A stretch of 64,000 bases of DNA from the sequence record NC_005066.1. The stretch is one strand, 5' to 3'. Both the position numbers and the translations under genes were made by a program. The notes beneath the pieces are model-generated. The model had not been told where the DNA came from. It made no database searches and saw only the letters and a list, made by a program, of their open reading frames with translations. Positions 1 to 64,000 of the stretch are shown one piece after another. Every line of letters starts with the position of its first letter. Position 1 is the first letter of the stretch. The DNA comes from Escherichia phage RB49.

Positions 1-846
1 ATTCGTTTCTATAGCGATTGTGCATCGGTAGAATACTTTGAAGATAAAAACACCGAAATTTCGTCTACCTCTATGCAGTTTGACAAGTGGCAAGTTAATG
101 TAGGTTCTCGTAAACTGAAAACCTCGTTCACGACCGAATTGATGCAGGATCTTGAGGCAAGCCAAATCAACTCTGAAAACTCTGTAATTGATCTTCTGGC
201 TACTGTTGCTTCCGAAGAGATCAACAAAGATATTATTCAGAAGTTGATCACTGTATCATCTCGCTATAAAATTAAAGGGATCACCCCTGATGGCGTACTT
301 TCTCTCGTTAGCGTTCAGGATGCACCAACACAAGCGCGTGAACTTTACCGCTATGCTTGCGAAATGAGCAATCAAATGTTGCGGACTTCCTCCTTTGCTG
401 GTACATACGTTTTGGCGTCTTCTCGCGTGGTTGGCCTCCTGCAATCTTCCGGTTGGATGGAAGAAACCGACAATGCTCTAAGCGAAGGTCGTCTACGTTG
501 CGGTCTGGAAGTGTACGCAGACACGACAACACCTTTCGATTATATGCTCGTTGGTTGTAAGCACATGATCGGTGATATGGAGAGTGTAGGTTCTCTGTTC
601 TACTCCCCATATACAGAAGCAGACGGCGCTGGCGCGTATAAGAGCGTAATTGACCCTAATAGCTTCCAGCATCATGTAGCTATTATGAATCGTTATTCAC
701 TCTCTGTCAACCCATACACATCAAAAGTTGATCAGGAAGAACACCAGGTCATCAAGGGTGACGATTGGGGTAAAATGGCTGGACGTTCAGAAATGTCCTA
801 CATTTTAGGAATCGAACTGCCACCGCTTGAGATTGACAACGCTTAA
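1..846 (+). CDS. 24: Capsid protein of the gp23/gp24 family, C-terminal part (5' end lies outside the window); position upstream of hoc suggests gp24 head vertex protein
   Basis: Frame is open from base 1 with no stop before the listed Met at 73; sits immediately upstream of the hoc/inh block as gene 24 does in T4. Confidence 0.55.
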   Translation: MRFYSDCASVEYFEDKNTEISSTSMQFDKWQVNVGSRKLKTSFTTELMQDLEASQINSENSVIDLLATVASEEINKDIIQKLITVSSRYKIKGITPDGVLSLVSVQDAPTQARELYRYACEMSNQMLRTSSFAGTYVLASSRVVGLLQSSGWMEETDNALSEGRLRCGLEVYADTTTPFDYMLVGCKHMIGDMESVGSLFYSPYTEADGAGAYKSVIDPNSFQHHVAIMNRYSLSVNPYTSKVDQEEHQVIKGDDWGKMAGRSEMSYILGIELPPLEIDNA

Positions 847-1434
847 CTAAATATCTAACCAAGACAAGTCAGATCCGCCCAAGATTTTTTCGACGGCGGA
901 TCTATTTTCTTGATGATATAAGTTAAAACATGGTATCCCATGTCTACGGGCAACATAAACAGCAATTCGAGTTCCTCCCGAAACAATCCCATTAACTTCT
1001 TTCGCCCAAAATATCACACAATCTACAGGGTCATCAAGTGTCTCACCTAAAACTTGAGCAACATTTCTGGAAAACAGATTTTGCATGTATAACGGTATCG
1101 AACGAGGATTATCATAAACGTGTTCTAATTCATCCATCGCCAGATTTTTTTGTTCTAAGGTTTGCCATGCAATCACATCATGACCGTTATGCTTGTGGTC
1201 ATAAAACTTCCAATTTGGAATGAAAATTTTTCTATAATCTGGATCGTAATACTTCATGAAAGCATTGTCCATACCATAAGCCCCTCCAGAATGCGCTACA
1301 ACGCGATTTTCTGACAATACCCTCCCAATGGTACTAGCCATTATCAAAATGTCGCTAGGCGCTTTTCTAGAGCCTATTAAAGCACATCTACGAAGTGGTT
1401 TTACTCCAAATAGATCTTGTAACTGGTCAAACAT
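847..1434 (-). CDS. SLOG/DprA-like Rossmann-fold protein
   Basis: 195 aa; motifs LIGSRKAP ... VVAHSGGAYGMD ... GGTRIAVYVARRHG resemble the DprA/Smf-SLOG nucleotide-binding fold; GGAGG RBS upstream. Confidence 0.45.
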   Translation of the reverse strand: MFDQLQDLFGVKPLRRCALIGSRKAPSDILIMASTIGRVLSENRVVAHSGGAYGMDNAFMKYYDPDYRKIFIPNWKFYDHKHNGHDVIAWQTLEQKNLAMDELEHVYDNPRSIPLYMQNLFSRNVAQVLGETLDDPVDCVIFWAKEVNGIVSGGTRIAVYVARRHGIPCFNLYHQENRSAVEKILGGSDLSWLDI

Positions 1435-1812
1435 AATATTTCCTCCATAGAAAGCAATATCATACTACAAGTTAATAACAAATACAAGTATCCGCGTAGC
1501 GGAAGCGAGCACAGCGAGCAATAAAACACTTCTAGTAATTGATTAATAAATGTTCGAAACAAATTTTTATTATTCTATAAGATAAGTCTTCGTTTTGATC
1601 ATAATTTAATCATACATGTAAAAACTACACAAAAGGATATCGCTTCGCGAACTCCTACGGAGTATAACATTTGTGTTACAATATGTAGTGATTAATAATT
1701 AACCAAAGATACATTTTCTATGTTCTAAAGATCTTTCTTCGTTTTGATCATAATTTAATCAAACAGTATTAATATTGTGCACATGTAAACTAAAATTATG
1801 TTAATAACAGAT

Positions 1813-1839
1813 ACAAAAAAGCCGTCCCGAAGGACGGCT
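1813..1839 (-). terminator. Rho-independent terminator
   Basis: Hairpin gccgtcc-cgaa-ggacggc followed by a T-run on the minus strand, directly after the stop of the 1848..2285 gene. Confidence 0.6.
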
Positions 1840-1847
1840 AATGTTAA

Positions 1848-2285
1848 TTATTTGTTGATAACGATCTGATTTCGGCGAATGGTAACATTACTCTTAGAGA
1901 TGATCAGATCATCCGGCACTACGTTAGTTTTGTATGGTTGGAAGCGAACAAGCATCTGATTGCGTTTAGACCCTTCCTTAATCTTGATTTCCATCTGGAT
2001 ATTGTTTCCTACGTGAGCAACCGCAATTTCACCTTTATTCTCATAGACCCACTTGCTGGTAACGTCTCCAGCAAAAGCCTTAATAACTTGCAATGCTTCG
2101 TCGTATGCGGTAGAGCTGTGAACTTTCAAAAGGCCAGCCGTAGCAAGACGGGAGCAGGTGATCGCCGGAGATTGCCAAACATCAACATTAATTTGCTCAA
2201 TCAGAGTAACACCGCCATGATCAACTGCTTTGAATGCTTCAAACATTGCCTTTTTCATTGCTACGTGGTTTTTACGGAATTTCAT
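1848..2285 (-). CDS. Hypothetical protein
   Basis: 145 aa ORF, terminator immediately downstream. Confidence 0.5.
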   Translation of the reverse strand: MKFRKNHVAMKKAMFEAFKAVDHGGVTLIEQINVDVWQSPAITCSRLATAGLLKVHSSTAYDEALQVIKAFAGDVTSKWVYENKGEIAVAHVGNNIQMEIKIKEGSKRNQMLVRFQPYKTNVVPDDLIISKSNVTIRRNQIVINK

Positions 2286-2331
2286 AATTAGTCACCTCTA
2301 TTGATTAGTTATTCAGAATATCAATTACAAA

Positions 2332-2715
2332 TCAGGACATTGCCCGTTTGAATGCGTCCATTATAACAGTGTTATTTGGCTTGTCAACACGTTTTTGAAC
2401 TTTATTTTTAAATTTTTTGTTGATGTGGTGTTTACGATAAACAACCTTTTCACGGTTGGCGTAAGCCTCTCGTGCGTCTTTTACCATCAACCATGCCTTA
2501 GCCGCATCTTGTCCGCTGATCCCGCCAATCTTCTTAGCAATATCAACAAAATTAAGACCGTGGTCTTCGCGTAGCATGTAAACCATTAACGCTGTTTTCT
2601 TGTCCATCACTTCGCCCCATTGACGATTAACAGGATAGTGATCAGCACCGGAAACTGGATCATGATAGTGCCAATAAACCGGATAAATGCATTTTCTGAC
2701 TTCCACACATGACAT
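2332..2715 (-). CDS. Hypothetical protein, possible HTH DNA-binding
   Basis: 127 aa ORF; segment LNFVDIAKKIGGISGQDAAKAW resembles a helix-turn-helix. Confidence 0.4.
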   Translation of the reverse strand: MSCVEVRKCIYPVYWHYHDPVSGADHYPVNRQWGEVMDKKTALMVYMLREDHGLNFVDIAKKIGGISGQDAAKAWLMVKDAREAYANREKVVYRKHHINKKFKNKVQKRVDKPNNTVIMDAFKRAMS

Positions 2716-2964
2716 GCGACTAGCTGATAGACCATTGTTGAAACCAGAACTAGGATATAAACCGAAAGCGGTGTAACTTCGATTAGTCGGGAAATCTCAT
2801 TCATACTTCACCTCATACATTCATAAACACAACAACGAATAATACAGTAACAGTTATCAACGCCATTTTCAACCCCATATTCATAATATTTTCTTCGCCT
2901 CACGATGGACAGTAGCATGTCGATTCGTGCCATTATAGTCATCTAAATCGCTCTGTCAAGAACA

Positions 2965-2996
2965 AAAAAACAAAAAAGCCACCCCGAAGGATGGCT
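2965..2996 (-). terminator. Rho-independent terminator after hoc
   Basis: Imperfect hairpin agccacccc-gaagg-atggct with a flanking A/T run, 12 bp below the hoc stop. Confidence 0.45.
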
Positions 2997-3007
2997 GATA
3001 GATTTCA

Positions 3008-4222
3008 TTAAGCAGGATGCGTTTCACGAATGCGTAGAACTCGCTCTAACGTCTCTCGGTCCAGTTTATGTAACTCTTTAGACTGATACATGAAACCATT
3101 GCGAGATTCCATGCATGTGCAATCACTATATTTTTCTTCCGCTGCTGCGATCGTCTCCAGATCTTTGGCGTACTTGCTGGTTGAATAAACTTCTCGATCA
3201 CGCCACTCTAACCCAGCCTCATTGAATTTAACAATCTCGTCAAATACCCACCATCCAATGTAGATAAATGAAGTTTTGCGCCACGGGATCGGGTGTACGT
3301 AACGAAACATTTTAACAACTTCCATTGAACATTTTCGGCTTGTACTTGCTGCAACTTCTACTGTTTCATCTTCGATCTGTTGATATAGTTTAGCAACACA
3401 CCAGAATTTGGCTGTGTCATCGTAAGTAGCACTCTCTTTGAACAGATGACCGTCTGGAGTGATAGAAAATCCTTCCAGTGCTTCGCCGACCTCACTACCG
3501 ATCAGAGTCGGTGACAGTTGCCCTTCGCGCTGCAAATACCAGTTATATTTGATCGTCAAATTAGGCATACCGCTAGAATCGCCTACAATGTCCTCTGACA
3601 CAACATAATTAAGTGAGATCTCATTACCTAGTGCCACGGTCTTTGATTCCACCACATCCTGATCTACGTTCATTGTTGCCAGCATGATTTTAGTCGATGC
3701 GCTAGCGGCTGAATCTTCCGACTCTCCCCACACTTTTACAGTATACACGCCGTTTTTATCTGCTGTAAATTCTTGGATCGTAATATCCTGTGTTGTGTCT
3801 ATAACGTCTTCGCCCTTACTCCAACTATAATGTAGTTCATAGTTGTCTGCTGGAGTCTTCCCACCAGAAAATTTTACTGTTGCATGTAATTCTACGTCTG
3901 TTTGTGATGATACGTAGAAATGCTGCGGTTCGGTGATATTTACGATTAACTCAGCTTCTTCCATGAGGAAAACTTCAGATTCTACTGATGTCATCGTATC
4001 GGTATCTTGTACCGTGACTTTATAGCTACCCGCATTTTCACTTGTTGCGTCTGCTACAGTTAGCGTAGCTGTGTTATTTTCATGTGGTTGGTCGTCTTTT
4101 GTCCATGTATATGTCAAATTGCTGGGTAATGGTTCGTCACCCGCTACAGTCGCTGTTAAGGTGAAACCATCTCCAGCAAGAAAACATCTTTTGTTAGATT
4201 GTATTGATACTGTGAAAGCCAT
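3008..4222 (-). CDS. hoc: Hoc, highly immunogenic outer capsid protein with Ig-like domains
   Basis: 404 aa; C-terminal YVHPIPW...GWWVFDEIVK...ESRNG matches the T4 Hoc capsid-binding region as recalled; tandem Ig-like repeats at the N-terminus. Confidence 0.8.
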   Translation of the reverse strand: MAFTVSIQSNKRCFLAGDGFTLTATVAGDEPLPSNLTYTWTKDDQPHENNTATLTVADATSENAGSYKVTVQDTDTMTSVESEVFLMEEAELIVNITEPQHFYVSSQTDVELHATVKFSGGKTPADNYELHYSWSKGEDVIDTTQDITIQEFTADKNGVYTVKVWGESEDSAASASTKIMLATMNVDQDVVESKTVALGNEISLNYVVSEDIVGDSSGMPNLTIKYNWYLQREGQLSPTLIGSEVGEALEGFSITPDGHLFKESATYDDTAKFWCVAKLYQQIEDETVEVAASTSRKCSMEVVKMFRYVHPIPWRKTSFIYIGWWVFDEIVKFNEAGLEWRDREVYSTSKYAKDLETIAAAEEKYSDCTCMESRNGFMYQSKELHKLDRETLERVLRIRETHPA

Positions 4223-4391
4223 ATAAAGCCACTCCCATCGAAAATCCGAATTTAATTAATTGAAATAGTTGATTGTCATCAACCAGATAACCATTGCGAG
4301 ATTCCAATACATGAGTATTAGAATAGTGATGCAACGAGGCCGAAATAGTATCGATCTCGTCTGGGTATTTGTTCTGTTTGATGTAATACAT
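4194..4391 (-). CDS. Small ORF with a Hoc-like ESRNGY motif
   Basis: 65 aa; contains ESRNGYLVDD resembling the Hoc C-terminus; overlaps the hoc start by 29 nt; weak RBS. Confidence 0.25.
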   Translation of the reverse strand: MYYIKQNKYPDEIDTISASLHHYSNTHVLESRNGYLVDDNQLFQLIKFGFSMGVALYGFHSINTI

Positions 4392-4486
4392 TGATTTTGT
4401 TAGACATGTAGTATCCTCTTTTTAATTGCATAACGGAACTACAATTAAAATTATAACAAATATTTCACAACTTTTATCACCCAAAA

Positions 4487-5215
4487 TTACTTGAGTGTGT
4501 GGAATTGGCTATGTTTAGTCTCTCGCACCTTGACAGACCCATCGCGTTTGATATAATAGATCAGTGACTTGAGGGTGTCGTGTACATACGCGTGCGGGAA
4601 ACGCTCTGGATACTTCTTCCAATCTGGAGTATTAACGATCCAGTCGAAAATCCACCACGGGCAGGAGTAGTAACCACGACCGCCACCGATCAAGCAAATG
4701 GTCGGACGGAAGCCAGTAAGATCGCAAAATGAATCAGTGTCATGTGCTGGGGAACGATGTTCTGCTTCGTCAGAGAAAATGTTGGCTACCGGAGATTCCA
4801 CTTTAACTTCCGGTACATCTACAACTTCAATTGTAACTGGTACTGTGTGTGGTTTGGCTTCTTCTACAACTTCAATTGTAATTGGTTCTTCTTTTTGTTC
4901 TGGTTCTTTCATTGCTTCAACCAGAGACGGATCAACTTCGTCGAATACCACTTTATCATCTACGGTGTCTGCTGCCAGAATAAGATCGTTAATACTGGTT
5001 CCTTCTGCCGGAGTTTCTTCTTCCATTTCGGAAGCCAGTTTAGTTAATTCGGTTTCTACGAACTCGATCATGTTCTCTAGTGATAAAGTCTTTTTGACCT
5101 TAATATCAAATTGTTTTGCGTAGTCAGCTAATTCTGTTTTAGCTGTTTTCTGTGCTTCTTTGTCGTCGGACGCCGCAATAGCGCGGAGTTCTTCGAAATA
5201 TTCTTTATCAAACAT
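4487..5215 (-). CDS. inh: Inh-like capsid-associated protein (prohead protease inhibitor homologue, tentative)
   Basis: 242 aa, located between hoc and uvsW as inh is in T4; acidic repetitive N-terminus and a C-terminal PWWIFDWIV motif similar to Hoc WWVFDEIV. Confidence 0.45.
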   Translation of the reverse strand: MFDKEYFEELRAIAASDDKEAQKTAKTELADYAKQFDIKVKKTLSLENMIEFVETELTKLASEMEEETPAEGTSINDLILAADTVDDKVVFDEVDPSLVEAMKEPEQKEEPITIEVVEEAKPHTVPVTIEVVDVPEVKVESPVANIFSDEAEHRSPAHDTDSFCDLTGFRPTICLIGGGRGYYSCPWWIFDWIVNTPDWKKYPERFPHAYVHDTLKSLIYYIKRDGSVKVRETKHSQFHTLK

Positions 5216-5241
5216 GTTATTCTCCTGAATGGGGGTGTTTG

Positions 5242-5249
5242 TATAAATA
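5242..5249 (+). promoter_or_regulatory. T4-type late promoter box TATAAATA
   Basis: Exact TATAAATA about 22 bp upstream of the uvsW start. Confidence 0.5.
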
Positions 5250-5270
5250 TTTGTATACTGTATTTATTGA

Positions 5271-6788
5271 GTGAGGCTATTCGCTATGCAAGATATTAAA
5301 ATTCACTTTCTGAACTACTCCCATGTTCAAATTGAATGTAGCGATTCAATTTTATTAGAAATGCGAGATTATTTTAGTTTTGAAGTCGAGGGAGCGCGGT
5401 TTCAAAAAAGATTTAAGTATGGTGGATGGGATGGGCGTATTCGTCTTTTAGATTACAACGGAAAGCTGCCAATCGGCCTAACTAAAACCGTGGGAATCTT
5501 CGCTAAAAATATGGGCTATAGCGTATGGGTAGATCCTCGCTTATTCGAAAAAGAACAAGTTACAGAAGAAGAAATTACAAAATGGTGTAATGACTTAGAA
5601 TTATATTCCGGTGCTAACAGGATCACCCCGCACTGGTATCAATCAAAGGCTGTCTTTGAAGGTATTCATCATAAACGCCGTATGTTAGTTTTGCCTACGT
5701 CCGCTGGTAAATCTGCGATTGCTTGTATGTTGTCTCGTTGGTACTTAGAGAACTACGAAGGGAAAGTGCTGATCATCGTTCCTACCACGTCGCTAGTGCT
5801 GCAAATGCGTGATGATTTTGTTGATTATCGCCAGTTTCCGTATGAAGCAATTCATACTATCATGAGCGGTACTAGTAAACACGTAGGTGATCGCCTGATC
5901 GTTGTTAGTACGTGGCAATCAGCATGTAAACAGCCGAGTGAATGGTTCCAGCAATTTGGGATGGTTATTGTTGATGAATGTCACAAGGCCACTGCTAAAA
6001 ACCTGCTAAACATCGTTACTGATATGGATCATTGCCAGTTTAAGATCGGTATGACTGGTTCCCCTCGTGACGGGAAAGCTAACATGATGCAGTATGTCGG
6101 TCTTTTCGGTGATATTTCTAAGATCGTGAGTATTGACCGCCTGATGGAAGAAGGTCAAGTGACGAAACTGAAAATCAACTGTCTTTTCCTTCGTTATACC
6201 GATGAGGAATGTAGCGCGGTTAAGGGTAGAGAATATGCGGAAGAGATCAAGTATATTACGTCTAACCCACGACGTAATAAGTTTGCTTGTAATTTGGCGC
6301 TAAAACTCGCTAAGAAGGGCGAAAACGTATTCCTGATGTTCCGCAATACTAAGCACGGAAAACTTATGTATGATGCGTTACAGAAGGTACACGACAAGGT
6401 TTATTATATTGACGGTGGAGTTAAGACAGAAGAACGTGATGAATTTAAGAAATTAGCGGAAGGGGAAACAGGGATCATTTGCGTTGCATCCTATGGTGTG
6501 TTCTCTACTGGTGTTTCAATTAAGAACTTGCACCATGTTATTTTCGGTCATCCAGTGAAGGAATCAACTATCGTTCGTCAGAGTATCGGTCGTGCATTGC
6601 GTAAACATGGTTCTAAGGATATTGCAACGGTCTGGGATCTTATAGATCATCTGGCGGTGAAGACAAAGAGCAAGAATGCTAAGAAACAGTTTAGCCACCT
6701 TAATTATGCTCTTAAACATGCCCTTGAAAGAATAAAAATTTACAACACCGATCGATTCGAATATGTCACGAAAACCATCGAGATTTAA
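5271..6788 (+). CDS. uvsW: UvsW DNA helicase (SF2, RNA-DNA and branched-DNA helicase)
   Basis: 505 aa; strongly resembles T4 UvsW as recalled (HWYQ, LPTSAGKS Walker A, VDECH DEAD-like box, VASYGVFSTG). Confidence 0.9.
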   Translation: MRLFAMQDIKIHFLNYSHVQIECSDSILLEMRDYFSFEVEGARFQKRFKYGGWDGRIRLLDYNGKLPIGLTKTVGIFAKNMGYSVWVDPRLFEKEQVTEEEITKWCNDLELYSGANRITPHWYQSKAVFEGIHHKRRMLVLPTSAGKSAIACMLSRWYLENYEGKVLIIVPTTSLVLQMRDDFVDYRQFPYEAIHTIMSGTSKHVGDRLIVVSTWQSACKQPSEWFQQFGMVIVDECHKATAKNLLNIVTDMDHCQFKIGMTGSPRDGKANMMQYVGLFGDISKIVSIDRLMEEGQVTKLKINCLFLRYTDEECSAVKGREYAEEIKYITSNPRRNKFACNLALKLAKKGENVFLMFRNTKHGKLMYDALQKVHDKVYYIDGGVKTEERDEFKKLAEGETGIICVASYGVFSTGVSIKNLHHVIFGHPVKESTIVRQSIGRALRKHGSKDIATVWDLIDHLAVKTKSKNAKKQFSHLNYALKHALERIKIYNTDRFEYVTKTIEI

Positions 6789-6793
6789 TAAAT

Positions 6794-6817
6794 AGGGGCT
6801 TTAATGCCCCTTTATTC
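6794..6817 (+). terminator. Rho-independent terminator or attenuator after uvsW
   Basis: Hairpin aggggc-tttaat-gcccct followed by tttatt. Confidence 0.5.
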
Positions 6818-6831
6818 TACGGAGATTAAAA

Positions 6832-7068
6832 ATGATTAGCTTTAAACGTTTTTTGGTTGAGGCCGCTATTGACGGTTTCATGAGTAAGATTTATTCTTGT
6901 AATACTATCGAGGGATTAAATGAACTTGAGGCATATTATGAGAAGCGCAAGAAAGAAACAGAATTGAAACCTGCTGATGATATTTCGATCCGTGATGCCA
7001 TCGCTGGACGCCGTAAGCAATTGGAAGCGGACAACGAGCCAGAAGAGGAGCCGGAAGAGGATTTTTAA
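6832..7068 (+). CDS. uvsW.1: UvsW.1-like small acidic protein
   Basis: 78 aa ORF directly downstream of uvsW with an AGGAG-like RBS; same position and size as T4 uvsW.1. Confidence 0.6.
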   Translation: MISFKRFLVEAAIDGFMSKIYSCNTIEGLNELEAYYEKRKKETELKPADDISIRDAIAGRRKQLEADNEPEEEPEEDF

Positions 7069-7072
7069 GATA

Positions 7073-7097
7073 TAAAAAAGCCCCATCATTGATGGGG
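7073..7097 (-). terminator. Rho-independent terminator (bidirectional position)
   Basis: Hairpin gccccatc-attg-atggggc with an A-run on plus / T-run on minus, between the convergent uvsW.1 and uvsY-region genes. Confidence 0.6.
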
Positions 7098-7131
7098 CAA
7101 AATAAACCAATTAAAATCGGTTATCAACAAA

Positions 7132-7308
7132 TTACATTAACAGCATTGTTTGCTCTACGAGTTGTTCTTGTTCTTCGCCGTTCGCATCTTCACTAATCGA
7201 ACGTTCTGTTACTAGCTGTAAGCAGTAGCCAGTATGAACAACGCCGTTTTCTGTCTGGACGGATAACGCATCCTCGACAGGTTGTTTACAACAAATACAG
7301 ATTTTCAT
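7132..7308 (-). CDS. Small Cys-rich protein, uvsY.-2-like by position
   Basis: 58 aa ORF (MKICICCKQP...) not in the ORF track because it is under 60 aa; hand-translated, sits between uvsW.1 and uvsY. Confidence 0.4.
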   Translation of the reverse strand: MKICICCKQPVEDALSVQTENGVVHTGYCLQLVTERSISEDANGEEQEQLVEQTMLLM

Positions 7309-7329
7309 AAAAATTCCTCCTGCATGTAT

Positions 7330-7737
7330 TTAGCGACCAGATTCCAGCATACGCAATTCTATAGCATTCTTGATCGCAAAGCCACGAGATTTAACGATAT
7401 CAAGTGCGCGACCAGCAAAATCCATTACCATCTGGTAATATGCAATTTTCGTATCAAGCGGTAAGATCTCGTCGTCTGCTGCCATGACAACTTTCAATTC
7501 TGATTTCTCATATTCAGCACGACACCAGTCATCACTACGGTTAGTGTAAAAGTCAAGACGATTTTTCATAGCCTTTTTCTTTTTAGCCTCAAGAGCAATC
7601 GTCTCTCTTTTCGCCTCGCTGTAAATCCTTAACCACTTTGAGTATACTACCGGATTATTCAGCGCCTCCCATTGCAACTTAGTCGCATCGATCTTCATGT
7701 CAGCTTCTAATTGTTCTTTCAAATCGTTTAGGTCCAT
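7330..7737 (-). CDS. uvsY: UvsY recombination mediator protein
   Basis: 135 aa; matches T4 UvsY as recalled (TKLQWEALNN, KSRGFAIKN). Confidence 0.85.
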   Translation of the reverse strand: MDLNDLKEQLEADMKIDATKLQWEALNNPVVYSKWLRIYSEAKRETIALEAKKKKAMKNRLDFYTNRSDDWCRAEYEKSELKVVMAADDEILPLDTKIAYYQMVMDFAGRALDIVKSRGFAIKNAIELRMLESGR

Positions 7738-7784
7738 AATATCCCCTTATTCACACTAAGACCTATATCATATCACACACAAAA

Positions 7785-8183
7785 TCACTTTGCAAGTCTT
7801 ATGCGTAGTTGTTCAAGATCATCTGGGTTGTCTATTACTGAAAAGTAGATTGATACTATGATTGAGTTATCGTCGTACTGCGGAGTTACTTCTACTGTCA
7901 GGTTTCGGACCCGTGGTTCATAGTTTCGGATCGCCTCATTGATGTTTTTTGATAAGGTATCCACCGTCAGTGGGTTCATGTTCTCAAACAAAGATTTATT
8001 GAGATCGCATCCAAACAGTGGATCAAATGGACGAGATCCCTTGCGAGTAGTCACGATCAGTAGAATAGAATCCTTAACCGCTTTAATCCCTATGTTCTTT
8101 TTAACGTCGTTATTCCACGATCTGGATATATTGAGATCCAAATCAGTATACATCTGATTAATAGTTGCCATGTTATACCTCAA
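7785..8183 (-). CDS. 25: gp25 baseplate wedge protein (lysozyme-like fold)
   Basis: 132 aa; TTRKGSRPFDP-FGCDL ... RNYEPR ... SVIDNPDD matches T4 gp25 as recalled. Confidence 0.85.
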   Translation of the reverse strand: MRYNMATINQMYTDLDLNISRSWNNDVKKNIGIKAVKDSILLIVTTRKGSRPFDPLFGCDLNKSLFENMNPLTVDTLSKNINEAIRNYEPRVRNLTVEVTPQYDDNSIIVSIYFSVIDNPDDLEQLRIRLAK

Positions 8184-8809
8184 AGAATTTTAAGGAAACT
8201 GGATAGACCTGATAATGAATATACACCAGATTCCCCGCATTCGCACTTGATCGGTACTGCCAGCGTGATTTGATTTCTTGTTAGCTCGTCGATCACTTCT
8301 TCCACTTTATCCGTGGTAAGCATATCCAGCACGCGGTCAAAGTCCTGTGCGTTCAGGTCGTCTATATTGAATTGCTGATCGCCGATCACGATATATTCGA
8401 TACATGCAATTACCATCTGCATAATATCAACATCTTCTGTAAACTTAGGTTGACGAAACTTGATTTTTACTTGTCCTAAGTCCAGAATATACGGTTCAAC
8501 TTCTGGTATCTGTGTGCGTGAAACATCAAGAGAGTATACTTTCTCTTTATTGCATACACCACACACCCAAGTAGCATCAAATTTCATCTTATTGAGGCTG
8601 TGACACCATAAGAGAAGAAAAATATATTCTGCTTCGCATTTCTCTAGCTCTAATGCATTGATCCCCGTACATTCATGTATGATCTCTATAACAACCTCTG
8701 ACAGCTTGCCAGTCTCTTTTGCTGCTACCAGTTTTTGAAATTCGCCGAAGGTGAAAGCACGGGCGTGTATCAACTTTTCGCCTAATTGGATCTTGAAAAA
8801 GTATTGCAT
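8180..8809 (-). CDS. 26: gp26 baseplate hub subunit
   Basis: 209 aa ORF in the syntenic position between gp25 and gp51, divergent from gp51; T4 gp26 is about the same size. Confidence 0.6.
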   Translation of the reverse strand: MQYFFKIQLGEKLIHARAFTFGEFQKLVAAKETGKLSEVVIEIIHECTGINALELEKCEAEYIFLLLWCHSLNKMKFDATWVCGVCNKEKVYSLDVSRTQIPEVEPYILDLGQVKIKFRQPKFTEDVDIMQMVIACIEYIVIGDQQFNIDDLNAQDFDRVLDMLTTDKVEEVIDELTRNQITLAVPIKCECGESGVYSLSGLSSFLKIL

Positions 8810-8851
8810 AATAAAACACCCTTTATAAACACATAGAATTATTTAGTATTT

Positions 8852-8859
8852 TATAAATA
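8852..8859 (+). promoter_or_regulatory. T4-type late promoter box TATAAATA
   Basis: Exact TATAAATA about 21 bp upstream of the gene 51 start, in the divergent 26/51 intergenic region. Confidence 0.5.
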
Positions 8860-8879
8860 CCCGAAAGGGGGATTATACC

Positions 8880-9650
8880 ATGAATATTATCCGAATAAAA
8901 CTACCGGAAGGTGTGCAGAGATTTAAACCGTTCACGGTAAAAGATTATAGAGATTTCCTTCTGGTGTCAACTGAAATTAAGATGAATCCAGAAGAAGAAC
9001 AAACGATTCTTGATGAGCTATTAGAAGAAATATATCCAGACGTAGACCCGGCATTTCGTGAATATATTTTCCTGAATGTCTTTACTAGTTCAATTGGTAA
9101 AACTAAGATACCGCTTTGTTTTACTTGCCCGACTTGCAACAAAGAAAGAAAAATGTTGCTTAACTTACAGGTTGAAGCACTAAAACCAATCGTTCTAGAG
9201 GCCGCAGGGCTTAAAATAACTTTCCGGTATGTTAAACCATCAACCGACTATGCAAAAACGTTTCTGGATGCGATAGAGCGTGTATCTGATGGTATTAATG
9301 ATTATCTATGGACTGAATTACCGGAAGAAGTTAGAGAACAGGTTATAGATTCAATCTCATTTGCTGAATTTGAAGAAGTTGTTAAGCAGATGCACACAAT
9401 CAAGATCGAACAAAAGATATCTTGTTGTGAAAGTCATGACCTGAAATACATAGGTCTTCTTCCATTGTTCAAATTGTTGTTGAATCCAGATGAGTTATTC
9501 ATCTTTTATCGAATAAACCATCTATTGGCAAAATCAAATTATTCTATCAGTGATCTTATGGATATGTTACCGATTGAGAGAAACATTGCACTGACACTGG
9601 TCGAGAAAGACGTAAAAGAGGCAAATAATGCAAAGAACGGGGTTTCCTAA
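8880..9650 (+). CDS. 51: gp51 baseplate hub assembly catalyst
   Basis: 256 aa; position and size as T4 gp51; CxxC pairs. Confidence 0.6.
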   Translation: MNIIRIKLPEGVQRFKPFTVKDYRDFLLVSTEIKMNPEEEQTILDELLEEIYPDVDPAFREYIFLNVFTSSIGKTKIPLCFTCPTCNKERKMLLNLQVEALKPIVLEAAGLKITFRYVKPSTDYAKTFLDAIERVSDGINDYLWTELPEEVREQVIDSISFAEFEEVVKQMHTIKIEQKISCCESHDLKYIGLLPLFKLLLNPDELFIFYRINHLLAKSNYSISDLMDMLPIERNIALTLVEKDVKEANNAKNGVS

Positions 9651-10737
9651 TGTCTCAATAAAACTTTATCAGGATTATGAGGCATTTCTAAATCATCGCT
9701 TTATAGAGTTGGGTGCTACCTTTGTTACAATGACTCTGCGTGATTCGATTCGTGGGGTGAACGAAGGATTGTTGCAATTCTATGATAATAAGGTGATGCA
9801 TACAAAATTAAACGGGAGAGAGATCATTCAGATTTCGCTATCCACTGCTAATACAGATGAAGTGTTTAACCGAATCTATGGGATCTCTCATAGTAATGTA
9901 ACAATTGACCAAAAATCCGACAATATTTTAACATTCCAGTTAAAGAGCTATCACGAAACATTAAACCTTAAATTTTCTCGCTCATTGACAAATAACGCGG
10001 TTAATAACGTAACTAGCATGATTGATGCCATCTATAAGGAAGTTCCTTTATGGAAACCTACTATAAAGGGTGATAACGTTGTTATTCCTCGTTGTCCGTG
10101 GGTTAGTACCATAAATGACTATATGGATTTTGTGAGGGCATACGGGCAAAGCGTAGAAACAGAGTCTTTCGTGTATTGCTGGGAAGATTTTGATGGTATA
10201 ACGATCGCTGGACACGATACAATATTAAAAAATGAGCCAATACCAGCTATAATCTGTGAGCCTAGACTCATGGGGCAGTTTATTGATATGTCGCCTAATC
10301 TGATGGTTTTTAATTTCGAGTGGCAGACTAAGAGTAATGCTAAAGTTAAAAATTCATTTAGCAATGTGACATACACAACTATTGATTTTGTTACTAAGCA
10401 GTATAATAAAATTGTTGTTGGTAATGGGGATAATATTGCACACTTTGCTCATGGTGGCGCTTATGGTAATTTAACTTATAAGAATGCGTTTTTGGAAGGT
10501 TCTAAACTTGCCACAATAGAACAATATGATTCATATGCTACCGCCGTGTGTCACGGTAATTTTTCGTTGCGCCCCGGTATGGTTATTCGATTCTTTGATG
10601 AGAAACAACAAGCACGCAATGATTTTATTGTTGACGAAGTTGTGCATGAAATTAGCCGAGAGCAATCATTAACTCACCTGTATATGATCGGTAACAGCGA
10701 AGAATTACAGGAAGTCAAATTTGAAGGTAAGATATAA
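9628..10737 (+). CDS. 27: gp27 baseplate hub subunit
   Basis: 369 aa; position and size in the 51-27-28-29-48-54 block. Confidence 0.65.
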   Translation: MQRTGFPNVSIKLYQDYEAFLNHRFIELGATFVTMTLRDSIRGVNEGLLQFYDNKVMHTKLNGREIIQISLSTANTDEVFNRIYGISHSNVTIDQKSDNILTFQLKSYHETLNLKFSRSLTNNAVNNVTSMIDAIYKEVPLWKPTIKGDNVVIPRCPWVSTINDYMDFVRAYGQSVETESFVYCWEDFDGITIAGHDTILKNEPIPAIICEPRLMGQFIDMSPNLMVFNFEWQTKSNAKVKNSFSNVTYTTIDFVTKQYNKIVVGNGDNIAHFAHGGAYGNLTYKNAFLEGSKLATIEQYDSYATAVCHGNFSLRPGMVIRFFDEKQQARNDFIVDEVVHEISREQSLTHLYMIGNSEELQEVKFEGKI

Positions 10738-11255
10738 TGACAGAAACTAAACCTATGTTAAAATTTGTTGTTCCTGTAAAAAAATTAGAGATAAACGGGA
10801 AACATATTAAGATCCCAAAAATGGGGATTAAGCAACATCGATTATTAAAAGATGTTCGTAGCTGTGATGAAACATTAAAGATTCTTCTTGATTCAATCTG
10901 TCCTGGGTTAAACGCTGCCGAGTCTGAATTGGTTATGCTTAACCTTTGTGCGTTTAATGGTAAGTGTCTGGAAGAAAAAGATGGTCTTAAGCTGTCTGAT
11001 GTGTATATTTGTACAGAGACCGAATTTACTTTAAATGGTAAAGTCTTTAAATTTAAAAATCCAATGTATACTTCTGACCCCATTATCGATGACGCTGATT
11101 TCTTGAGTCATCATTATCACGATCCTAGCGTAGACTTCCATGATTTCCCAGCTTTTATTATGGATTGGGCTACAGGATTAAGAAAAACTATTGCACTGGA
11201 TACACCGGAAGGTACTATCTATGGTGGAATTAACATATTGGATCGCCTATCATGA
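10737..11255 (+). CDS. 28: gp28 baseplate hub distal subunit
   Basis: 172 aa; position and size. Confidence 0.6.
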   Translation: MTETKPMLKFVVPVKKLEINGKHIKIPKMGIKQHRLLKDVRSCDETLKILLDSICPGLNAAESELVMLNLCAFNGKCLEEKDGLKLSDVYICTETEFTLNGKVFKFKNPMYTSDPIIDDADFLSHHYHDPSVDFHDFPAFIMDWATGLRKTIALDTPEGTIYGGINILDRLS

Positions 11256-12985
11256 ATGACGCATTAACATCATTTCGCGGGATGCGCAAGGAAGCGGAAG
11301 AAAACCCGATTGATAAACTTAACAAATTAGATAAACTTGATTCTATTGATAATTTGCAAGCCGCTACCGAATTGGTGGCAGAGACAGTAGAACAAAAATC
11401 TAATGAAGTTGTTGGTGCGGTAGAGGATAACACCGCAGCCAATGAATTGACGGCCGAGAATACCCAATCTACCGCTGGCAATACCCAAAAAACTTATGAA
11501 GAATTGCAAAAACTCAATAATTTCTCTTCTCAGATGAATGAGAAATTACGTGGTTTTGGTGTTATGATGGAACGTAGATTTGGTGTTGTCAGTAAAATGG
11601 CTAGCGGTATTGGTGCGATTGAAGAAGCACTGAAAAAACCGGAACAACCGCAAACAATGCCATCACCTCAGCCATTTTTGCCTACTGTACCGGAACAGCC
11701 TAATAATGACAACTATCAAGGTCTTCCAAAGAAAAAACCGGATGTTGATGACCGAAAGAAAAAGAACGCCACAGATAAGCGTAATGCTGATTCTATGGAA
11801 AATCTTCTTAAAGTTGTTCGTGGAGGATTTAAAGAAACCATAGGTATCTCTAATAAGGTCTTAGGGATGTTATTTAAGATCACTTTGACCGCTATGGCAG
11901 AAGCCGCAAAATGGGGTGCTATTTTGATGGGTATTGTTTTTGTCATTGATACCCTGATGGTTCATTTCAGATATTGGAGTGATTTATTCGAAACAAAATT
12001 CAAGGAATTTATGGATAAGGCCGGAGGATGGGCTGGTCCTATTAGCGATATTTTAACTACTGTTCGTCAGGTTCGAGATTATTGGTCTAAAGGAGAATAT
12101 AAAGAATTAATTAAATCTCTGGTTATGGGTATTGGTGATGCGTTCTATAAAACCTTTATCCAACTTGATCGAATTATCACTACTGGTATTGCTAAAATTC
12201 TTCGCATGATCCCTGGTATGGGTGATTATGCCGATAATTTAGAATACGGTGCTTTAAAGTCTGCTGTTGCTAAAGGCTATAAGCCAAATGAAAGAGAACT
12301 CGAATTAATGGATAAGGTCGAGTCTGAACACGAAGAAGACAAATATGGAGAGCGCACAGGATGGACAGGAAAAGCCCGTGATATTGGCGAGGCCATAGGC
12401 GAATCTATTAAAGATAAATTTAATGAAGGTCTTGTTAGTCTGGGCTGGAGAGATCAAAAGGATGTTGACGCAGAGAAACGACAAGAAGAATTAAAACGCG
12501 GGGAATACAAGTCTGTTTCTGCTGAACAACGATCTGCTAGTCGTAAACTTAAAATTAAAAGCGAGGGAGCGATCAATAATATTAATGAAGTTATGGAGAA
12601 TTTGAGCGGTGACTATGACAAAGAAAGAATGGAAGAGTTGAAAAAGGATATTGATGTTTACCGTGAACAAGTTCAAGATCCTACATTAGTTGAAAGTGAT
12701 CGTTCTCAGTTAGAGCGTCTTATTGAAAAATTTGATGAGATGTATGCTGATAAAACTAATGGTGTGGTTCCAACTAACCCTGTTCCTGCAACTGAAACGG
12801 AAACAGCAAAACAAGCGGAACGTACTGAACAAATGCAGAAACAAGCTGCAATCCAGCAACAAACGACAAATCAGACCTCAAACGTAAATAATACACAAAT
12901 TGTAACAAACAATAGAACTATTAAACAGGGTGCACCAACAACTAGAATTGATGCCCCTGGTACAATTAATATGGGGAACTTTTAA
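11252..12985 (+). CDS. 29: gp29 baseplate hub / tail tape-measure protein
   Basis: 577 aa; position and size; coiled-coil-rich. Confidence 0.65.
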   Translation: MNDALTSFRGMRKEAEENPIDKLNKLDKLDSIDNLQAATELVAETVEQKSNEVVGAVEDNTAANELTAENTQSTAGNTQKTYEELQKLNNFSSQMNEKLRGFGVMMERRFGVVSKMASGIGAIEEALKKPEQPQTMPSPQPFLPTVPEQPNNDNYQGLPKKKPDVDDRKKKNATDKRNADSMENLLKVVRGGFKETIGISNKVLGMLFKITLTAMAEAAKWGAILMGIVFVIDTLMVHFRYWSDLFETKFKEFMDKAGGWAGPISDILTTVRQVRDYWSKGEYKELIKSLVMGIGDAFYKTFIQLDRIITTGIAKILRMIPGMGDYADNLEYGALKSAVAKGYKPNERELELMDKVESEHEEDKYGERTGWTGKARDIGEAIGESIKDKFNEGLVSLGWRDQKDVDAEKRQEELKRGEYKSVSAEQRSASRKLKIKSEGAINNINEVMENLSGDYDKERMEELKKDIDVYREQVQDPTLVESDRSQLERLIEKFDEMYADKTNGVVPTNPVPATETETAKQAERTEQMQKQAAIQQQTTNQTSNVNNTQIVTNNRTIKQGAPTTRIDAPGTINMGNF

Positions 12986-14043
12986 TGAAAATTAGTGTTA
13001 TCAATGATGCCGTTGATAGCTTTAAAGCGGGGGTTAAAACCTCCGCTGGTTTTACCTCAAAAAATAAAGGGAAAACATTAACCGCTCAATTCCCCGCTGA
13101 ACGTGCTAGCGGTAATGATGCTAGCGGTTATTATATCAACGACTTATATAATAATGGTCTGTTATTCACTGCATACGATTATACATCTCGTACTACCGGA
13201 TCGTTGCGTGATTTCAGGAAAAAGAAAAATGTTGCTAGCGGTTTTGGTGGTAGCGTTAATATCGCTGGTTTTGATTTAAATTTGGGTGGGAGAAATGCTG
13301 CATTTGACCGAGAGGCAATTGCTAATATTCTTCTTCCTCGTAGTCAATCTGACGTTGACGCTGCCAGCCATAAGTTTAATGATGTTGGTGAATCTGTTAT
13401 TTCTCGCGGCGGTGGTACTTTAGGCGGTGCTCTTTCTAATATGGCATCTACTGCCGTTTTTGGTGGTATCGAAAGTATTACTGGTGGATACCTTGCCGAT
13501 CACGGTGAACAGATTTATAATACTGCGCGAAGCATGTATGCGGGTGCTGACGCACGAACGAAAAACTACGTATGGCATCTAACCCCACGTAGTATTGAAG
13601 ACCTTCGCAATATTCTGATCATATACGAAACGTTTTTAGAATTGTCTTATGGTTCTAGTGGTATTTCCAGCACCGCAAAAGAATTAAAAGCGGAAGTTGA
13701 TGCGTGGTATAAAAATACACTATTGAGAAAATCCACTCCAGAGGAAGCGAAGAGAAATGATACTCTGTTTGAAGGGATCACCGATTTTCTATCAAACGTA
13801 ATTACTGTATCTAACCCGACAATATGGATGATCTCTAACTTCGGCAAGCGTACATCGTTTGAAGGGCGTAGCGATGCATTTGGTCCCGCTCAGATCTCAA
13901 GTGTACGTCTGGACAAGTCGCCTGATGGTAAGTTTAATGGCCTTGCTATTTCTCCTAACTTGCCGAGTACCTTTGTTCTGGAAGTAACATTTAGAGAGAT
14001 CTTGACACTTTCCCGTGGTACTATATTTGGGAGTGCGGCATAA
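12985..14043 (+). CDS. 48: gp48 baseplate tail-tube cap
   Basis: 352 aa; position and size. Confidence 0.65.
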   Translation: MKISVINDAVDSFKAGVKTSAGFTSKNKGKTLTAQFPAERASGNDASGYYINDLYNNGLLFTAYDYTSRTTGSLRDFRKKKNVASGFGGSVNIAGFDLNLGGRNAAFDREAIANILLPRSQSDVDAASHKFNDVGESVISRGGGTLGGALSNMASTAVFGGIESITGGYLADHGEQIYNTARSMYAGADARTKNYVWHLTPRSIEDLRNILIIYETFLELSYGSSGISSTAKELKAEVDAWYKNTLLRKSTPEEAKRNDTLFEGITDFLSNVITVSNPTIWMISNFGKRTSFEGRSDAFGPAQISSVRLDKSPDGKFNGLAISPNLPSTFVLEVTFREILTLSRGTIFGSAA

Positions 14044-14975
14044 TGTTTGATTTAAATGACTTTAACGAACAAGCCGCTAACCTTGACTTTCAGCGATCGA
14101 ACTTATTCAGTGTGGCATTTGCCACCACTCCAAGTAATAAGACACAAGCGATCCTAGAAAGTATGGGTGGTGCGGTATATGATATTATACCAAATGCATT
14201 AAATGACTATTTCGGGATTACTCGTGGTGATTATACTGACGCATTAACAAATCTTGCTGTACAGGGTGTTAGGCGTGCTGTTGATTCATCTGGTGTCAAA
14301 AAGTATCTTTTAGGTGCAATGTCATCCCGCGTAGTTCAATCTCTTCTGGGGCAATTTGATGTTGGTACGTATGCGCTTGACTGGTTCAATATGGCATATA
14401 AGACAAGCGGTCTTCTGGTGTATGCTGTTAAGGTTCCAGAAAACAGATTGAATTATGAAATGGACCGTAACCACAATGCGCCAAACATTCGAATTACCGG
14501 ACGTGATTTTGATCCGCTTGTATTGAGCTTTAGAATGGACTCTAGCGCATCAAACTATAGAGCAATGCAGGATTGGGTTAACTCAGTAGAAGACCCCGTT
14601 ACAGGGCTTCGTGCGCTTCCTGTTGACGTTGAAGCAGATATTCAGGTCAACTTACATAACCGAATGGGAGTTCCTCACACGATCATGATGTTTAATGGTT
14701 GTGTTCCTGTTGGTGTGAGTGCACCGGAATTAAACTATGAAAACAACAACGAAATCACAACATTCGATGTTACTTTTGCGTATAGGACTATGCAAACTGG
14801 TGCTGTAGGAGAGCAAGCCGCGCGAGAATGGATTGAGGATAAGGCAATAAACGCAATAACAAACACTTTCGGTAATAATTTACTTGATAGTGGGTTATCT
14901 GCTGCTGGTAATGCTTTATCGCGTCTAAATGGCGTTGGTGGGCGTGTGGTGAATACTGTTACTAACTGGTTCTGA
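14043..14975 (+). CDS. 54: gp54 baseplate tail-tube initiator
   Basis: 310 aa; position and size; ATGA start/stop overlap with gp48. Confidence 0.65.
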   Translation: MFDLNDFNEQAANLDFQRSNLFSVAFATTPSNKTQAILESMGGAVYDIIPNALNDYFGITRGDYTDALTNLAVQGVRRAVDSSGVKKYLLGAMSSRVVQSLLGQFDVGTYALDWFNMAYKTSGLLVYAVKVPENRLNYEMDRNHNAPNIRITGRDFDPLVLSFRMDSSASNYRAMQDWVNSVEDPVTGLRALPVDVEADIQVNLHNRMGVPHTIMMFNGCVPVGVSAPELNYENNNEITTFDVTFAYRTMQTGAVGEQAAREWIEDKAINAITNTFGNNLLDSGLSAAGNALSRLNGVGGRVVNTVTNWF

Positions 14976-14981
14976 TAAGCG

Positions 14982-15014
14982 AAAGGCGGGGATAATCCCC
15001 GCCTTTTTATTTTG
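14982..15014. terminator. Bidirectional rho-independent terminator
   Basis: Hairpin aaaggcgggga-taa-tccccgccttt flanked by A- and T-runs between convergent genes 54 and the lipoprotein gene. Confidence 0.65.
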
Positions 15015-15492
15015 CTAAATCATTGCAATATTTTAGTGCCTTAGTTTGAAATTCTGCGCTGTTAAGTTCTTCATAACGGTCATAATCACCGTTTAATGCT
15101 GCCTTTCTTGCTTCTTGCTCTATCTGCATGTCAGACATGATAATACAGCGATCCCGCGCTTTCATCTTCTCAAGTTGTATAGACTCTTCTTTCTGCTTGC
15201 GCAATTCTTCTTGACGCTTCTTTTCTTCTTGTGCTTTCTCTTCCCGCGCTTCTTTGATTGCATCCTTGAACATCTGCGTTTGTGGTGCTAAACCAACTTT
15301 AACTCGATCTACGTCTCGACGTTCCATTTTAGAAATAAAGCATGATTCGATCTGATCATCACTTGCATATGCTGCTTTACATTCACGAAGCAAGAAAACC
15401 GGATCTGATTTAGCATTCATCATAGCTTCCATGTTGGCACAACCAGTAAGCATGAATACAGCCGCAAGACCAATCAGTTTAATCATTTTCAT
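15007..15492 (-). CDS. Putative lipoprotein with a charged coiled-coil region
   Basis: 161 aa; N-terminal signal with lipobox LTGC; start overlaps the stop of the upstream ADP-ribosyltransferase gene. Confidence 0.55.
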   Translation of the reverse strand: MKMIKLIGLAAVFMLTGCANMEAMMNAKSDPVFLLRECKAAYASDDQIESCFISKMERRDVDRVKVGLAPQTQMFKDAIKEAREEKAQEEKKRQEELRKQKEESIQLEKMKARDRCIIMSDMQIEQEARKAALNGDYDRYEELNSAEFQTKALKYCNDLAK

Positions 15493-16313
15493 TTAGTCAC
15501 CTCACCGAAAATTGTAAATTGTCTACGATTCTCATCGCCGAAAGATTCTACTACGTCGTTTACCTTGACGCAAGTCCCGCGCGGTAAAATTACTTCACAT
15601 TCGCAAGGGTTCCATGCAATGGACCCAACAACAAAACCTTTATGATCTTTTACGTCAATTACCCATGATACATTACAAGAATGTTGCATCTTTCCGGTCA
15701 TTGATTCATATCGATTCTCACAATAAAGGCTAGTGCTGTTTGATAGCCATCCTCCAAAGATGATCGGTGTCATGCTGGTTGACACAAAGTTTTTAAAGGT
15801 AAATTCCTTATCTTCAATAATACGCTCTATTGTCTGAATGTCAAGATGTTGACCGCGATAAAGAGTACCGTTTAACTTTTCGGTTTTATCCATGACGCAA
15901 TCCATCAAATCAACAATCTCTGATATCTCATCGGTCATGTCTTCTTCCCCTAAGAGAGCACCATTTACCCATTCGTATTGCTCAGACACATAATCACAGA
16001 TTGCATTATATTCTGCTGGTGTTATGTTGTTATGTTTGTAATGTTTGAATACATTATCTCCAAAGTCTTCGGAGTGTACTTCATACATCACATTAATGAT
16101 TTTCTTGACAAATCCATAATCTTGTGTCTCACGCTCAAGGAAGCGGATAACCTTCACATAATCATCAAAGTTAATCTGATCGCTGATCATCTCAGTGATC
16201 ATGTAACCATTAATCCCCTCAATGTCATATGTTTCAATATAATTGTCCATACGTTCCATCATTGATTCGCGTGATTCTTCCGAAAGACGAAAATCCTGTA
16301 ATTTCTTGAACAT
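15489..16313 (-). CDS. ADP-ribosyltransferase, Alt/Mod-like R-S-E class, short paralogue
   Basis: 274 aa; LYRG...FVSTS...ECEVILPRG motifs, parallel to the C-terminus of the adjacent Alt. Confidence 0.7.
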   Translation of the reverse strand: MFKKLQDFRLSEESRESMMERMDNYIETYDIEGINGYMITEMISDQINFDDYVKVIRFLERETQDYGFVKKIINVMYEVHSEDFGDNVFKHYKHNNITPAEYNAICDYVSEQYEWVNGALLGEEDMTDEISEIVDLMDCVMDKTEKLNGTLYRGQHLDIQTIERIIEDKEFTFKNFVSTSMTPIIFGGWLSNSTSLYCENRYESMTGKMQHSCNVSWVIDVKDHKGFVVGSIAWNPCECEVILPRGTCVKVNDVVESFGDENRRQFTIFGEVTK

Positions 16314-16336
16314 TTTAAACCTCCCATATAACAGAA

Positions 16337-16367
16337 AACGGGGCTAGTATAAAACTAGTCCCCGTTT
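16337..16367 (-). terminator. Rho-independent terminator between alt and the downstream ART gene
   Basis: Hairpin aaacggggctagt-ataaa-actagtccccgttt. Confidence 0.5.
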
Positions 16368-16390
16368 GAGTCAACCATTATTTCTTAAAA

Positions 16391-18442
16391 TTACATTTTA
16401 AATTTATCTGGCATTGCGTCTACAGATACCAGATCAGCGATAAGCTGACGTAGAGTTGCCTTATCTGCTTTCTTACGTTCGGTTTTAGCTTCGCTAATGA
16501 AGCTGGAGAAAGACAGGTCAGAAGCAGGTTTAACAACACCTTCACGGATGAATGCATCACCGTCCGCGATCATCTCGCCAGATTCTTGTAATGCTGCCAG
16601 TTCATTTTTGTTCATAATATGTGCCTCAATGTAATAAGTTTCTTGTGAATCCGTCGATGCCGTAGCACGAGTTACCGTATCAAAGGATAACACAACACCG
16701 CGAGGAAGTAAAATCTCGCATTCTTTGTAAGCAAATGCTTTGTTACCTACTGGCAAGACAGGGATGTTTTCCGCGCCAGCAATGGAGAAAGCAACATTGG
16801 CGCCACCTTCACCGCGAGAGCCAGCCATAGAATCAACACCAGCAACGGCACTAGCCACGTTTGCATTCCAGCCGCCAAAAATGTTAGGTGCAAGGGAAGT
16901 GCTCACATAGTTTTTAAAGTAAAACGCTTTTTGCTTACGTGCAGTTTCCCACATTTGCGACCGGAAGTCCATACCACGATACAGAATAGTACCCGGATCA
17001 AGTTTAACGCCATAGTTGGAGAAGGCATTATCCAGTGCATCGCACATCTTGACCAATTCTTCTGGATCTGATATGCCTTCAAACTCTTCCAGCTTGCGGT
17101 CGGTTAGGAAGTTGTTCATATTGATGTATGCTGCATCGGCATATTCGCTCAACACAAAACCTTCCGCGCCTGGCAGATCAAGATCAATATCTGCCATCAT
17201 TTCACCCATGTTGCTAGCAATTGCTTCAAACATACCGGAAGCAACATTACGTAGGGCATCGGTTTTAATCTGGGTGATATGACTACGCAGCATTTCAGCT
17301 TTTACATCTGCTGGCATAGACTGGTCTACTCGATCCATTGCCAGGGCGGTGATCTTGTTTTCGAATACTTCCTCGCTCATGATTTCTTTTAAGCGTTTGA
17401 CCGAGGCTGCGATAACTTCCGCAGACAACGGATCATATTGATCCTGAACTTTTACCAGTTCGCTTACTGCGTATTTTGCATCGGCTTCGCTTTCAAAAAT
17501 AGTACGCATGAAACCATAGCGAGTGATAATATCACTTGTCCAGTCATTCAGAGAACGGGCGGTTGAACGTTCTAAGGCTTGACGGTCAATCAGAGTATTA
17601 AACTGTTTCTTAGGTTCGGCTTCGGTGATATCTTCTTCCGGTTTAAGATTAATTTTTTCTGGATGATTCACATAGTCGCTGTTATAGGTCGCTTGAGTTT
17701 TCAGCATTTCTTCTTTAGTCAAACGAGATTTAGCCGCTACGCGTTGTTCTGCTTCCGCGTTTCGTTCTTCTTCTGACACAAGACTAGCCGCATACGCTTC
17801 ATCTTTAGTCAGAGATTCACCAGTAGCCTTAGATACCCAGCGATCACCTAAATCACTTTCTACTTTAGTGAACAAGGATTCATCAAGTTTAATCCCTTTA
17901 ATCTTATCAATCGCCATCCCGCGACGCTTGACAACAACTAAAGCGATCTTTTTGCTGGTCATTACTTCCTGCTGGAATACTTCAAACTTCGGTGTACGAC
18001 GCACCAAACGCTCTATAACGCGCTTAACCAGTTCGGTCTTACCTTTCATGCGGGATACGTTAAAACGGAACATAACAGCGTCTAATTGCGATTTACGGGC
18101 TGTTTCCATAACCACATCAAAAGCACTTGCCATGACTGCAATCGGGTTATCGCCTAGACCATTTTTAAGCTGTACAATACGACCGCTTTTGTTCATTTCG
18201 CACAGTACAACATGTGCGGTCTTGTCACCCATACGAATGATTTTAGGTGTTTTGTTGGTGAAGTTACAAAGACGGACAATCACATCTTTATCGCGTGTCT
18301 GTACTGCAAAAAGCTGTTTAGGATTCTGCTTAGGCTTTAAGCACTGTACCGGAGCAATACTGCCAAAGTTTTCTTCCTCTTCCGTCAACAGCCATTTCTC
18401 GAAAGATTCAATCATTAGATCGTCGATTTCTAAGTTAAACAT
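16391..18442 (-). CDS. alt: Alt ADP-ribosyltransferase (packaged, modifies host RNA polymerase)
   Basis: 683 aa (T4 Alt is about the same); C-terminal ART motifs LYRG, YVSTS, ECEILLPRG. Confidence 0.8.
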   Translation of the reverse strand: MFNLEIDDLMIESFEKWLLTEEEENFGSIAPVQCLKPKQNPKQLFAVQTRDKDVIVRLCNFTNKTPKIIRMGDKTAHVVLCEMNKSGRIVQLKNGLGDNPIAVMASAFDVVMETARKSQLDAVMFRFNVSRMKGKTELVKRVIERLVRRTPKFEVFQQEVMTSKKIALVVVKRRGMAIDKIKGIKLDESLFTKVESDLGDRWVSKATGESLTKDEAYAASLVSEEERNAEAEQRVAAKSRLTKEEMLKTQATYNSDYVNHPEKINLKPEEDITEAEPKKQFNTLIDRQALERSTARSLNDWTSDIITRYGFMRTIFESEADAKYAVSELVKVQDQYDPLSAEVIAASVKRLKEIMSEEVFENKITALAMDRVDQSMPADVKAEMLRSHITQIKTDALRNVASGMFEAIASNMGEMMADIDLDLPGAEGFVLSEYADAAYINMNNFLTDRKLEEFEGISDPEELVKMCDALDNAFSNYGVKLDPGTILYRGMDFRSQMWETARKQKAFYFKNYVSTSLAPNIFGGWNANVASAVAGVDSMAGSRGEGGANVAFSIAGAENIPVLPVGNKAFAYKECEILLPRGVVLSFDTVTRATASTDSQETYYIEAHIMNKNELAALQESGEMIADGDAFIREGVVKPASDLSFSSFISEAKTERKKADKATLRQLIADLVSVDAMPDKFKM

Positions 18443-18485
18443 TTTATATCCTCTAGTTGATAACCTATAAACCTATATTTATGAA

Positions 18486-18507
18486 AAGGGGGCTTAACGC
18501 CCCCTTT
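18486..18507 (-). terminator. Rho-independent terminator
   Basis: Hairpin gggggc-ttaa-cgccccc with a T-run on the minus strand after the 18509..18721 gene. Confidence 0.55.
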
Positions 18508-18508
18508 A

Positions 18509-18721
18509 TTATAATGCACCATCGAGCAATTGCTCTAAGGTGTATCCTGAATAGTCTTTTTCAATCAGGGTATATTTTCCTACTCGTTTAATCCAGCCAC
18601 GCATTTCAACGTATTCTGCGTAGTTGATGGTGCGAGTTGTTCCATCTTCTAGCAAAGCAGTACCGATTTCGTTAATGCGGTCATAAGTTACGTCGGTAAT
18701 GATGATTTCGATGTTAGCCAT
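18509..18721 (-). CDS. Hypothetical small early protein
   Basis: 70 aa ORF preceded by a promoter cassette and GGAG RBS. Confidence 0.55.
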   Translation of the reverse strand: MANIEIIITDVTYDRINEIGTALLEDGTTRTINYAEYVEMRGWIKRVGKYTLIEKDYSGYTLEQLLDGAL

Positions 18722-18786
18722 TTGATACTCCTTAGTAGTTCGTTTCGGTATGGGTGTATTATGATATACACCCTCTGTTATGTCAA
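18722..18786 (-). promoter_or_regulatory. Early promoter cassette (sigma70-like -35 TTGACA / -10 cATAAT plus conserved leader)
   Basis: Minus strand reads TTGACA-17 bp-CATAAT-ACACCCATACCGAAACGAA-GGAG-ATG; the same architecture recurs more than 20 times in the window. Confidence 0.6.
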
Positions 18787-18792
18787 CAACTT

Positions 18793-18972
18793 TTAGAACA
18801 TTTTTGAAATTAATTCTGCTTTGATTTCGCAGAGAACATCTAAAGATTTCTCGTCACCTGCTTTTGCGGCTTCTGTTTGCATTTTTGAAATGGCTTCAAT
18901 GTCAGTGCAATTATAAGCCGCTTGAACTTTAGCGATTGCGATGATTGCCGATTCGATGGTTAAGTGTTTCAT
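18793..18972 (-). CDS. Hypothetical small early protein
   Basis: 59 aa ORF (MKHLTIESAI...), hand-translated; promoter cassette and RBS upstream. Confidence 0.45.
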   Translation of the reverse strand: MKHLTIESAIIAIAKVQAAYNCTDIEAISKMQTEAAKAGDEKSLDVLCEIKAELISKMF

Positions 18973-19033
18973 GTTTGATTCTCCTTTCGTTTCGGTATGG
19001 GTGCATTATAGGGGATCGGTGACCCCCTGTCAA
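18973..19033 (-). promoter_or_regulatory. Early promoter cassette with palindromic spacer
   Basis: TTGACA, spacer containing GGGGTCACCGATCCCC, TATAAT-like box, conserved leader. Confidence 0.6.
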
Positions 19034-19040
19034 CAACTTT

Positions 19041-19595
19041 TTAGTTATTTTTTAATTGTTCATCTTGCAATAATGCAATCACATGCTGGCGATGTTCTTC
19101 CGATTGAGACACACCGAAAAAGTTTGTTTTGTAGAAATACTCTAATCGGTCTTCTCGTGTGCTCTCTTCCATCATGATCGCGGGTAGTCCGAGATTTCGG
19201 AAACGTCGCTTTTCTGCTGGCGTAAAATCACTGTAATACAACATAGAATCATCATTACAAGCAATGCTAAACTCATCCTTCATAAAGGAGAATATTGCGT
19301 TTAAACGCTGTTTACCGTCCACGATTTCGATCTCATAGCGAGAGCCATCATCAATCTTAGCCATTGCGATAGCACCAACCGGAAAATCATTAATCAGGTT
19401 TTCGATAAACATACGTTTGTTTTCGGTGTCCCATACTAAAGGACGCTGATAATCTGGGTTCATGTTGATATAGCCATCTTCTAACCATGCTTCATAAACA
19501 GAGATAACAAAGTTTTTAGTATTGGTATAGTAACGGCGTTTAGGCGTTAAACGGTTCATGTTATAGTCTCCTGAATGGATCATCACGTAAATCAA
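19041..19595 (-). CDS. DUF262 / ParB-like nuclease-NTPase domain protein
   Basis: 184 aa; DYQRPLVWD and VDGKQRL motifs match the DUF262 signatures (IPxFQRxYxW, DGQQR) known from GmrSD-type proteins. Confidence 0.6.
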   Translation of the reverse strand: MIYVMIHSGDYNMNRLTPKRRYYTNTKNFVISVYEAWLEDGYINMNPDYQRPLVWDTENKRMFIENLINDFPVGAIAMAKIDDGSRYEIEIVDGKQRLNAIFSFMKDEFSIACNDDSMLYYSDFTPAEKRRFRNLGLPAIMMEESTREDRLEYFYKTNFFGVSQSEEHRQHVIALLQDEQLKNN

Positions 19596-19890
19596 TATCT
19601 TTTAAGAACTCATCCCATGAATGGCGGATATTGTTCTTAATTCTCCAGATAAGAGCAGGGATTGAACGCTCTCCCATCTGGAAGTATGGATCATATGATC
19701 CGTATGCCCAATATGCTACTACAATTCCACAATCAGCGCAATAGTATTCTATTTCACTTGCTGGCGACCAAAGTCCATCAATATGATCGGTGATCTTGCT
19801 TTCGATGTTATGGCTATGACAATCAGGGCAACGGATGCAATGACCTTGTTTATCGTAATTTGACGTTAGCGAATACTTAAACAATCTCAT
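19561..19890 (-). CDS. Zinc-ribbon protein
   Basis: 109 aa; CIRCPDCHSH ... YCADCG cysteine pairs; overlaps both neighbours (operon). Confidence 0.5.
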   Translation of the reverse strand: MRLFKYSLTSNYDKQGHCIRCPDCHSHNIESKITDHIDGLWSPASEIEYYCADCGIVVAYWAYGSYDPYFQMGERSIPALIWRIKNNIRHSWDEFLKDIDLRDDPFRRL

Positions 19891-20606
19891 TATAGATCCT
19901 TATTTGCTTCAAATACTGCCTTTGCGAATCCTCGCGGGGTAAGTGACCTGATAGTCTTTGTTTTCGTTCCTTTCCCGCCTAGCTTAGAATGCTGTTTACT
20001 GTACCCTTTATTAATCTGCAAAGGTTTCTTTTCTGGCATTATAAAGCCTTGTCCGGTCCATAAGCAAGTCTTTTTCGGGTACATATCACGGGCGGCAATA
20101 TACTCAGGAAAAGTAGGATGTTTATCATCTTCCGGCAAATAACCGCCATATTCCCACGGATGGAACATATAATCAGGCTTACGCCACATGCTAGAGATAA
20201 CGCTTACAGGATTCTCTATCATGTAGGGAACTCCTATCCATTCACCCAAATAAGCGGTTATTTTAGCTGCCCTTACATCATGAACTTGAATCAATGGTCC
20301 TTGTTCTAGTTTCTTTCGTTCAAAGTGCGCAGCGCCACTAACAGCTAAATTGGTGCACGGTGGGAATGCAAAGATAATATCCGGTTTCCCCCATTCAAGG
20401 TCCATTGCTCTTTCCAGCCAGTTCAAATCAATCCAGGTGTTTACATAGGTAATGTTTGGATGTTCAAATCTGGTATTATATTTTTTGTATGTACCGTGGT
20501 CGCCATCGTCAGCATTAAAGCAGATCACCTTATGACCCGCTTTAGCCCATTCTAACCCCATTATCCCCGACCCGTCAAAGTTGCAGAATATTAATTTTTG
20601 TTTCAT
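19890..20606 (-). CDS. Compact C5-cytosine methyltransferase-like protein
   Basis: 238 aa; motif I-like FDGSGIMG, motif IV-like FPPCTNLAVSGA (Pro-Cys catalytic dipeptide), motif VI-like MIENPV at canonical spacings; only about 100 aa remain where a target-recognition domain would sit. Confidence 0.45.
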   Translation of the reverse strand: MKQKLIFCNFDGSGIMGLEWAKAGHKVICFNADDGDHGTYKKYNTRFEHPNITYVNTWIDLNWLERAMDLEWGKPDIIFAFPPCTNLAVSGAAHFERKKLEQGPLIQVHDVRAAKITAYLGEWIGVPYMIENPVSVISSMWRKPDYMFHPWEYGGYLPEDDKHPTFPEYIAARDMYPKKTCLWTGQGFIMPEKKPLQINKGYSKQHSKLGGKGTKTKTIRSLTPRGFAKAVFEANKDL

Positions 20607-20848
20607 ATACGCCCCTTTAATCCAACACAGATTTTAGAAGGTTCTTTGCCGTGCCACATTAAGTAAAGTCCGTTAATGCGGCCTTGTTTTGTATATGATT
20701 CTTTTCTGATCTTCTTATAGTGTCGTGTTTCCTCTACCGATTGTTTAGAATACCAATCATAAAGGAAGAGGAACAAAGGCCAACCATTAGCAACCTTAAT
20801 GCAGTTATTCAAAAATTCCTTATTTCGTTTAATTAATTTTCTTTTCAC
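20603..20848 (-). CDS. Hypothetical protein
   Basis: 81 aa ORF, overlaps neighbours by 4 nt on each side. Confidence 0.45.
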   Translation of the reverse strand: MKRKLIKRNKEFLNNCIKVANGWPLFLFLYDWYSKQSVEETRHYKKIRKESYTKQGRINGLYLMWHGKEPSKICVGLKGRI

Positions 20849-21096
20849 GCTGCCCCCATTGGTTTGATAGTAACAGAATCTAAAAGACCTTTGTTAGCCA
20901 GTTCGCGGCAAGTTTTCAGATCCGCAACTTCCCAGCCAGCCGCAATCAGGTTATCAATGAGGCTGTTAGCAACTTCTTCGCTCATGAAAGAGCACTGTTT
21001 GCCGATGGTGTAGCGTACACGCTGTAATTTCAGTTTACGGAAGCCTTTAACGTTCAGGTCTTTAGCGATTTTCTTTGCGGTTTCGATGTTAGCCAT
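20845..21096 (-). CDS. Hypothetical protein, first gene of the operon
   Basis: 83 aa ORF with promoter cassette and GGAGAATC RBS upstream. Confidence 0.5.
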   Translation of the reverse strand: MANIETAKKIAKDLNVKGFRKLKLQRVRYTIGKQCSFMSEEVANSLIDNLIAAGWEVADLKTCRELANKGLLDSVTIKPMGAA

Positions 21097-21165
21097 TGTT
21101 TGATTCTCCTAAGTGGTATCTCGTCTTGATGGTTGTATTGTAGGGGAGTTATCCTCCCCTGTCAA
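21097..21165 (-). promoter_or_regulatory. Early promoter cassette with palindromic spacer
   Basis: TTGACA then GGGGAGGATAACTCCCC palindrome; heads the 21096 down to 19041 operon. Confidence 0.55.
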
Positions 21166-21179
21166 CACTTTTTATAAAA

Positions 21180-21347
21180 TTATTTGTTAATTTCTGGTGC
21201 GTTGCTAGGATAGTAACCTTCTTTAACTCCGAGGTATTTCGCAACCATCCCTACAATCTTCTGTGCTACTACAATGTCAAATTTCAGATAATCTTCGCCG
21301 TGGGTTTCAACGATATATGCTTCACATGCTGCTTTAGTCTCGAACAT
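21180..21347 (-). CDS. Hypothetical small protein, duplicate of 25506..25673
   Basis: 55 aa (MFETKAACEAYIVETHGEDYLKFDIVVAQKIVGMVAKYLGVKEGYYPSNAPEINK), near-identical in DNA and protein to the ORF at 25506..25673. Confidence 0.55.
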   Translation of the reverse strand: MFETKAACEAYIVETHGEDYLKFDIVVAQKIVGMVAKYLGVKEGYYPSNAPEINK

Positions 21348-21350
21348 TTT

Positions 21351-21409
21351 GATTCTCCTATTTCGTTTCGGTATGTGTGTATTATAGGGGATCTCCCGAT
21401 CCCCGTCAA
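21351..21409 (-). promoter_or_regulatory. Early promoter cassette with palindromic spacer
   Basis: TTGACg-GGGATCGGGAGATCCCC-TATAAT-conserved leader. Confidence 0.6.
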
Positions 21410-21422
21410 CAACTTTTTTAGA

Positions 21423-21899
21423 TTATTTGCACCACACTGTAATTTTCTTATCATGTTGGTAGTGAATCCATCGAATATCATCTTTATCAATCATGACAGT
21501 AACATACCCATTTACTAGTGATTTGTCAAAACGGTTATGTAACAGTGCAATATATTGAAAGAATGGTTCTTTTGTATTTGAATATATTCCCTTACCATCA
21601 AACGTCATGACATTTTTGTGAACTTTAAATTCATTACGAAGAACAGCCGTCATTGTCCCGTCTTCATTAGTTTTGAGTTTTAATTCGGATTCTTTGTAAA
21701 AATATGCGTCACGGGCTTTACTTTCTTCCCCGTCTTGTACTCTTACTTCACTAGCATAATCACACTGATAGGTCTTATCTACATTTTCGATCTTTTCTTG
21801 TGTCATATCAAAAAGCGGTGCGACCTTTTTCTTGGCCGCGTGTGCTACGTTGGTCATGGACAGTGCTGCAACAACCGCAATAGCAATAATCTTCTTCAT
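21423..21899 (-). CDS. Secreted/periplasmic hypothetical protein
   Basis: 158 aa; N-terminal signal peptide MKKIIAIAVVAALSMTNVAHA. Confidence 0.55.
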   Translation of the reverse strand: MKKIIAIAVVAALSMTNVAHAAKKKVAPLFDMTQEKIENVDKTYQCDYASEVRVQDGEESKARDAYFYKESELKLKTNEDGTMTAVLRNEFKVHKNVMTFDGKGIYSNTKEPFFQYIALLHNRFDKSLVNGYVTVMIDKDDIRWIHYQHDKKITVWCK

Positions 21900-21962
21900 A
21901 GTATTCTCCTTTTGTTTTGTGTTGGGAGTATCTTAGCGACACTCCCGTTATTTTTCAAATCT
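21900..21962 (-). promoter_or_regulatory. Early promoter cassette, GGGAGT/ACTCCC-palindrome class
   Basis: TTGAAA-17 bp-TAAGAT with inverted repeat GGGAGTgtcgcTAAGATACTCCC spanning the -10. Confidence 0.45.
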
Positions 21963-21964
21963 TT

Positions 21965-22246
21965 TTATTCGTGATTAGTTTCGATGTTGTGCATTTTGCA
22001 CCAGTTCAACCAATCGCCCAGATCTTGATAGTTGATGCTTTTATCTGCTGCCATCGTTTTTGTCTTGATACCCATATGTGCGTTATGAGTAAGCATTTTT
22101 ACAGTGAACTCAATTTTATCACCTTTAGCTTTAACATCAACCAGTTTGGTCCACTGGCTACCAGCGCCGCGAATGTTCATACCAACGATGTTTCCGATGT
22201 ATGCTTCTTTGTTTTTCAGGATTTCGGTTGCTTTGATGAATTTCAT
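21965..22246 (-). CDS. Hypothetical protein
   Basis: 93 aa ORF with promoter cassette and RBS. Confidence 0.5.
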   Translation of the reverse strand: MKFIKATEILKNKEAYIGNIVGMNIRGAGSQWTKLVDVKAKGDKIEFTVKMLTHNAHMGIKTKTMAADKSINYQDLGDWLNWCKMHNIETNHE

Positions 22247-22308
22247 TTTTGATTCTCCAGTTCGTTTCGGTATGGGTGTATTATGCTATGTTCTTACTTT
22301 GGTGTCAA
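22247..22308 (-). promoter_or_regulatory. Early promoter cassette
   Basis: TTGACA ... CATAAT ... conserved ACACCCATACCGAAACGAA leader. Confidence 0.6.
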
Positions 22309-22315
22309 CAACTTT

Positions 22316-22585
22316 TTAGATATTTTCAGAAATAAATTTTAAAACTTGACGTAAATGTTTCTCATCTTTGATAGTCGCCGGAAGTTCTTCTTTTACTTCC
22401 TGTGCAAGATAGATATTTCCGTTCCAAGTGAAAGATCCGTCTTCGTTTACGCGATAGCTGAACATCCACTCGCAATCATTTTCGATTTCATATACACACA
22501 GAAGGGTGTAATCGTTAAAGCTAGTGATTTCAAGGTCGAAGCCGTGACGTTTTGCAAAGTTGGTAGTGGTTTTAGTCAGTGCCAT
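22316..22585 (-). CDS. Hypothetical protein
   Basis: 89 aa ORF with promoter cassette and RBS. Confidence 0.5.
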   Translation of the reverse strand: MALTKTTTNFAKRHGFDLEITSFNDYTLLCVYEIENDCEWMFSYRVNEDGSFTWNGNIYLAQEVKEELPATIKDEKHLRQVLKFISENI

Positions 22586-22654
22586 TGTTTGATTCTCCTA
22601 AGTGGTATCTCGTCTTGATGGGTGTATTATGCTATAGTCGTGATCTGGTGTCAA
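22586..22654 (-). promoter_or_regulatory. Early promoter cassette
   Basis: TTGACA ... CATAAT ... conserved leader; preceded on the minus strand by a terminator hairpin. Confidence 0.6.
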
Positions 22655-22684
22655 CAACTTTTTTAAATTTTTGGAAATAAAAAA

Positions 22685-22702
22685 GCCGACACTAAGGTCG
22701 GC
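22685..22702 (-). terminator. Stem-loop terminator (stem-loop half of the cassette)
   Basis: gccgac-actaag-gtcggc followed by a T-run on the minus strand; the same hairpin recurs at 23189..23206. Confidence 0.55.
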
Positions 22703-22707
22703 ACATT

Positions 22708-23019
22708 TTAAAAATTCTTGCTATATATGCAAGCCTCATAATCTAGAGGATGACCGCCAATCCTACCAGGCTTAATATTCCAACCGCATCGATATTTTCT
22801 GACCATGCTAACCGTTTCGGTTCTTAGAGCATTTCTTTGCAAATCATACCCCCTAAATTCTTGTCTATAAGGACAGTCCGCTTTGCAAGTTGGCGGTTCT
22901 ACGTCATTTAGCGGGTCGGAAGCAGTTGGCTTTATTATCAATTCTTTGTTTGCAATAATCATAAGCACATCCCATTGAAGACAATTTAACATCTTCGCAA
23001 TAAGTGTTGAATCCGTCAA
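22708..23019 (-). CDS. Hypothetical protein (start uncertain; overlaps 22904..23095 in another frame)
   Basis: 103 aa ORF; the upstream half overlaps the better-supported 22904..23095 gene, so the true start may be internal or non-ATG. Confidence 0.3.
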   Translation of the reverse strand: MTDSTLIAKMLNCLQWDVLMIIANKELIIKPTASDPLNDVEPPTCKADCPYRQEFRGYDLQRNALRTETVSMVRKYRCGWNIKPGRIGGHPLDYEACIYSKNF

Positions 23020-23095
23020 ATACGATCACTTCGTATTTGACTCCATCAGCGATAGCTTTTACTTTATACCATCCATGCTTGTATAAAATCTTCAT
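22904..23095 (-). CDS. Hypothetical small protein
   Basis: 63 aa with GAGGAAA RBS and promoter cassette upstream. Confidence 0.5.
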   Translation of the reverse strand: MKILYKHGWYKVKAIADGVKYEVIVFDGFNTYCEDVKLSSMGCAYDYCKQRIDNKANCFRPAK

Positions 23096-23157
23096 CTTTA
23101 TTTCCTCAATCTCGTTTCGATGGGTGTATTATGCTATAGGCTAGACCAGGTTGTCAA
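23096..23157 (-). promoter_or_regulatory. Early promoter cassette
   Basis: TTGACA-17/18 bp-CATAAT-ACACCCATCGAAACGA. Confidence 0.6.
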
Positions 23158-23188
23158 CAACTTTTTTAATTTTTTGGGAAATAAAAAA

Positions 23189-23206
23189 GCCGACGCTAAG
23201 GTCGGC
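23189..23206 (-). terminator. Stem-loop terminator
   Basis: gccgac-gctaag-gtcggc with T-run on the minus strand, after the 23215..23523 gene. Confidence 0.55.
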
Positions 23207-23214
23207 TAATAAAA

Positions 23215-23523
23215 TCATTTGGACAAATAATCATTCTGTGCAATCCGGTCGGCGTATGCTGGTGTTATGTCAATCGCCAGCACTTTAACGCGTGCTTTCT
23301 TGCGACCTGGGTTTTCTCGTAACCAGTGCTCATGACCGTGAACATTTTTATACTTTGATGCTTCTTCAAATGTACGGATCGGACCTGGGTAATCAGCGTA
23401 AAGGATCTCTAGGTCTTCGGTGATGTAAAAATATACATCGTAATTACTGTTCTCTAGTTTAAGCAGAGAGTTGCGAAATTGTGGTAAATTCTCGCGGGTA
23501 AATTCAACTACAAGATTTTTCAT
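23215..23523 (-). CDS. HxHW-family small protein, paralogue A
   Basis: 102 aa; shares YxYITEDL...HGHEHW...VKVLAIDI pattern with five other ORFs in this region. Confidence 0.55.
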   Translation of the reverse strand: MKNLVVEFTRENLPQFRNSLLKLENSNYDVYFYITEDLEILYADYPGPIRTFEEASKYKNVHGHEHWLRENPGRKKARVKVLAIDITPAYADRIAQNDYLSK

Positions 23524-23548
23524 AGTGATATCCTCATTCAGATAGATT

Positions 23549-23569
23549 AAAAGGGGCTTAACGCCCCCC
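23549..23569 (-). terminator. Rho-independent terminator
   Basis: Hairpin ggggc-ttaa-cgcccc with flanking T-run on the minus strand. Confidence 0.5.
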
Positions 23570-23574
23570 GTATA

Positions 23575-23862
23575 TTAAAACAGTCCTTCCTGTACACCGT
23601 AGTAGAGTTCGTCACTGATAATTTCATTAATGCGACGGTGTGCATATTCCTGATTTGCGAAGTTATCAGCAAGTTCTACTTTAGTTTCGCCGTCATGAGT
23701 CCATTTAGTGATAACTTTACCATCTGCAAATTTGAAGTTGAACTCTTTAGCTACTGCATCGCGTACCAGACGTGCGAACTTGTTGTTACGGATGGCATTA
23801 TCGGTTTCGTGTGCAGCGTGAGCGAATTTGTTAACTTTCAGAGTGATAGTAATGTATGCCAT
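23575..23862 (-). CDS. Hypothetical protein, paralogue of 26891..27220
   Basis: 95 aa; VRDAVAKEFNFKF resembles VRKALAKEFNTKI in the 26891..27220 product. Confidence 0.5.
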   Translation of the reverse strand: MAYITITLKVNKFAHAAHETDNAIRNNKFARLVRDAVAKEFNFKFADGKVITKWTHDGETKVELADNFANQEYAHRRINEIISDELYYGVQEGLF

Positions 23863-23937
23863 AATTTGATTCTCCTAGTTAGAAAGTGTATCTCGTTTCG
23901 ATGGGGATATTATGCTATATCCCCGATCCGGTGTCAA
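23863..23937 (-). promoter_or_regulatory. Early promoter cassette
   Basis: TTGACA ... GGGGATAT-AGCATAAT ... conserved leader. Confidence 0.55.
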
Positions 23938-23943
23938 CACTTT

Positions 23944-24237
23944 TTATAAAATAATTTTTTGATATTTTTCTATGATGTTTGTGTAGGTCACGTCAACCGC
24001 TAGCACCGTTGCTTCGAATCCACCGTTTAGCCAATGGCTATGATCATGATCGTGAAAGAAACCTAGACCAGTACGAAGACCTTCTTTATATTCTGCGCGT
24101 ACATTCAGTTTGTCGTCGATAAACAGATAAAACCATGAATTTTTACTAGGATTGATGATACAACCTTTCAGATTAGGAAGAATATCACGACTAAGAATAA
24201 ACTTATCACCTACTTTGAACATAATATTAGTCCTCAC
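23944..24237 (-). CDS. HxHW-family small protein, paralogue B
   Basis: 97 aa; FYLFIDDKL ... HDHSHW ... TVLAVDV. Confidence 0.55.
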   Translation of the reverse strand: MRTNIMFKVGDKFILSRDILPNLKGCIINPSKNSWFYLFIDDKLNVRAEYKEGLRTGLGFFHDHDHSHWLNGGFEATVLAVDVTYTNIIEKYQKIIL

Positions 24238-24628
24238 TTATAAGGTCAAACCAATTGTTTTTCGCATAATGCTTAATGCGTGCTTGATCTGCTTCCGCTG
24301 GTGATAGATTCCATGCAACCACTACAACTTCTGACGCATCGTCATCCGTTTCTGATACCCAATGATTGTGATTCATACAGTTATTTGCTATCGAGTGAGC
24401 AAATGATTTCATCACTGGAGACGTATAATCATAGTAACGGATTTTCAGATTTTCATCAACGTACAAGTAGATCGTATACGGCTTATATTCAGTAACCAGT
24501 AACAGACAGTTACGCAATTCTGGGAAAATCTTTTTAGTTAATTTCATTTTATAATCCTCGGTCTCGGCTATAGTACACGGTACGCCATACAATTTCATGT
24601 TTCGTGTCGCTCCAGCACACGATCTCAT
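24227..24628 (-). CDS. HxHW-family small protein, paralogue C (start probably internal Met)
   Basis: 133 aa ORF; LYVDENLKIRYYDY ... HNHW ... VVVVAW. Confidence 0.5.
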   Translation of the reverse strand: MRSCAGATRNMKLYGVPCTIAETEDYKMKLTKKIFPELRNCLLLVTEYKPYTIYLYVDENLKIRYYDYTSPVMKSFAHSIANNCMNHNHWVSETDDDASEVVVVAWNLSPAEADQARIKHYAKNNWFDLISED

Positions 24629-24788
24629 TTACTCTTAAATCTTTGTTATCAACAAAAGATGAACATTGTGACGCTTCTTTCATCATTTTATCTGCTGTTT
24701 TCTCATCAAATACAGCACAGATTTCTTTATACACTCGATAATCTTTGAATTGACTCTGAATACCCATAATTAACACCATTCCAACCAA
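24549..24788 (-). CDS. Hypothetical protein, paralogue of 24727..24990
   Basis: 79 aa ORF; SQFKDYRVYKEICAVFDEKTADKMMKEASQCSSF parallels the neighbouring gene. Confidence 0.45.
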   Translation of the reverse strand: MVGMVLIMGIQSQFKDYRVYKEICAVFDEKTADKMMKEASQCSSFVDNKDLRVNEIVCWSDTKHEIVWRTVYYSRDRGL

Positions 24789-24990
24789 TTGTTTTTGAGA
24801 AAACGTTTATCCACTGTTGAGTGTAGCATGTTTCTTTCCATGATACAATACGAGTGGAATAATGGTTTTTGTTTCCAGAAAAGGACGGGCATTTTGATGC
24901 ATCTTCCATCATCTTTTCGGCGAACTCTGGTGCGTATACTCGCAGGATCTGTTGATATGCTTTGTATTCTTTAAATTTGCTCATAATCAT
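24727..24990 (-). CDS. Hypothetical protein, paralogue of 24549..24788
   Basis: 87 aa ORF; SKFKEYKAYQQILRVYAPEFAEKMMEDASKCPSF. Confidence 0.45.
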   Translation of the reverse strand: MIMSKFKEYKAYQQILRVYAPEFAEKMMEDASKCPSFSGNKNHYSTRIVSWKETCYTQQWINVFSKTIGWNGVNYGYSESIQRLSSV

Positions 24991-25249
24991 TCACTACCTT
25001 ATCAGCTTCTTTTGTTGTTTTTACATCAACTGCGATAACTCGTAAAGGTTCGTCATGGTTCCACCAGTGGTCATGAATATCAGCTTGTGATTTATCACCA
25101 AAGGAATCACGAATATCATTTTTACATTTATAGCTAATGTGACCTTCATAGTCAACATAAAGGTAATTATCGAAAATCGGCGTTTTTAAGATCATACCGA
25201 AAAATCTTTCTTTGTGTGTCTTATCCAGCGTTGCAGTAATTCGCATCAT
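24971..25249 (-). CDS. HxHW-family small protein, paralogue D
   Basis: 92 aa; YLYVDYEGH ... HDHWW ... RVIAVDV. Confidence 0.55.
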   Translation of the reverse strand: MMRITATLDKTHKERFFGMILKTPIFDNYLYVDYEGHISYKCKNDIRDSFGDKSQADIHDHWWNHDEPLRVIAVDVKTTKEADKVVNDYEQI

Positions 25250-25261
25250 AATATATTCCTC

Positions 25262-25441
25262 TTAGAAAGGGATGGTCATTTCTTGAGCTTGTACATTCTC
25301 GTTAGGATTAAACTTCATCCAGCCGATATTGTCTACCAGCATATGCACATTTTTATCATATCCTACGTGAGTAGTCAACACTAAATGTGCTTTACCTTCA
25401 ATGATGAGTTCCATGTACTTCTGAACTTCGATAGCTTTCAT
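25262..25441 (-). CDS. Hypothetical small protein, first gene of a six-gene operon
   Basis: 59 aa ORF (MKAIEVQKYM...), hand-translated; promoter cassette and GGAGAATC RBS upstream. Confidence 0.4.
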   Translation of the reverse strand: MKAIEVQKYMELIIEGKAHLVLTTHVGYDKNVHMLVDNIGWMKFNPNENVQAQEMTIPF

Positions 25442-25443
25442 TT

Positions 25444-25502
25444 TGATTCTCCGTTTGTTGTCTTGATGGGAGTATCTTACTACTCCATTTAATCATTGTC
25501 AA
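25444..25502 (-). promoter_or_regulatory. Early promoter cassette, GGGAGTA/TACTCCC-palindrome class
   Basis: TTGACA-17 bp-TAAGAT with inverted repeat GGAGTAGTAAGATACTCCC. Confidence 0.5.
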
Positions 25503-25505
25503 CTA

Positions 25506-25673
25506 TTATTTGTTAATTTCTGGTGCGTTGCTCGGATAGTAACCTTCTTTAACACCTAGATATTTTGCAACCATTCCGGTGATCTTCTGTGCTACTACGA
25601 TATCGAATTTCAGGTAGTCTTCACCGTGGTTTGCTACAATGTATGCTTCGCATTCTGCTTTAGTCTGGAACAT
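25506..25673 (-). CDS. Hypothetical small protein, duplicate of 21180..21347
   Basis: 55 aa from the internal Met of the listed 25506..25709 ORF (the 5' extension covers the promoter). Confidence 0.55.
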   Translation of the reverse strand: MFQTKAECEAYIVANHGEDYLKFDIVVAQKITGMVAKYLGVKEGYYPSNAPEINK

Positions 25674-25736
25674 TTTTGATTCTCCTATATCTCGTTGGTA
25701 TGTGTGCATTATAGGGGATCACCGATCCCCTGTCAA
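25674..25736 (-). promoter_or_regulatory. Early promoter cassette with palindromic spacer
   Basis: TTGACA-GGGGATCGGTGATCCCC-TATAAT-conserved leader. Confidence 0.6.
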
Positions 25737-25741
25737 CAACT

Positions 25742-26092
25742 TTATAATGCTTTATATGCGTATTTCATAAATTTGTCTGCCACTTCATTGGCATGTTCAG
25801 ATTCTACGCCTGATTCGAGAACAATAGCTAGGTCGGTTTCGTCATTCCCGCCGTACCAATGATTTGATGTTCGATTTTTTTCAATTGGAAATTGGTCACT
25901 TTTATCTGTGCGACAAAATACATCTAAATGCTCGTCGATGTAAAAGATCCAATCTTCATAAAGAATAACGGTATTAGCAAGATTTTTATTGCCTTCAACG
26001 AAAGGTTCCGCGACAAATAGCTTAGTTTGTTCCATAGTAATTTCCTCAAAATTATACAGTTTCGTAAACTTCCCAATGTTCAGCGCCAACAC
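25742..26092 (-). CDS. HxHW-family small protein, paralogue E (likely starts at internal Met near 26035)
   Basis: 116 aa ORF; FYIDEHLDVF ... SNHWYGG ... LAIVLESG. Confidence 0.5.
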   Translation of the reverse strand: MLALNIGKFTKLYNFEEITMEQTKLFVAEPFVEGNKNLANTVILYEDWIFYIDEHLDVFCRTDKSDQFPIEKNRTSNHWYGGNDETDLAIVLESGVESEHANEVADKFMKYAYKAL

Positions 26093-26243
26093 GCTTAACG
26101 AAAAGGTTTTCTTTGATGTTATTCATAAACGTCTGGATGGATTTAATGCGGTTTGAAGGTTTCCATTCTTCGTTGGCATTGCGTCGATACATCATAACAT
26201 TACCAGTTCGCTTATATTCAGCAACCATTTTAAGACCACACAT
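26052..26243 (-). CDS. Hypothetical small protein
   Basis: 63 aa ORF; possible promoter (TTGACA at 26316..26321) upstream. Confidence 0.4.
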   Translation of the reverse strand: MCGLKMVAEYKRTGNVMMYRRNANEEWKPSNRIKSIQTFMNNIKENLFVKRVGAEHWEVYETV

Positions 26244-26300
26244 AATATTATCCTCAATTTGTGGGAGAGTATTACCCCTCCCAATGATTGTTATGTTATA

Positions 26301-26621
26301 TCACACAAAATGGCGTGTCAATGCTTCTTTTGCGGTTCCGCTAAGACTTTCAATCTCGCCTGGCATAACATCAACCGCCAGAACTTCTACAACATCCTCG
26401 GACCCTAACCAGTGAGTATGGCCTTTGTAGAACTTGATAACCAGACCACCTTCCTCGTCCCATTTAACGCTATCGCTAGCCCACCACACATCACCGTCGA
26501 TAAAGTTGATGTAAAGCACACTACGCCACATTGAATTAATTACTTTCAATACTGCGCCTTTCATCTCTTCCACGGTATGGTCTTCCATTTTGAAGACCTC
26601 ACCTACCTGAACTTTTGCCAT
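26301..26621 (-). CDS. HxHW-family small protein, paralogue F
   Basis: 106 aa; YINFIDGDVW ... GHTHW ... VEVLAVDV. Confidence 0.55.
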   Translation of the reverse strand: MAKVQVGEVFKMEDHTVEEMKGAVLKVINSMWRSVLYINFIDGDVWWASDSVKWDEEGGLVIKFYKGHTHWLGSEDVVEVLAVDVMPGEIESLSGTAKEALTRHFV

Positions 26622-26638
26622 TTAGTCACCTCTCTTTA

Positions 26639-26818
26639 TTACATAACAATCACGCCAGCCGTTGAAAGTTGATGTTTCAACTGAGCATTTTCTGCTACCG
26701 TCAAATCAATGATTTCTTGTGACGCTGCAATCATATAGCCATTGGTGATATTGTTTTGCATCAGTTCAATGGTTTCTTCGTTGTAGCGGATTTTAGCGAT
26801 GATTTCGTTGAAGTTCAT
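26639..26818 (-). CDS. Hypothetical small protein
   Basis: 59 aa from the internal Met (MNFNEIIAKI...) of the listed ORF; the 5' extension overlaps the promoter cassette. Confidence 0.5.
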   Translation of the reverse strand: MNFNEIIAKIRYNEETIELMQNNITNGYMIAASQEIIDLTVAENAQLKHQLSTAGVIVM

Positions 26819-26881
26819 AATTGATTCTCCTAGTTCGTTTCGGTATGTGTGTAGTATAGGGGATCGGTGATCCCCTGTCAA
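26819..26881 (-). promoter_or_regulatory. Early promoter cassette with palindromic spacer
   Basis: TTGACA-GGGGATCACCGATCCCC-TATACT-ACACACATACCGAAACGAA. Confidence 0.6.
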
Positions 26882-26890
26882 CAACTTTTT

Positions 26891-27220
26891 TTAAAGTTTT
26901 TCCATGATAACGGTCATAATTACATCTTCTGCGCGAGCTGTCAGATTATCAGCGTCAGCATGTGGGCGGTTGGTTGTTACAGAGATAACACCGTTGCGCA
27001 CTGGTTTGATATTGATATCAAGATGATCCGCGAAACGTTCGTGATCCGCGAAACGTTCGCCAGTTACAGAATGAATTTTGGTGTTAAATTCTTTTGCCAG
27101 TGCCTTGCGAACTTCACGAATCAGGATAGCGTTTTTCAGTTGGTTCTCCGCGCTCATGGTCTTCTGGGTGTTCATGGTTCCGTCGAAGTCAATCATTGGC
27201 AGCGTTACGATGTATTTCAT
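26891..27220 (-). CDS. Hypothetical protein, paralogue of 23575..23862, containing an in-frame 18-bp tandem duplication
   Basis: 109 aa; ERFADH-ERFADH encoded by a tandem 18-mer at 27025..27060. Confidence 0.5.
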   Translation of the reverse strand: MKYIVTLPMIDFDGTMNTQKTMSAENQLKNAILIREVRKALAKEFNTKIHSVTGERFADHERFADHLDINIKPVRNGVISVTTNRPHADADNLTARAEDVIMTVIMEKL

Positions 27221-27294
27221 TTTTGATTCTCCGTTTAAGAAAGTGTGTTTCGTTTTGATGTGTGTAGTATAGGGGATACGTGATCCCCTGTCAA
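27221..27294 (-). promoter_or_regulatory. Early promoter cassette
   Basis: TTGACA-GGGGATCACGTATCCCC-TATACT-leader. Confidence 0.55.
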
Positions 27295-27307
27295 CAACTT
27301 TTTTGAA

Positions 27308-27652
27308 TTATTTTTTCATGAGCTTAATGGCTTCTTCCATAGCCAGCACATTTCGATAGTTAGGGTATCGTGTTAGATCGTCATACATTCGCTTAAGGGT
27401 GGAAACTTCCTCAAACTCTGGGTTTTCTAGATACAGTTGAACAAATTGTTTCTCTACCATCTCTGCTTTTAGCTTGTCTGCTTGTTCCTGTTCATATGAT
27501 TTAGTTGGACCCAACACCAACAAAATGATAAAGGTGATCAACGGGCTAATGATCAACGATAGGAGAACATAACCGATAACGCTACGGTTTAAACGGCTTG
27601 CGTACATGCCTACTAGGAAAACAAAAAGGATATAGATAAACAGAAAGAACAT
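27308..27652 (-). CDS. Small membrane protein
   Basis: 114 aa; two hydrophobic helices at the N-terminus. Confidence 0.5.
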   Translation of the reverse strand: MFFLFIYILFVFLVGMYASRLNRSVIGYVLLSLIISPLITFIILLVLGPTKSYEQEQADKLKAEMVEKQFVQLYLENPEFEEVSTLKRMYDDLTRYPNYRNVLAMEEAIKLMKK

Positions 27653-27659
27653 ATAATGG

Positions 27660-28133
27660 TTACTCCTTATTTTCTCGCTCGTACTTTTCGAAATAAAATT
27701 CTACTGGCTGGTCATGAATTGACAGCAAGCCAAAGCGTTTAGCCGCTCGCAATCCCATATTGCGCTGAATGTACTTCTGGAAGTTCTCGCGTATACACTT
27801 ACGCCAGTATTCTAAGCCCATACAGCTTTTATAAAGATTGCATTGCACACACGCCGGATTCATGTTATCAAGTATATCATGTTCCGGTTTATGCATTCCT
27901 ACAACCTTATACTTCCACGATCCATCATCATTACGGGCAATTCGTCCATTTTCATCATAGACTACCTTTGAGCGTCGCAATACTGGTTTGATGTGGTCTG
28001 CGTGCCAGCGATCCCCTAGTTCCTCGCCACAATAGGCACAACGTCCACCATATTTCATTTTCAGGATCTGGCGTTGCTCTTTCTTTGACAATTTTTTAGG
28101 TTTAGGGGCTTTCGCCCCTTCATTATCACACAT
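27660..28133 (-). CDS. HNH endonuclease (free-standing, homing-endonuclease-like)
   Basis: 157 aa; CAYCGEEL ... HADHIKP ... CVQCN HNH zinc-finger motif; start overlaps the DNA ligase stop. Confidence 0.7.
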   Translation of the reverse strand: MCDNEGAKAPKPKKLSKKEQRQILKMKYGGRCAYCGEELGDRWHADHIKPVLRRSKVVYDENGRIARNDDGSWKYKVVGMHKPEHDILDNMNPACVQCNLYKSCMGLEYWRKCIRENFQKYIQRNMGLRAAKRFGLLSIHDQPVEFYFEKYERENKE

Positions 28134-29628
28134 CGAATACCTCTTTTACTGTATTTGCAGTGGTCTTGTCGTAGCGAATACGTTTGATGATTGGGAGAAA
28201 TAAAGAGAACTCCGGTTCATCTTCTTTACGTGATTTGCTGCGGATATACCCGTTGCATGTCATCTCAATGACTTTTCCAATCAGGTTATGACGGTCAGTC
28301 CATAACATTTCTCGGTCGAGTTCATTTCGACGATCGAACGGAATTACACGTTCAGTACCATCATCACCTTTTTCGGTTGTAGTGTCGGTTAATCCCGATC
28401 CGGTGTTAGTCATCATTCGTCCGCACGCACTACGGACAGTAAAACCGCCTACCTTATTGGGGTCTTTACTATGCGGATATACATCAACAATTTCCGCGTC
28501 GAAGTCAATCACTTCTTTAAATTTAACCTGATCTTTACTACGGCGATCTTCAAATACACCATGTAAATTTTTAAGGATAATACCTTCTAAGCCCATGTTT
28601 ACATAGCGATGATATACTTCGCGAGCTTCATCTATATTGTTAACTACAGTGTTTTCGATTATCTGAACACGAGGATCGTTAAGTTCTTCAACAATCTGTT
28701 TTAGTTCTTCGAATCGATCTTTATATTGCTTCGTTGCTTTCTCATTTCCGTAATACACATCACGGTCGATAACATCCCAGACAGTATAAACAATACATTG
28801 GGCTTCTTCTTTTGGAATAGTTCCTTTAAGTGATTTGTTGAGGATACCATTTCCAGTCTGACGGTCTGCAACAACGGATTCTTTCACTGCTTCCGCTACT
28901 GGCGTTAATGGCATTTCCTCTTCTTCAAATATCCATGACAGAGTACCATCATAAACGCTCTCAACGAAGTTCTGCGCTGGTGTTTGCGAAAGGGTAGGCA
29001 TATATACCAATTCGCCATCTAGAACAATTCCACGGCCTCGTAGACGCTCTAAAACCGCAAACAAATCATCAAGCCCTTGATAGGTATTACCTGAGCGGGT
29101 ATAGATTGCTAATGTTTCCCCGTCAATATCAGCCATACCACGAGCGCCATCGCTTTTAAGTTGTGCATACGCCGGATATTTGATATTGGCAATGGTCTTA
29201 TCAGAACATGACGATGCAAGGTGGCACGGCTGCTGGGGGATCAGTTTCTTCCATACCTTGTTTGCAGTGGTAGCGGAACAACCGCATTCCAGGTCACGAT
29301 TCAGGACCATCATTGCAACTTTAGCATCATCTTCTGACAAGCAAGTCAGAGTATCGGTAACTAGCTGTAATGCTGCATTACCAGTTACTTGACGTGTTGC
29401 AAGTTTATTTTTAAAGACCTGCAATGCACCGGATAAAGACAATACAGACGAATAGCGAGACGGTTTATCGTATTTCTTTACGCCAAACGTAACCTGTTTG
29501 CAATATGCCAGATAAAAGCATTCTTTCAGCGTTTCATTGCTCGCGGATTCTTTCAGAATCTTTTCTTTCAGCGATGTTTTGTCTGTTGCTGCAAGCTGAT
29601 TAATGATATTAAGAATTGACATTTTCAC
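28126..29628 (-). CDS. 30: ATP-dependent DNA ligase
   Basis: 500 aa; adenylation motif LKSDGAR (KxDGxR) and ligase motifs; T4 gp30 is a similar size. Confidence 0.8.
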   Translation of the reverse strand: MKMSILNIINQLAATDKTSLKEKILKESASNETLKECFYLAYCKQVTFGVKKYDKPSRYSSVLSLSGALQVFKNKLATRQVTGNAALQLVTDTLTCLSEDDAKVAMMVLNRDLECGCSATTANKVWKKLIPQQPCHLASSCSDKTIANIKYPAYAQLKSDGARGMADIDGETLAIYTRSGNTYQGLDDLFAVLERLRGRGIVLDGELVYMPTLSQTPAQNFVESVYDGTLSWIFEEEEMPLTPVAEAVKESVVADRQTGNGILNKSLKGTIPKEEAQCIVYTVWDVIDRDVYYGNEKATKQYKDRFEELKQIVEELNDPRVQIIENTVVNNIDEAREVYHRYVNMGLEGIILKNLHGVFEDRRSKDQVKFKEVIDFDAEIVDVYPHSKDPNKVGGFTVRSACGRMMTNTGSGLTDTTTEKGDDGTERVIPFDRRNELDREMLWTDRHNLIGKVIEMTCNGYIRSKSRKEDEPEFSLFLPIIKRIRYDKTTANTVKEVFDV

Positions 29629-30088
29629 CTCGTTTTGTTAAACGTTCACGAATATCATTGAGGATACTACAAAATTCCGATTCAGTCAATATAGTCTTTA
29701 ACGGATCAGTTCCACCTATGCTATGACGTAATTTCTTATTTCCGGTCGCGAGTAATGCTTTACAAAATTCTGGGTTATTCCGTGCCATCGTAACAAATGC
29801 CAGATGTACCAGTCTGTAATAATGCTCACTCATTCGATGAATCGGGCGACCCTGAAAATATAACATGTGATTCTCAATCTTTTCAGTTCTTCCGGTTCTT
29901 TTTGCTTTGCCGCCGTGCATCAAAAAGATTTCTCTTTGTCTCTGAGGGTTCTTAAATCTTAGCCCCTGTAAAAATCCTTCTGTGCTGTTAATATCGCAAC
30001 CAAATAGACGGAATGGTCTTTTATTGAAATTACTCAATTCACCCGATGGATAAGGTCCACCCGCATAGATATCAATTTCAGAAGTCAT
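29609..30088 (-). CDS. NADAR (YbiA-like) domain protein
   Basis: 159 aa; pattern IYAGGPYPSGELSNF ... STEGFLQGLRF ... GKAKRTGR ... ALLATGNKKL resembles the NADAR/DUF1768 family. Confidence 0.5.
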   Translation of the reverse strand: MTSEIDIYAGGPYPSGELSNFNKRPFRLFGCDINSTEGFLQGLRFKNPQRQREIFLMHGGKAKRTGRTEKIENHMLYFQGRPIHRMSEHYYRLVHLAFVTMARNNPEFCKALLATGNKKLRHSIGGTDPLKTILTESEFCSILNDIRERLTKRGENVNS

Positions 30089-30294
30089 TGAAACTAATCT
30101 CGCTAATCAGAGAGAACGGATCATAATCGTCATTAGGAATATCGATAGTAATCGAATGAGGATTTACCCATACACCAAACTGGTCTTCTTCGGTGAATAC
30201 TTCGGTATGGATTTCGTGGATGTTTACATTCATAGTTTTCATAATAAAATTCCTTAATAATCAATAACTTACAAAATCATATAGCCAAAATATA

Positions 30295-30312
30295 GGCGGG
30301 ATTATTTCCCGC
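30295..30312 (-). terminator. Rho-independent terminator after gene 31
   Basis: Hairpin ggcggga-ttattt-cccgcc with a T-rich tail on the minus strand. Confidence 0.5.
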
Positions 30313-30324
30313 CGTTTAAAATAA

Positions 30325-30648
30325 TTAACCGTAAACTACCACAATATTCTGTTTGTGCGTTACAGTCCATTTCAGGTCGATCTCTTCTTCCTTCTTAACG
30401 CCGTTAATAACGTCTGGATGAGGAACTTTATTCATCTTGCCATGTGGCAGTAAAACAGTTTTACCCAGCAATTCTTTATCTACCGTCTCGCCAATATCAA
30501 TAATCTTACCTACCAGCGGAATCTCACCCATAGTGCGCTTTTGCTCAATAATGATCCCCATAGAGCTTTTTACTTCGGTCCCTGCGCTTTCTGCTTTAGC
30601 TTCGATAATTACATAATCACCAAGTGCTTTAGGAGTTTTAACGGTCAT
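30325..30648 (-). CDS. 31: gp31 co-chaperonin (GroES analogue for capsid folding)
   Basis: 107 aa; GDYVIIEA and NKVPHP resemble T4 gp31 as recalled; syntenic position. Confidence 0.7.
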   Translation of the reverse strand: MTVKTPKALGDYVIIEAKAESAGTEVKSSMGIIIEQKRTMGEIPLVGKIIDIGETVDKELLGKTVLLPHGKMNKVPHPDVINGVKKEEEIDLKWTVTHKQNIVVVYG

Positions 30649-30689
30649 AATTTTATTACCTCTTCAAATCAATACAGTTTAATGATGAA

Positions 30690-31010
30690 TTATTTATAAA
30701 TTTCGACGATCTGCGCTGGAGTCAGCCCATCTACATTAATCAGACTATCAAGCCCAAAACTACGGAAACCTTCAACTGCAATTTCATATACTGGCAAAGA
30801 TGTTTCTGATTCTTTACGCGGTTTTTCAACATTCGGAACTAACCACTTTTCGTATGTTTCAAACGGCATCAGTGCCGGATCTCGCGTGGCGATCATCTCG
30901 CGGACAGTACCATCTTTCTTAGTAAACTGCAAAGAGTGAGTACCGACCGAGAACATTTTCTTTAGTGCTTCACGAAGTGCGATATTATCAATTTGTTCAG
31001 TCATTATCAA
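30690..31010 (-). CDS. Hypothetical protein
   Basis: 106 aa ORF. Confidence 0.45.
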   Translation of the reverse strand: MIMTEQIDNIALREALKKMFSVGTHSLQFTKKDGTVREMIATRDPALMPFETYEKWLVPNVEKPRKESETSLPVYEIAVEGFRSFGLDSLINVDGLTPAQIVEIYK

Positions 31011-31503
31011 TACCCTTCAAATCAGTCAATAATGCTTTTGGAATACGCGTAACCGTAATGTCGGCTTTATCCAAAATATCAGCCCAATCACGCCCACCGT
31101 TTCGGTCGTATGTATCGCAATAGTATAGATGTTTAATACCACTGTTTGCAATTGCTTTAGCGCAATCTGGACACGGTGAAGCAGTACACCACATACTAGC
31201 GCCTTCAATCGATACACCATTACGGGCAGCAAACAAAATAGCATTTAATTCAGCGTGGATCTCGTTTTTCTGTGACCATGCACTATGTTCTGGTCGTTTT
31301 TCTGGGATCATTTTACCGTCATCATCCAGCCAACCGCTTTTATGTGCATGACAGCTACAATTTACTTGCCCTGCTGGAGTGCCGTTAAATCCAGTAGAAA
31401 TGATTCGCCCGTCTTTTTCGATCAGTGCGCCTACCTTCCACGAAACACATTTAGAGTTCTTTGCGATCAGATAGGCGATCTGCATGTAAGTTTGTGACAA
31501 CAT
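30997..31503 (-). CDS. cd: dCMP deaminase
   Basis: 168 aa; zinc-binding HAELNAI and PCPDC motifs of the cytidine/dCMP deaminase family. Confidence 0.8.
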   Translation of the reverse strand: MLSQTYMQIAYLIAKNSKCVSWKVGALIEKDGRIISTGFNGTPAGQVNCSCHAHKSGWLDDDGKMIPEKRPEHSAWSQKNEIHAELNAILFAARNGVSIEGASMWCTASPCPDCAKAIANSGIKHLYYCDTYDRNGGRDWADILDKADITVTRIPKALLTDLKGIDND

Positions 31504-31524
31504 AATATAATCCTCACATAGTAA

Positions 31525-31728
31525 TTAACCGTATACGCGAAAGTATTCTACTGATCCGTCGCTATACTGTTTTACATTGAATGTATTCACACCATGATTA
31601 TTTCTCATGATGACATATACACTGCGACGTTCATCGCTAAACGGCATAACTGGCGCTGGTTCAATATCAACACTAAAACCACGTTTAGCAAGTGCTTCGC
31701 CTAATTGCTTGAGTTTATCGGTAAACAT
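31525..31728 (-). CDS. Hypothetical small protein
   Basis: 67 aa ORF. Confidence 0.4.
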   Translation of the reverse strand: MFTDKLKQLGEALAKRGFSVDIEPAPVMPFSDERRSVYVIMRNNHGVNTFNVKQYSDGSVEYFRVYG

Positions 31729-32627
31729 TAAAATTCTCCGTAGTTAACCTGAAAACATTCTACACCAATTGAGCGGTACATGTCAACCACTTGATCACGG
31801 TCATCTACCGCCAAAACAACATGATAACGCGGTGCAATTTCAGAGAAGAAGATCTCTTTCTTCACTTCATGATCAGGACGACGATCATTAGTTTCACGTT
31901 GAAAGTGATCACTAGGTTCAATACCCTGTTCACGCAACCATTGCAGAGTATCTTCTTCGCAAACATCCTCACGCCCTGAGCATGTGATGATACGATAGCC
32001 ATTATCACGATACAGTTTAAGCATTTCGACCACTTGCGGACGAGGTTTATCTTCTTTGACCTTTGTCCAGTCAAACGGATGACGACCGCCCTTATCCGCT
32101 AATGTTCCATCAATATCAAAGATCACTGCCTTTGGCAGCATAGTATTCGGTTTGTATACTTCTTGACCCATATATTCCTGCATCAGATAAAATTGGTTAC
32201 GCAAATGAGAAAGTGGAATTGCTTTCTCGCCGCGATAGAAATTACGTTTCTTTAGTGTCTCAAACGGTTCATTGAACACTTGTTCAGTATACACCGCGTT
32301 AAATTCTTTTGCAAGTTCTTTGTAGAATACACGATGTTTTTCTTTCAGATTAGTATCAGAGATAATGATACTTAATCCGCGTGATAGAGTCTCACGAGCA
32401 ATCATTCTCTGAATAGACTCTACCAGCTTTTCTTTTTCCTTAGTATACTTGTATTTCAAATGTGAGTCAACACCAAACAACATAAGACGAAGATCATCGC
32501 GATTCACATTACGATAATTACTAAACCGTTTACATGTTTCCATCGCCCATGTAGTTTTACCGGACCCAGAACAACCAACGGTTAAAATCACTTCACATTT
32601 CGGCATTATTTCTCCTTCGGTTTGCAC
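31728..32627 (-). CDS. pseT: Polynucleotide kinase / 3'-phosphatase
   Basis: 299 aa; P-loop GCSGSGKT and HAD-type phosphatase motif VIFDIDGTLAD, as in T4 Pnk. Confidence 0.85.
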   Translation of the reverse strand: MQTEGEIMPKCEVILTVGCSGSGKTTWAMETCKRFSNYRNVNRDDLRLMLFGVDSHLKYKYTKEKEKLVESIQRMIARETLSRGLSIIISDTNLKEKHRVFYKELAKEFNAVYTEQVFNEPFETLKKRNFYRGEKAIPLSHLRNQFYLMQEYMGQEVYKPNTMLPKAVIFDIDGTLADKGGRHPFDWTKVKEDKPRPQVVEMLKLYRDNGYRIITCSGREDVCEEDTLQWLREQGIEPSDHFQRETNDRRPDHEVKKEIFFSEIAPRYHVVLAVDDRDQVVDMYRSIGVECFQVNYGEF

Positions 32628-33058
32628 CGTTCCTCATTAAGTTCTTTTCGATAATAACACATGATCAACTTACTTTCAAGTGTATATCTCTTAATATCCG
32701 CAAGCCAGACTCTGAATTTTTGGGAGTCCTCCCACGACATAGAAACTCTAGGTTTACCGTCTATTGTATCCACTTTCAGGTTAATGTCAACTTTTTCTAT
32801 TGGTGCTGGTAGTGGAGGATGTAATTTCGGTTCCTGTGAATAATGGTCCATTGTACACGAAGAAAGAGCAAATACAATAGGCACAGCGAAGACATGGATT
32901 ATGGCGGTCTGAAAATTCTTATGTGCTTTCTTAAACATCCAGTGTATCACGAAAATTGAAAACACCATCAGGATAATAATGCTTGCACCTATCCCCAGAT
33001 AATCAACCAGATTAAAATTGCTTATCTGCTCTTGTGTAGGCAATATTTCTATGCTCAT
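32606..33058 (-). CDS. Putative outer-membrane spanin (Rz1-like lipoprotein; true start may be the internal Met)
   Basis: Signal-like MFKKAHKNFQTAIIHVFAVPIVFALSSC with lipobox LSSC, then Pro-rich PPLPAP; follows the putative i-spanin in the pseT.3/pseT.2 position. Confidence 0.45.
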   Translation of the reverse strand: MSIEILPTQEQISNFNLVDYLGIGASIIILMVFSIFVIHWMFKKAHKNFQTAIIHVFAVPIVFALSSCTMDHYSQEPKLHPPLPAPIEKVDINLKVDTIDGKPRVSMSWEDSQKFRVWLADIKRYTLESKLIMCYYRKELNEERCKPKEK

Positions 33059-33429
33059 TTAGTAGCCTCCTTTAATTCTTCGGTAAACTCCTTAAATGAA
33101 TCATTAAGCTGTTTCTCTACCAACTTGGGTTTTTGTGCTACTACATAGCCTCGTGTAGCGTCTTTCATTGCTTTGTTTTGTTCTTCTGCAAACTTAGTTC
33201 TTATTCCGTACATCTCCTTTTGTAGCGAGTCTACAATCTTCATCTTATCATCTGTCTTTTTCTTATACTCTGTAAATTCCTGATTCAGTCGATCTACCTC
33301 CTTTTTATTTTCCCACCACATATTGCCACCCACCCCCAGCAATACAGATATGATAACAATGTATATCAGCTTTGACATATTACCCCCAACGACAAAAGGC
33401 GGGGAACTAGCCCCGCTTATTATTACCAA
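33055..33429 (-). CDS. Putative inner-membrane spanin (Rz-like: N-terminal TM plus coiled coil)
   Basis: 124 aa; TM helix LIYIVIISVLLGVGG then charged coiled-coil periplasmic domain. Confidence 0.45.
   Translation of the reverse strand: MVIISGASSPPFVVGGNMSKLIYIVIISVLLGVGGNMWWENKKEVDRLNQEFTEYKKKTDDKMKIVDSLQKEMYGIRTKFAEEQNKAMKDATRGYVVAQKPKLVEKQLNDSFKEFTEELKEATK
33398..33416 (-). terminator. Stem-loop (attenuator/terminator candidate)
   Basis: ggcgggg-aactag-ccccgc hairpin at the rnlA/spanin junction. Confidence 0.35.
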
Positions 33430-34592
33430 TCAATCTTATCAGCCGGAATAAGTTTCTTATAATTCCGTAGATAGTAAGTTTTCATTGAATCCATAATACG
33501 GTCATAATCAAGACCATCAAATGCAATCATCAGACACATGAAAATATATGCGTGTGCATCACCGTGTTTACGTGATTCGATAGTCGCATTTGATGCATAT
33601 GTCTTTCTGTCTTCTCCCGCGTGTGCGTTATAAAATTCTGTTGCTGTCGTGAAGGCATTGCGAAGAATAGACCTGAATGCTTCCTCGAATAGCTCGATTC
33701 GTTCCAGTGCTTCCGGTTCGCCTTCATATGCAGCACGCAAATCATCGGTTTCGCTTTCTACGACATAGTAGATCAGGTTATTAGGAAACATCGATGTGTT
33801 TTTAATGTTATGCACACCAATATACCATTCACTCTTCACCTTGAACATTTGACCGTCTTTAGTGCGTGCAACAATTCCTTCGATACCTTCTGCGATCCGA
33901 ACTTCATCAAGAATATTGCTAAAACGCGCTGAATCAACCTGTAACGCATTTACCAGATGAGGACGTAGGATTGCGTCAGCAAATAGCATTTGATGCGGTA
34001 CGTACTCTCCTGTGACGTTATGGCGTACATTCAGAAGTGTTAGCGACGGTTCAGAATATTCTACAACAATTCGGTTGCTGGGTGCTGTATATTCAAAGTT
34101 GAAAGTATAATCAGACCCAATATCAGCAATCTTAGCGCGTAGATCCGCATACTTCTCTGAATACAGAAGACCGTTTGCTCTCTCTGCCTGGCTTGAGTAC
34201 AAGGCCGCTTTAGACTTCAACTGAACATAGCCATTATCAATGTATGTGCTTACTAGACTACCGTCCATTTTGTCCATGACCATTTCCACATCTTCCGGCT
34301 TAAAGCGAGCGCGATCATTCTCACCCAAATTAAAAAACTTCTCCATAGGACGAGATGCAATGCGGACCGGACGACCTTTATCGTCAATTTCAAACATGAT
34401 CCCGCGACACTCTAACGCATCTGGTTTATTCCACATTTCCGGTTTGCTCAAGTACAGATAGCTAAAAATGCGCATACGGGTTTGCATCGCCGTAATTTCA
34501 TCTTTGTAATAGAACGTATCAGATCCGTCACATAGTGCCATCAGATTTTTGAACAATGCTAAAACTTTTTTGTTGTTTTCTTTTGTTGACAT
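33423..34592 (-). CDS. rnlA: RNA ligase 1
   Basis: 389 aa; RIFSY ... PDALECRGIMFE ... VRIASRPMEKFFNL and the KMDGSLVSTY adenylation-lysine motif match T4 Rnl1 as recalled. Confidence 0.85.
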   Translation of the reverse strand: MSTKENNKKVLALFKNLMALCDGSDTFYYKDEITAMQTRMRIFSYLYLSKPEMWNKPDALECRGIMFEIDDKGRPVRIASRPMEKFFNLGENDRARFKPEDVEMVMDKMDGSLVSTYIDNGYVQLKSKAALYSSQAERANGLLYSEKYADLRAKIADIGSDYTFNFEYTAPSNRIVVEYSEPSLTLLNVRHNVTGEYVPHQMLFADAILRPHLVNALQVDSARFSNILDEVRIAEGIEGIVARTKDGQMFKVKSEWYIGVHNIKNTSMFPNNLIYYVVESETDDLRAAYEGEPEALERIELFEEAFRSILRNAFTTATEFYNAHAGEDRKTYASNATIESRKHGDAHAYIFMCLMIAFDGLDYDRIMDSMKTYYLRNYKKLIPADKIDW

Positions 34593-34989
34593 AATTTGTG
34601 TTCCATTCTGGTTTAAATTTGGTGATCAAAACAGGTTCTTCGATATCGGCAGTGCTTATAATATCCTTACCCGTTGGATTCTCGATGTACAACTCAAAGC
34701 ACTGTCGGTAATAGAATGTTACTGTCTTACCTTCCTCTAGCGCCTTATGAATATTCTTACTCTTGCGAGTATCCGCTGTTGGTGTTTGTCTGTTAATGCT
34801 AGTCCGGTAATAATTGATCCGCTTTCTGAGATTGACAGTCTGACCAATATATACCAGTTCATCATCAACAACAATAGCGTAAAGAACATTTAAACGGTTC
34901 TTCTGAGGCGGTAGAATCACATCACCATCTTTACACTCTAAACATGAATATTTAACGAATCCATAGTTTTCTATTAGCTCATTAATCAT
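34528..34989 (-). CDS. denA: Endonuclease II (GIY-YIG)
   Basis: 153 aa; NVLYAIVVDDELVYIGQTVNLRKRINYYRT GIY-YIG motif, close to T4 DenA as recalled. Confidence 0.8.
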   Translation of the reverse strand: MINELIENYGFVKYSCLECKDGDVILPPQKNRLNVLYAIVVDDELVYIGQTVNLRKRINYYRTSINRQTPTADTRKSKNIHKALEEGKTVTFYYRQCFELYIENPTGKDIISTADIEEPVLITKFKPEWNTNYVNKRKQQKSFSIVQKSDGTM

Positions 34990-35014
34990 TATCCTTTCCT
35001 CACGTCACAACAAA

Positions 35015-35033
35015 GGCGGGATTTCTCCCGCCC
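35015..35033 (-). terminator. Rho-independent terminator
   Basis: ggcggga-tttc-tcccgcc hairpin downstream of the 35040..35438 gene. Confidence 0.5.
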
Positions 35034-35039
35034 ACCTTA

Positions 35040-35438
35040 TTAACTTTCCAGAATATCGCGAGCTTCGTTACGCTCCTTGATGATTTTCAGGACAAATTCC
35101 AGTTTTTCTTTGTTCAGCGTTCCATTTTCCATTGCTTCTTTGACGGTAAACACTCCGCCACCTTGCCCGTATACAGTGACAGTGATTTCACCTAACATCG
35201 TGGTATGAAAACCGCCAATTTTCGGTGATTCGAAAGAAACAATTACCTCGCGGACAGTATTACCGTCGTTGATTTCTGAGAGGGTAATGTCGTTTTTGTA
35301 GGCGGTTGCTTTAACCATACGGATCAGCATAGTCTGATCTGGGGAGATGGTCATTTTGTCCATTGCATGTTGCAATGCAGCGTAACCGAAAACTTTAACG
35401 AAGTCCAGAACGTCTTTGCGAGTTTGAAATTTAATCAT
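35040..35438 (-). CDS. Hypothetical protein
   Basis: 132 aa ORF with promoter cassette upstream. Confidence 0.5.
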   Translation of the reverse strand: MIKFQTRKDVLDFVKVFGYAALQHAMDKMTISPDQTMLIRMVKATAYKNDITLSEINDGNTVREVIVSFESPKIGGFHTTMLGEITVTVYGQGGGVFTVKEAMENGTLNKEKLEFVLKIIKERNEARDILES

Positions 35439-35500
35439 CTTGATACTCCTTAGTTGTTTTGGTATGGGAGTATCTTACTACTCCCGTGATATGCTGTCAA
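35439..35500 (-). promoter_or_regulatory. Early promoter cassette, GGGAGTA/TACTCCC class
   Basis: TTGACA-17 bp-TAAGAT with GGGAGTAGTAAGATACTCCC inverted repeat. Confidence 0.5.
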
Positions 35501-35508
35501 CTGCTTTT

Positions 35509-35658
35509 TTATGCAACCGCAAACATCAACATTTGAACATTCTTGGCTGTCTGGCTTTCAAAGTTCTGACATTCTTTGATAATGTCCTCTACTTTCTCGC
35601 CGGAGATCTCCGCGTAAGTTTCGATTGCCATTTTCAGTACCGCGTCAAAGTTGTTCAT
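35509..35658 (-). CDS. Hypothetical small protein
   Basis: 49 aa (MNNFDAVLKMAIETYAEISG...), hand-translated; cassette and GGAGAATC RBS upstream. Confidence 0.4.
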   Translation of the reverse strand: MNNFDAVLKMAIETYAEISGEKVEDIIKECQNFESQTAKNVQMLMFAVA

Positions 35659-35662
35659 TTGA

Positions 35663-35725
35663 TTCTCCTTAAAGTGTATTTCGTTTCGATGGGGGTATAT
35701 TACTACCCCCGTTTCATGCTGTCAA
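35663..35725 (-). promoter_or_regulatory. Early promoter cassette
   Basis: TTGACA-17 bp-TAATAT-ACCCCCATCGAAACGAAA. Confidence 0.55.
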
Positions 35726-35944
35726 CTACTTTTTAATGACAAGTTCGAATTTTGCTACCTTGCGTCCTCGTTTATTGAAAGCAACCCACGGACGGTTTTC
35801 AATGTAGAACAATTCTTCACCAATAATGAATACTGGCTGATTGTAAAGGCGACCCATCAGGTCACGCTGGCGAATGGTAGTAGATTCGTATACTTCGCCT
35901 ACTACAAAGTGTTTGCTGATAGAGTCGGTGCAAGTAAATTTCAT
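35726..35944 (-). CDS. Hypothetical small protein
   Basis: 72 aa ORF. Confidence 0.5.
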   Translation of the reverse strand: MKFTCTDSISKHFVVGEVYESTTIRQRDLMGRLYNQPVFIIGEELFYIENRPWVAFNKRGRKVAKFELVIKK

Positions 35945-36006
35945 TTTGATTCTCCTTTGTTTCGTTTCGATGGGAGTATCTTACTACCCCCGTTATTCAG
36001 TGTCAA
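35945..36006 (-). promoter_or_regulatory. Early promoter cassette, GGGAGTA class
   Basis: TTGACA-17 bp-TAAGAT-ACTCCCATCGAAACGAAAC. Confidence 0.5.
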
Positions 36007-36013
36007 CTACTTT

Positions 36014-36232
36014 TTACTTGTTGTATTCATTCCACCATTGGGTGAGCTTATCAATTATTTTTGTGTTTCTATCCAACTTCTCCCACCGTTTTCTAGGGTT
36101 TATCAACCGGAATAGGTAAGGTGTACTTGTTAAGTGGACTCGGTCAATGTAGTGATTGATGTACTGCTTTTCAATTCTAAGTTTCATCTTTTTACGATGA
36201 AAATATGCAATGACTTGTTCTTCTGTTTCCAT
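36014..36232 (-). CDS. Hypothetical small protein
   Basis: 72 aa ORF. Confidence 0.5.
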   Translation of the reverse strand: METEEQVIAYFHRKKMKLRIEKQYINHYIDRVHLTSTPYLFRLINPRKRWEKLDRNTKIIDKLTQWWNEYNK

Positions 36233-36285
36233 ATGTTCCTCCGTTTCGATGTGCGTATTATGCTATGGCAAGATCAGATTGTCAA
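36233..36285 (-). promoter_or_regulatory. Early promoter cassette
   Basis: TTGACA-17 bp-CATAAT-ACGCACATCGAAACGGAGG. Confidence 0.55.
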
Positions 36286-36300
36286 CACCCAATAACAAAA

Positions 36301-36322
36301 AAGTCGCCACTATGGGCGACTT
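36301..36322 (-). terminator. Stem-loop terminator immediately upstream of the promoter cassette
   Basis: aagtcgcc-actatg-ggcgactt followed by TTTTTT on the minus strand, then TTGACA. Confidence 0.55.
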
Positions 36323-36332
36323 TGAACAAACA

Positions 36333-36809
36333 TTAATCATGACCGTGATTTGCAATATCCGCTCGCGTCTTATCTTTGTGATTTCCTACGTCAAAGACAC
36401 GATAACCATTTTCACGCAAAACTTTAATCACTTCTGGGTTATCCTCAAAGACTCCGACAACTTCATCTTTATCAAAGGATTTAATTACCTCTAATTTGAT
36501 GTGATAGTCTTTACGGGAATCGGTACGGCCTCTCATAAAGATTTTATCAAAACACACCCCGTTAGAAATTAACCAATCAATTGTTTCCATGTAAGCATGT
36601 GAACTTCGTCCGGTGAGGATGTAAATCAAATGCCCGTTGTCGGAAAGAGCATTAATAACACGAATTACATCGTAAATGGGGGAATCTCCCCCACATGCCT
36701 TGTTATATTCGATCCATGACTCAACTTTATCAAGATTTTCGGTTGGCATCTTTGCTAGTCGATGTGTTGGATCTGTGATCGTAAAATCTAAATCGACAAA
36801 ATATATCAT
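36333..36809 (-). CDS. HAD-superfamily phosphatase-like protein (possible deoxynucleotidase)
   Basis: 158 aa; N-terminal FVDLDFTIT (DxDxT) motif; overlaps the nrdB stop. Confidence 0.5.
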   Translation of the reverse strand: MIYFVDLDFTITDPTHRLAKMPTENLDKVESWIEYNKACGGDSPIYDVIRVINALSDNGHLIYILTGRSSHAYMETIDWLISNGVCFDKIFMRGRTDSRKDYHIKLEVIKSFDKDEVVGVFEDNPEVIKVLRENGYRVFDVGNHKDKTRADIANHGHD

Positions 36810-37966
36810 AGATATTTCCCGAATCGGTTGTAGTCTTCGTCTGTTAAATCGGTATTAACCTGAGATACCAGATACATAATCTCTACTTCCTGCGCTGCAT
36901 TCTGTACTTCGTCAGAGTTCAACCATTTACGCATCCACGGTAACGGATGACGACGAACACTAAACGGGCTTTTCAGTCCGGCAGCGCGCATACGGGAATC
37001 TGCCAGGTATTCTACATAGGTTTTCAGAATTTCCGGTGACAGGTTAGGAATTGCCCCCATTGCGAATAAGTGGTCTACCCATTCTTTTTCTTGCTCGACA
37101 ACATCCAGAAAGATTTTCGTTGCTTCGCCTTCAAGTTCTTCCGCAATCTGTTTCCACTCATCACCATCAACCCCCGTTTGCCATTGACGAATAATGTATT
37201 GTGTGCCTTTTAAGTGAAGTTGTTCATCACGCGCAATAAATTTCATGATCTTCGCGTTACCTTCCAGTAAACCACGTTCGGCAAAGCTGAAAGTACATGC
37301 AAAGGACACATAAAAACGGATTGCTTCCAGTGCATTTACGCAGTGTGCACACAGATAAATCGAAGCCATCAGATCTCGTTTTGTGTCTTCAAAAAATCTT
37401 CGCGCATCATCTAATGCTGTCTGGTCGTCTCGTTCTTCCCAATAGCGGAGATCTTCTTTTGCATTCTCATACTTACGAATCCAATAAAGAACATCATCAT
37501 AATATTTCCCGATAGATTCCGCTCGCTTCATGATAGCAGGGTTATCGATGATCTGGTCGAACTCACTAGCCGGATCAATGAAACAGTTACGCATAATGTG
37601 TGTATAGCTTCGGCTATGAATCGTTTCGCTGAATGTCCATGTTTGCAACCATGTATCGAGAGTTGGATCAGATACAATTGGACCAAATGCTGCGGACGGT
37701 GCGCGACCTTGAATAGAATCAAGTAATGTCTGATACTTCAAGTTTTCAGTAAAGAAACGCTTTTCAACGTCACCCATATTAAGATATTGAATACGGTCGG
37801 TTGCAAGTGAAATTTCTTCTGGACGCCAGAAAAATGACAATTGCTTTTCGATCAGTTCTTCAAATACTTGATGACGCTGAATATCATAGCGAGCGATACC
37901 CAACCCACTACCCAGAAACATTGGTTCGTTCATAATATCAACATGTTCGCGGTTAAATACGCTCAT
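36806..37966 (-). CDS. nrdB: Ribonucleotide reductase small (beta) subunit; no intron
   Basis: 386 aa; diiron-tyrosyl radical family features; continuous ORF. Confidence 0.85.
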   Translation of the reverse strand: MSVFNREHVDIMNEPMFLGSGLGIARYDIQRHQVFEELIEKQLSFFWRPEEISLATDRIQYLNMGDVEKRFFTENLKYQTLLDSIQGRAPSAAFGPIVSDPTLDTWLQTWTFSETIHSRSYTHIMRNCFIDPASEFDQIIDNPAIMKRAESIGKYYDDVLYWIRKYENAKEDLRYWEERDDQTALDDARRFFEDTKRDLMASIYLCAHCVNALEAIRFYVSFACTFSFAERGLLEGNAKIMKFIARDEQLHLKGTQYIIRQWQTGVDGDEWKQIAEELEGEATKIFLDVVEQEKEWVDHLFAMGAIPNLSPEILKTYVEYLADSRMRAAGLKSPFSVRRHPLPWMRKWLNSDEVQNAAQEVEIMYLVSQVNTDLTDEDYNRFGKYL

Positions 37967-37981
37967 TAATTCACCTCACTA

Positions 37982-38149
37982 TCACTTTTTAACACAAAAG
38001 AACTTAGTATTTCTGTTTATTTCGCTATCCTGCTGCAATTCCTGCACAGCTTCAAAACAATTTTGATATGATGAAAACTCTACGCTGGTAACAGTTCCTT
38101 TATTATATACGCCGACGCTAACGGAAAGCAATAACCATAATGTAGCCAT
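37982..38149 (-). CDS. Small protein with hydrophobic N-terminus, paralogue 1
   Basis: 55 aa (MATLWLLLSVSVGVYNKG...), hand-translated; TAATG overlap with the upstream paralogue. Confidence 0.4.
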   Translation of the reverse strand: MATLWLLLSVSVGVYNKGTVTSVEFSSYQNCFEAVQELQQDSEINRNTKFFCVKK

Positions 38150-38322
38150 TAGTTCACCTTTTGTTTTTCAACGCAATATAGATTCATAAAGCGTTTATTG
38201 TCTTCGCGGATAATCTCGCGAGCTTTAACGCAATCCTGCTTTGTTGCAAACTCAATGCTTGACATATTTCCGTAATTATACATTGAATTGCTTATTGCAA
38301 TCAATAACCATACAGTAGCCAT
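38149..38322 (-). CDS. Small protein with hydrophobic N-terminus, paralogue 2
   Basis: 57 aa (MATVWLLIAISNSMYNYG...), hand-translated; tandem duplicate of the preceding gene. Confidence 0.4.
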   Translation of the reverse strand: MATVWLLIAISNSMYNYGNMSSIEFATKQDCVKAREIIREDNKRFMNLYCVEKQKVN

Positions 38323-38489
38323 TATCCGACAACCTCAAAACATTTATCATCAGGAAGAATCGCCCATTCTACACCGTATTCATCCTCGACGTAGTAGCAA
38401 GTCCCATCATGTCGAGCATCATATTCATCACCAACAACAAAGCTATCAGCTAGTTCAAAATCTACAGCAACACATTTTAATTTGGTCAT
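38322..38489 (-). CDS. Hypothetical small protein
   Basis: 55 aa from the internal Met (MTKLKCVAVDFE...) of the listed 76 aa ORF; promoter cassette upstream. Confidence 0.45.
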   Translation of the reverse strand: MTKLKCVAVDFELADSFVVGDEYDARHDGTCYYVEDEYGVEWAILPDDKCFEVVG

Positions 38490-38549
38490 AATAAAATCCT
38501 CACTTGTTTTTGATGGTTGTATTATAGCGGGGATTTCTCCCCGCGTCAA
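38490..38549 (-). promoter_or_regulatory. Early promoter cassette with palindromic spacer
   Basis: TTGACg-CGGGGAGAAATCCCCGC-TATAAT. Confidence 0.6.
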
Positions 38550-38557
38550 CACTTATT

Positions 38558-40801
38558 TTACAGCTTGCAAGATGAGCACTCGCTAGCGTCTTCCGTACCA
38601 TCAGCACCATCACGCACGTTAGCGTAATACAGGGTTTTCAGACCGTAATATTGAGCAAACAGCATATCATCTAACACATCAGCAATATCGACTTTACCAG
38701 TCTTATAAGTGCTTGGATCGTATGATGTATTGGAACTAATCGCCTGATCCACAAACTTCTGCATGATCGCTGCCAGTGTCAGATAAGGCTTGTTACCTTT
38801 CTTGATCAGTGTCCAAAGCAGGTCAATAACATCAGCATTATTCTCTACGTTCGGAATAACCTGATTAAATTGCCCTTCTTTCGATCCTTTAACCGATACA
38901 ATCCCGCGAGGCGGTTCAATACCATTTGTGCTGTTAGACACCTGAGAGGACGACTCACAAGGCATCAGCGCCGACAGTGTACTGTTACGAATGCCATATT
39001 TTTTCAGGTCTTTGCGCAGTTCTTCCCAATCCATCTCATACACCGGATCAACCAGTTCATCTACTGTCTTTTTGTACCAGTCGATAGGCAGTTCACCGCG
39101 TCCATAACGTGTTTCGTGCATCAGTTCGCAAGCACCCTTCTCTTTAGCCAGTTGCACACTAGCCTTAATCAGAGCATATTGCAAGCGTTCAAACGTTTTA
39201 TGCGTAAACTCGTTAGCGTCTTCATATGTGAAGAAATTATCCGCTAGATATGACGCAAAGTTAGTCACACCAACACCCAGAGAGCGACGTTTTTTGGCTG
39301 TTAGAGCTTGTTCTACAGGATAATCCTGATAATCTAACAGGTTGTCCAGTGCACGCACCATAACCATAGCAATGCGTTCTACTTCTTCCATATTTTCGAT
39401 ATCGAAATTACCTAAAACATATGCTGCCAAAGTACATAGGCTAATTTCTGAATCATCACGACCCATCGGTTTAGTAGGCAGTGCAATTTCACAACACAGG
39501 TTAGATTGTTTAATCGGTGCTACATTACGAATAAACGCCCCGTGATTGTTCATGTTGTCTGTGAACGTTGGGTAGATTCGACCAGTGTTAAAACGTTCAA
39601 TTGCCACCGCTAAAAACAGGTCTTCGGCTTTAACACGAGTTTTACGAACACTCGGATCTTTTTCCAGTTTTTCGTAAAGCTGGCGGAAACCTTCCTCATC
39701 TCGGAAGTATAGATCCCACAACAAGCCACCCGCAACATCTGGACTAAACAGAGTAATGTAATCCCGTTTAAGGAATCGCTCTACCATCAGGTTATTAATC
39801 TGTACGCCGTAATCAAGATGACGAATGCGGTTATCTTCCACCCCCTTATTGTTCTTTAACACAATCAGACTTTCAAACTCTAAATGCCACATTGGGTAAT
39901 AGAGAGTCGCCGCCCCGCCACGAATACCGCCTTGTGAGCATGACTTAACGGCAGTCTGAAAATGTTTCCAGAATGGGATAACGCCAGTATGACGAACTTC
40001 ACCATGCCCGATCTTAGATCCTTCCGCGCGAATCATACCAGCGTTGATACCGATGCCAGCACGCTTGCTAATATACTTGATGATTGCATTTGCTGTTTCG
40101 TTGATGCCCTGCAATGAGTCATCACTTTCAATCACCACGCACGAACTAAATTGTCGTGTTGGAGTACGCACACCCGCCATAATCGGAGTAGGCAGAGAGA
40201 TTTGCTTATTCGCAACAGCATTATAAAAATCAATCACATGTTCAAGTCTATTTTCTGTCTCTTCTTGATGTAAGCACATACCGATCAGCATATACGCAAA
40301 TTGCGGTGTTTCGATGATTTTCTTAGTGCTGCGATCCTGAACAAGATATTTCTCTTTTAACTGCATCGCACCAGCATAGGTCATTTTAAAATCAAGTTTA
40401 TGGTCGATGAATTTCTCCAGATATTCCACTTCTTCACGGGAATACTTTTGCAGAATTTCGCGATCATATTTTCCGGTTGCAATATTACGCTCAATATGGC
40501 TGTAAAAATCAATCGGTTGGAATTGACCGTATACTGATTTGCGAAGCGCGAACATTGCAAGGTTACTTGCTACATATTGATAATCGGGCGTTTCTACCGT
40601 GATGTTATCTGCGGCGACCTTAATCAATACTTTCTGGATATCATTGGTAGACATACCTTCTGTCAGAAGTGGTTCAACCATATCAAACAATTCATATGGA
40701 TCAACGTTATGACCTTCGGCTGCCGCTTCCAGAATTTTCATTACTTTTTCTTTTTCAAACGGAACAGTCAGACCGGAAGACTTAACAACATTTTTAATCA
40801 T
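38558..40801 (-). CDS. nrdA: Ribonucleotide reductase large (alpha) subunit
   Basis: 747 aa; ATP-cone N-terminus and class I RNR catalytic region; C-terminal CSSCKL-like tail. Confidence 0.85.
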   Translation of the reverse strand: MIKNVVKSSGLTVPFEKEKVMKILEAAAEGHNVDPYELFDMVEPLLTEGMSTNDIQKVLIKVAADNITVETPDYQYVASNLAMFALRKSVYGQFQPIDFYSHIERNIATGKYDREILQKYSREEVEYLEKFIDHKLDFKMTYAGAMQLKEKYLVQDRSTKKIIETPQFAYMLIGMCLHQEETENRLEHVIDFYNAVANKQISLPTPIMAGVRTPTRQFSSCVVIESDDSLQGINETANAIIKYISKRAGIGINAGMIRAEGSKIGHGEVRHTGVIPFWKHFQTAVKSCSQGGIRGGAATLYYPMWHLEFESLIVLKNNKGVEDNRIRHLDYGVQINNLMVERFLKRDYITLFSPDVAGGLLWDLYFRDEEGFRQLYEKLEKDPSVRKTRVKAEDLFLAVAIERFNTGRIYPTFTDNMNNHGAFIRNVAPIKQSNLCCEIALPTKPMGRDDSEISLCTLAAYVLGNFDIENMEEVERIAMVMVRALDNLLDYQDYPVEQALTAKKRRSLGVGVTNFASYLADNFFTYEDANEFTHKTFERLQYALIKASVQLAKEKGACELMHETRYGRGELPIDWYKKTVDELVDPVYEMDWEELRKDLKKYGIRNSTLSALMPCESSSQVSNSTNGIEPPRGIVSVKGSKEGQFNQVIPNVENNADVIDLLWTLIKKGNKPYLTLAAIMQKFVDQAISSNTSYDPSTYKTGKVDIADVLDDMLFAQYYGLKTLYYANVRDGADGTEDASECSSCKL

Positions 40802-40847
40802 ATTACCTCACTTCATATTTTAGCAGGAACAAGTTTATCCTCCATAT

Positions 40848-40865
40848 TGGGGGCTTTCGCCCCCT
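40848..40865 (-). terminator. Rho-independent terminator downstream of td
   Basis: gggggc-tttc-gccccc hairpin with flanking T-run. Confidence 0.5.
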
Positions 40866-40869
40866 TTGT

Positions 40870-42102
40870 TTATACTGCCATTTGAGCGGTGATTGCTGGA
40901 TGGCTTTGATAGTTGTGAATTTTAAAATCTTTCGGAGTCTTTGTCAATACCTCATCTAAAGATTTAAATTCCGGCAACTCAATTGTTGGTTTATCAAACG
41001 GAACACGGCTTAACTGTTCCATAACTTGATCAAAATGGTTTTTGTAAATGTGAGTATCTCCACCAGAGAAAATCAGTTCTCCTACCTCAAGATCACACAT
41101 TTTCGCTATGATGTGAGTTAACAGCGCATAGCTGGCGACGTTAAAGGGCAAGCCCAAAAAGCTGTCTACGCTTCGCTGAAACCACATACAAGACAGTTTA
41201 CCTTCATTGACGTAGAATTGTACGAACGGATGACATACACCCAACACAGCATTATGTGTTCCTTGTACGTTCCATGAGTCAATAATGATCCGGCGATCCG
41301 TTGGATTGTTTTTAATTTGTTCAATCACGTTTTGTAACTGGTCTTCCCAAATCTTCGGGCGATAGACATATTCTTCATCGTCTTTAGTGCTCGATGTGTC
41401 TACGTCCATACTAGCAAAGATCGTGGTATCTGGTGCTAAAATATCCCCACCCAGATAATCACTATCAAGCAGATAACCGAAATAACCATCATCTACCCAT
41501 TCCTGGAATCCCCACAAGCAATATGCATCATTAACAAAATTAGATTGAGTCTTCCAGTGGTCTGCTACTAAGAATAGATTATACTCAGAATCAAACTCTT
41601 CATAACGCATACCACGCCAGATAGCACATAAACGGTCTTCTGTTTCATTGGTTGGCGTAAAGTCTTCTACCCACGGGTGTTTAAATGTATGTGTATATTT
41701 GCTCTTAACGCGCTTAATTTTGATTTCACCGTGTGGATGAATCGGTTTGCGTCGCCATGCCATACCATACATATTACCGACATTATAACCATTGAATCGC
41801 AAAGGATTCTTTTCTTTCATATCAAGACAGTTGCCGCGCCAAATATCAAAGGCTTCCTCGTCAAACTTACCGCGTGTAATTTCCTGTAAGCGACGGCGGT
41901 CAAGTGATCCCTCCATAAACCATAGCAACTCGCCAATTACAGAGGCTGTAGCCATCTTTTTAGTGGTCAGTAAGGGGAAACCCTTGCTTAAATCAATTCG
42001 CATCTCTGCGCCGAATTTAGAGAGCGTACCTACCCCCGTGCGGTCTTCACGAGGCCAACCATTATCAAGAACATCACGCAATAGTTTCAAATATTCTTTC
42101 AT
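40870..42102 (-). CDS. td: Thymidylate synthase with a ~130 aa internal insertion
   Basis: 410 aa; ThyA motifs DRTGVGT, YGMAWRR, DRRIIIDSWN, CHPFVQFYV, LGLPFNVASYALL; extra segment between the YGxxWR motif and the DxRRII motif. Confidence 0.8.
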   Translation of the reverse strand: MKEYLKLLRDVLDNGWPREDRTGVGTLSKFGAEMRIDLSKGFPLLTTKKMATASVIGELLWFMEGSLDRRRLQEITRGKFDEEAFDIWRGNCLDMKEKNPLRFNGYNVGNMYGMAWRRKPIHPHGEIKIKRVKSKYTHTFKHPWVEDFTPTNETEDRLCAIWRGMRYEEFDSEYNLFLVADHWKTQSNFVNDAYCLWGFQEWVDDGYFGYLLDSDYLGGDILAPDTTIFASMDVDTSSTKDDEEYVYRPKIWEDQLQNVIEQIKNNPTDRRIIIDSWNVQGTHNAVLGVCHPFVQFYVNEGKLSCMWFQRSVDSFLGLPFNVASYALLTHIIAKMCDLEVGELIFSGGDTHIYKNHFDQVMEQLSRVPFDKPTIELPEFKSLDEVLTKTPKDFKIHNYQSHPAITAQMAV

Positions 42103-42370
42103 CCCACATCACCTTTTTCTTGTTGATTGCTTTCTTACGCAGTTTTGCTACTGTCTCGTCAATATCGATAAAGACAACGCCACGGTCGAATACAGTAGCA
42201 GGTCTTGAAATGTCGCTATTTTCCTGTACTGGAAGCCATGATGCGCTCGCTTCATCATAGAGATATTGTAAACCATAATAATCTACGGCTACTGCGTAGT
42301 TTTCACTGGTAGCCGTCCATAATTGAATAATACCGACTTTCATTATTGTTCCCGTCCGCAATGTAAGCAC
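42074..42370 (-). CDS. Hypothetical protein (start possibly internal Met)
   Basis: 98 aa ORF between td and frd. Confidence 0.4.
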   Translation of the reverse strand: MLTLRTGTIMKVGIIQLWTATSENYAVAVDYYGLQYLYDEASASWLPVQENSDISRPATVFDRGVVFIDIDETVAKLRKKAINKKKVMWDERIFETIA

Positions 42371-42436
42371 CGACTACCAGCAAACATCAAAGATTCACCA
42401 CAATGTTTGCACTCATAATCTGTAAGAATTTTCATG

Positions 42437-43006
42437 TTACGCCTTCTTACGTTCTAAGATTTGTTCGCTGATCAGGTAATCATCAAGGAAGTAATTATGT
42501 TCTTCTTTTGTTGCAAAGTCAAAATATAATTCCTGAATCATTTCCTTAGAAATACCAACATCATATTCAAATGGATCGTTGATTCCTGAACGTTGAACAT
42601 ACGTTAACACAATACGGTCCGCAAAGTCAACTGCTTTTTCAATCAGGGAAGGTCCACCAATAACACTTACCAAACCTTGCGTTTTCTCCAGGACTTTTAA
42701 CAGATCCTTTAATTCAATTCCAGTATACACATTAGGCTGGTCGCCGTTTTTGGCTTTCGGTGTCGGCTTGCTGGCATCGGTACTAATAACCACATTAAGA
42801 CGACCTTCCAGTGCTTTAGGCAGACTTTCAAAGGTATTACGTCCCATTACAACCGCCGCAAGTTCAACATCTCCCATAGTGCGCATTTTAAAGTTTTCCA
42901 TGTCCTTTTTGATTGGACGACCCCACGGTAAACCGCCTTTAAAACCAAAAGCCCAATTTTCATCTGACATTTTAGTGTCACCAATCGCAAATACACATTG
43001 AATCAT
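42437..43006 (-). CDS. frd: Dihydrofolate reductase
   Basis: 189 aa; N-terminal IGDTKMSDENWAFGFKGGLPW DHFR signature; position adjacent to td. Confidence 0.8.
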   Translation of the reverse strand: MIQCVFAIGDTKMSDENWAFGFKGGLPWGRPIKKDMENFKMRTMGDVELAAVVMGRNTFESLPKALEGRLNVVISTDASKPTPKAKNGDQPNVYTGIELKDLLKVLEKTQGLVSVIGGPSLIEKAVDFADRIVLTYVQRSGINDPFEYDVGISKEMIQELYFDFATKEEHNYFLDDYLISEQILERKKA

Positions 43007-43021
43007 AATATAAATCTCCCA

Positions 43022-43351
43022 TCAAATCAGTTTGAAATAGTTTTCGTTTACATTTTCTTCTGTGATTGCGGTCTTAAATTCTTGACCGTTATCCGGTGTG
43101 ATGAAATAACGGTCAGAATAATCACGAAAACGTTTTAAGTGAGATACCCCAACATTAACACCATTTTCCCAGAAACGAAAGGTAATCATTTTTGGTTCAT
43201 ATCGATAGTCGCTGGTTAACACAGTACCATCACCGCGACGGGCTTCATAAACCGTAATACATTCACGATTAGCGGCTTTTAGGCATTCTTCAATAGTGCC
43301 ACATGAGATAATACTTACTTTTTCATCTACGATTTGTTCTACAGTCCACAT
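43022..43351 (-). CDS. Hypothetical protein
   Basis: 109 aa ORF with promoter cassette upstream. Confidence 0.5.
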   Translation of the reverse strand: MWTVEQIVDEKVSIISCGTIEECLKAANRECITVYEARRGDGTVLTSDYRYEPKMITFRFWENGVNVGVSHLKRFRDYSDRYFITPDNGQEFKTAITEENVNENYFKLI

Positions 43352-43410
43352 AATATAGTCCTCACTTTGATTCGATGTTTGTATTATACACTGTTGCGTT
43401 ACGCTGTCAA
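43352..43410 (-). promoter_or_regulatory. Early promoter cassette
   Basis: TTGACA-16 bp-TATAAT on the minus strand. Confidence 0.5.
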
Positions 43411-44856
43411 CTCTTTTTCAAAAGATTTTACGATATACATGATAGTGCTCAATTCAGACGGCGCTACTGTCTCTGTCCAACCATCCGGCATATCTTCTTT
43501 CGAGATATAGGAAGTTTTACCTTTCATCGCTTCCTTGATCTTGTTCTCTAAGTCTAAGATCTTTTGACCGTCTTGTAAAGTCAGTTCATAAAAGATCTCG
43601 TGGTCGAATTTAGAAACGTTAGATTGCTGTTTCATTCTTTCTTGTGTTGTTTTATTTGTTATACCAAATTTAATTCCCACCAAGAAAGAATCTTTAATTA
43701 TTTTCTGTATATACAATACGCCTTTTTTGGATGGTCTAAATCCATAATGTGCACAATTCGGACATCCTTTACCAGATAAAAAATTTTGTGCGGATGTTGT
43801 ATATTCTCCACAATTAGAACACAACAATTTTAGATTTTTTACTTTTCCTCCTTTATAACCAGAATCAAAGCATACAAATGTTATATTATCACGGTCTTTA
43901 GATTCTTTAATAATATCGAGCATGGCTTCTTCTTCGGTTTTTAATCCAACCCCAGCACATTTAGCACACCCGTTTCTTCCATTTTTAATAGAATTTAATG
44001 ATGTTGTATACTCACCGTGTCGGTGACAACTAACTACCAAATTTTTTGTGTTTATATTTTTATAGCCATCAATAAAACCAACAACAGTTAAACCGAGTTG
44101 ATCTGCACACTCTTTTGCAAAATTAATAGCGTCTTCTTCTGAAAATGTTCTCTTAGACACTGCTTTATTTTTACTACATATAGGACAGCCACGACCCAAC
44201 CTACAGAAATTGTAATAACTGGTTTTAAATTCACCATGAATAAAACATTCAACAATTAAATTTCTCTCATTGTTTTTTACATACCCACCTTCAAATCCGA
44301 CAACTACACAATTTCCTAGTATATTTGCACGTTCGACCGCTTCTAGTGTAACAATGTTTATGTCATATTTTGGTGTTCCTTTGCATTTAGGACAACCACG
44401 CCCTTGCATATATTTGTTATGCGAAGTTTTATATTCTCCATGATGTTTACAGTTCACTATAAGATTTCTGTATGCGCTTGTTTTATATCCACCGTCGAAT
44501 CCTATAATATCTTCGGTTTCTCTTTTCTGAGACTCCATCAAAACATCGGCAAGTGCTTTATTAGTTGAGTTTCTTCTGATTTCAGCAACTCTATTGGTTG
44601 CACATTTTTTACAGCCATAGTTTTTTTCGTAATTTCCGATATTTGACGTGAAGATGTTTTTACATTTGCATAATATACATGCTTTTGTTTTAACAGAATT
44701 CCATTCACCAATAAAGCCAAGATATATATGTTTTTTGGATAATGATATTTTAATAAATCTTTTCTCATATTCCATAGGAGAAATAGCACTAGATGTTTTT
44801 CCAGTCCATTGAATGTCTTTAGCATATCTAAGAATTGTCATTGATTTAATTTTCAT
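43399..44856 (-). CDS. Multi-zinc-ribbon repeat protein with C-terminal T5orf172/GIY-YIG-like domain (putative homing-endonuclease-like)
   Basis: 485 aa; five repeats of about 40 aa of form GF.GGYK...NL.V.C..HGEY.TS.......G.GCP.C, then GVLYIQKI...FLVGIKFGITNKTTQERMKQ. Confidence 0.5.
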   Translation of the reverse strand: MKIKSMTILRYAKDIQWTGKTSSAISPMEYEKRFIKISLSKKHIYLGFIGEWNSVKTKACILCKCKNIFTSNIGNYEKNYGCKKCATNRVAEIRRNSTNKALADVLMESQKRETEDIIGFDGGYKTSAYRNLIVNCKHHGEYKTSHNKYMQGRGCPKCKGTPKYDINIVTLEAVERANILGNCVVVGFEGGYVKNNERNLIVECFIHGEFKTSYYNFCRLGRGCPICSKNKAVSKRTFSEEDAINFAKECADQLGLTVVGFIDGYKNINTKNLVVSCHRHGEYTTSLNSIKNGRNGCAKCAGVGLKTEEEAMLDIIKESKDRDNITFVCFDSGYKGGKVKNLKLLCSNCGEYTTSAQNFLSGKGCPNCAHYGFRPSKKGVLYIQKIIKDSFLVGIKFGITNKTTQERMKQQSNVSKFDHEIFYELTLQDGQKILDLENKIKEAMKGKTSYISKEDMPDGWTETVAPSELSTIMYIVKSFEKELTA

Positions 44857-44913
44857 ATTTTATCCTCCGTTGTTTCGATGTTTGTATTATACATTACCAC
44901 ATAGTCATGTCAA
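44857..44913 (-). promoter_or_regulatory. Early promoter cassette
   Basis: TTGACA ... TATAAT-like box upstream of the zinc-ribbon repeat gene. Confidence 0.45.
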
Positions 44914-44945
44914 CACCTTTTTCATAAATTTTTAGGCAATAAAAA

Positions 44946-44965
44946 AGCCTCCCCGAAGGGAGGCT
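44946..44965 (-). terminator. Rho-independent terminator after gene 32
   Basis: agcctccc-cgaa-gggaggct followed by TTTTTT on the minus strand. Confidence 0.65.
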
Positions 44966-44975
44966 GTAAAATTCA

Positions 44976-45950
44976 TTACATCGCTAACAGAGAGTCCAGG
45001 TCATCCAGATCAGAAGCGGAGGAAGTACCGCCACCCAGATCCAGTGATGCCATCAGGTCATCAGCAGAAGAATCTGCCGCCGTGCTAGCTGCGTTAATAC
45101 CAACTACAGTGCTAGCTGCGGCAATACCAGAATCGAATGCATTTAAAGCAGCGTCAAAATCGTCAAGCTGGCTGTTAATCGCTGCCGCAGCACTGGAAGC
45201 CGCAGCACCAGCTACCATAGAAACGCCCATAGTTTTCTTAAATTTGGTTTCCAGTTCATCGAACGGTTTAAACTGGCTAGGCGCTACAATCTCACTCAGA
45301 TCAACCATGTTTTCCATCAGATATTTCTGATATGCTTCGTCTTCAATTTTCGGAAGCTGTGATTGCTGCATGAAACGAGAATCATCATAGTTCTGGTGTT
45401 TATCAACCTTCTTAGCTTTCAGGAGGAAGTTAGCACCGGAGAACACACAAGTTACATCTACCGGAACTTCGCCCATGTCGGTATTCACGTTCACCATTGC
45501 AACGATCTTATCATAAATTTTCTGACCGAAGCGGAATTTGAATACCTTACCTTCATTTTCTGGTGCTTGAGGATCTTTCAGTACCAGAATATTTGCGTAG
45601 TAAGAGGCTTTACGCTTAATCAGTTGCCATTCTGTTTTATCGGTATTGTACAGATCTTTTTCGTTAATATATTTGCACACAGGGCAAGAATCAAAATCAC
45701 CGTGGGTGCTGGAGCAGTTTTCCCAATACCATTTACCATTAACTTTGAAGGAATGGTTTACCAGTTTCACAATCGGCAGACCGTCTTCTGTCTTAGACGG
45801 CAGGAAGCGAATCAGGGCTTCACCGTTACCTGCTGCATCAGTCTTAATCTTCCACTCTTTCGGATCTTCTTTGGAGAAACCGTTGCCACCTTTCAGTGCG
45901 GCCAGTTGAGCTTGCAGTTTGGAAGAATCTTGGCGTTTAAACATATTCAC
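44976..45950 (-). CDS. 32: gp32 single-stranded DNA-binding protein
   Basis: 324 aa; ALIRFLPSK ... KWYWEN ... [12 protein letters not shown] matches T4 gp32 as recalled; acidic Ala/Ser-rich C-terminal tail. Confidence 0.85.
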
Positions 45951-46004
45951 TATTCCTTCTTTTGATTAATTTACTAGACTATTATACAGATTTAAATTTA
46001 CTTG

Positions 46005-46685
46005 TCAACTATTTGTTTCGACTTTTAATTGAGATATTTCTTTACACTCTTTAACTACTTTAACAAATAATGCTCTTGCTTTTGCGGCGTCAATAACAAG
46101 TAGTTTCTTATACGCCTTCATTTTAACACTATAAGTTTGCCAAATCAAGTCTTTGGCTACCTTGTCGTGTTCGTCGATTATATTTAGAAAGCTATCTAAC
46201 AACATAAACGACTCAAACGATATAATCCGATTTTGCAGTAGTTTAAAGATACCGCTAGTTTCGGTTGCGGGATTGTATGTAATTAGCTCTTTAAGAGTAA
46301 CCCCGCGTTTCTCGGAGAAGTATACCAGACTTTTAATGTCATCGTCAAATCGTGTTGCCGCATCAGTGATTTTACCGATGTACTCCATGTAAAACCCGTA
46401 TGCGTCAACATCGGTGATTTCACCTACCCATGCATCGGTATTAGCTACCAGATTGCTTAGGAATAGGAAGTATAATTCTCTTAGATTGTACTTTTCCGCT
46501 AATTTTGCGAAATAATACTTATCTCTGCGTTTATTGAATGCGGCATCAGACAACCGCATCCTCCAATTGTATTTTACGCAATCATAACGCCCGTTCATAT
46601 GAGCTTTCATCATGCAATATAACATATACACAGATTTAGCATTAATTCGCATATCTGGATCTGGAGGAAGACGGTTTCTGATCAT
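46005..46685 (-). CDS. 59: gp59 helicase loader
   Basis: 226 aa; KSVYMLYCMMKAHMNGRYD ... KYNWRMRLSDAAFNKRRDKYYF close to T4 gp59 as recalled. Confidence 0.85.
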   Translation of the reverse strand: MIRNRLPPDPDMRINAKSVYMLYCMMKAHMNGRYDCVKYNWRMRLSDAAFNKRRDKYYFAKLAEKYNLRELYFLFLSNLVANTDAWVGEITDVDAYGFYMEYIGKITDAATRFDDDIKSLVYFSEKRGVTLKELITYNPATETSGIFKLLQNRIISFESFMLLDSFLNIIDEHDKVAKDLIWQTYSVKMKAYKKLLVIDAAKARALFVKVVKECKEISQLKVETNS

Positions 46686-46694
46686 ACATACCCC

Positions 46695-46964
46695 TTAAAT
46701 ATCGAGAGTGTTGGTCGGTTCGTCGATCACTCCCTTCCTGAGCGTTCTATTTACTATACATTCTTGTGTGATCTTGTCAATAATGGACACCGGAATATAC
46801 TTCTGATAGTGACCATATTCTATAGAGTTTTCCTCTACAAACTGAGTGGTCGCTTCAAGATAAGTCAATCCCTCTTCAACAACCAGTTTTTCGATTGCAA
46901 GACCGTTTGCTGTTTTGTTCGCGGCTTTTACCGCATGTTCATTAAGCATTGAACACCCGATCAT
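46695..46964 (-). CDS. 33: gp33 late transcription accessory protein
   Basis: 89 aa; C-terminal IDEPTNTLD-like motif and position between 59 and dsbA. Confidence 0.6.
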   Translation of the reverse strand: MIGCSMLNEHAVKAANKTANGLAIEKLVVEEGLTYLEATTQFVEENSIEYGHYQKYIPVSIIDKITQECIVNRTLRKGVIDEPTNTLDI

Positions 46965-47217
46965 AGAGTTCTACCGCTTCATCGCGTTCTGCTTCGAAGG
47001 TTTCGCGCTGTTGCTGGTGATACAGTTTAAACAGAATGCCCCACATTTTACCATCTACGCCTAATTCTTCTTTAGCACGCTGTTTGATCTCTTTGATCTT
47101 ATCGCCATATGCTTCTTGAATGGTTTTCTGATCGCTGGCTTCTTTAATCAGTTGTGCCAGGGTATTTCCGTGCACTGCTTCGTCAAATACTACTTTTTCT
47201 TTTTTCTGTTCAGTCAT
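46942..47217 (-). CDS. dsbA: DsbA double-stranded DNA-binding protein
   Basis: 91 aa; KEIKQRAKEELGVDGK ... QRETFEAE resembles T4 DsbA as recalled. Confidence 0.7.
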   Translation of the reverse strand: MTEQKKEKVVFDEAVHGNTLAQLIKEASDQKTIQEAYGDKIKEIKQRAKEELGVDGKMWGILFKLYHQQQRETFEAERDEAVELYDRVFNA

Positions 47218-47221
47218 AATA

Positions 47222-47818
47222 TTAACCCTCTTTAGTCATTAATTGAAAACCACGTTCAGCTTTTGAGATTTCGCTAGGACTTAAATCGTCACCCACATAT
47301 TCTAGCATCATTTCTCGGATAATGTCAAGTGCTTTTTCATCACCTGATTTTAACTCGAACTCAAGTTCATAGTGAGCATCTCCCATTACTTCGCCGACTT
47401 TGCAATAATAGAAAGTGTCTTTGCACATTTCCACTATAGCACCCTCAAGGTCAATTGTCAATGACTTGCGGTATGTCATTACTTGAAGTAAAGGAACGAT
47501 AAGGTCGGAGTTTACGCCTAGACTATCAACATAATGATAGAAATCATCCATTGTTGAAAAAGTAATTTCTTCTCGGTTGAAGAGTCCAGATTCACTATCA
47601 CCTATTTTGACCATGATCAATGATCTATTAACGTCAAGTCGAGCATAAATTCCTTTTCGACGCAGTGCATGATCTTCGGTATCATAATAAAATTCGTGTT
47701 TTAGAGTGTTAGCACGATCTACTAGATTGTACCCGTCATACATTGCTACCCACAAATCACAGATTGTTTCGACGCCAATTTGTGAGTGTGCATAGTATTT
47801 TAATTCAAGTTCTTTCAT
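47222..47818 (-). CDS. CYTH-domain (triphosphate tunnel metalloenzyme) protein
   Basis: 198 aa; N-terminal ELELKY (ExExK), EFYYDTEDHALRRKG, TYRK and C-terminal ELEFELK match CYTH signature positions. Confidence 0.6.
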   Translation of the reverse strand: MKELELKYYAHSQIGVETICDLWVAMYDGYNLVDRANTLKHEFYYDTEDHALRRKGIYARLDVNRSLIMVKIGDSESGLFNREEITFSTMDDFYHYVDSLGVNSDLIVPLLQVMTYRKSLTIDLEGAIVEMCKDTFYYCKVGEVMGDAHYELEFELKSGDEKALDIIREMMLEYVGDDLSPSEISKAERGFQLMTKEG

Positions 47819-47828
47819 ATGTCAACCC

Positions 47829-48776
47829 TTAGAACTCACCAATTTTCTGCAACATTTTAACTAACGCATTTGTTACAAAATAGTTATAAATTTTACCGCG
47901 TGGTGCTGGTTTAGATTTTTCCCATGACTCCAGAATCTGATTCTGAATATCATCTGGGATGTAATCGAAATCAATAAGTTCGCGGTTTTCGTCAAATCGT
48001 CGTGCTTCTTCCTCTGTCATCAAAGACTTTGGGTCTTCGGCATCGAAAATTTGCTCTAACCATTTGGTTGCAACTGGTTTAGCTCGTTCCCCTTCCAGTC
48101 GAGAGATAATGAAATCACTACGACACTTGACAGAAGCCACACCGTCTTTTGCGTCACCCTTAACACATTTTACCATAAGGTCTTTGTAAGGGCTACCATA
48201 TTTGCATTTCTTCCATGCTTTCTGTACTGGCGCCCACTGTTTCACGTTTTTGTATTTGTGCAACTGTGTGTAGTCTCCATCACCGGAGTTGATCAGCACC
48301 TGGCGACCTTCTACAGAAAACTTTTTAGTTAACACAGCGATTATATCATCCGCTTCAACTTTGTCAACCTTAATAACGTGATAGGGCATATTCTCTTTAA
48401 ACTCTTCGGTGATCTTATTGATCGCAGCAAAGATCATCTCCCAATCACGCGGATCTGCGTCTCGCTTTTCCTTACGGTTGCGTTTATAGTAAGGTGCGAT
48501 ATCACGTCGCCAGTAACCTTTGCTTGAATCAAAAGCAAGTACCGTAATAGGGTATTGCTCTTTGAATTTTGTCATATTATAACGCATGGTGTCAAGAATA
48601 AGATGACGGATCATGCCTTCATTAATAGGATCTTCCGGTTTAAAGGTATGCGAGATAGTAGCAATCATAAGCTGCGACATATCAATCAAATGCACACCTT
48701 CCGGCAGTTTATCTTCTGGATCATCAAAGAAATCATTAAGTGTAGCGGTAGTTTTTGTAAACGGGTTATACGTCAT
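47829..48776 (-). CDS. rnh: RNase H / 5'-3' flap exonuclease (FEN family)
   Basis: 315 aa; acidic metal-binding clusters (VEADDIIAVL, INSGDGDYTQL) typical of T4 RNase H. Confidence 0.8.
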   Translation of the reverse strand: MTYNPFTKTTATLNDFFDDPEDKLPEGVHLIDMSQLMIATISHTFKPEDPINEGMIRHLILDTMRYNMTKFKEQYPITVLAFDSSKGYWRRDIAPYYKRNRKEKRDADPRDWEMIFAAINKITEEFKENMPYHVIKVDKVEADDIIAVLTKKFSVEGRQVLINSGDGDYTQLHKYKNVKQWAPVQKAWKKCKYGSPYKDLMVKCVKGDAKDGVASVKCRSDFIISRLEGERAKPVATKWLEQIFDAEDPKSLMTEEEARRFDENRELIDFDYIPDDIQNQILESWEKSKPAPRGKIYNYFVTNALVKMLQKIGEF

Positions 48777-48778
48777 AA

Positions 48779-48964
48779 TTAAGTTCTCTCCACTCTCACA
48801 ACAACATATTCGCCAAACGAGTTAGATACTTCACGATCATACCCATATTTCTCCATAACTCGCAGAATTGCATTGTTTAATTCGGCGCGGAAATAATTGT
48901 AATCCTTATCAGGGATTCTGTCAACTACCCATTTTGCACCTTCTGACAAATCAACTTTAACCAT
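48779..48964 (-). CDS. Hypothetical small protein
   Basis: 61 aa ORF upstream of rnh. Confidence 0.4.
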   Translation of the reverse strand: MVKVDLSEGAKWVVDRIPDKDYNYFRAELNNAILRVMEKYGYDREVSNSFGEYVVVRVERT

Positions 48965-49002
48965 AATATATCATCCTCTTTTGTTTCTATCAAGCCTTAT
49001 TT

Positions 49003-49010
49003 TATAAATA
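49003..49010 (+). promoter_or_regulatory. T4-type late promoter box TATAAATA
   Basis: Exact TATAAATA about 29 bp upstream of the gene 34 start. Confidence 0.55.
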
Positions 49011-49038
49011 TGAACATACTATAAAAGGAGACCCAATA

Positions 49039-52000
49039 ATGGCAGATTTTTCTCAACATTTCAAGGCCACATTTGGCTTTGACGCTGGTAATGAAAAGGT
49101 CGTCAATGTAGCATTGGCTGATAAGAATGTCAACACCGATGCGGTCAACGTTGAATTTTTCAATTACCATAATGGCATTACTCAGTATGACACAACTCGC
49201 GGTTATGATCAATACGGAACTACAATTTATCAAAACCGTCCATATTATGCAAAAGAAGATATCACAAAGCCAGCAGGTGATTTTGACCCGACTAAATGGC
49301 AAGCACTGCGCACGGACCCACGTTGGGATTATATTGCAGCAACTTCCGGTGATACTCCTTTAAAGTCTGGTGATTATATCGCAGCAGATGGTCAATTTGC
49401 AAACTTGACTTTCTCTATGCCAACTAAACCAGCAGAGGGAGACACTATAACAGTAAAAGATATCGGTGGCAAGTGTGGTGTTAACGAATTATCGTTCTTG
49501 AGTTCAGGACATGAGTTTTACCATAACGGTAATGTGTATAACCGAAAATGGTATTGCACTACCCCGTATGCAATGAACTATTTCATCTTTGTTCGGAATC
49601 GTTGGCATGTTTATCAGACGGGAACAGAGCCGCGCGGTGTGTACGCACAGCCAGCGATTGATGCTATTCAAATGCAGAATGGTGATCAGGTATTTCGTCG
49701 TAGTTCGTTGGGTAATATTACCTTAGTGCTTCCTAAGTTTGCCAACAATGGCGACATGATCCAGACTACAGACCTTGACGGATTAACCGCAACCAACCAC
49801 GTTACGGTTAAAGTTCATGAGCACGCAGAAGAACAATCAATTGGCACGTCCGGTCTAAAAGAGATTATCGGTAAGCGTAGCGGTCATGGTGTATTCATCT
49901 TTGACAAACCGGAAAACTTATGGCGTTTGTGGGATGGTGATCAGTCTGTTCGTCTTAAACCGATCATCGATGACACTCGCTTGCAACCTAATAGCTATGT
50001 TGCTGTATTTGGTGATCGTGATGTTACTCTGACTCTACCGACCAATGTTGAGCCGGGTGATCGTATTCAAGTTTCTATGCAGTATATGCACGGAAACCAG
50101 AATTGCCGTATTATCACCGCCACAGAGGATACAAAAATCCTTATGTCGAAAAACATGGTTCAGTTTCCGAAGCGTAGCGAGTACCCATTCAACGGGACCG
50201 ACACATGGAAGGAAGTGTCTGAATTGTCGTTCAATGCGGCTAGTGATTATGTACCTTATCTGGAGTTCTCTTATTCAGAAGGTGATGATGGTAAGAAACA
50301 TTGGCTGGTAGCACACTCTCATCCGATCGTCGAACGAGTAGACCCTACTCGTAAAGATCGTGTTGGTGTAATTGCACTGGCTACCCAGACTGAAACGAAT
50401 AAAAACCATGAAGAGAATCCTAGCGACGAAGTTGCGGTAACACCAAAAATGCTGGCTAATAAAACCGCCAACGAAACTCGACGCGGTATTGCTCGCATTG
50501 CGACTCAAGCGGAAACGCATCAAGATACTGGTTCCAACTTCCTGGATGATGTTATCGTTACGCCTAAAAAGTTAAATGATTGTGTTGCTACCGAAGCCCG
50601 TCGTGGCGTGATGGAAATTGCAACCCAGCACGAAACCAATGAAGGTTTAGACGATACCCGCGCTATTACACCTAAGAAATTAGAAGAACGTCGCGCTTCC
50701 GAAGATCTCGCTGGTATTGCTGAAATTGTTCAGGCTGGCGGTAGTGCTGCCGCTCGACGTGGCGAAGCTGGTACAGGGATCTATAACATCAACGACCATG
50801 TTAAAATTGTTACGCCACAAAACATCAACGAAGTCAAGGCGACCGAAACTTCCCGTGGTGTTGGCTATCTGGCAACTGACGCGGAAGTGCAAGGGGCTAC
50901 AGAATCAACCCCGCAAGATGCTTTACTAATCACGACTCGCACGCTAACGAAACGTACTGCTACCGAATCGCGCACTGGTATCGCTGAAATTGCAACTCAG
51001 GAAGAAACAAACTTAGGTCAAAGTGATAACCATATCATCACGCCTAAAAAGCTGCATACTCGCCGCGCAACGGAAACTTTACACGGTTTAGCAGAAATTG
51101 CAACTCAGCCGGAATTTGACGCAGGTCTTGACGATGCTCGCATTTCTACCCCATTGAAGATTAAAACCTTCTTTGAGAATGCACAGCGTTTGAAAGTAGA
51201 TCCGACTCAGGGGCTTAACCTTACTGGTGATTTGTGGCAAGGTATCATGATCAGCGGTCTGGATGCAACCGAAGACACAAAGGGTGTCGCTAAAGTTGCT
51301 ACTACTCAGCTTACGGATGCTGGTCAAGATGATACTACAATCATCACGCCTAAAAAGCTGCAAGGCAAAAAAGCCACCGAAGGTAAAGAAGGTATTATCC
51401 GCGTTGGTACTCAAGCCGAAACCGTGGCTGGTACACTGGCTAATGTAGCAATTTCTCCGAAGAACTTCAAATATGTTGTTCAGACAGAGGATACATGGAA
51501 AGCAACCGAAGCGCGTCGTGGATTCTTGAAAGTTGCTACTCAGGAAAACTGTTTTGTTGGTGATAATCTGCAAGGTTCTACTCAAGAACTAGGAAACTAC
51601 CAGCATGACGGAATTGCTGTTACTCCGAAAGGATTAAACTACGCACTTGCTAATTTCTTACCTAAGATGGCAACCGCTCAGAATAGTTTGAAATTGGGTA
51701 ACGTAGAGGCCGCTAAATGGGCGCGTAGAGACATTGACCAGACCATAGAGAGCAATTACACGTTTAATAAAAACGTTAACGTGAAGGGCGATTTAGAGTG
51801 CTTAAAATCTGGTTCCTTTGAAACTCTGTCTGTGACTAAGAACTCAACCGATGATCCGAGTAATGGTCATCTGGTGTTGGGTGAGCGTGGAGTTGACGGT
51901 CACACCGGAATTACTCTGCATGGCACAACCGCATCGGAAGGCATGAAAAACTCGTGGTCTATTATCGTTGGTGGTACTGGAACAGCGCAAGTTGTTGATA

Positions 52001-52779
52001 GTGATGCTATCGCTTTCGGTAAAATCAATGATGGTGGAGTCGTCGAGCATTACGCCTTTGCTATGAAACACAATGGCGACGCGACAGCATATAGAGACTT
52101 TATTGCAGGTCGCAACCTGTATGCGAAACAAGGCGGTTTATACATTGTTGACCAGTCTAATCCGGCAATGACTCGTTCCCCAGATGGTATGCTGAATATC
52201 GGTCACGGTGGAAGTGTTAACATCAAGGCAGGTCATCAAACGTTAACTACAGAGATCGCCGGACAGAAATATCAGATCGTACACGCAGGAAACGCTGACG
52301 AAGTTCTTAACCGTCAGTTTGTTAAGAATGCTGGCGATACAATGGTCGGTAAGCTGACTATGGATAATGCGCCTATTGTTTCTGTTAAGCATGAAGCTAG
52401 CGCGGCAACCGCTCCAGCAATCGGTAACATCGGTTTCTGGAATATGCGAGTTACTACCCAGAACATCAAAGAAACTTATCCAGAGAAGAAAAACGGTACT
52501 CTGATGCAATGGGGTACTGACGCGGACGGGCTTACCCAGCTTTGGTCCCCTGATGGTACTCATAAACATTATATCCGTTCCGGTACTGGTGGTCAATGGA
52601 CCGCATGGGGTGAAATTTACACCAAACAGAACAAACCTACCGCCCAGGAAATCGGGGCAGTGGTTGCAGAAGGTGGTTTAATGAACTCTATGACGGTTCG
52701 TGATTGGATCAAAGTTGGTAATGTTAAAATCATCGCCAATAATCTGACTCGTACCGTAGACTTTATCTGGGAAGACTAA
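49039..52779 (+). CDS. 34: gp34 long tail fibre proximal subunit
   Basis: 1246 aa; position ahead of 35-36-37; internal repeats GIAEIATQ.ET...D..ITPKKL. Confidence 0.8.
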   Translation: MADFSQHFKATFGFDAGNEKVVNVALADKNVNTDAVNVEFFNYHNGITQYDTTRGYDQYGTTIYQNRPYYAKEDITKPAGDFDPTKWQALRTDPRWDYIAATSGDTPLKSGDYIAADGQFANLTFSMPTKPAEGDTITVKDIGGKCGVNELSFLSSGHEFYHNGNVYNRKWYCTTPYAMNYFIFVRNRWHVYQTGTEPRGVYAQPAIDAIQMQNGDQVFRRSSLGNITLVLPKFANNGDMIQTTDLDGLTATNHVTVKVHEHAEEQSIGTSGLKEIIGKRSGHGVFIFDKPENLWRLWDGDQSVRLKPIIDDTRLQPNSYVAVFGDRDVTLTLPTNVEPGDRIQVSMQYMHGNQNCRIITATEDTKILMSKNMVQFPKRSEYPFNGTDTWKEVSELSFNAASDYVPYLEFSYSEGDDGKKHWLVAHSHPIVERVDPTRKDRVGVIALATQTETNKNHEENPSDEVAVTPKMLANKTANETRRGIARIATQAETHQDTGSNFLDDVIVTPKKLNDCVATEARRGVMEIATQHETNEGLDDTRAITPKKLEERRASEDLAGIAEIVQAGGSAAARRGEAGTGIYNINDHVKIVTPQNINEVKATETSRGVGYLATDAEVQGATESTPQDALLITTRTLTKRTATESRTGIAEIATQEETNLGQSDNHIITPKKLHTRRATETLHGLAEIATQPEFDAGLDDARISTPLKIKTFFENAQRLKVDPTQGLNLTGDLWQGIMISGLDATEDTKGVAKVATTQLTDAGQDDTTIITPKKLQGKKATEGKEGIIRVGTQAETVAGTLANVAISPKNFKYVVQTEDTWKATEARRGFLKVATQENCFVGDNLQGSTQELGNYQHDGIAVTPKGLNYALANFLPKMATAQNSLKLGNVEAAKWARRDIDQTIESNYTFNKNVNVKGDLECLKSGSFETLSVTKNSTDDPSNGHLVLGERGVDGHTGITLHGTTASEGMKNSWSIIVGGTGTAQVVDSDAIAFGKINDGGVVEHYAFAMKHNGDATAYRDFIAGRNLYAKQGGLYIVDQSNPAMTRSPDGMLNIGHGGSVNIKAGHQTLTTEIAGQKYQIVHAGNADEVLNRQFVKNAGDTMVGKLTMDNAPIVSVKHEASAATAPAIGNIGFWNMRVTTQNIKETYPEKKNGTLMQWGTDADGLTQLWSPDGTHKHYIRSGTGGQWTAWGEIYTKQNKPTAQEIGAVVAEGGLMNSMTVRDWIKVGNVKIIANNLTRTVDFIWED

Positions 52780-52784
52780 TTAAA

Positions 52785-52800
52785 GGGGGCGAAAGCCCCC
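52785..52800 (+). terminator. Stem-loop between genes 34 and 35 (attenuator candidate)
   Basis: gggggc-gaaa-gccccc hairpin; no clear T-run. Confidence 0.3.
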
Positions 52801-52812
52801 TATGGGGTTATT

Positions 52813-53952
52813 ATGACACAAGATATAGAATTACGCAACACTGGAATTAGGTTTGCGCATTTCGACGAAGACTCTGCGACATTTACCAGCATTTCAGAAA
52901 ATAACTCTGTGATGTATAAGCTGGAAGTGCGCGGATCTAATGCGGATTCTACCAAACCAGCAAGAATTCGATTTAATGGAGTGGAGATCGTTGGCACTGG
53001 CTATGAAAATGGCCTAAATTTTAAAGTTCTTACTCCAACTGGACAACTACACGAAGAAAAGGTATTCTATGGTCGCGGTGCTGTTTTGGCAATGCGTGAT
53101 TATCTTTCTTTGCTGAAAGGTGATTATATCATTGCGATGGCAACTCATGGAGAATTGTTTGCAGATCCGATAAGTGATGTTGTATTTTCTAAGATGGGAT
53201 CTGTATCATTCCCGAATCACATTTTGTTACAGCAAATGCCTCGTGTATCATATGCAGCAATTTATTCTACTAAAATGGGTAAAATTGTGTGCGAAGGGAT
53301 GCAAGCAACTCACGGGGAAGGACAAGATTCATCTATACAAATTGAGAAAGTCTATGATACTATAGATGATCTTGCTATAACAGGAACACCACAACGATTT
53401 TTAGATTATCCGGTTGAGTATGTTAGCGAAGATGCCGAACATTTCGAGCTAATACAATGGCCTCATGATGAGATCAGCGCACCACTTGAATATTTTAACA
53501 TAAAGGCAGGTGACAAACTATCATTATCATTTGAATTGTTCCGTGATAGTGCCGCAGCCGCAGCCAACGTAACAGCGCGTTTCTATCACAACTATTTTAC
53601 TGATGGACAATACAAAACTGGCGTTCGATACAATGCCAGCAAAAAAGATCAATGGGAAAAGTTTGAAGCCGTCTATACCGTGCCGGAAGGTGTCGATAGT
53701 GTAGTAACTGGTTGTATCAGATATCCAACCAACTCAAATGAAGGTATTGTTAAAATTAGAAACATACTAATAACGCCGATCAGTGGAGTCGTCAAAACTA
53801 CTGGTCCTACTTCATTTGGTGTTAATGGTGTTAGAACAACTCATATTCAGGATAACGGTGATTTTACTAACCCTGTAATGAGTCTTCTTAAACTTCCTAG
53901 AGATAATAAACACATCACATCCAACAACTTTAAAGAGTTCGATGTTGATTAA
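52813..53952 (+). CDS. 35: gp35 long tail fibre hinge
   Basis: 379 aa; position and size. Confidence 0.65.
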   Translation: MTQDIELRNTGIRFAHFDEDSATFTSISENNSVMYKLEVRGSNADSTKPARIRFNGVEIVGTGYENGLNFKVLTPTGQLHEEKVFYGRGAVLAMRDYLSLLKGDYIIAMATHGELFADPISDVVFSKMGSVSFPNHILLQQMPRVSYAAIYSTKMGKIVCEGMQATHGEGQDSSIQIEKVYDTIDDLAITGTPQRFLDYPVEYVSEDAEHFELIQWPHDEISAPLEYFNIKAGDKLSLSFELFRDSAAAAANVTARFYHNYFTDGQYKTGVRYNASKKDQWEKFEAVYTVPEGVDSVVTGCIRYPTNSNEGIVKIRNILITPISGVVKTTGPTSFGVNGVRTTHIQDNGDFTNPVMSLLKLPRDNKHITSNNFKEFDVD

Positions 53953-54114
53953 CATTTTTAACAAGCCGATCCATGTGGTCGGCTTTATTTTTTATACAGT
54001 TGGTTAAAATGTAACCAAAACGAAGAAAGATCTTTAGAATAATAGAAAATTTGTTTCGGTTAAAAATTAGTCAGTGCCTACGGCACGTCGCGAAGCGATA
54101 TTTTGTTAACATTC

Positions 54115-54122
54115 TATAAATA
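54115..54122 (+). promoter_or_regulatory. T4-type late promoter box TATAAATA
   Basis: Exact TATAAATA about 34 bp upstream of the gene 36 start. Confidence 0.55.
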
Positions 54123-54155
54123 CTCGGAACTATAACTAATTTTTGAGGTTACTTT

Positions 54156-55646
54156 ATGGCAGATTTGAAACATGGATCTACTGTAGGCGGATCTCCCATT
54201 TGGACGCAAGGAAACTTGACGATCCAGCCAGCGGGGGATCAGCTTTTCTACAAAGGTCATAAAATCTATACCGCTTTTGATAGACCTTCGGCTACCGATT
54301 TTGATGCTGTTAGTGCATCCGAAGGTGGAACATTTCAAAAGCAAGTTCATTTCGAGGAAGGTTTAAGCGTAGGTAGCGCATCGGCTGGAGAAACCAAAAA
54401 GAATGGTATCTTTAAAGGCCAGAGTGATGCTGCTAATTTTGACGGCGTAAGCTGGGGTTTGCATTCATGGAAGTCAATCGGCTTTGTTAATGCCCGTGAT
54501 GGCGTTATTATGGCTTATATTGACACCACAACGGGCGAATTTAAGTCTAAAGGGACTATCGAAGGGACAACCATTAAAGATACAGGTCAACGCGTCTATA
54601 GCCCTGTTAATAAACCAACGAATAATGATTTAGATTTGGTGTCTCGTCGCGGTGATACCCTAACAGGAACATATAATTTAAACACTGTCACAGTTAAACT
54701 ATCGGTTGATTCGAAATTAATTGCAAGGGAACGTGATTTAATTAATTTTGATGCGACTAAGATCTATTATGGTAACGTTCTTGATACGTTGGTATTCCGA
54801 AGTAAAGATGAGCCTACCATTTTTGTTAATGGCAAAGAAGGTCGTTTTTATCACACCAACAATAAACCGACTAAAGCCGATGTTGGACTAGGCAATGTCA
54901 CCAATGATGCACAGGTTAAACGTGCTGGTGATATTATGGAAGGTAACTTGCAAGCGCCTAGAATGTTGGCGACAAACGATCCTGCTGGTCCTAATGAATT
55001 GGTTCGTTTGAGCTACTTTGAGAGAAAATCAATGGTAGCAAATCCAACCATCATTGGAAACGTTGATTGGAACACTCTTATTAATCGCGGTATCTATCGT
55101 GTGGAAAATGCTGGGTCGGGCACTAATAAACCGTCTGATAGCTATTATAATGGCGTTTTGATGGTATATCGCCCAGAAGATGCGGTCGGTACTCGTCGAA
55201 TTGTTCAGGTGTATTATCCTGAATCTATTGACCATCCGATGTGCTGGCGTTCGTGTTCTAATGAATCATGGACTGCATGGAACTATGTAGATCACCGTAA
55301 ATTAGCCGATATTCGCTATGTTAACGTAACTGGCGATACCATGACAGGACCGTTAACTGTTCCGGCTGCAAACGGTGTTAGAACAGCTAAAACTAACTAT
55401 AACGGGGATAACTGTTATGCGGCGTTAAGCGGTGCTGATGGTACTGCTATGATTCACCGCATTAGTGATATTAAAGGGACCGAAAAGCTGGGGATCACCC
55501 ACGACTCAAAGGTCGTGTTTTTCCGTTCTAGAAACAATACTCAAACCGTGGACCGCTATCAGCTTTATCATGAAGGTAATAAACCTACTCCGGCTGATGT
55601 TGGAGCGGTTCCACTTAATGCGGTGATTGATTTTGGTACTTTCTAA
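54156..55646 (+). CDS. 36: gp36 long tail fibre distal connector (enlarged)
   Basis: 496 aa; N-terminus MADLKHGSTVGGSPIWTQGNL matches the T4 gp36 N-terminus as recalled; longer than T4 gp36. Confidence 0.7.
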   Translation: MADLKHGSTVGGSPIWTQGNLTIQPAGDQLFYKGHKIYTAFDRPSATDFDAVSASEGGTFQKQVHFEEGLSVGSASAGETKKNGIFKGQSDAANFDGVSWGLHSWKSIGFVNARDGVIMAYIDTTTGEFKSKGTIEGTTIKDTGQRVYSPVNKPTNNDLDLVSRRGDTLTGTYNLNTVTVKLSVDSKLIARERDLINFDATKIYYGNVLDTLVFRSKDEPTIFVNGKEGRFYHTNNKPTKADVGLGNVTNDAQVKRAGDIMEGNLQAPRMLATNDPAGPNELVRLSYFERKSMVANPTIIGNVDWNTLINRGIYRVENAGSGTNKPSDSYYNGVLMVYRPEDAVGTRRIVQVYYPESIDHPMCWRSCSNESWTAWNYVDHRKLADIRYVNVTGDTMTGPLTVPAANGVRTAKTNYNGDNCYAALSGADGTAMIHRISDIKGTEKLGITHDSKVVFFRSRNNTQTVDRYQLYHEGNKPTPADVGAVPLNAVIDFGTF

Positions 55647-55651
55647 TTTTA

Positions 55652-55674
55652 GCGGGGATTATCTCCCCGCTTTT
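55652..55674 (+). terminator. Rho-independent terminator after gene 36
   Basis: gcggggat-tat-ctccccgc followed by TTTT. Confidence 0.55.
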
Positions 55675-55716
55675 CTAAATAATATTATTCTAATAACCGT
55701 TTAAGGATTTTATAAA

Positions 55717-58656
55717 ATGGCAGATTTAAGCAGAATCCAATTTAAACGCACTAGCACTAAAGGTCGTCGACCTGATGCTGGTACGATGAATCCGGGGGAA
55801 TTGGCAATCAACCTTGCGGATCAATATCTTCTTACTAAAAATGATTTCGGTGCTATTATCAATTTAAGTTGTCCTCCGGTTTATGACCGCGATGTTACAA
55901 TGGCAGGTAAGGTTAAAGGTAATAATTATATCTTAAGTAAAACCGCTAACTATCTGGAAGATCAGACAGCGCGAGATCTTAATTACTTTGGTGCTTTCCG
56001 TACCAATGGTCTTGATGGTCTTCTCGAACTCACGCTAAACGTTCCTCATTCTTCTGGTGTTCAGCATGGTCGAGGATTTACTTTCCAGTATGGACATACT
56101 GGATCACGAGTAGAAACCTATGGCTATAATAGAGAAGGTCAAAAAGCATTTAGTTATAAAATGTATCACGAAGGCGATAAACCTACACCATCGGAATTGA
56201 ACGTTTACAGCAAACAAGAAATTGACCGTATGTTTGTTAAGAACGTTAAAATGGTTGTTCCTTCTGGTGGTGCAACCCGTGGTTATTTTAAAATTGCATC
56301 CGCAATGATCCCGCAGAGTGGTCGGATGGTGTTTCTGCGAATCTATGATGGTAATGGATATAATGTAAACTCATATGATCAAGTTGATTTTCTTGAAATT
56401 GTTATTCGTAGTGGTAATAATAACCCTAAAGGTGTTAGTATTGCTGCTTATCGTCGAAATGCTCTGAACGTTCATCAAGTATTTGCGGTTAATACTTCCG
56501 GTGATAACTACGATATCTACGTTAACTACGGTCGTTACACCGATAACGTTATTGTCGAATACGGTAAAACTAATGATGTTACTCTGACAGTACATGATGT
56601 TCCTGAATTAACTCTCGTTAAACCTTCTGTTGGTGTTACCGATGCTCGTGTTATTACAATGTTCAACACCGAAAACAAAGCCGGAACGTTGATGTTTGAT
56701 AATAACCCGCAAGGGACTTACGATATTATCAGTTTGAGTAATGCTGCTGATAATAATAGAAATTATCTGCGTAAATTCCGAAGCAAAGCTAGTGAAATGG
56801 TTTGGCATGAAACCGTTCAGGGTGCTGTATATCGTCTTGCTACTGGTGCTACAGATTCTACAGAAGTTATTAGAATTGATTCTAATAGTGCAATACCGGG
56901 TAATTATAAAGGATATGTAATTACTGGTAAAATGGAATTGCACGGTAGTGGTAATGCGATGACTTTACATCGACAGACTGGTCAAGCTGCATATATGGCG
57001 TGGTGGGATCGTCGTGATGGTAAAAACCAACGTAGTGGTTATATCGGTCATGCGGATGGTACTAGTGATGGTTTTGTGTGGCGTAATGATGTTGGTGCTA
57101 ACTCATTTGATTTGGAAGGTAGTGGACAAGTAAATTTGACTACAGGAAAAACAAAAATTGTATATACCAATGGTCAATATTATTCCGCTAACGCCGATGC
57201 ATACCGTATGATCTTTGGTAATTACGGTGCATTCTGGCGTAATGACGGCACTAAAGTTTATCTTCTGTCTACTGCTGAAAATGATAAGTATGGTGGATGG
57301 AATGCCTATCGTCCATTCATTTATGATTTAACTTCCGGTAACGTTCAATTAGGCGGTGATGGTAACGAAGAAGCATTAACGTTAGAACGTGCTTCTCGTG
57401 CCGCTCGCTTTAGTAATGACGTTTACATTAAGAAAGGGCATTTGACTTTCGACGCTGGGCGATTAAATTCCCGCGATTACTTCCGGTTTAACCATTGGGG
57501 TGATAGTAATAATGCTCGTGATAACATCTTACAGCTTGACGATAGCAAGGGTGCTCATTTTACCACTGAACGTACTTTAGCAACTGGTGCAATTAAAACT
57601 AAATTCTTCGGTGATTTGGAATCTGCTGGTCAAATTAAATGGGGTAAAGGGACCGCCACATCTACGTTTACTCTACGTGTATGGGGTAACGATAGTCGTA
57701 AACAAATATTTGAATGCGGCGATGAAAGCGGGTGGCATTGGTATACCCAACGAGCGGGGGGTCCTGGTACAAATGAGATTATATTCAATGTTAACGGGAA
57801 ATTTCAATCTCGGGATTTTGAGACTTCCGGTAATATTAAGATAACTGGTCCAGACATTGAGTTTCGTCGCACTGGTAATAAGCACATCTGGTTTAGAGAT
57901 CCGAACGGTTTAGAATTAGGTTTGATGTACTGCGATGATGCTGGTGCTATTCGCTTCCGTGGTCAGAAACAAGCCCAGACGTGGAAACTTGCGGATAAGA
58001 TGATTCATCTTGAGGCGGGGACTGTCGGCGGATCTGATAAAGGTTTGATTCGTGGTAGTGTTGCTGGTGGTAGCTGGGCTAGCTGGCGTGATCGTTCTGC
58101 CGGAATCCTCGTAGACTGTCCTCAATCAACCGATTCCGCTCATAACATCTGGAAAGCGACTCATTGGGGAAAATATCATATTGCGGCAATGGGTGTACAC
58201 GTTCCTGGCGGCACTATAGGTAATGCTATAGCACGCCTAAACGTTAATGACGCAAACTTTGAATTTAGCGCCTCCGGTGACATGTCGGCAGGACGTAACG
58301 GTAGCTTTAACGATGTGTATATTCGTTCTGATGCTCGACTTAAAATCAATAAGGAAGAGTATAAAGAGAATGCCACCGATAAAGTTAATCGCTTGACTGT
58401 ATACACCTATGATAAGGTTAAATCTTTAACCGACCGTACTGTCATTGCCCACGAAGTTGGTATTATTGCACAGGATCTTGAGAAAGAATTGCCGGAAGCA
58501 GTAACAACTTCTAAGGTTGGCGATCCTGATAAGCCAGAAGAAATCTTAACAATTTCTAACTCTGCTGTCAACGCTCTTTTAATTAAGGCGTTCCAGGAAA
58601 TGAGCGAAGAACTTAAAGCCGTTAAAGCTGAACTAGAGGAACTTAAAAAGAATTAA
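55717..58656 (+). CDS. 37: gp37 long tail fibre distal subunit with C-terminal intramolecular chaperone (peptidase S74-like) domain
   Basis: 979 aa; N-terminus IQFKRTSTKGRRPDAGTMNPGELAINL parallels T4 gp37; C-terminal YIRSDARLKINKEEY ... coiled-coil tail matches the SDxRLK auto-cleaving chaperone motif. Confidence 0.75.
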   Translation: MADLSRIQFKRTSTKGRRPDAGTMNPGELAINLADQYLLTKNDFGAIINLSCPPVYDRDVTMAGKVKGNNYILSKTANYLEDQTARDLNYFGAFRTNGLDGLLELTLNVPHSSGVQHGRGFTFQYGHTGSRVETYGYNREGQKAFSYKMYHEGDKPTPSELNVYSKQEIDRMFVKNVKMVVPSGGATRGYFKIASAMIPQSGRMVFLRIYDGNGYNVNSYDQVDFLEIVIRSGNNNPKGVSIAAYRRNALNVHQVFAVNTSGDNYDIYVNYGRYTDNVIVEYGKTNDVTLTVHDVPELTLVKPSVGVTDARVITMFNTENKAGTLMFDNNPQGTYDIISLSNAADNNRNYLRKFRSKASEMVWHETVQGAVYRLATGATDSTEVIRIDSNSAIPGNYKGYVITGKMELHGSGNAMTLHRQTGQAAYMAWWDRRDGKNQRSGYIGHADGTSDGFVWRNDVGANSFDLEGSGQVNLTTGKTKIVYTNGQYYSANADAYRMIFGNYGAFWRNDGTKVYLLSTAENDKYGGWNAYRPFIYDLTSGNVQLGGDGNEEALTLERASRAARFSNDVYIKKGHLTFDAGRLNSRDYFRFNHWGDSNNARDNILQLDDSKGAHFTTERTLATGAIKTKFFGDLESAGQIKWGKGTATSTFTLRVWGNDSRKQIFECGDESGWHWYTQRAGGPGTNEIIFNVNGKFQSRDFETSGNIKITGPDIEFRRTGNKHIWFRDPNGLELGLMYCDDAGAIRFRGQKQAQTWKLADKMIHLEAGTVGGSDKGLIRGSVAGGSWASWRDRSAGILVDCPQSTDSAHNIWKATHWGKYHIAAMGVHVPGGTIGNAIARLNVNDANFEFSASGDMSAGRNGSFNDVYIRSDARLKINKEEYKENATDKVNRLTVYTYDKVKSLTDRTVIAHEVGIIAQDLEKELPEAVTTSKVGDPDKPEEILTISNSAVNALLIKAFQEMSEELKAVKAELEELKKN

Positions 58657-58698
58657 GGAAAATTCCCAGGGAAGGGAAACTACTAAGGAGAAACGGCT

Positions 58699-58938
58699 GT
58701 GGTCTATAATATCATCATTGGTGCTTTGTCTAATTTCGGAATGAAATTATTGTCAAAGTTAATTAGTGAAAAGATGCTCACTAAAATTTTCTTCTATTGC
58801 GCTCGTCGTCTTGCGGCTTATACCAATACGCCAATTGATGATCGTTTTGTGGAAGAACTTTATAAGGAGTTTAATAAAGATCAGTCAGAAGATAGTAACG
58901 AGCAAGATAAACCTAGTGATAGTCAACTACCTAAATAA
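58699..58938 (+). CDS. Small membrane protein in the gp38 position (GTG start)
   Basis: 79 aa; strong AAGGAG RBS 8 nt upstream of the GTG; hydrophobic N-terminus; sits between gene 37 and holin t. Confidence 0.45.
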   Translation: MVYNIIIGALSNFGMKLLSKLISEKMLTKIFFYCARRLAAYTNTPIDDRFVEELYKEFNKDQSEDSNEQDKPSDSQLPK

Positions 58939-58971
58939 GAGTACACTGTCATAGTTATCTTAGGGCATTAT

Positions 58972-59628
58972 ATGCAAGTTTCTGAAAAAGGGAAAGACTT
59001 TGCTATCTCAAATGTCCTGCGCGCTATTTTCACAACTAAAAGCACGGAGTTGCTCGTACTTCGTGTTTTTGCTGCCGTCGTGTTGTCCATATTAGCATTT
59101 GTCGTTTATAGTAAAAACGAGTTATTTGCGCTTTATAAAGAGACTCGTTATGAGACTTATGCTCACATTCTCCAGGTAGAGAAAGACCGCAATTTTGATA
59201 ATGCAGCACAGGAGCAGTTACAGATAGTTCATGTGTCGGCTGATGCCGATTTTTCTGCTGTTTTTAGTTTTCGTCCGAAAAACCTAAACTATTTTGTTGA
59301 TTTGGTGGCATATGAAGGAAAGCTACCGCACACAATCGATGAAAAAAATTTAGGCGGATTCCCTATCAATAAAACGAGTGAAGAATATCGTAGGCATCTT
59401 TTAGGTAAATCCTATTTTACCGATAAAGATTTCCAGTATATTCCATCAAGAGAAAAGAAATTAGAGAATATCGATATAGGTTTCATGTATTCTTGTCCTA
59501 TATTCAATCTCGATAATGTCTATTCTGGTAGTATCGCCATTTCATGGAAGAATAAACCGGATATTGACATTGAGAATTTAGATACTCTTTGCAATCAATC
59601 TGCCAGAATCCTCGGAAGGATTAGATAA
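58972..59628 (+). CDS. t: Holin T
   Basis: 218 aa; QLQIVHVSADADFSAVFSFRPKNLNYFVDLVAYEGKLP ... MYSCPIFNLDNVY ... ARILGR matches T4 holin as recalled. Confidence 0.85.
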   Translation: MQVSEKGKDFAISNVLRAIFTTKSTELLVLRVFAAVVLSILAFVVYSKNELFALYKETRYETYAHILQVEKDRNFDNAAQEQLQIVHVSADADFSAVFSFRPKNLNYFVDLVAYEGKLPHTIDEKNLGGFPINKTSEEYRRHLLGKSYFTDKDFQYIPSREKKLENIDIGFMYSCPIFNLDNVYSGSIAISWKNKPDIDIENLDTLCNQSARILGRIR

Positions 59629-59633
59629 CTTAA

Positions 59634-59657
59634 AGGGGAAGCCTTTCGGCCTCCCCT
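59634..59657. terminator. Bidirectional rho-independent terminator
   Basis: aggggaagcc-tttc-ggcctcccct followed by TCTTTTTATT; between the convergent t and 59663..59911 genes. Confidence 0.6.
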
Positions 59658-59662
59658 TCTTT

Positions 59663-59911
59663 TTATTGGCGCATAGAAGCCCCTGAATCGCATTTTGACG
59701 CTGTATGATGAAAACAGGTAGCGTACCAGTCATCGGCTTGTTTGTCTTCGTCAGAAAACGCGTAATTTCGTTGTATGCCGTTTTCTACTTTGACAAGTGC
59801 AATAGCTGTTTCTGGAAGATCAATCAATCGGACAAAATCACCATCTTCCCACTCTACACGAGCAATATCATAGCCCATCTCAAAGTATACAATCGCTTGT
59901 TCTAATTTCAT
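59663..59911 (-). CDS. Hypothetical protein
   Basis: 82 aa ORF. Confidence 0.45.
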   Translation of the reverse strand: MKLEQAIVYFEMGYDIARVEWEDGDFVRLIDLPETAIALVKVENGIQRNYAFSDEDKQADDWYATCFHHTASKCDSGASMRQ

Positions 59912-60237
59912 TCTGGAAACTTCCCGTAAACATTCTCTGCCAGCTTACGTGCATCTTTTACAATATCTTTCATATAATGACTATAATTTTTAGCTAGATC
60001 AATGATGCAATCAACAAAGAAGTAATAGCGTCGCAGTGCTACCAGCTCAACATCTTCAAGATGACCATTTTCTCCAATCGCTGAAATATGTTTAAATTCC
60101 TTTCGGATCGCGTCCATCGCTACATTAACTTCTTTTATAATATCTTTCGTATTATATGCACCTCGACTAATCAAAATTTTGGTTAGGTCTTCTGCTTTTT
60201 CATGAAAGTTGTCAATTTCAAACTCGATCATAATCAC
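59908..60237 (-). CDS. Hypothetical protein, paralogue of 60346..60678
   Basis: 109 aa; C-terminal ENVYGKF parallels ENIFGKF in the next gene. Confidence 0.45.
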   Translation of the reverse strand: MIMIEFEIDNFHEKAEDLTKILISRGAYNTKDIIKEVNVAMDAIRKEFKHISAIGENGHLEDVELVALRRYYFFVDCIIDLAKNYSHYMKDIVKDARKLAENVYGKFPE

Positions 60238-60345
60238 CTCTCATAGTTTCACGCTGTTGTGTCAACATTTTTTCGTGGTTTACTAATTCTATACATTGTA
60301 ATAGCATAACCAGTGAAATTTTCAATGATTCATCATCTTTCATAA

Positions 60346-60678
60346 TCAAAATTTACCGAAAATATTCTCTGTCATAATTCTTGCTTCGTCGATTATTTTC
60401 GTCATGTTCATGGTGTAGTTATGACCATTTAGTGCCTTAATAACAACGAGCAAGGAATCTAAAAACACTCGATACCGGGTATATTCTACGCTATTTGTGA
60501 ATACCGATGTTTTCTCTACTTTATCGATCAGATAGCCTAAAGCCGATAGCGCCTCGTTTACTTCCCTTGTTACTTTATCGGCGCTAAACAACACCGGATA
60601 AAGACGCGGTGTGATTAACCGCGCTGCCTCTTTCAATTCGGTCGCTTTCCATGATTCATATTTGTCATAGTTAAACAT
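60346..60678 (-). CDS. Hypothetical protein, paralogue of 59908..60237
   Basis: 110 aa ORF. Confidence 0.45.
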   Translation of the reverse strand: MFNYDKYESWKATELKEAARLITPRLYPVLFSADKVTREVNEALSALGYLIDKVEKTSVFTNSVEYTRYRVFLDSLLVVIKALNGHNYTMNMTKIIDEARIMTENIFGKF

Positions 60679-60690
60679 TGTATAGTCCCC

Positions 60691-61023
60691 TTACAGATGA
60701 AAACCTGTTACGATCACCGCATCGATCATACCGCTAGGAATAAACGGTTCACCCTCTTTTATTTCAACTTTGAATTGATGCCATTTCGCTAATACTTCTT
60801 CCGGTACACCCAGCGATTCGGCGTCTGCTTTAGTTTCATCCATAATCCAACTAGGCTGCATGAGAGCATAGTTTACATAGTCCATTTCTGGGGTCATGTC
60901 ATCAATGTTAATATATTTGCAGTTGACGCGTTTCAGAATTTCAAATTCTTTATTGTCAACCTGTACCATGTATAATTCAGTAGTTTCTGGAATCAGTTCC
61001 CACACAATCAGTACATTTTTCAT
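60691..61023 (-). CDS. Hypothetical protein
   Basis: 110 aa ORF. Confidence 0.45.
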   Translation of the reverse strand: MKNVLIVWELIPETTELYMVQVDNKEFEILKRVNCKYINIDDMTPEMDYVNYALMQPSWIMDETKADAESLGVPEEVLAKWHQFKVEIKEGEPFIPSGMIDAVIVTGFHL

Positions 61024-61031
61024 AGTTCACC

Positions 61032-61400
61032 TCACTTAACAAAGATTTTCTTTAATGCTTTCAGGATCGTTGCTTCCGGCGCTTCTTCCGGTGGAGGAAG
61101 CAATTCTACCACTTCCTCTTCCAACTCGATATAGTCTACCAGATATTCTACATAGAATGCAAGTGCTTCCATGAAATTAGATGCTACATCCGATTCACCA
61201 CAAGCGCCTACATGCATTGTATAAACATCACTGCGATCAAGTTTGTGGATGCTTCCCAGATAGTTTCGGTTATACCAGACTTCCCACACTTTCAACTTTC
61301 CGGTTTTTGTTGATGTTTTATAATCGGTTTCGTAATGATGCAATTGACGTTGCAGATCATTGATAATAACACATTTTTCGTAATTGTTTTGAATTTCCAT
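61032..61400 (-). CDS. Hypothetical protein
   Basis: 122 aa ORF. Confidence 0.45.
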   Translation of the reverse strand: MEIQNNYEKCVIINDLQRQLHHYETDYKTSTKTGKLKVWEVWYNRNYLGSIHKLDRSDVYTMHVGACGESDVASNFMEALAFYVEYLVDYIELEEEVVELLPPPEEAPEATILKALKKIFVK

Positions 61401-61410
61401 GATGCAATCC

Positions 61411-61602
61411 TCACTTATCGTTCAGAAGTTCTAAAACTTTCTGTCGTACTTTGTCAATATTAGTTGATTCAAAAACTGTACGGTATCCCCAGCTTTGACC
61501 GTATGATCGCGAGCAATCCCCATATCCCCATTGTTCAATCTGATAGTATTCAAGGAATGGGTGCTGCCGAACTATGATACCATCGCGATTAAAAATTACC
61601 AT
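61411..61602 (-). CDS. Hypothetical small protein
   Basis: 63 aa ORF. Confidence 0.4.
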   Translation of the reverse strand: MVIFNRDGIIVRQHPFLEYYQIEQWGYGDCSRSYGQSWGYRTVFESTNIDKVRQKVLELLNDK

Positions 61603-61625
61603 AATATAATCCTCACGTCAACAAC

Positions 61626-61913
61626 TTATTTTCGGTTGTGGTCACGATATGTTTTAAAATATCCCTCGTACCACGGTAAAATATCTGGATTTTTACCACT
61701 ATACAGACCTTTAACCATCATGTCAATAAGGCCATCTGGTGTTTGATAGTTTCCAGCTTTTATAAGCTCTCTGATTAAAATCTCTCTGTATATGTCTTTC
61801 GGATCTTCGTAATCAACTTGTATTGTGGTTGTGGTCTCATTCAATTTGGTTTCTGGAGTATCTCGCATCGCATCCCACCAATCTTTTGTGATCTTCATGT
61901 TATTGAATTGCAT
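61626..61913 (-). CDS. Hypothetical protein
   Basis: 95 aa ORF. Confidence 0.45.
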   Translation of the reverse strand: MQFNNMKITKDWWDAMRDTPETKLNETTTTIQVDYEDPKDIYREILIRELIKAGNYQTPDGLIDMMVKGLYSGKNPDILPWYEGYFKTYRDHNRK

Positions 61914-61924
61914 AATTTAACCTC

Positions 61925-62683
61925 TTACTTGCAAACGTATTGATCTACATCAATTGCGCCACCGAATGTAGGATGACGTTTTTCGAATCGAATAGTTCCG
62001 TCGTTTGGTTCGAAAACGGAGTATTCATATAGATCTTTCTTGCCAACATTCTTATAAAACCCGCCTTTAGTCATAACGGTTTCTTGTACGTTTGCTTTGT
62101 GTACGTTGTATTCATCAATGTATACAAAATCAACCATCTTCCCATTTTTAATGGTTACTTTAAGATCTCCTGGTTGGTTTCCATATTTTGCATACAGTGG
62201 AGCTTCTTTAATTTTGGTGGAAATTCCATCTTTCATACTCCACTCATAACGAACGGTGCATTGATAGGTAAAAGTTTCGACCTTCGGTTCTTCCACCACT
62301 TTTTCTTCCTGTTTCGGTTGTTCTTCTTCAACCTTCGCAGAAGTCTCTGAATCGCTTTCTGACGCGGTTTCTTCTTTAGGTAATACATTCATCAAGTTTT
62401 GGATTTGAGCGTTGTATACAGCCTCCAGTGGCTGAATCTGCCCGATATTGATCATTGTATCACGAACAGTTTTATTCCAGTTGCGTTGCTCTTGTTTAAG
62501 CGACGGGTCAATCTTAACAGCCTTAACATATACTTCATGAAGTTTAGAATCAAGTGCGGAGATAGACTCATTAGCACAAATAAACTTCTCTGATTTGGTA
62601 GTAGCTTTAGCGCAATCAAAGGACGCAGCGTTAGCACCGAAAGCAGTAGCAGAAAGAACGATAGCAGCGATAATGTTTTTCAT
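61925..62683 (-). CDS. Secreted LprI-like (DUF1311) protein with Cys-containing C-terminal beta domain
   Basis: 252 aa; signal peptide MKNIIAAIVLSATAFGANA; FDCAKATTKSEKFICANESISALDSKLHEVY ... QRNWNKTVRD matches the DUF1311 pattern. Confidence 0.5.
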   Translation of the reverse strand: MKNIIAAIVLSATAFGANAASFDCAKATTKSEKFICANESISALDSKLHEVYVKAVKIDPSLKQEQRNWNKTVRDTMINIGQIQPLEAVYNAQIQNLMNVLPKEETASESDSETSAKVEEEQPKQEEKVVEEPKVETFTYQCTVRYEWSMKDGISTKIKEAPLYAKYGNQPGDLKVTIKNGKMVDFVYIDEYNVHKANVQETVMTKGGFYKNVGKKDLYEYSVFEPNDGTIRFEKRHPTFGGAIDVDQYVCK

Positions 62684-62746
62684 AATATATTCCTCATTGT
62701 TTTGTCTTGATGGGAGTATCTTACTACTCCCTTAATCCGGTGTCAA
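62684..62746 (-). promoter_or_regulatory. Early promoter cassette, GGGAGTA class
   Basis: TTGACA-17 bp-TAAGAT with GGGAGTAGTAAGATACTCCC inverted repeat. Confidence 0.5.
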
Positions 62747-62753
62747 CTACTTT

Positions 62754-62909
62754 TTAAATTTCTTCTACAGTAAAGTCTTCAATGTTGTTGTGCTCGGCGA
62801 ACGTTGCCAGACCAGCATTCCATGCATCATCCTCAGAGAAGAATACACCGTAACGTTCATATCCTTTAGCGCCTTCAAATTTAACCATTAATTTGTGAGT
62901 ATGTTTCAT
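62754..62909 (-). CDS. Hypothetical small protein
   Basis: 51 aa from the internal Met (MKHTHKLMVKFEG...) of the listed ORF; GGAGAATC RBS. Confidence 0.45.
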   Translation of the reverse strand: MKHTHKLMVKFEGAKGYERYGVFFSEDDAWNAGLATFAEHNNIEDFTVEEI

Positions 62910-62969
62910 TTTGATTCTCCTTCGTTGTCTTGATGAGTTTAGTATAGGGGATCGCCGATCCCCTGTCAA
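62910..62969 (-). promoter_or_regulatory. Early promoter cassette with palindromic spacer
   Basis: TTGACA-GGGGATCGGCGATCCCC-TATACT. Confidence 0.6.
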
Positions 62970-62979
62970 CAACTATTTT

Positions 62980-63192
62980 TTAATTTTTACCCGCTCGTGC
63001 ATTAATACGCATTTTCTGCATAGCCATGATCTGGTTTACTGCTTCTTCTTTACGTTCTTGCGTGATAACGTGACCAGATTCCGCAAACTCTCCCGCAACT
63101 TCTTCTACGATCTCGCGAACTTGAGAACGTCCAAAGATGCGGTTTCCTTCGTAGCTCATAAATTCAGTCACTACTTGCTCGATAGATTTCAT
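62980..63192 (-). CDS. Hypothetical small protein
   Basis: 70 aa from the internal Met (MKSIEQVVTEF...) of the listed ORF. Confidence 0.45.
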   Translation of the reverse strand: MKSIEQVVTEFMSYEGNRIFGRSQVREIVEEVAGEFAESGHVITQERKEEAVNQIMAMQKMRINARAGKN

Positions 63193-63253
63193 GTGATTCT
63201 CCTTCTTTCGTTTGGTATGGGAGTATAATACTACTCCCATTTCTTTACGTCAA
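63193..63253 (-). promoter_or_regulatory. Early promoter cassette, GGGAGTA class
   Basis: TTGACg ... GGGAGTAGTATTATACTCCC ... leader. Confidence 0.5.
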
Positions 63254-63256
63254 CAA

Positions 63257-63487
63257 CTATTTTAAATTATTTTCGACCTTCACCCATTCCGCGTATTCTT
63301 GCGCGGCTACTTTCGGATTTAGTCCGTCTTCGTACATTGCATCAAGTAATTCTTTGTCGGTGGGCTTATACCCTAGATAAGCCTCCACCTGATTTTTCCA
63401 AATTTTATACCAGTTCATATTATCACCAGTCAAGAGCGCGTGTCTCTGCGTCTTCCCATGCTTGATCCATAACAGCCTTGAAAACAT
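63257..63487 (-). CDS. Hypothetical small protein (start may be the internal Met at 63418)
   Basis: 76 aa ORF; upstream part overlaps the 63423..63695 gene. Confidence 0.4.
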   Translation of the reverse strand: MFSRLLWIKHGKTQRHALLTGDNMNWYKIWKNQVEAYLGYKPTDKELLDAMYEDGLNPKVAAQEYAEWVKVENNLK

Positions 63488-63695
63488 ATTCTAAAGTATC
63501 ATCTTTAGAGAATCCGAAGACCTTAGACGGAATATCTTCAATTGCTACTCCCGCAACTTCTGCATTACGCGCTTGGCAATAATGCAACTCTAAGTTATCG
63601 AGATAGCGACCGCCTAATTTCTCCATATCATCCCAGCATTTCCAGTAGCCTACTTTATCTGCAATTGCTAACACTTTGCTGTTTTTGTTGCTCAT
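63423..63695 (-). CDS. Hypothetical protein
   Basis: 90 aa from the internal Met (MSNKNSKVLAIADKV...) with GGAGAATC RBS and promoter cassette upstream. Confidence 0.5.
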   Translation of the reverse strand: MSNKNSKVLAIADKVGYWKCWDDMEKLGGRYLDNLELHYCQARNAEVAGVAIEDIPSKVFGFSKDDTLEYVFKAVMDQAWEDAETRALDW

Positions 63696-63755
63696 CTTTG
63701 ATTCTCCTTTTGTCTGGTATGGGTGTATTATGTAGTGTTGGATTCTGTAAGTCAA
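63696..63755 (-). promoter_or_regulatory. Early promoter cassette
   Basis: TTGACt ... CATAAT ... ACACCCATACCAGACAAAAGGAG leader. Confidence 0.5.
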
Positions 63756-63793
63756 CAACTTTTTAAAATAAAAAGCCGACCACAAGGATCGGC

Positions 63794-63814
63794 TTAATAA
63801 TCAGTTACTTACTA
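63794..63814 (-). terminator. Stem-loop terminator upstream of the promoter cassette
   Basis: gccgacc-acaag-gatcggc imperfect hairpin with T-run on the minus strand, just below the stop of the partial gene. Confidence 0.45.
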
Positions 63815-63824
63815 AATTTCTTTT

Positions 63825-64000
63825 TGGCTTCGTCTACCGCATGAGATGCCAGTACCGCAGCCGCATGTGCACTTTTATCTGTGTTGCAGAGAACGCCCAG
63901 ATAAACATCACGCCAAAGTTTAATCATCTCGTAGATCATATCAATATCATTTTCTTGTTTGTTGGCGATGCTATTCGTCGTTATCTGGTAAGGTAACGGC
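63825..64000 (-). CDS. Hypothetical protein, 3' part only (start outside window)
   Basis: Open minus-strand frame from the window edge to a TAA at 63825..63827, hand-translated (...IKLWRDVYLGVLCNTDKSAHAAAVLASHAVDEAKKKFSK). Confidence 0.4.

Follow-up and report, generated by a model that had tools for sequence, protein, structure and literature searches.

A Dcm-like cytosine methyltransferase gene and a stand-alone DUF262 gene in an early gene cluster of Escherichia phage RB49

On the minus strand of Escherichia phage RB49, genes for a compact protein resembling C5-cytosine DNA methyltransferases, a zinc-ribbon protein and a DUF262 protein directly follow one another. Do these genes work together? 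The original prediction was that they could form a split DNA-modification or anti-restriction system, and we analysed the locus within a window of 64,000 nucleotides of the phage genome (NC_005066.1). The window belongs to Krischvirus, the RB49-like phages, and shares 97-98% identity with phages LF73P4, TB34 and GEC-3S. The proposed system was not borne out, as the methyltransferase is a common, annotated orphan and the three genes have separate distributions. The cluster is likely to consist of ordinary early accessory genes, including an orphan Dcm-like C5-methyltransferase together with an unrelated DUF262 protein and zinc ribbon, and not to be a module.

Gene order and transcription signals of the cluster

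All five open reading frames of the proposed operon are present on the minus strand with the predicted boundaries, the start of the DUF262 gene aside, and the common upstream early promoter was confirmed. This is a sigma-70-type promoter in a PeSL-type cassette (21137-21165, minus strand, as are all features below), with TTGACA and TACAAT separated by 17 nt and a GGGGAG..CTCCCC stem-loop in the spacer. The GEC-3S annotation includes the homologous promoter. Downstream of it lie g83 (20845-21096; 83 aa, phrog_14908) and g81 (20603-20848; a basic protein of 81 aa with a GTG start, phrog_7065), each identified by its reading frame and phrog match, followed by the genes of the predicted Dcm-like methyltransferase (19890-20606; 238 aa), the zinc-ribbon protein (19561-19890; 109 aa, phrog_2993) and the DUF262 protein (19041-19559). 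Successive genes overlap at GTGA (g83 and g81), ATGA (g81 and the Dcm-like gene) and TAATG (the Dcm-like and zinc-ribbon genes). Four of the five proteins had no match in NCBIfam, and the 109-aa protein had only weak, sub-threshold zinc-ribbon matches. The product of g83 also displayed a weak PADLOC match to the C-terminus of RT_UG35.

The DUF262 product had been described as a protein of 184 aa containing the motifs DYQRPLVWD and VDGKQRL. Both motifs stand; the length does not, the most likely product being one of 172 aa that begins at ATG 19559. This codon lies 1 nt past the zinc-ribbon stop and 7 nt downstream of an AGGAGA Shine-Dalgarno sequence, and it is the start used in the annotations of GEC-3S, TB34 and kaaroe. 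Since it is the likelier start, the 35-nt overlap with the zinc-ribbon gene that would result from initiation at TTG 19595 is probably not real.

Directly after the DUF262 gene, a further PeSL-type early promoter (19005-19033; TTGACA-17-TATAAT) bounds the cluster and drives a gene of 59 aa; phage SAP has two tandem copies of this cassette. The 59-aa gene and the 70-aa gene next to it have their own promoters, and past them lies the first downstream intrinsic terminator (18484-18504; GGGGGC-GTTAA-GCCCCC-TTTT), the probable 3' end of read-through transcripts. GEC-3S has an annotated terminator at the corresponding position. We take the cassettes in the window to be members of the PeSL (promoter-early stem-loop) family, reportedly described for RB49 and Phi1 by Arbiol et al. 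in 2010. As in RB49/Phi1-type phages, cassettes with the order TTGACA, stem-loop and TAnAAT are found on either side of each small early gene or group of genes here, and strains differ by cassette duplication and gene insertions in the PeSL region. The segment probably represents one early transcription unit, with five small accessory genes placed between two PeSL cassettes and presumably acquired independently of each other.

The Dcm-like protein and the methylation of phage DNA

The 238-aa protein has the catalytic fold of a C5-cytosine methyltransferase, including motifs I, IV and VI, in agreement with what had been proposed for it. The quoted motifs are found at residues 10-17 (FDGSGIMG), 81-92 (FPPCTNLAVSGA) and 129-134 (MIENPV). 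Its key residues are F10-G12-S13-G14 of motif I (FxGxG), which lies at the first beta-strand and loop of the Rossmann fold, the catalytic P82-P83-C84, E131-N132-P133, and K177-K178. The PPC and ENP triplets are invariant across the Dcm-like family, as are all catalytic motifs and a C-terminal signature, LGGK..KTKxIRSLTPRGFA. The AlphaFold model (pLDDT 91.6) contains a Rossmann AdoMet-binding core and resembles C5-methyltransferases, its best structural matches being DNMT3B and other C5-methyltransferases, all of them DNA enzymes.

A Pfam match to PF00145, suggested as a check of the prediction, stayed below threshold (E 0.059; 13.2 bits against a cutoff of 22 bits) and covered residues 10-93 only. 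Meanwhile, the phrog_757 profile matched residues 1-237 with an E-value of 7.4e-90, and 9 of 37 members of the Dcm-like family matched PF00145 at E<=0.01 (best 1.3e-6). We assign the protein to the C5-methyltransferases on the basis of these matches and of its fold. By its Pfam matches, the family is a divergent offshoot of the C5-methyltransferase superfamily. When PDB sequences were searched with a profile of the family alignment, there was no match even at E<=10. The family is also a widespread one: phrog_757 is carried by 1,519 of 50,697 phage records (~3%), with a length class of 200-260 aa, and the RB49 protein shares 55-64% identity with many members, including 55% over the full length with the Dcm of phage KarlJaspers. 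The orphan family to which the gene belongs is very common, and near-identical GenBank genomes already label the genes of this cluster as 'Dcm', 'putative C-5 cytosine DNA methylase' and 'DUF262 domain protein'.

The original observation that almost no space is left for a target-recognition domain (TRD) holds as well. The small domain with TRD and motif IX, expected between motifs VIII and X, is absent, and the TRD position comprises only the ~45 residues, ~20 of them variable, that separate a KKTxxW segment similar to motif VIII from the C-terminal helix. This tiny slot is a trait of the whole compact family.

By analogy with the C5-methyltransferase family, the expected mechanism is an attack by Cys84 on C6 of a flipped-out cytosine, with protonation of N3 by Glu131 and transfer of the AdoMet methyl group to C5. 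Absence of cytosine methylation in phage DNA had been named as grounds for rejecting the prediction, and the published data agree with such absence in part: phage TB34, which has the same genes, shows no detectable modified nucleosides in its virion DNA (PMC13390438), a result compatible with sparse site-specific methylation. Any methylation must therefore be sparse. A CCWGG target would cover ~0.2% of cytosines, and methylation restricted to it would escape detection by bulk HPLC. Depletion of CCWGG (28 sites observed, 53-62 expected) was considered as a clue to specificity and discarded, as the composition-matched control GGWCC is similarly depleted (35 against 54-62).

An inactive enzyme, or one not directed at DNA, would likewise be compatible with the TB34 result. 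The protein might act on another substrate (host DNA, DNA that is single-stranded or forms hairpins, or, like Dnmt2, RNA) or be a catalytically silent factor that binds AdoMet or DNA, and not methylate double-stranded phage DNA at all. We consider this unlikely, since the invariance of the catalytic motifs within the family favours catalysis, the closest structures belong to DNA enzymes, and methylation as sparse as that of CCWGG sites would be invisible to bulk HPLC.

Phage SAP is reported to have modified DNA, with 5hmC and glucosyl-5hmC, unlike TB34. An attempt to map this difference to the operon was abandoned because the coding sequences are identical; the two phages differ only in a duplication (79 bp) of the promoter cassette that follows the DUF262 gene and in 1-nt homopolymer indels in other promoters. 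Our literature search found no mapped methylome for this phage family. The study of the BASEL collection saw no simple link between such methyltransferase genes and restriction resistance (PMC8594841), so the benefit of the methylase to the phage is unproven. We postulate that the Krischvirus enzyme most likely methylates sparse, possibly CCWGG-like sites early in infection, which would shield the phage from some restriction enzymes in the manner of a classical orphan methylase but would let retron Eco1 sense it.

The DUF262 protein, the zinc ribbon and their association with the methyltransferase

The match of the DUF262 protein to PF03235 (DUF262, GmrSD_N) is significant (E 5.8e-20), as the prediction had anticipated. 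Its invariant motifs are YQR, DGKQR and NFxGVxQSxEH, and its predicted function is that of a stand-alone ParB/Srx-fold NTP-binding domain. It superposes on the N-domains of BrxU and SspE; the PDB chains that it matches are matched in their N-domains only, and Pfam and structure comparison revealed no nuclease motif or second domain in its 172 aa. The protein belongs to a family of its own, made up of phage and prophage proteins of ~170 aa and carried by 299 phage records. A single-sequence word-indexed search returned only two clusters of this family, which was recovered with an alignment. Homologues of the RB49 protein are encoded among the early genes of T4-like phages and, in lambdoid prophages, beside recET, kil, exc and int.

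Such accessory, moron-like positions would suit an effector that is independent of the methylase, namely an NTP-dependent DNase, nickase or nucleotide-modifying enzyme with a ParB/Srx fold, by which the phage would take over the host or exclude rival phages. Nuclease or ATPase activity has been reported for some ParB/Srx-fold proteins, and the PADLOC profiles NsnA and PD-T4-2_A match the RB49 protein. These defence profiles match the N-terminal domain only, and the lack of a nuclease motif or second domain likewise makes this role distinctly improbable. We favour a separate ParB/Srx NTP-binding domain that would act without an effector domain.

The zinc ribbon claimed for the 109-aa protein is present as CxxCxxC...CxxC (C18/C21/C24 and C51/C54), with a weak Pfam match (Zn_Ribbon_TF, E 5.6e-4). 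Homologues occur in JenK1-like, Proteus and Klebsiella siphoviruses and in Felixounavirus; this is a third, independent family, and 291 phage records carry phrog_2993.

Association of the three genes was assessed within ±6 kb of the best 80 of at least 589 Dcm loci and of 27 viral DUF262 loci. A DUF262 or zinc-ribbon gene was found in 1/80 of the former, a Krischvirus, and partners were found in 2/27 of the latter, all Krischvirus. Most DUF262-only genes have no Dcm-like gene in their vicinity, and a DUF262 gene is missing near 79 of the 80 Dcm-like genes. The three genes have separate phylogenetic distributions and are adjacent only in Krischvirus among the sampled loci, which argues against a conserved module. 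Their adjacency would be a lineage-specific accident of early-gene shuffling; a functional interaction inside Krischvirus itself may still be compatible with the ±6-kb test. Other neighbours did not restore the association. The ~110-aa genes ahead of DUF262 in RB43 and KP15 do not encode homologues of the zinc ribbon, those of ~300 aa that follow it in KP15 and Mm5 come from unrelated families and gave no Pfam match, and the 234-246-aa proteins near it in a Citrobacter element are not Dcm-like.

A module could nevertheless operate as follows: 5mC deposited by the Dcm-like enzyme exposes the phage to Type IV nucleases of the GmrSD, BrxU or McrBC type, and the DUF262 protein, perhaps with the zinc ribbon, blocks them as a decoy that engages their DUF262 NTPase domain. 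The tight, translationally packed early operon is kept together in ~55-60 Krischvirus genomes, the DUF262 protein retains the NTP-binding motifs DGKQR and YQR and superposes on the N-domains of two such enzymes, and ParB-type N-domains dimerise on NTP binding. One Salmonella prophage also encodes a compact DNA methyltransferase (157 aa, phrog_954, DPPH motif) 466 bp downstream of a DUF262-only gene; we rejected this as a revival of the linkage, as it does not recur in the 27 viral DUF262 loci. BrxU recognises 5mC (PMC13390438), but purified TB34 DNA is no BrxU substrate in vitro, leaving little 5mC to protect. In addition, kaaroe and FL04, of the same genus, carry an extra gene between the zinc-ribbon and DUF262 genes. 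With the missing co-occurrence outside Krischvirus, this makes a decoy module very unlikely. We give even less credence to a 'modify and shield' arrangement, in which the Dcm-like enzyme deposits 5mC or feeds further cytosine modification (compare SAP) while the DUF262 protein and zinc ribbon neutralise GmrSD/BrxU-type nucleases. If true, it would be a self-contained cassette built from a defence-protein domain.

Comparison with known systems

The role of the methylase family as the trigger of retron Eco1/Ec86 is already published, which leaves this locus little discovery value in itself. It does raise two questions: which target sequence or structure a TRD-less family acts on, and with what benefit to the ~3% of phages that carry it; and what role the widespread ~170-aa stand-alone DUF262 family plays in T4-like phages and enterobacterial prophages.

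The GmrSD-family Type IV enzymes BrxU (7P9K), SspE (6JIV) and DndI (9JFL) share with the RB49 protein an N-terminal DUF262 ParB/Srx NTPase domain, including YQR and a DGQQR motif that corresponds to its DGKQR. GmrSD membership would also require a C-terminal DUF1524/His-Me (HNH) nuclease, fused or encoded by an adjacent gmrD; the phage locus has neither. The phage protein is not a GmrSD member, since it ends at 172 aa, matches only N-domains in the PDB and is followed by genes of 59 and 70 aa.

Compared to classical C5-methyltransferases (M.HhaI, M.HaeIII, E. coli Dcm and the DNMT3A/B catalytic domain), the Dcm-like protein displays 12-17% identity. It is ~90-100 residues shorter than M.HhaI-type enzymes and lacks their small domain, TRD and motif IX; DNMT3, which has a minimal TRD too, is nearest to it in compactness.

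The closest known counterparts are the Dcm proteins of phages K42 and KarlJaspers (Bas06, bas06_0055). In the published retron study, K42 Dcm, the ortholog of the KarlJaspers protein, triggers retron Ec86/Eco1 and raises 5mC in the Ec86 msDNA in vivo, for which the equivalent Cys, Glu and Lys-Lys are needed; CCWGG specificity was inferred there by analogy only. The activity data are those of the K42 homologue, the Krischvirus protein being known here from its sequence and model; by this analogy, retron Eco1 should sense Krischviruses via the Dcm-like gene. KarlJaspers is a siphovirus of the Drexlerviridae and Krischvirus a T4-like myovirus, and the gene neighbours differ. The proteins themselves are alike in length (236 against 238 aa), in the lack of a TRD domain, in their early or accessory position and in their GenBank labels ('Dcm', 'putative C-5 cytosine DNA methylase'), and their catalytic residues are identical, with C82/E128/K175/K176 of K42 and KarlJaspers corresponding to C84/E131/K177/K178 of the Krischvirus protein.

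Organization and genomic setting of the cluster

The sequence comes from a coliphage of the RB49-like, 'pseudo-T-even' genus Krischvirus. Its 18400-21400 segment, situated just upstream of an adjoining gene for an Alt-like ADP-ribosyltransferase, displayed 97-98% identity to the relatives LF73P4, FL20, TB34, GEC-3S, and about 55 other genomes. The five minus-strand ORFs that had been proposed at 19041-21165 are present and carry the same annotation in GEC-3S, TB34, and kaaroe; their junctions consist of GTGA, ATGA, and TAATG overlaps. An early promoter of the sigma-70 type (TTGACA-17-TACAAT), enclosing a stem-loop, was found on the minus strand at 21165..21137, and the next early promoter at 19033..19005. 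The first intrinsic terminator downstream of the cluster (about 18484-18504) lies beyond two more small genes with their own promoters, and neighbouring small genes are likewise flanked by similar promoter cassettes. Overall this is an unremarkable unit of early accessory genes; among its products, an already known orphan methyltransferase of the Dcm-like type is the one best understood.

The products of g81 (20603..20848) and g83 (20845..21096) had PHROG matches only to families of unknown function. In PADLOC, g83 (minus strand) also weakly matched the C-terminal end of a UG35 defence reverse transcriptase (E 2.6e-5, residues 12-75). The 109-aa zinc-ribbon protein (19561..19890) displays a CxxCxxC...CxxC pattern and matches phrog_2993, with homologues in JenK1-like, Proteus, and Klebsiella siphoviruses and in Felixounavirus.

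The original prediction described the cluster and its domains correctly, including DUF262 (PF03235, E 5.8e-20, with a further match to phrog_1583), but it probably misplaced the start of the DUF262 gene, at TTG 19595, in disagreement with public annotations. The sequence context makes ATG at 19559 the most likely start, yielding 172 aa, because an AGGAGA Shine-Dalgarno lies 7 nt upstream, the previous stop is 1 nt before, and public annotations agree. This protein is a member of a distinct family of stand-alone proteins of ~170 aa, which occurs in T4-like phages (Morganella Mm5, RB43, KP15/Slopekvirus, Karamvirus, and Yersinia, Pectobacterium, and Pantoea phages) and also in numerous enterobacterial genomes; the enterobacterial examples inspected were in prophage accessory regions adjoining recET, kil, exc, and int.

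Beside the cluster, a 158-aa minus-strand ORF (21423-21899) displayed an N-terminal signal peptide (MKKIIAIAVVAALSMTNVAHA), promoter-like sites upstream, and no Pfam or PHROG matches. It is missing from the syntenic site in GEC-3S, TB34, and kaaroe, where a 55-aa gene is directly followed by a 93-aa gene, and has the appearance of a gene inserted, in this strain specifically, between promoter cassettes.

Neighbourhood of the Dcm-like, zinc-ribbon, and DUF262 genes

These three genes had been proposed to form a split DNA-modification or anti-restriction system. We searched all ORFs within ±6 kb by profile in 107 IMG/VR loci, namely 27 anchored on DUF262 and 80 on Dcm, the latter being the best of at least 589. 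A DUF262 or zinc-ribbon gene occurred in one of these best 80 Dcm-anchored loci, and a Dcm-like or zinc-ribbon gene in 2/27 of the DUF262-anchored ones; all three loci are from Krischvirus. Likewise, no Dcm-like or zinc-ribbon homologue was found near DUF262 in Mm5, RB43, KP15, a Salmonella prophage, or a Citrobacter element, where the neighbours differ, and no DUF262 or zinc-ribbon neighbour of Dcm-like genes in tonijn, KarlJaspers, or metagenomic contigs. Even among Krischvirus, kaaroe (L015 1461-1640) and FL04 (L016 1460-1639) have a further gene of 59 aa inserted between those for the zinc-ribbon and DUF262 proteins, without a family match and overlapping each neighbour by 4 nt. The proposed system is thus unsupported, since in the loci covered the partners are co-located only in Krischvirus. 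Judged from gene order, their adjacency is lineage-specific and not that of a module, an interaction specific to Krischvirus being beyond the reach of a co-location test. A 'modify and shield' cassette, with the DUF262 domain acting as decoy for Type IV enzymes, is highly improbable.

The sole suggestive exception was a Salmonella enterica prophage, in which a DUF262-only gene in a lambdoid recET/kil/exc/int accessory region is followed, 466 bp downstream, by the gene for a compact DNA methyltransferase of 157 aa (L017 5982-6455; phrog_954, motifs ILDVCCGS and DPPH). We rejected it as a sign of linkage, as it did not recur in the 27 DUF262-anchored loci. In an 85-kb Citrobacter element, the start of a DUF262-only gene shares 4 nt with a 78-aa ORF (L021 4768-5004) that bears a zinc-ribbon-like CPxCG signature; for this ORF, no homology to the zinc-ribbon protein of Krischvirus was detectable. 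The related locus L022 displayed a Lar_restr_allev gene a few kb downstream.

The Dcm-like family and the methylation status of Krischvirus DNA

The 238-aa protein (19890..20606) had been read as a C5-cytosine methyltransferase. PF00145 fell below threshold (E 0.059), but phrog_757 ('DNA methyltransferase') covers it from end to end (E 7e-90). Its AlphaFold model is confident (pLDDT 91.6, pTM 0.90) and led to phage cytosine methylases in a Foldseek search of viral models; the family profile found no match among PDB sequences. In a large protein collection we identified 7,310 homologues, nearly all of 225-250 aa. An exhaustive search delimited 1,139 clusters at 50% identity, and 1,519 of 50,697 phage records carry the family, including Drexlerviridae, Dhillonvirus, Webervirus, Vequintavirus, and Phapecoctavirus; the usual label in phages is 'Dcm' or 'Dcm-like C5 cytosine methyltransferase'. 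Without exception, 37 homologues retain motif I F10-G12-S13-G14, P82-P83-C84, E131-N132-P133, K178, and, at the C-terminus, LGGK..KTKxIRSLTPR. The near absence of room for a target-recognition domain was rightly noticed, and it is a trait of the whole family: in 100 full-length representatives of the clusters, KKTxxW (motif VIII-like) and the C-terminal helix have only about 45 residues between them, of which about 20 (189-208) vary. Two BFVD proteins of uncultured phages (A0A6J5SE15, A0A6J5NPY6) display the domain at 25-28% identity, apparently fused into helicase/UvrB-like-annotated proteins of 1,100-1,400 aa.

RB49 serves in the literature as an unmodified-cytosine phage. In TB34, whose Dcm-like protein is 98% identical to the 238-aa protein, modified nucleosides were undetectable by HPLC/MS, and BrxU, which does cut 5mC DNA, left this phage uncut in vivo and in vitro (PMC13390438). 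These results rule out dense methylation only; sparse site-specific methylation stays compatible with them. The CCWGG specificity of the homologue from phage K42 was inferred from analogy with host Dcm and mutation of the msDNA motif, not mapped (10.1101/2023.08.16.553469). With only 28 CCWGG sites in the 64 kb, an enzyme specific for them would act on about 0.2% of cytosines. Depletion of CCWGG was uninformative as a specificity clue, as the control GGWCC shows a comparable deficit in the window. Two motifs are strongly depleted across the whole 64 kb, GGCC with 27 observed against 69-103 expected and CCNGG with 35 against ~98-103; GATC is not (347 observed, 333 expected under a Markov model). 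The BASEL study found no simple link of Dcm-like methyltransferase genes to restriction resistance (PMC8594841).

The relative SAP is reported to have hypermodified cytosines, while TB34 is unmodified, and their operon coding sequences are identical. Over 6 kb they differ in the early-promoter cassette that lies just downstream of the DUF262 gene, of which SAP has a 79-bp tandem duplication (L003 2076-2154; equivalent to ~18973-19040 in the window), and otherwise only in homopolymer indels of 1 nt within other promoter cassettes. The published SNP analysis gave no leads.

Comparison with the Dcm of K42 and KarlJaspers

Papers published after the retron Ec86 preprint regard phage Dcm as the accepted trigger of Retron-Eco1 (PMC12640716). 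In that preprint, on phage K42 (genome 95% identical to that of KarlJaspers), a 711-bp 'dcm' gene was disrupted in all mutants escaping retron Ec86; its expression was toxic solely with the retron present, and LC-MS revealed increased 5mC in msDNA with the wild-type enzyme but not with a C82A/E128A/K175A/K176A mutant (10.1101/2023.08.16.553469). The KarlJaspers protein (bas06_0055) is 55% identical to the 238-aa protein over its full length (E 3e-92). The four residues mutated in K42 coincide exactly with the PPC, ENP, and KK motifs in the homologues of 236 aa, and correspond to C84, E131, and K177/K178 in the 238-aa protein.

Follow-up and report, generated by a model that had tools for sequence, protein, structure and literature searches.

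We found that the two 55-aa open reading frames (ORFs) at 21180–21347 and 25506–25673 of the window (the whole stretch of 64,000 nucleotides that was analysed) are homologous and very probably form an old paralogue pair, located in a hyperplastic region rich in PeSLs (promoter-early stem-loops; PMC2839356, PMC4122927) and recombining through dispersed direct repeats. The pair and the region that contains it are:

21180..21347, minus strand: copy A of the 55-aa gene, orthologue of RB49 ORF191, phrog_8009
25506..25673, minus strand: copy B of the 55-aa gene, orthologue of RB49 ORF205, phrog_8009
18700..27660, minus strand: hyperplastic region HPR3 of RB49-type phages (megablast, Sf20 annotation, PMC2839356)

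The repeat search of the window recovered both copies as a single family (D9, 172 nt at 86%). Globally, 144 out of 168 bases were identical (85.7%; 24 differed), and the proteins had 50 out of 55 residues in common (91%, E 6e-35). The preliminary description had called the ORFs almost identical at the DNA level, both in the coding and in the flanking sequence; this was overstated for the genes and held only upstream for the flanks, where the 85 nt that precede the ATG, starting at the UP element and -35 box, were 77.5% identical. Identity fell to background further upstream (50%) and downstream of the stop (52%); the homology begins at the UP/-35 element and reaches 5 nt beyond the stop. Synonymous differences numbered 18 over ~34 synonymous sites (pS 0.53, dS 0.93, dN/dS 0.05). 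Synonymous sites are near saturation, the duplication is old, and purifying selection acts on both copies. Orthologues of the 55-aa gene differed between genomes at no more than ~3% of sites, less than A from B (14%), and A and B were separate lineages at 37 diagnostic sites (12 genomes), each with its own orthologues. Both copies were present in 50 out of 57 Krischvirus records, at least one copy in all 57 and three copies in none of the 57, and the two-copy state at the same two loci extended across several species, three named ones included. The gene was also found in unrelated siphoviruses (70–72% aa identity) and therefore moves horizontally.

The window derives from a Krischvirus (an RB49-like T4-type coliphage), with 93–98% identity to 57 Krischvirus records in megablast; in the region 18700–27660, Shigella phage Sf20 and further Krischvirus matched at 97% identity. 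HPR3 lies between alt (16391–18442) and the ORF212 HNH / DNA ligase genes. It comprises 13 PeSLs and, on the minus strand, ~30 small early ORFs. The gene order alt – small ORFs 185..212 – DNA ligase gp30 is conserved (synteny), and nucleotide identity to genomes of the RB49 group is high. The annotation of Sf20 ("similar to RB49 gp185...gp212") maps the ORFs of HPR3 to RB49 gp185–gp212. Genus and locus (ORF185–212, between alt and gene 30) are those of the published PeSL system (Arbiol et al. 2010, PMC2839356; Comeau et al. 2014, PMC4122927), and the former paper describes for this locus PeSL-mediated modular shuffling, mini-circles of ORFs 191–194 and the promoters PeSL193/192 and PeSL206/205.

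PeSLs were represented by ~20 copies across the window. Over ~100 bp, each combines a sigma70 promoter close to consensus, preceded by an AT-rich UP element, with a G/C-stem hairpin (a putative attenuator/terminator) and a conserved leader that carries a Shine-Dalgarno (SD) sequence; the repeat search returned them as families D1–D8, with 6–10 copies each of 51–79 nt. On the minus strand in 18–29 kb we detected 10 sigma70 sites that had a 17-nt spacer and matched at least 11 out of 12 positions, where dinucleotide shuffles gave an expectation of 0.18; the plus strand had none, and the number over the whole window was 20. The -35 and -10 hexamers were near consensus, ~17 nt apart and oriented with the downstream gene, and they lay between genes, preceded by an AT-rich tract and followed by the leader and the SD, in the pattern aaaaagttgTTGACA ... 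ataccgaaacgaa..ggagaatcaaaATG. Hairpins with a G/C stem of 6–8 bp were found in 16 out of 23 PeSLs (dG -11 to -21 kcal/mol; z down to -5); they lay in the spacer or included the -10 box, and 3 others of the 23 had a separate terminator hairpin upstream. Stems of different sequence, such as GGGGATC/GATCCCC, GGGAGTA/TACTCCC and GCGGGGA/TCCCCGC, were found at the same place. The published PeSLs have the same make-up (UP element, sigma70 promoter, SD, and a G/C hairpin located in the spacer or overlapping the -10 box), and they likewise bound indels. Those next to the two copies are:

21348..21439, minus strand: PeSL before copy A, with an AT-rich UP element, -35 TTGACG at 21409–21404, -10 TATAAT at 21386–21381 and SD GGAGAA
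25674..25766, minus strand: PeSL before copy B, the PeSL206/205 of Arbiol et al., with -35 TTGACA at 25736–25731 and -10 TATAAT at 25713–25708
21090..21179, minus strand: PeSL downstream of copy A, predicted to drive ORF190, of the spacer-hairpin class (GGGGAGgataaCTCCCC)
25442..25505, minus strand: PeSL downstream of copy B, predicted to drive ORF204, of the class with a hairpin overlapping the -10 box (GGAGTAgtaagaTACTCC)

The homology between A and B stopped at the two downstream PeSLs. The two upstream ones belonged to the same hairpin subclass, with GGGGATC..GATCCCC inside the 17-nt spacer before copy A and GGGGATCggtGATCCCC in the spacer before copy B. The PeSL of copy A resembled the PeSL at 26881 (82%) more than that of copy B (78%). 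The similarity upstream of the pair is that of the PeSL repeat family, with nothing particular to the pair. In phi1/RB49, PeSL206/205, 193/192 and 211/210 are reported to have promoter and terminator/attenuator activity in vivo (PMC2839356); the PeSL at 25736 of the window is the orthologue of PeSL206/205.

Where related phages differ by an insertion, deletion or replacement, the breakpoints were associated with PeSLs: against 12 relatives, 10 out of 18 distinct indel breakpoints fell in PeSL intervals, which made up 12% of the sequence (binomial P=1e-5). The remaining 8 were outside PeSLs, therefore other recombination routes act too. A divergent metagenomic relative (locus L015, ligase 72% aa identity) contained the same gene families in permuted order, behind PeSLs with the same GGGGATC..GATCCCC. 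Breakpoints, permuted order and the PeSL-rich hyperplastic region support the cassette shuffling that had been proposed for this DNA. The segment whose loss affects the pair, and one smaller cassette, are:

21417..25505: segment ORF192–ORF204 plus one 55-aa copy, ~4.1–4.3 kb, missing in Cognac and FL04
21423..21964, minus strand: ORF192-like cassette, a 158-aa protein with a predicted signal peptide, with its own weak PeSL (-35 TTGAAA at 21958)

In the public assemblies of Cognac and FL04, a single hybrid 55-aa gene lies between ORF206 and ORF190, and the 3.5 kb between A and B, kept in the other 55 genomes, are missing. In Cognac an A-type CDS follows a B-type PeSL and leader, and the crossover lies between -14 and -3; in FL04 the switch from B to A lies between -56 and -52. 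The crossovers differ, therefore the deletions were independent events. In Brandy, copy B carries an A-type conversion tract at +51..+75. Judging from these assemblies, recombination between existing copies (deletion, gene conversion) is demonstrably ongoing at the population level, and new duplication was not seen. The ORF192-like cassette was missing in most of the relatives compared, and the C-terminal half of its protein had 0 matches among 50,697 phage records. Circular excision products (mini-circles) from HPR3 ORFs have been demonstrated by inverse PCR (PMC2839356); in our comparison the deletion side alone was visible, in the Cognac and FL04 haplotypes. A further repeat pair of our search (D10, 21061–21181 / 22550–22670) corresponds to the PeSL190/191 x PeSL194/195 crossover behind the published ORF191–194 mini-circle.

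The locus is a string of small accessory "ORFan" genes, with each gene or short gene group behind its own PeSL. The ORF191 and ORF205 orthologues are an old pair kept by purifying selection, each probably expressed from its own PeSL. PeSLs and paralogous CDS are dispersed direct repeats, and for this reason the phage homologous recombination system, which needs less than 50 bp of homology, very probably makes occasional crossovers between them. Such crossovers would yield deletions (with the reciprocal mini-circle), insertions, gene conversion and cassette reordering, and the original duplications may have arisen through the same unequal or mini-circle recombination. The small proteins themselves may be early host-takeover or anti-defence accessories.

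An integration of the Campbell type is the alternative that survives best, and we give it perhaps one chance in a few. A ~4 kb PeSL mini-circle from a diverged phage, with a homeologous 55-aa allele, would have recombined with the resident allele and left direct repeats around the inserted ORF192–204; phages with one copy, Cognac among them, would be excisants, with one of them perhaps in the ancestral state. Mini-circles with ORFs of the region are documented (PMC2839356), A and B exactly bracket the block that Cognac and FL04 lost in one piece, the divergence between A and B exceeds that among orthologues, and the gene is horizontally mobile, all of which would suit such an origin. However, the different junctions of Cognac and FL04 mean that at most one of them is ancestral, no phage that could have donated an A- or B-like allele from another context was found (only 6 clusters in 5.8 billion proteins), and the present data that it predicts are the same as those of unequal crossing-over followed by divergence.

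We also identified a six-member protein family at 23.2–26.6 kb that was not in the preliminary description:

23215..23523, minus strand: HxHW member 1, ORF197
23944..24222, minus strand: HxHW member 2, ORF199
24227..24547, minus strand: HxHW member 3, ORF200 (AlphaFold model with pLDDT 91, pTM 0.83)
24971..25249, minus strand: HxHW member 4, ORF203
25742..26035, minus strand: HxHW member 5, ORF206, with the first His replaced (SNHW)
26301..26621, minus strand: HxHW member 6, ORF208

The proteins combine a conserved H-x-H-W with acidic residues and have a confident AlphaFold model, for which fold comparison returned no known fold relative. PHROGs splits them into five families (9345, 17255, 15972, 15965, 16486), and the kinship of the six paralogues was visible only through cross-hits, the common motif and a profile. 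For all the paralogues, Pfam search assigned no family and fold comparison gave no significant match. The ORF191/ORF205 repeat might act as a recurrent excision/integration "hinge" that moves a 4.3-kb, 13-gene block, including 4 out of the 6 HxHW paralogues, in and out of Krischvirus genomes as a mini-circle, which we consider improbable. If true, the arsenal of early host-takeover or anti-defence proteins would be heterogeneous at the population level, and the HxHW proteins would be a new, diversifying effector family.

Four further paralogue pairs had been proposed, and we recovered all of them:

23575..23862, minus strand: ORF198 orthologue, phrog_7474, distant paralogue of 26891–27220
26891..27220, minus strand: ORF210 orthologue, phrog_7474
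24549..24788, minus strand: ORF201 orthologue whose annotated start lies further in, phrog_8471, in tandem with its paralogue ORF202
24727..24990, minus strand: ORF202 orthologue, phrog_8471
37982..38322, minus strand: tandem 55- and 57-aa paralogues, phrog_5579 (p=3e-13)
59908..60678, minus strand: adjacent 109- and 110-aa paralogues, phrog_9457 (59908/60346, p=8e-7)

Each pair fell within one PHROG (7474, 8471, 5579 and 9457), with function unassigned there, shared 20–40% of residues and had a Smith-Waterman score above all 2000 shuffles; the pairs are real, diverged paralogues. ORF198/ORF210 was the weakest (p=2e-4), its common part being one 24-aa block (R.VR.A.AKEFN.K), and pairwise BLASTP gave no match between these two; ORF201/202 reached p=5e-14 (Smith-Waterman against shuffles). 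The 37982/38149 pair is flanked by nrdA-like (38558–40801) and nrdB-like (36806–37966) genes. No PeSL lies inside the tandem pairs ORF201/202 and 37982/38149, therefore PeSLs do not explain their origin.

It is unlikely that a single ancient segmental duplication of a multi-gene block made several of these pairs together. The order phrog_7474 – HxHW – 55-aa gene does occur twice (ORF210..208/206..205 and ORF198..197..191), so that three families are colinear in both half-regions, but the divergence is unequal, with 91% aa identity for the 55-aa pair versus ~20% for ORF198/210 and 16–23% for ORF197 against ORF206/208. Moreover, within the HxHW family the paralogue closest to ORF197 is ORF200 rather than ORF206 or ORF208, and the intervening ORF207 and 209 have no similarity to ORF193–196.

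Ongoing duplication in this genome, as previously proposed, with 55-aa copies that have barely diverged, is very hard to sustain. The 91% identity of the proteins and the promoter-like flank of the same class upstream of both would agree with a recent event, but neither near-identical synonymous sites nor copy-number polymorphism limited to close relatives, the marks of a recent segmental or tandem duplication, were found. The dS of 0.93 stands against no more than ~3% between orthologues, A and B follow their own lineages, and the other pairs retain only 20–40% of residues; the pair is neither a recent event nor an assembly artefact because both copies occur in 50 out of 57 Krischvirus genomes. 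A mis-assembled or falsely duplicated repeat, for which only the general tendency of repeats to mislead assemblers would speak, has practically no probability and was excluded because the copies diverge by 14%, their flanks differ and the two-copy layout is conserved in ~50 independently assembled genomes.

Shuffling by PeSLs, through which we read the old paralogue pair, is an already known mechanism; the finding is largely ordinary and its new details are minor. Added here are the paralogous direct repeat of ORF191/205 as a recombination substrate in itself (Cognac/FL04 deletions, conversion tracts) and the six-member family. Integron cassettes, which are attC-bounded promoterless ORFs, resemble the phage cassettes in forming small single-gene arrays with imperfect repeats of hairpin potential, in their circular intermediates, and in the gain, loss and reordering of cassettes. 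They differ in that the phage cassettes bring their own promoters and their recombination appears to be general and homologous; to our knowledge, no integrase or site-specific recombinase is known for them, and we saw none. The texts of PMC2839356 and PMC4122927 mention neither paralogues nor duplications ("paralog" has 0 occurrences, and the sole "duplicat" is "duplicate cultures"). The T-even internal-protein (IP) elements, with T4-type early promoters and weaker AT-rich hairpins, are described as analogues and not homologues (PMC2839356). Botstein/Campbell modular evolution with conserved "linker" sequences and the T-even IP loci are similar in that accessory genes are swapped through homologous recombination at short intergenic stretches that are conserved; unlike the Botstein/Campbell linkers, those described here would be functional promoter/terminator units, according to the activity reported in the literature.

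All 57 phage records that a megablast search with positions 20500-28500 of the window matched, at 93-98% identity, were Krischvirus, the RB49-like T4-type coliphages. The best match was Shigella phage Sf20 (97.3% over 93% of the query), in which the corresponding genes are annotated as 'similar to RB49 gp185 ... gp212' and the block is bounded by the Alt ADP-ribosyltransferase on one side and by an HNH endonuclease and the DNA ligase gp30 on the other. The locus is the known hyperplastic region of RB49-type phages, rich in promoter-early stem-loop cassettes (PeSLs). Every gene in 18.5-28 kb lies on the minus strand, and orthologues were assigned by co-linear BLAST mapping.

Paralogous genes of the region, assigned by co-linear BLAST mapping
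21180-21347, minus strand, ORF191 orthologue (55-aa gene, copy A)
25506-25673, minus strand, ORF205 orthologue (55-aa gene, copy B)
23575-23862, minus strand, ORF198
26891-27220, minus strand, ORF210
24549-24788, minus strand, ORF201
24727-24990, minus strand, ORF202

The preliminary description had called the two 55-aa ORFs almost identical across coding and flanking sequence. Self-comparison of the window did recover an extended A/B identity (repeat family D9, 172 nt at 86%) and the two are homologous, with 50 of 55 residues in common (E 6e-35), but the wording was too strong at the DNA level, where global alignment of the coding sequences gave 144/168 identical positions (85.7%). As to the flanks, identity was 77.5% from the UP/-35 element to the ATG, which reflects membership of the PeSL family, while it was 50% beyond the 85 nt that precede the ATG and about 52% (background) 3' of the stop. 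In the multi-genome alignment the homology spans from the AT-rich tract before the -35 box to 5 nt past the stop codon.

The differences between the copies comprised 18 synonymous and 6 non-synonymous changes (pS 0.53, dS 0.93, dN 0.047, dN/dS 0.05), a pattern of purifying selection. Among 12 relatives, few sites varied within the A copies or within the B copies, and the two lineages were cleanly apart at 37 diagnostic sites. By tblastn, the 55-aa gene was found in 64 phage records, namely the same 57 Krischvirus that match the region and seven siphoviruses; 50 of the 57 Krischvirus carried two copies, seven carried one and none carried three. Because of the dS of 0.93, the separate lineages and the presence of both copies in 50/57 records, the duplication is older than the genus radiation as sampled, or else the copies are alleles from diverged donors. 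The same values, together with the lack of any third copy, give no support to the 'ongoing duplication' proposed earlier: the pair is an old paralogue pair under selection, and not an assembly artefact. None of the 57 sampled Krischvirus lacks the gene altogether, which hints at an early function that is both needed and redundant, and the two copies could provide redundancy or dosage.

The siphovirus homologues showed 70-72% amino acid identity and occur in 45-47-kb genomes unrelated to T4-type phages (Swiduovirus swi2, Salmonella phages SeSz-2, D10 and Pu29, and Escherichia phage Bas81). They adjoin the terminase gene and have an unrelated promoter in front, which implies, as far as the sequences go, that the coding sequence moved horizontally on its own; joint movement with a PeSL is ruled out for the swi2 homologue (2501-2656) by its unrelated upstream promoter. 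A wide homologue search recovered only 6 clusters of the 55-aa family in 5.8 billion proteins. The best of five structure models was confident (pLDDT 91.8) and two of the five were poor; the fold search with the model gave no match.

The upstream similarity of the two copies belongs to a larger set of repeats. The repeat search of the window gave eight overlapping families of intergenic repeats (D1-D8; 51-79 nt, 6-10 copies each), with the following layout on the minus strand: aaaaagttg-TTGACA-17 nt-TATAAT-acacccataccgaaacgaa-GGAGAAtcaaa-ATG. Sites with 11 or 12 of the 12 sigma70 consensus positions and a 17-nt spacer numbered 10 on the minus strand of 18-29 kb and 0 on the plus strand (0.18 expected from dinucleotide shuffles). 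A G/C hairpin of 6-8 bp was present in 16 of the 23 PeSL elements of the window, in some of them inside the spacer (e.g. GGGGATCggtGATCCCC) and in others enclosing the -10 hexamer (e.g. GGGAGTAgtaagaTACTCCC), at the same positions though with differing stem sequences; three more elements had a separate terminator hairpin upstream. All the sequence-testable defining features of PeSLs were found, and the repeats are PeSLs as described for RB49 and phi1. Copies A and B each stand behind a spacer-hairpin PeSL, yet the PeSL at 26881 matches the one upstream of copy A better (82%) than the one upstream of copy B does (78%). The flanking identity is therefore PeSL family membership and not an extension of the duplication, and a unique pair of promoters co-duplicated with the genes finds no support.

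PeSLs combine a strong early promoter with a terminator/attenuator and are concentrated in the hyperplastic regions of RB49 and phi1. A role for them in modular shuffling and in the formation of mini-circles has been proposed and in part demonstrated (PMC2839356; PMC4122927). Strong early promoter and efficient terminator activity is documented for orthologous elements, recombination between PeSLs yields mini-circles, T4-type recombination needs less than 50 bp of homology, and ORFan192, the ORF191-194 mini-circle and PeSL206/205 are published examples from this same locus (PMC2839356). The repeat pair D10 (21061-21181 and 22550-22670) corresponds to PeSL190/191 and PeSL194/195, whose crossover gave the published four-gene circle. 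PeSL similarity also continues beyond the start codon and covers the first few codons of ORF190, ORF194 and ORF198 (21061-21111, 22550-22600 and 23842-23877; D10, D14), which all begin MA..., with an ATGGC start common to ORF190 and ORF194; the extent of the similarity suggests that crossovers at PeSLs at times run into coding sequence and make N-terminal chimeras. PeSLs also cluster in threes or fours at 35440-36290 and 62680-63760, where the -10-overlapping hairpin class (GGGAGTA..TACTCCC) predominates; these two clusters mark other hyperplastic genome segments.

BLASTN of 18000-29500 against 12 relatives gave 18 distinct indel breakpoints. Ten of them fell inside PeSL intervals (from 30 nt 5' to 75 nt 3' of the -35 box), which make up 12% of the region (binomial P=1e-5).

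Example breakpoints
18762/18974, ORF186 cassette
21427/21965, ORF192
21187/21965, ORF191-192
22702/23109, ORF195/196
27315, ORF211
26908, ORF210-211

Recombination was also found between the 55-aa copies themselves. Phages Cognac and FL04 have one 55-aa gene, placed between ORF206 and ORF190. In Cognac positions -56 to -14 are B-type and those from -3 on A-type, placing the crossover in the common Shine-Dalgarno region; in FL04 the gene is A-type from -52 and B-type only at -56 and upstream, placing it in the common UP/-35 sequence. To judge from these junctions, the two deletions are independent events. The sequence from 21965 to 25440 (3.5 kb), which lies between the copies, occurs nowhere in the Cognac or FL04 genomes and is present in the other 55, so that the A/B repeat was the substrate for loss of a block of ~4.3 kb and 13 genes. 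A paralogous coding repeat has thus acted as a crossover site, besides the PeSLs, at least two times in nature, and loss of the block at least twice shows the greater part of this region to be dispensable. A/B conversion tracts were seen in Brandy, now without copy A, whose copy B has six consecutive A-type sites (+51..+75), in the Krischvirus RB49-species assembly OZ035808, whose copy B is A-type at -3 and +7, and in the window, with a single B-type site at +37 of copy A.

A more distant Krischvirus-like phage (contig k119_4708 of metagenome ERZ27235406; ligase 72% and ORF212 87% amino acid identity) has a syntenic ORF212-to-alt region with the same GGGGATC..GATCCCC PeSLs and a permuted order: 212 - x - 193 - 206a - 190 - 188 - 206b - 198 - 201/202 - 194 - x - 209 - x - alt. 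It contains two ORF206-like genes and no 55-aa gene. Given the breakpoints, the A x B deletions and this permuted order, the earlier reading of 'cassette shuffling' was right and already in print: PeSL-mediated modular shuffling, which was described from this locus itself, accounts for the finding, whose main value is negative, the mechanism being known. Unequal crossovers of PeSLs on concatemeric genomes may have given rise to the duplicates, and so may integration of a mini-circle bearing a homeologous allele. The small proteins of the region could be early host-takeover or anti-defence accessories. Neither of the two PeSL papers (PMC2839356, PMC4122927) mentions paralogues or duplications, and searching the literature for paralogy in the hyperplastic regions of RB49 brought up nothing relevant; the paralogue inventory, the coding repeat as deletion hinge and the six-member family are thus modest additions. 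Phage genomicists may find three small increments of use: a coding-repeat crossover site, a 55-aa gene kept in every sampled Krischvirus and a structurally unassigned six-paralogue family.

This family, absent from the preliminary description, comprises six ORFs of 92-106 aa in 23.2-26.6 kb (ORF197, 199, 200, 203, 206 and 208) with one common motif, YLYIDe..L.V ... H-x-H-W ... VLAVDV..eAD, hereafter HxHW.

Members of the HxHW family
23215-23523, minus strand, HxHW member
23944-24222, minus strand, HxHW member
24227-24547, minus strand, HxHW member
24971-25249, minus strand, HxHW member
25742-26035, minus strand, HxHW member
26301-26621, minus strand, HxHW member

It corresponds to five PHROGs families joined by weak cross-hits, and an HMM of the extended alignment matched these six ORFs and no others in the window. 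The six-paralogue profile found only 19 representatives among 1.84 billion proteins, and a single-sequence wide search with ORF200 gave near relatives only. The family recurs in metagenomic relatives as arrays and a two-domain fusion: a 2.1-kb contig from SRR8048117 encodes five HxHW domains, including a 203-aa fusion of two. The AlphaFold model was confident (pLDDT 91, pTM 0.83) and had no significant match among PDB folds.

The four further pairs of the preliminary description stood up: each falls within one PHROG, and in a Smith-Waterman test each outscored all 2000 shuffles. They are diverged, with an identity of at most 37-40%. The weakest is ORF198/ORF210, with nothing significant in pairwise BLASTP and support from the common PHROG and one 24-residue block only (R.VR.A.AKEFN.K, p=2e-4). 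A single segmental duplication, in which the order 7474 - HxHW - 55aa occurs twice, was rejected on the unequal divergence and the dissimilar intervening genes. Searches with the paralogues gave no Pfam domain above threshold for ten of them and only PHROGs families of unknown function. Three further diverged pairs all have Pfam assignments: two ADP-ribosyltransferases, an ORF183-like protein and Alt (PF03496; 15489-16313 and 16391-18442), two divergently transcribed T4_baseplate genes (PF12322; 8180-8809 and 8880-9650), and the PseT PNK phosphatase domain with a stand-alone HAD_PNKP protein (31728-32627 and 36333-36809).

Rfam and tRNA scans of the window detected no element. Long-range inverted repeats I1, I2 and I4 link 1533-1765 with 54000-54080 and 53958-54002 with 63756-63800; I2 is a common terminator-like hairpin (AAAAAGCCGACC..GGTCGGCTT) in opposite orientations, and I1 and I4 are 35-81-nt matches at 71-73%. 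A 45-nt tandem direct repeat (D16, 78% identity) lies within a coding region at 4818-4907. At 50485-51362 a ~43-nt unit that codes for G-[IVL]-x-E-I-A-T-Q-x-E (D11, D17) is repeated in frame, with four to six copies, within what is probably a tail-fibre-type gene. The ORF192-like protein (21423-21964; 158 aa) carries a signal peptide of the Sec type (MKKIIAIAVVAALSMTNVAHA); its resemblance to the MIZ6-type phage version is confined to the N-terminal half (79% nt), and blastn of the C-terminal half against 50,697 phage records gave no match. The cassette that Arbiol et al. studied may thus be present here as a mosaic or as a novel allele. Finally, a 252-aa protein at 61925-62683 with an LprI (lysozyme inhibitor, PF07007) domain match (E 1e-5) weakly resembles this signal-peptide protein (blastp E 0.007).

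Follow-up and report, generated by a model that had tools for sequence, protein, structure and literature searches.

Six divergent HxHW paralogues between alt and the DNA ligase gene of Escherichia phage RB49, a single family with a possible host-directed role

Gene content and transcription of the locus

The window analysed here is a stretch of 64,000 nucleotides (64 kb) from Escherichia phage RB49 (NC_005066.1), in which six minus-strand genes, p1 to p6, are interleaved with other small genes in the variable region between alt and the DNA ligase gene (gene 30). These six correspond to ORF197, 199, 200, 203, 206 and 208 of RB49, with whose protein products they are identical in sequence (p1 being AAQ15426.1), and each carries the annotation hypothetical protein. 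The features of the locus are given below, with E-values from the leave-one-out profiles described in the next section.

23188..23207, minus strand: terminator-like hairpin after p1, annotated in GEC-3S and G2248
23215..23523, minus strand: p1 (ORF197), 102 aa, HGHEHW, GAGG Shine-Dalgarno, E 9.6e-14
23552..23569, minus strand: terminator-like hairpin between ORF198 and p1, a terminator in the GEC-3S annotation
23575..23862, minus strand: ORF198, 95 aa, phrog_7474, paralogue of ORF210 at 26891-27202
23909..23937, minus strand: PeSL promoter (promoter scan), TTGACA-17-CATAAT, repeat families D1 and D4
23944..24222, minus strand: p2 (ORF199), 92 aa, HDHDHSHW, start ATG 24222 (formerly GTG 24237), E 5.9e-8
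24227..24547, minus strand: p3 (ORF200), 106 aa, NHNHW, start ATG 24547 (formerly 24628), E 1.1e-12
24549..24990, minus strand: ORF201 and ORF202, overlapping tandem paralogues (E 7e-14), phrog_8471, start of ORF201 uncertain
24971..25249, minus strand: p4 (ORF203), 92 aa, IHDHW, E 3.9e-7
25262..25441, minus strand: ORF204, 59 aa, first gene of the unit running from p4 to p2
25474..25502, minus strand: PeSL-type promoter (promoter scan), TTGACA-17-TAAGAT, repeat family D5
25708..25736, minus strand: PeSL206/205 promoter (promoter scan), perfect 12/12, directly downstream of p5, drives ORF205
25742..26035, minus strand: p5 (ORF206), 97 aa, SNHW, start ATG 26035 (formerly GTG 26092), E 8.6e-4
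26052..26243, minus strand: ORF207, 63 aa, between p6 and p5
26301..26621, minus strand: p6 (ORF208), 106 aa, GHTHW, E 2e-7
26639..26818, minus strand: ORF209, 59 aa, directly upstream of p6
26853..26881, minus strand: PeSL early promoter of sigma-70 type, TTGACA-17-TATACT, 11/12, repeat families D1 and D2

All six ORFs that an earlier note on this DNA had listed are present on the minus strand, but three of them (p2, p3 and p5) had been over-extended at the 5' end. A GAGG Shine-Dalgarno sequence precedes each corrected start (24222, 24547 and 26035) and is absent before the starts given earlier, and the shortened frames fit both the coverage of the PHROG profiles and the GenBank annotation of Sf20, Phi1 and GEC-3S. 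With these starts, p3 sits 4 nt upstream of p2. The encoded proteins are neutral to acidic, with pI 4.5-6.9 and a net charge of -0.2 to -10.

The promoters ending at 26881, 25736, 25502 and 23937 retain 10-12 of 12 consensus positions and lie within repeated cassettes (D1, D2, D4 and D5). The first heads the unit ORF209-p6-ORF207-p5, the one at 25474..25502 heads ORF204-p4-ORF202-ORF201-p3-p2, and the one at 23909..23937, which overlaps the 3' end of p2, heads ORF198-p1. From this arrangement, p1-p6 are predicted to be transcribed as three units from promoter/stem-loop cassettes (PeSLs) of sigma-70 type, and we infer from the promoter type that they are expressed early. As a hairpin separates ORF198 from p1, the latter would be expressed by read-through. 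The homologous PeSL206/205 behaved as a strong promoter in lacZ assays, with ~13,000 Miller units (PMC2839356). The location between alt and the ligase gene, together with the sigma-70 PeSL cassettes (cf. PMC2839356), bears out the earlier description of a hyperplastic early region.

Earlier work on RB49 and phi1 (Arbiol et al. 2010, PMC2839356; Comeau et al. 2014, PMC4122927) dealt with this part of the genome and with ORF197-208 themselves, which lie between ORF187 and gene 30, describing them as orphan genes in PeSL cassettes, with the tested PeSL206/205 among their promoter/stem-loop flanks. The genes are small, look nonessential and differ between related phages by presence or absence and by replacement. 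That work (PMC2839356) treats ORF197-208 as unrelated database orphans, whereas here six of them form one family, in an array that keeps a stable order and is not freely shuffled; a term search of the article found no mention of paralogy, gene duplication or gene families among these ORFs. Other paralogous pairs were also observed in the region, namely ORF198/210, ORF201/202 and ORF191/205.

Homology, conserved motifs and predicted fold

The six ORFs are one family by common descent. HMMs built without each member in turn were used to search the complete set of 592 stop-to-stop ORF segments in the window, and every time the left-out member was the best match outside the training set (E 9.6e-14 to 8.6e-4), with the next matches at E >= 0.015. 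For p5, the most divergent member, which has lost the first His of HxHW, hhalign of its subfamily against the remaining members gave a probability of 97.8% (E 1.3e-12). At 18-34% pairwise identity between paralogues, p1-p3 was the sole pair found by plain BLASTP at the scale of the window, and the HMM search revealed no seventh member in the 64 kb. PHROGs distributes the six proteins over five separate families (9345, 17255, 15972, 15965 and 16486; E 1e-48 to 4e-72), whereas the cross-matches between these families, the leave-one-out HMMs, hhalign and the structure models show one superfamily. The claim of six divergent tandem paralogues on a common scaffold is thereby upheld, and the family is statistically supported, since a profile lacking any one member still recovers it above the other ORFs of the window.

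Conservation was counted over 23 family sequences below 80% identity. The conserved columns comprise Y33/I34/D35 (D 91%), H64 (91%), H66 and W67 (both 100%) as well as V81-L82-A83-x-D-V86, so that the YLYVDE-like, HxHW and VLAVDV-like motifs noted earlier are real; the exceptions at the conserved site are p5, without the first His, and p1, with Thr in place of Asp. Structure prediction, proposed earlier as a check, was run on p1 and p2 and gave confident AlphaFold (AF2) models (pLDDT 86 and pTM 0.82 for p1; pLDDT 87 and pTM 0.81 for p2) with the same order of secondary-structure elements. In the predicted topology, a first strand and a short helix are followed by three further strands and then by a long, variable loop; strand five and a helix at the C-terminus complete the domain. 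YLYID forms strand beta3, VLAVDV forms strand beta5, and the long loop closes with a short helix bearing His-x-His-Trp. As modelled for p1 and p2, the family domain is a single compact, soluble alpha/beta domain of ~95 aa. Among BFVD models, the p1 model matched those of further Krischvirus proteins similar in size to the family (18-33% identity, TM-score 0.59-0.82). No known domain or solved structure resembling it was found by profile or structure comparison, in agreement with the earlier statement that the family could not be assigned to any known domain.

One architectural parallel considered was Tad2, a protein of ~90 aa in which five antiparallel strands form a sheet and a long beta4-beta5 loop carries the short helix that lines the pocket (bioRxiv 10.1101/2023.05.01.538930). 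The family might then be related to the Tad2/AcrIIA7 (DUF2829) sponges at great evolutionary distance, or be analogous to them, with oligomers that would sequester nucleotide immune signals, a different one for each paralogue. The similar size, sheet and loop are in favour of this, as are a forced alignment that runs collinear (YLYID/PYIYMK, HW/PW and VLAxDV/LAEDW) and P0066, a natural fusion that suggests oligomers. However, when 35 PF11195 proteins were compared with the family by hhalign, the probability was 0.1% (0.05% and E 0.83 in trimmed or local runs), and Pfam scans of 46 members did not match PF11195 even at E <= 10. LAEDW falls, in our reading of bioRxiv 10.1101/2023.05.01.538930, in the beta4-beta5 loop/helix region, but its counterpart VLAVDV is a strand; the order of N-terminal elements differs, and the p1-p6 family additionally has a helix at the C-terminus. 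DUF2829 lacks the HxHW plus Asp signature and the family in turn lacks GWNGKGM, the signature of DUF2829, and DUF2829 is very widespread (at least 7,998 matches) in contrast to 19 representatives of the HxHW family. We therefore regard kinship or analogy with Tad2 as improbable.

The invariance of His-x-His and near-invariance of Asp at 18-34% identity fit a chemical site better than an interface used purely for protein-protein contact, and p2 bears the extended HDHDHSHW. This raises the idea of small metal-dependent enzymes with an Asp and His-x-His catalytic metal centre; examples would be a phosphoesterase or JAMM-like isopeptidase with a host molecule as substrate. Four members gave a weak match to Pfam PROCT, an MPN-related domain, but the best of these (E 0.0017, 18.7 bits) is below the cut-off of 23.6 bits. 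The alignment has neither a conserved Ser-x2-Asp after HxH nor a conserved upstream Glu in the JAMM register, 92-106 aa is below the size of JAMM or phosphoesterase catalytic folds, and p5 is conserved despite missing the first His, all of which leaves an enzymatic function with a slim chance. A JAMM/MPN metalloprotease as such was rejected as a candidate, the motif E...HxHx(7)Sx(2)D not being found in the family.

A derived SH3/KOW-like barrel, binding RNA or the transcription/translation machinery and thereby modulating host gene expression, appears slightly more doubtful again. The p2 orthologue P0058 has been named 'KOW2-KOW3 domains of Spt5' by a third-party source, and a KOW-like VGD...LKG.I motif occurs at the start of p2, p6 and P0066. 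This motif is nevertheless missing from p1, p3, p4 and p5, Pfam gave no KOW match, and the net charge of -0.2 to -10 is unfavourable for nucleic-acid binding.

Distribution, slot-by-slot variation and selection

A total of 57 phage records match the p1-p6 region at 80% identity or more; all of those inspected are Krischvirus. Across 1.84 billion proteins, which yielded 19 representatives at 50% identity, the family is restricted to Krischvirus plus a small number of uncultured relatives, and it always occupies the variable stretch from alt to the ligase gene. Sf20, Phi1, GEC-3S and JSE share the location between alt and the gene 30 ligase, and an uncultured contig (L005) with a ligase 72% identical carries two p5-like genes in the same ligase-to-Alt slot. 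A distant contig, L002, holds p2-, p3-, p4- and p6-like subtypes, and L003, from the same sample, a p5-like one. The interleaved genes are partly conserved along with them, as in L002 an ORF204 homologue (56% identical) precedes family members and the pair of ORF209-like and p6-like genes is kept (67% and 50% identity).

Six family matches in a fixed order were found in 9/9 Krischvirus loci, the exception to the order being JSE, whose p2 slot is occupied by an additional p3-like gene. Between phages with nearly identical flanking genes, the p3, p4 and p5 slots hold alleles 46-73% identical; the p4 allele of Phi1 and GEC-3S, for instance, is 57-58% identical to RB49 p4. Single copies have also been lost, with p1 and p5 frameshifted in JSE, p1 truncated in kvi and p1 not found in a 12 kb stretch of the IMG/VR contig L015, which indicates that individual copies are dispensable. 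Taken together, the array is an old one that has been kept along with its gene order, a single gene being lost now and then.

Each of the six slots is under purifying selection, with gene-wide dN/dS of 0.09-0.30 across the nine loci, which is 2-6 times the value of 0.05 for the ligase and the HNH gene; accessory proteins under weak constraint would also fit this excess. A single 20-codon window exceeded 1 (p6 residues 21-40, 1.52), on very few changes (pN 0.024, pS 0.016). At the p3, p4 and p5 slots, dS reached 0.39-0.51, compared with 0.05-0.11 in the flanks, and this rise of dS with dN in the divergent slots argues for recombinational import of old divergent alleles and not for acceleration in place. 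The variation thus points to replacement by divergent alleles at p3, p4 and p5, with occasional frameshifts and losses.

These values contradict the earlier proposal of diversifying selection, for which no robust 20-codon window above 1 was found in the nine loci; nor can the tandem pattern be taken as its sign, with slot order kept in all nine loci but for the extra p3-like gene of JSE, and with p2- to p6-like subtypes already found in a much more distant uncultured phage. An ongoing arms race, in which the paralogues would be fast-evolving variants chasing a changing host target, could draw on their identity of 18-34%, on the divergent p3, p4 and p5 alleles beside nearly identical flanks, and on dN/dS above that of the ligase. 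The low gene-wide dN/dS and the joint rise of dS and dN oppose it, and the preservation of order and subtype identity where the ligase is just 72% identical also counts against it, so that we give it little credence.

Less credible still is the view that these genes do nothing themselves and are carried along as PeSLs shuffle their cassettes. They do lie among PeSL cassettes, proposed mobilisers of orphan genes (PMC2839356), and loss or frameshifting of single copies is seen in JSE, kvi and L015. However, dN/dS is well under 1 for all six, intact frames and Shine-Dalgarno sites are kept over the loci examined, His-x-His-Trp is invariant over deep divergence, and the AF2 folds of p1 and p2 are confident.

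Possible role of the family

Tentatively, and with a confidence falling a little short of even, we favour an old lineage-specific expansion of one domain that yielded early host-directed or anti-defence binders sharing a ligand or metal site. The p1-p6 proteins would be small binders at work during the first minutes of infection, with host components as their targets, in host takeover or counter-defence. A host-takeover or anti-defence role is plausible on three grounds: predicted early expression, small size and location. As judged from conservation, the Asp after beta3 and His-x-His-Trp may constitute a putative shared metal- or small-ligand-binding site. The absence of the first His in p5 and the Thr at the Asp position in p1 were noted as counting against such a shared site, and the dispensability of single copies and a dN/dS above that of core genes were weighed against the reading as a whole. 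Each paralogue would derive its own target from the highly variable N-terminus, the loop between beta4 and HxHW and the C-terminal helix, and a separate target for each would explain the retention of all six. P0066 of a related phage, a natural tandem fusion of two domains, suggests that the family domains work as dimers. In the literature, we found no characterised homologue and no paper describing the family.

A more specific version of the host-directed reading, which we consider unlikely, holds that the HxHW domain is an unrecognised fold with a ligand or metal pocket. The paralogues would then form an immediate-early counter-defence battery, probably as homo- or heterodimers, each neutralising a different immune signal or effector. 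RB49-like phages are not known to carry the cytosine hypermodification of T4. If such a battery exists, it would represent a new family of sponges or inhibitors specific to RB49-like phages.

Six genes of the alt-ligase interval as one family

A DNA search with the window region 22500-27500 matched 57 phage records at 89-97% identity, and all records inspected among them were Krischvirus, the RB49-like T4-type coliphages. The six ORFs claimed in the earlier note are all present, on the minus strand, inside a variable region of ~10 kb bordered by alt, encoding an ADP-ribosyltransferase, and by gene 30, encoding DNA ligase (28126-29628). In RB49 this interval holds ~25 orphan genes, six of which belong to the family described here, termed the HxHW family after its His-x-His-Trp motif. 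Each of the six (p1-p6) is identical to an RB49 entry annotated as "hypothetical protein":

p1, minus strand, AAQ15426 (ORF197c)
p2, minus strand, AAQ15428 (ORF199)
p3, minus strand, AAQ15429 (ORF200)
p4, minus strand, AAQ15432 (ORF203)
p5, minus strand, AAQ15435 (ORF206)
p6, minus strand, AAQ15437 (ORF208)

The ORFs first delimited are real, with 5' ends that were too long in three of the six (p2, p3, and p5). The PHROG profile match begins at residue 6 (p2), 25 (p3), and 20 (p5) of these longer versions, and the shorter forms are annotated in GenBank for the Krischvirus phages Sf20, Phi1, and GEC-3S. The corrected starts are internal ATG codons at 24222 (p2), 24547 (p3), and 26035 (p5), each with a GAGG upstream at the right distance, a signal absent at that distance before the GTG/ATG starts originally given for these three genes.

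Within the window, BLASTP detected p1-p3 as the sole pair (E 1e-13), and PHROGs distributes p1-p6 over five separate families, none with a known function, that show weak cross-hits to one another. Leave-one-out HMMs, searched against the 592 ORF segments making up all of the window, ranked the omitted member straight after the five training sequences in six of six cases, with E values of 9.6e-14 (p1), 1.1e-12 (p3), 5.9e-8 (p2), 2e-7 (p6), 3.9e-7 (p4), and 8.6e-4 (p5); the top unrelated ORF had an E value of at least 0.015. The weakest member by profile is p5, for which an hhalign comparison of ten p5-type with nineteen other sequences gave a probability of 97.8% (E 1.3e-12), aligned across the YIDE, HW, and VLxxxV motifs; the metagenomic proteins P0072 and P0075 (WLFYIDxxMN...HNHWW...VEVLATNV) are intermediates linking p5 with the other members. 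Conservation, counted in 23 sequences below 80% identity, is complete at H66 and W67 (100%) and reaches 91% at D35 and at H64; the other conserved columns are Y33, I34, V40, V81-L82-A83, D85 (61%), V86, A91, and D92. The three motifs noted earlier (YLYVDE-like, HxHW, and VxVLAVDV-like) are correct by this column conservation, and the proposal of a single six-member paralogous family is supported by the leave-one-out HMMs and by the comparison of p5-type sequences with the rest. The family is real and old, with six members in a set order, all of them small soluble proteins of neutral to acidic charge.

HMM search found no seventh member in the 64 kb window. Two minus-strand ORFs, 7333-7746 and 7788-8189, recurred as the best non-family matches of several leave-one-out profiles (E 0.04-0.25, 7-9.5 bits); these matches are not significant and probably arose by chance.

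Predicted fold and candidate identities

AlphaFold2 models of p1 and p2, built on 51- and 46-sequence alignments, were confident (pLDDT 86.2 and pTM 0.82 for p1; 87.1 and 0.81 for p2) and share the same order of elements: strand, short helix, three strands, long loop, one-turn helix, fifth strand, and C-terminal helix. In both models, YLYID is the third strand overall, HxHW lies on the one-turn helix, and VLAVDV is the fifth strand; the long loop before the HxHW helix is of lower confidence. The sole matches of the p1 model in BFVD at E <= 0.01 were uncharacterised family-sized Krischvirus proteins, with TM-scores of 0.82 at 33% identity and 0.59-0.68 at 18-22% identity. Recurrent weak structural matches comprised papain-like enzyme sheets (Cif, C39, and Josephin), the Tas1 immunity protein, AcrIIA7, and Tad2, along with the SH3-like proteins eL14, mS34, and MazF.

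Scans of the HxHW proteins with Pfam, NCBIfam, and PADLOC returned nothing above the cut-offs; a PROCT match (18.7 bits, under the cut-off) and matches to MSC_0621 and ISL3 (14.7-16 bits) were set aside as noise. Against the PDB, the six-sequence profile gave 1yb3 alone (E 0.47 over 33 residues) and the 51-sequence profile gave no match. The empty sequence-profile searches agree with the earlier statement that no known domain could be assigned, and no relative of the HxHW family was detected among known domains or solved structures.

Because Tad2 and AcrIIA7, which share one DUF2829 fold, each matched both the p1 and p2 models, albeit weakly, this link was tested in depth: the DUF2829 signature was confirmed on PDB sequences, and 35 PF11195 proteins were collected and aligned for hhalign. 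Kinship was rejected at the sequence level (probability 0.1%; 0.05% with trimmed or local settings), which by this measure places the HxHW family outside PF11195/DUF2829. A forced alignment is collinear (YLYID/PYIYMK, HW/PW, and VLAxDV/LAEDW), with no statistical support. Tad2 has a long beta4-beta5 loop and a helix lining its pocket, and by our reading of that work LAEDW falls in the loop/helix region, whereas the aligned VLAVDV of the HxHW family is a strand (bioRxiv 10.1101/2023.05.01.538930).

Enzyme readings were also considered. The JAMM reading arose from the sub-threshold PROCT match and is rejected, since the family lacks Ser-x2-Asp and MPN fold matches are absent. Against a papain-like enzyme speaks the lack of any cysteine in p1 and p6. 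Taken as a group, the JAMM, HIT, metallo-beta-lactamase, cupin, and papain-like readings of HxH were rejected on motif spacing, size, lack of Cys, and lack of fold matches. The KOW/SH3 idea comes from a third-party name for P0058, a p2 orthologue.

Distribution, transcription units, and neighbouring genes

Searched exhaustively with an HMM, 1.84 billion representative proteins yielded 19 representatives in all at E <= 0.001. Word-index searches added close variants only, and an iterated word-index search found no new relatives. With distant members as queries, tblastn against 50,697 phage genomes matched no records beyond the coliphage and Shigella-phage set already retrieved by the DNA search, and a scan of 2.9 million IMG/VR contigs with the subfamily alignment yielded two loci, both Krischvirus-like. 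The HxHW family is restricted to one phage lineage, its distant members coming from uncultured relatives. One such contig, L005 (20 kb), has a ligase 72% identical to that of RB49 and carries two p5-like genes between HNH/ligase and Alt, the same slot as the RB49 array. Another, L002 (2.1 kb), has the following gene order:

ORF209-like gene, 25-213, 67% identity
p6-like gene, 50%
ORF204-like gene, 633-812, 56% identity
P0066, a natural two-domain fusion, p2-like
p4-like gene, 38%
p3-like gene, 44%

A third contig, L003, from the same sample as L002, holds a p5-like gene (49%). Counterparts of the p2-p6 subtypes are present in these three contigs, and the subtypes therefore predate Krischvirus.

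Repeated cassettes of 40-95 nt punctuate the array region; they correspond to the PeSLs described by Arbiol et al. (2010), combining a sigma-70 promoter with a stem-loop terminator (PMC2839356). On the minus strand, promoters that agree with the consensus in 10-12 of 12 positions are located at 27294, 26881, 25736, 25502, 23937, and 23157, and delimit three units with family members:

ORF209-p6-ORF207-p5
ORF204-p4-ORF202-ORF201-p3-p2
ORF198, hairpin 23552-23569, p1, hairpin 23188-23207

Directly downstream of p5 lies PeSL206/205 (25708-25736), a very strong promoter by experiment (PMC2839356). Early expression of the array is thus predicted, and well supported, because of these early-type promoter/PeSL signals. 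The two multi-member units are headed by genes of 59 aa each, ORF209 (26639-26818, minus strand) and ORF204 (25262-25441, minus strand). The ORF209-p6 adjacency is kept in L002, where the ORF204-like gene also directly precedes family members, and both genes may act with the HxHW family as functional partners or as its regulators.

Small-gene duplication in this region extends to other minus-strand genes. ORF191 (21180-21347) and ORF205 (25506-25673; matching phrog_8009) are near-duplicate 55-aa genes with 91% amino acid identity, each inside a 172-nt direct repeat (86% nucleotide identity) and each with its own PeSL. Between p4 and p3, ORF201 (24549-24767) and ORF202 (24727-24990) overlap and are paralogues in tandem (40% identity, E 7e-14; phrog_8471 in both cases), and the distant contig L005 likewise has an ORF202-like gene. 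ORF198 (23575-23862) and ORF210 (26891-27202) both match phrog_7474 and so form a third small paralogue pair of the region; the ORF198-like gene in L005 is 70% identical, better conserved than any HxHW member, and ORF210 is the orphan gene with PeSL mini-circles reported by Arbiol et al. (PMC2839356). ORF196 (22904-23095) was found in only four of nine Krischvirus loci and ORF211 (27308-27652), a predicted membrane protein per the Sf20 annotation, in only three; both have PeSLs on either side, so their presence or absence is a polymorphism of the type that has been ascribed to PeSL recombination. ORF212 (27660-28133), a 157-aa HNH endonuclease, shares 8 nt with the 3' end of the DNA ligase gene and is 87% identical in L005, against 72% for the ligase.

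Farther away, the long minus-strand ORF 16394-18472 is probably Alt; an adjoining 283-aa ORF (15492-16343, minus strand) has 37% identity to it over 109 residues, pointing to an additional, shorter ADP-ribosyltransferase paralogue like the one annotated in L005 (PF03496). Two neighbouring 60-aa ORFs with a slight overlap, 37985-38167 and 38152-38334 (both minus strand; 37% identical, E 3e-13), are a tandem small-gene duplication, and the divergent neighbours 8183-8842 (minus strand) and 8847-9647 (plus strand) form a back-to-back paralogue pair with 25% identity over 215 residues (E 1e-11). In the Sf20 locus, 2423-3139 and 1574-2092 (about window 19.5-21 kb, in the same variable region) encode a methyltransferase and a DUF262 protein; the former is annotated as C-5 cytosine DNA methylase in several phages, and both are gene types tied to restriction and counter-restriction.

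Selection, allele exchange, and proposed role

The divergence of the paralogues had been read as the pattern expected under diversifying selection, a reading not supported by Nei-Gojobori dN/dS over nine Krischvirus loci. Gene-wide values were 0.22 (p1), 0.09 (p2), 0.30 (p3), 0.25 (p4), 0.26 (p5), and 0.16 (p6), compared with 0.05 for the HNH gene and ligase and 0.00-0.78 for the interleaved orphan genes, whose maximum (ORF210) rests on almost no substitutions. Among 20-codon windows, p6 residues 21-40 alone exceeded 1 (1.52; pN 0.024, pS 0.016), on few changes; p1 was left out of the sliding windows (a paralogue from the IMG/VR contig L015 had been assigned as p1) and is represented by its gene-wide value. 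The HxHW family is under purifying selection. dS reached 0.39-0.51 at p3, p4, and p5 and was highest in the region at ORF201 (0.78), with flanks at 0.05-0.11, and the divergent alleles in the slots are discrete: identity is 57-58% for p4 in Phi1 and GEC-3S, 72-73% for p5, and 54% for p3 of JSE. High dS and discrete alleles together point to allele replacement by recombination, not in-place positive selection, which fits PeSL-mediated shuffling.

Decay affects single genes, with p1 and p5 frameshifted in JSE and p1 truncated in phage kvi (P0048); no p1 turned up in the 12 kb of L015 that was covered, where the p2 alignment spans 64 residues only. This refines the picture of PeSL shuffling, in that array order is stable here and variation is mainly due to allele replacement and single-gene decay. 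In the JSE locus, the p2 slot (7042-7377) holds a 111-aa p3-like gene (46% identity to p3), which gives JSE two p3-type copies and leaves it without a p2-type one; an extra 88-aa gene upstream of p6 (9566-9832), absent from the window, is shared with phage G2248.

We tentatively favour a composite reading, judged a little short of probable, that combines a shared metal/ligand site, paralogue-specific targets, dimers, and an early host-directed role. The invariant polar cluster, His-x-His-Trp with the nearly invariant Asp, would be a common working site for a metal or small ligand, and the hypervariable N-terminus, loop, and C-terminal helix would confer different specificities, which would explain the retention of all six paralogues. 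The natural fusion P0066 suggests dimeric function, and the targets may be host components engaged early, in takeover or counter-defence. Readings of these proteins as a sponge, an enzyme, or an RNA-binding protein are less probable than this composite one.

The genes have reportedly been known as orphans since the RB49 and phi1 genome papers. Literature searches returned no paper that treats these ORFs as a family or addresses their function, and the family unification, the conserved site, and the lack of a known fold appear to be unreported in the searchable literature. T4-type variable regions hold most of the uncharacterised genes of these phages and probably serve as a reservoir of host-takeover and anti-defence functions. 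Grouping six orphans in one family reduces the number of unknowns, defines a mutational target (H64, H66, W67, and D35), and yields a manageable group of ~95-aa proteins to screen for toxicity, by pull-down, and against defence libraries. If its ligand turns out to be an immune signal or a defence protein, the domain would constitute a new anti-defence family; otherwise, it would be one more lineage-specific accessory family.
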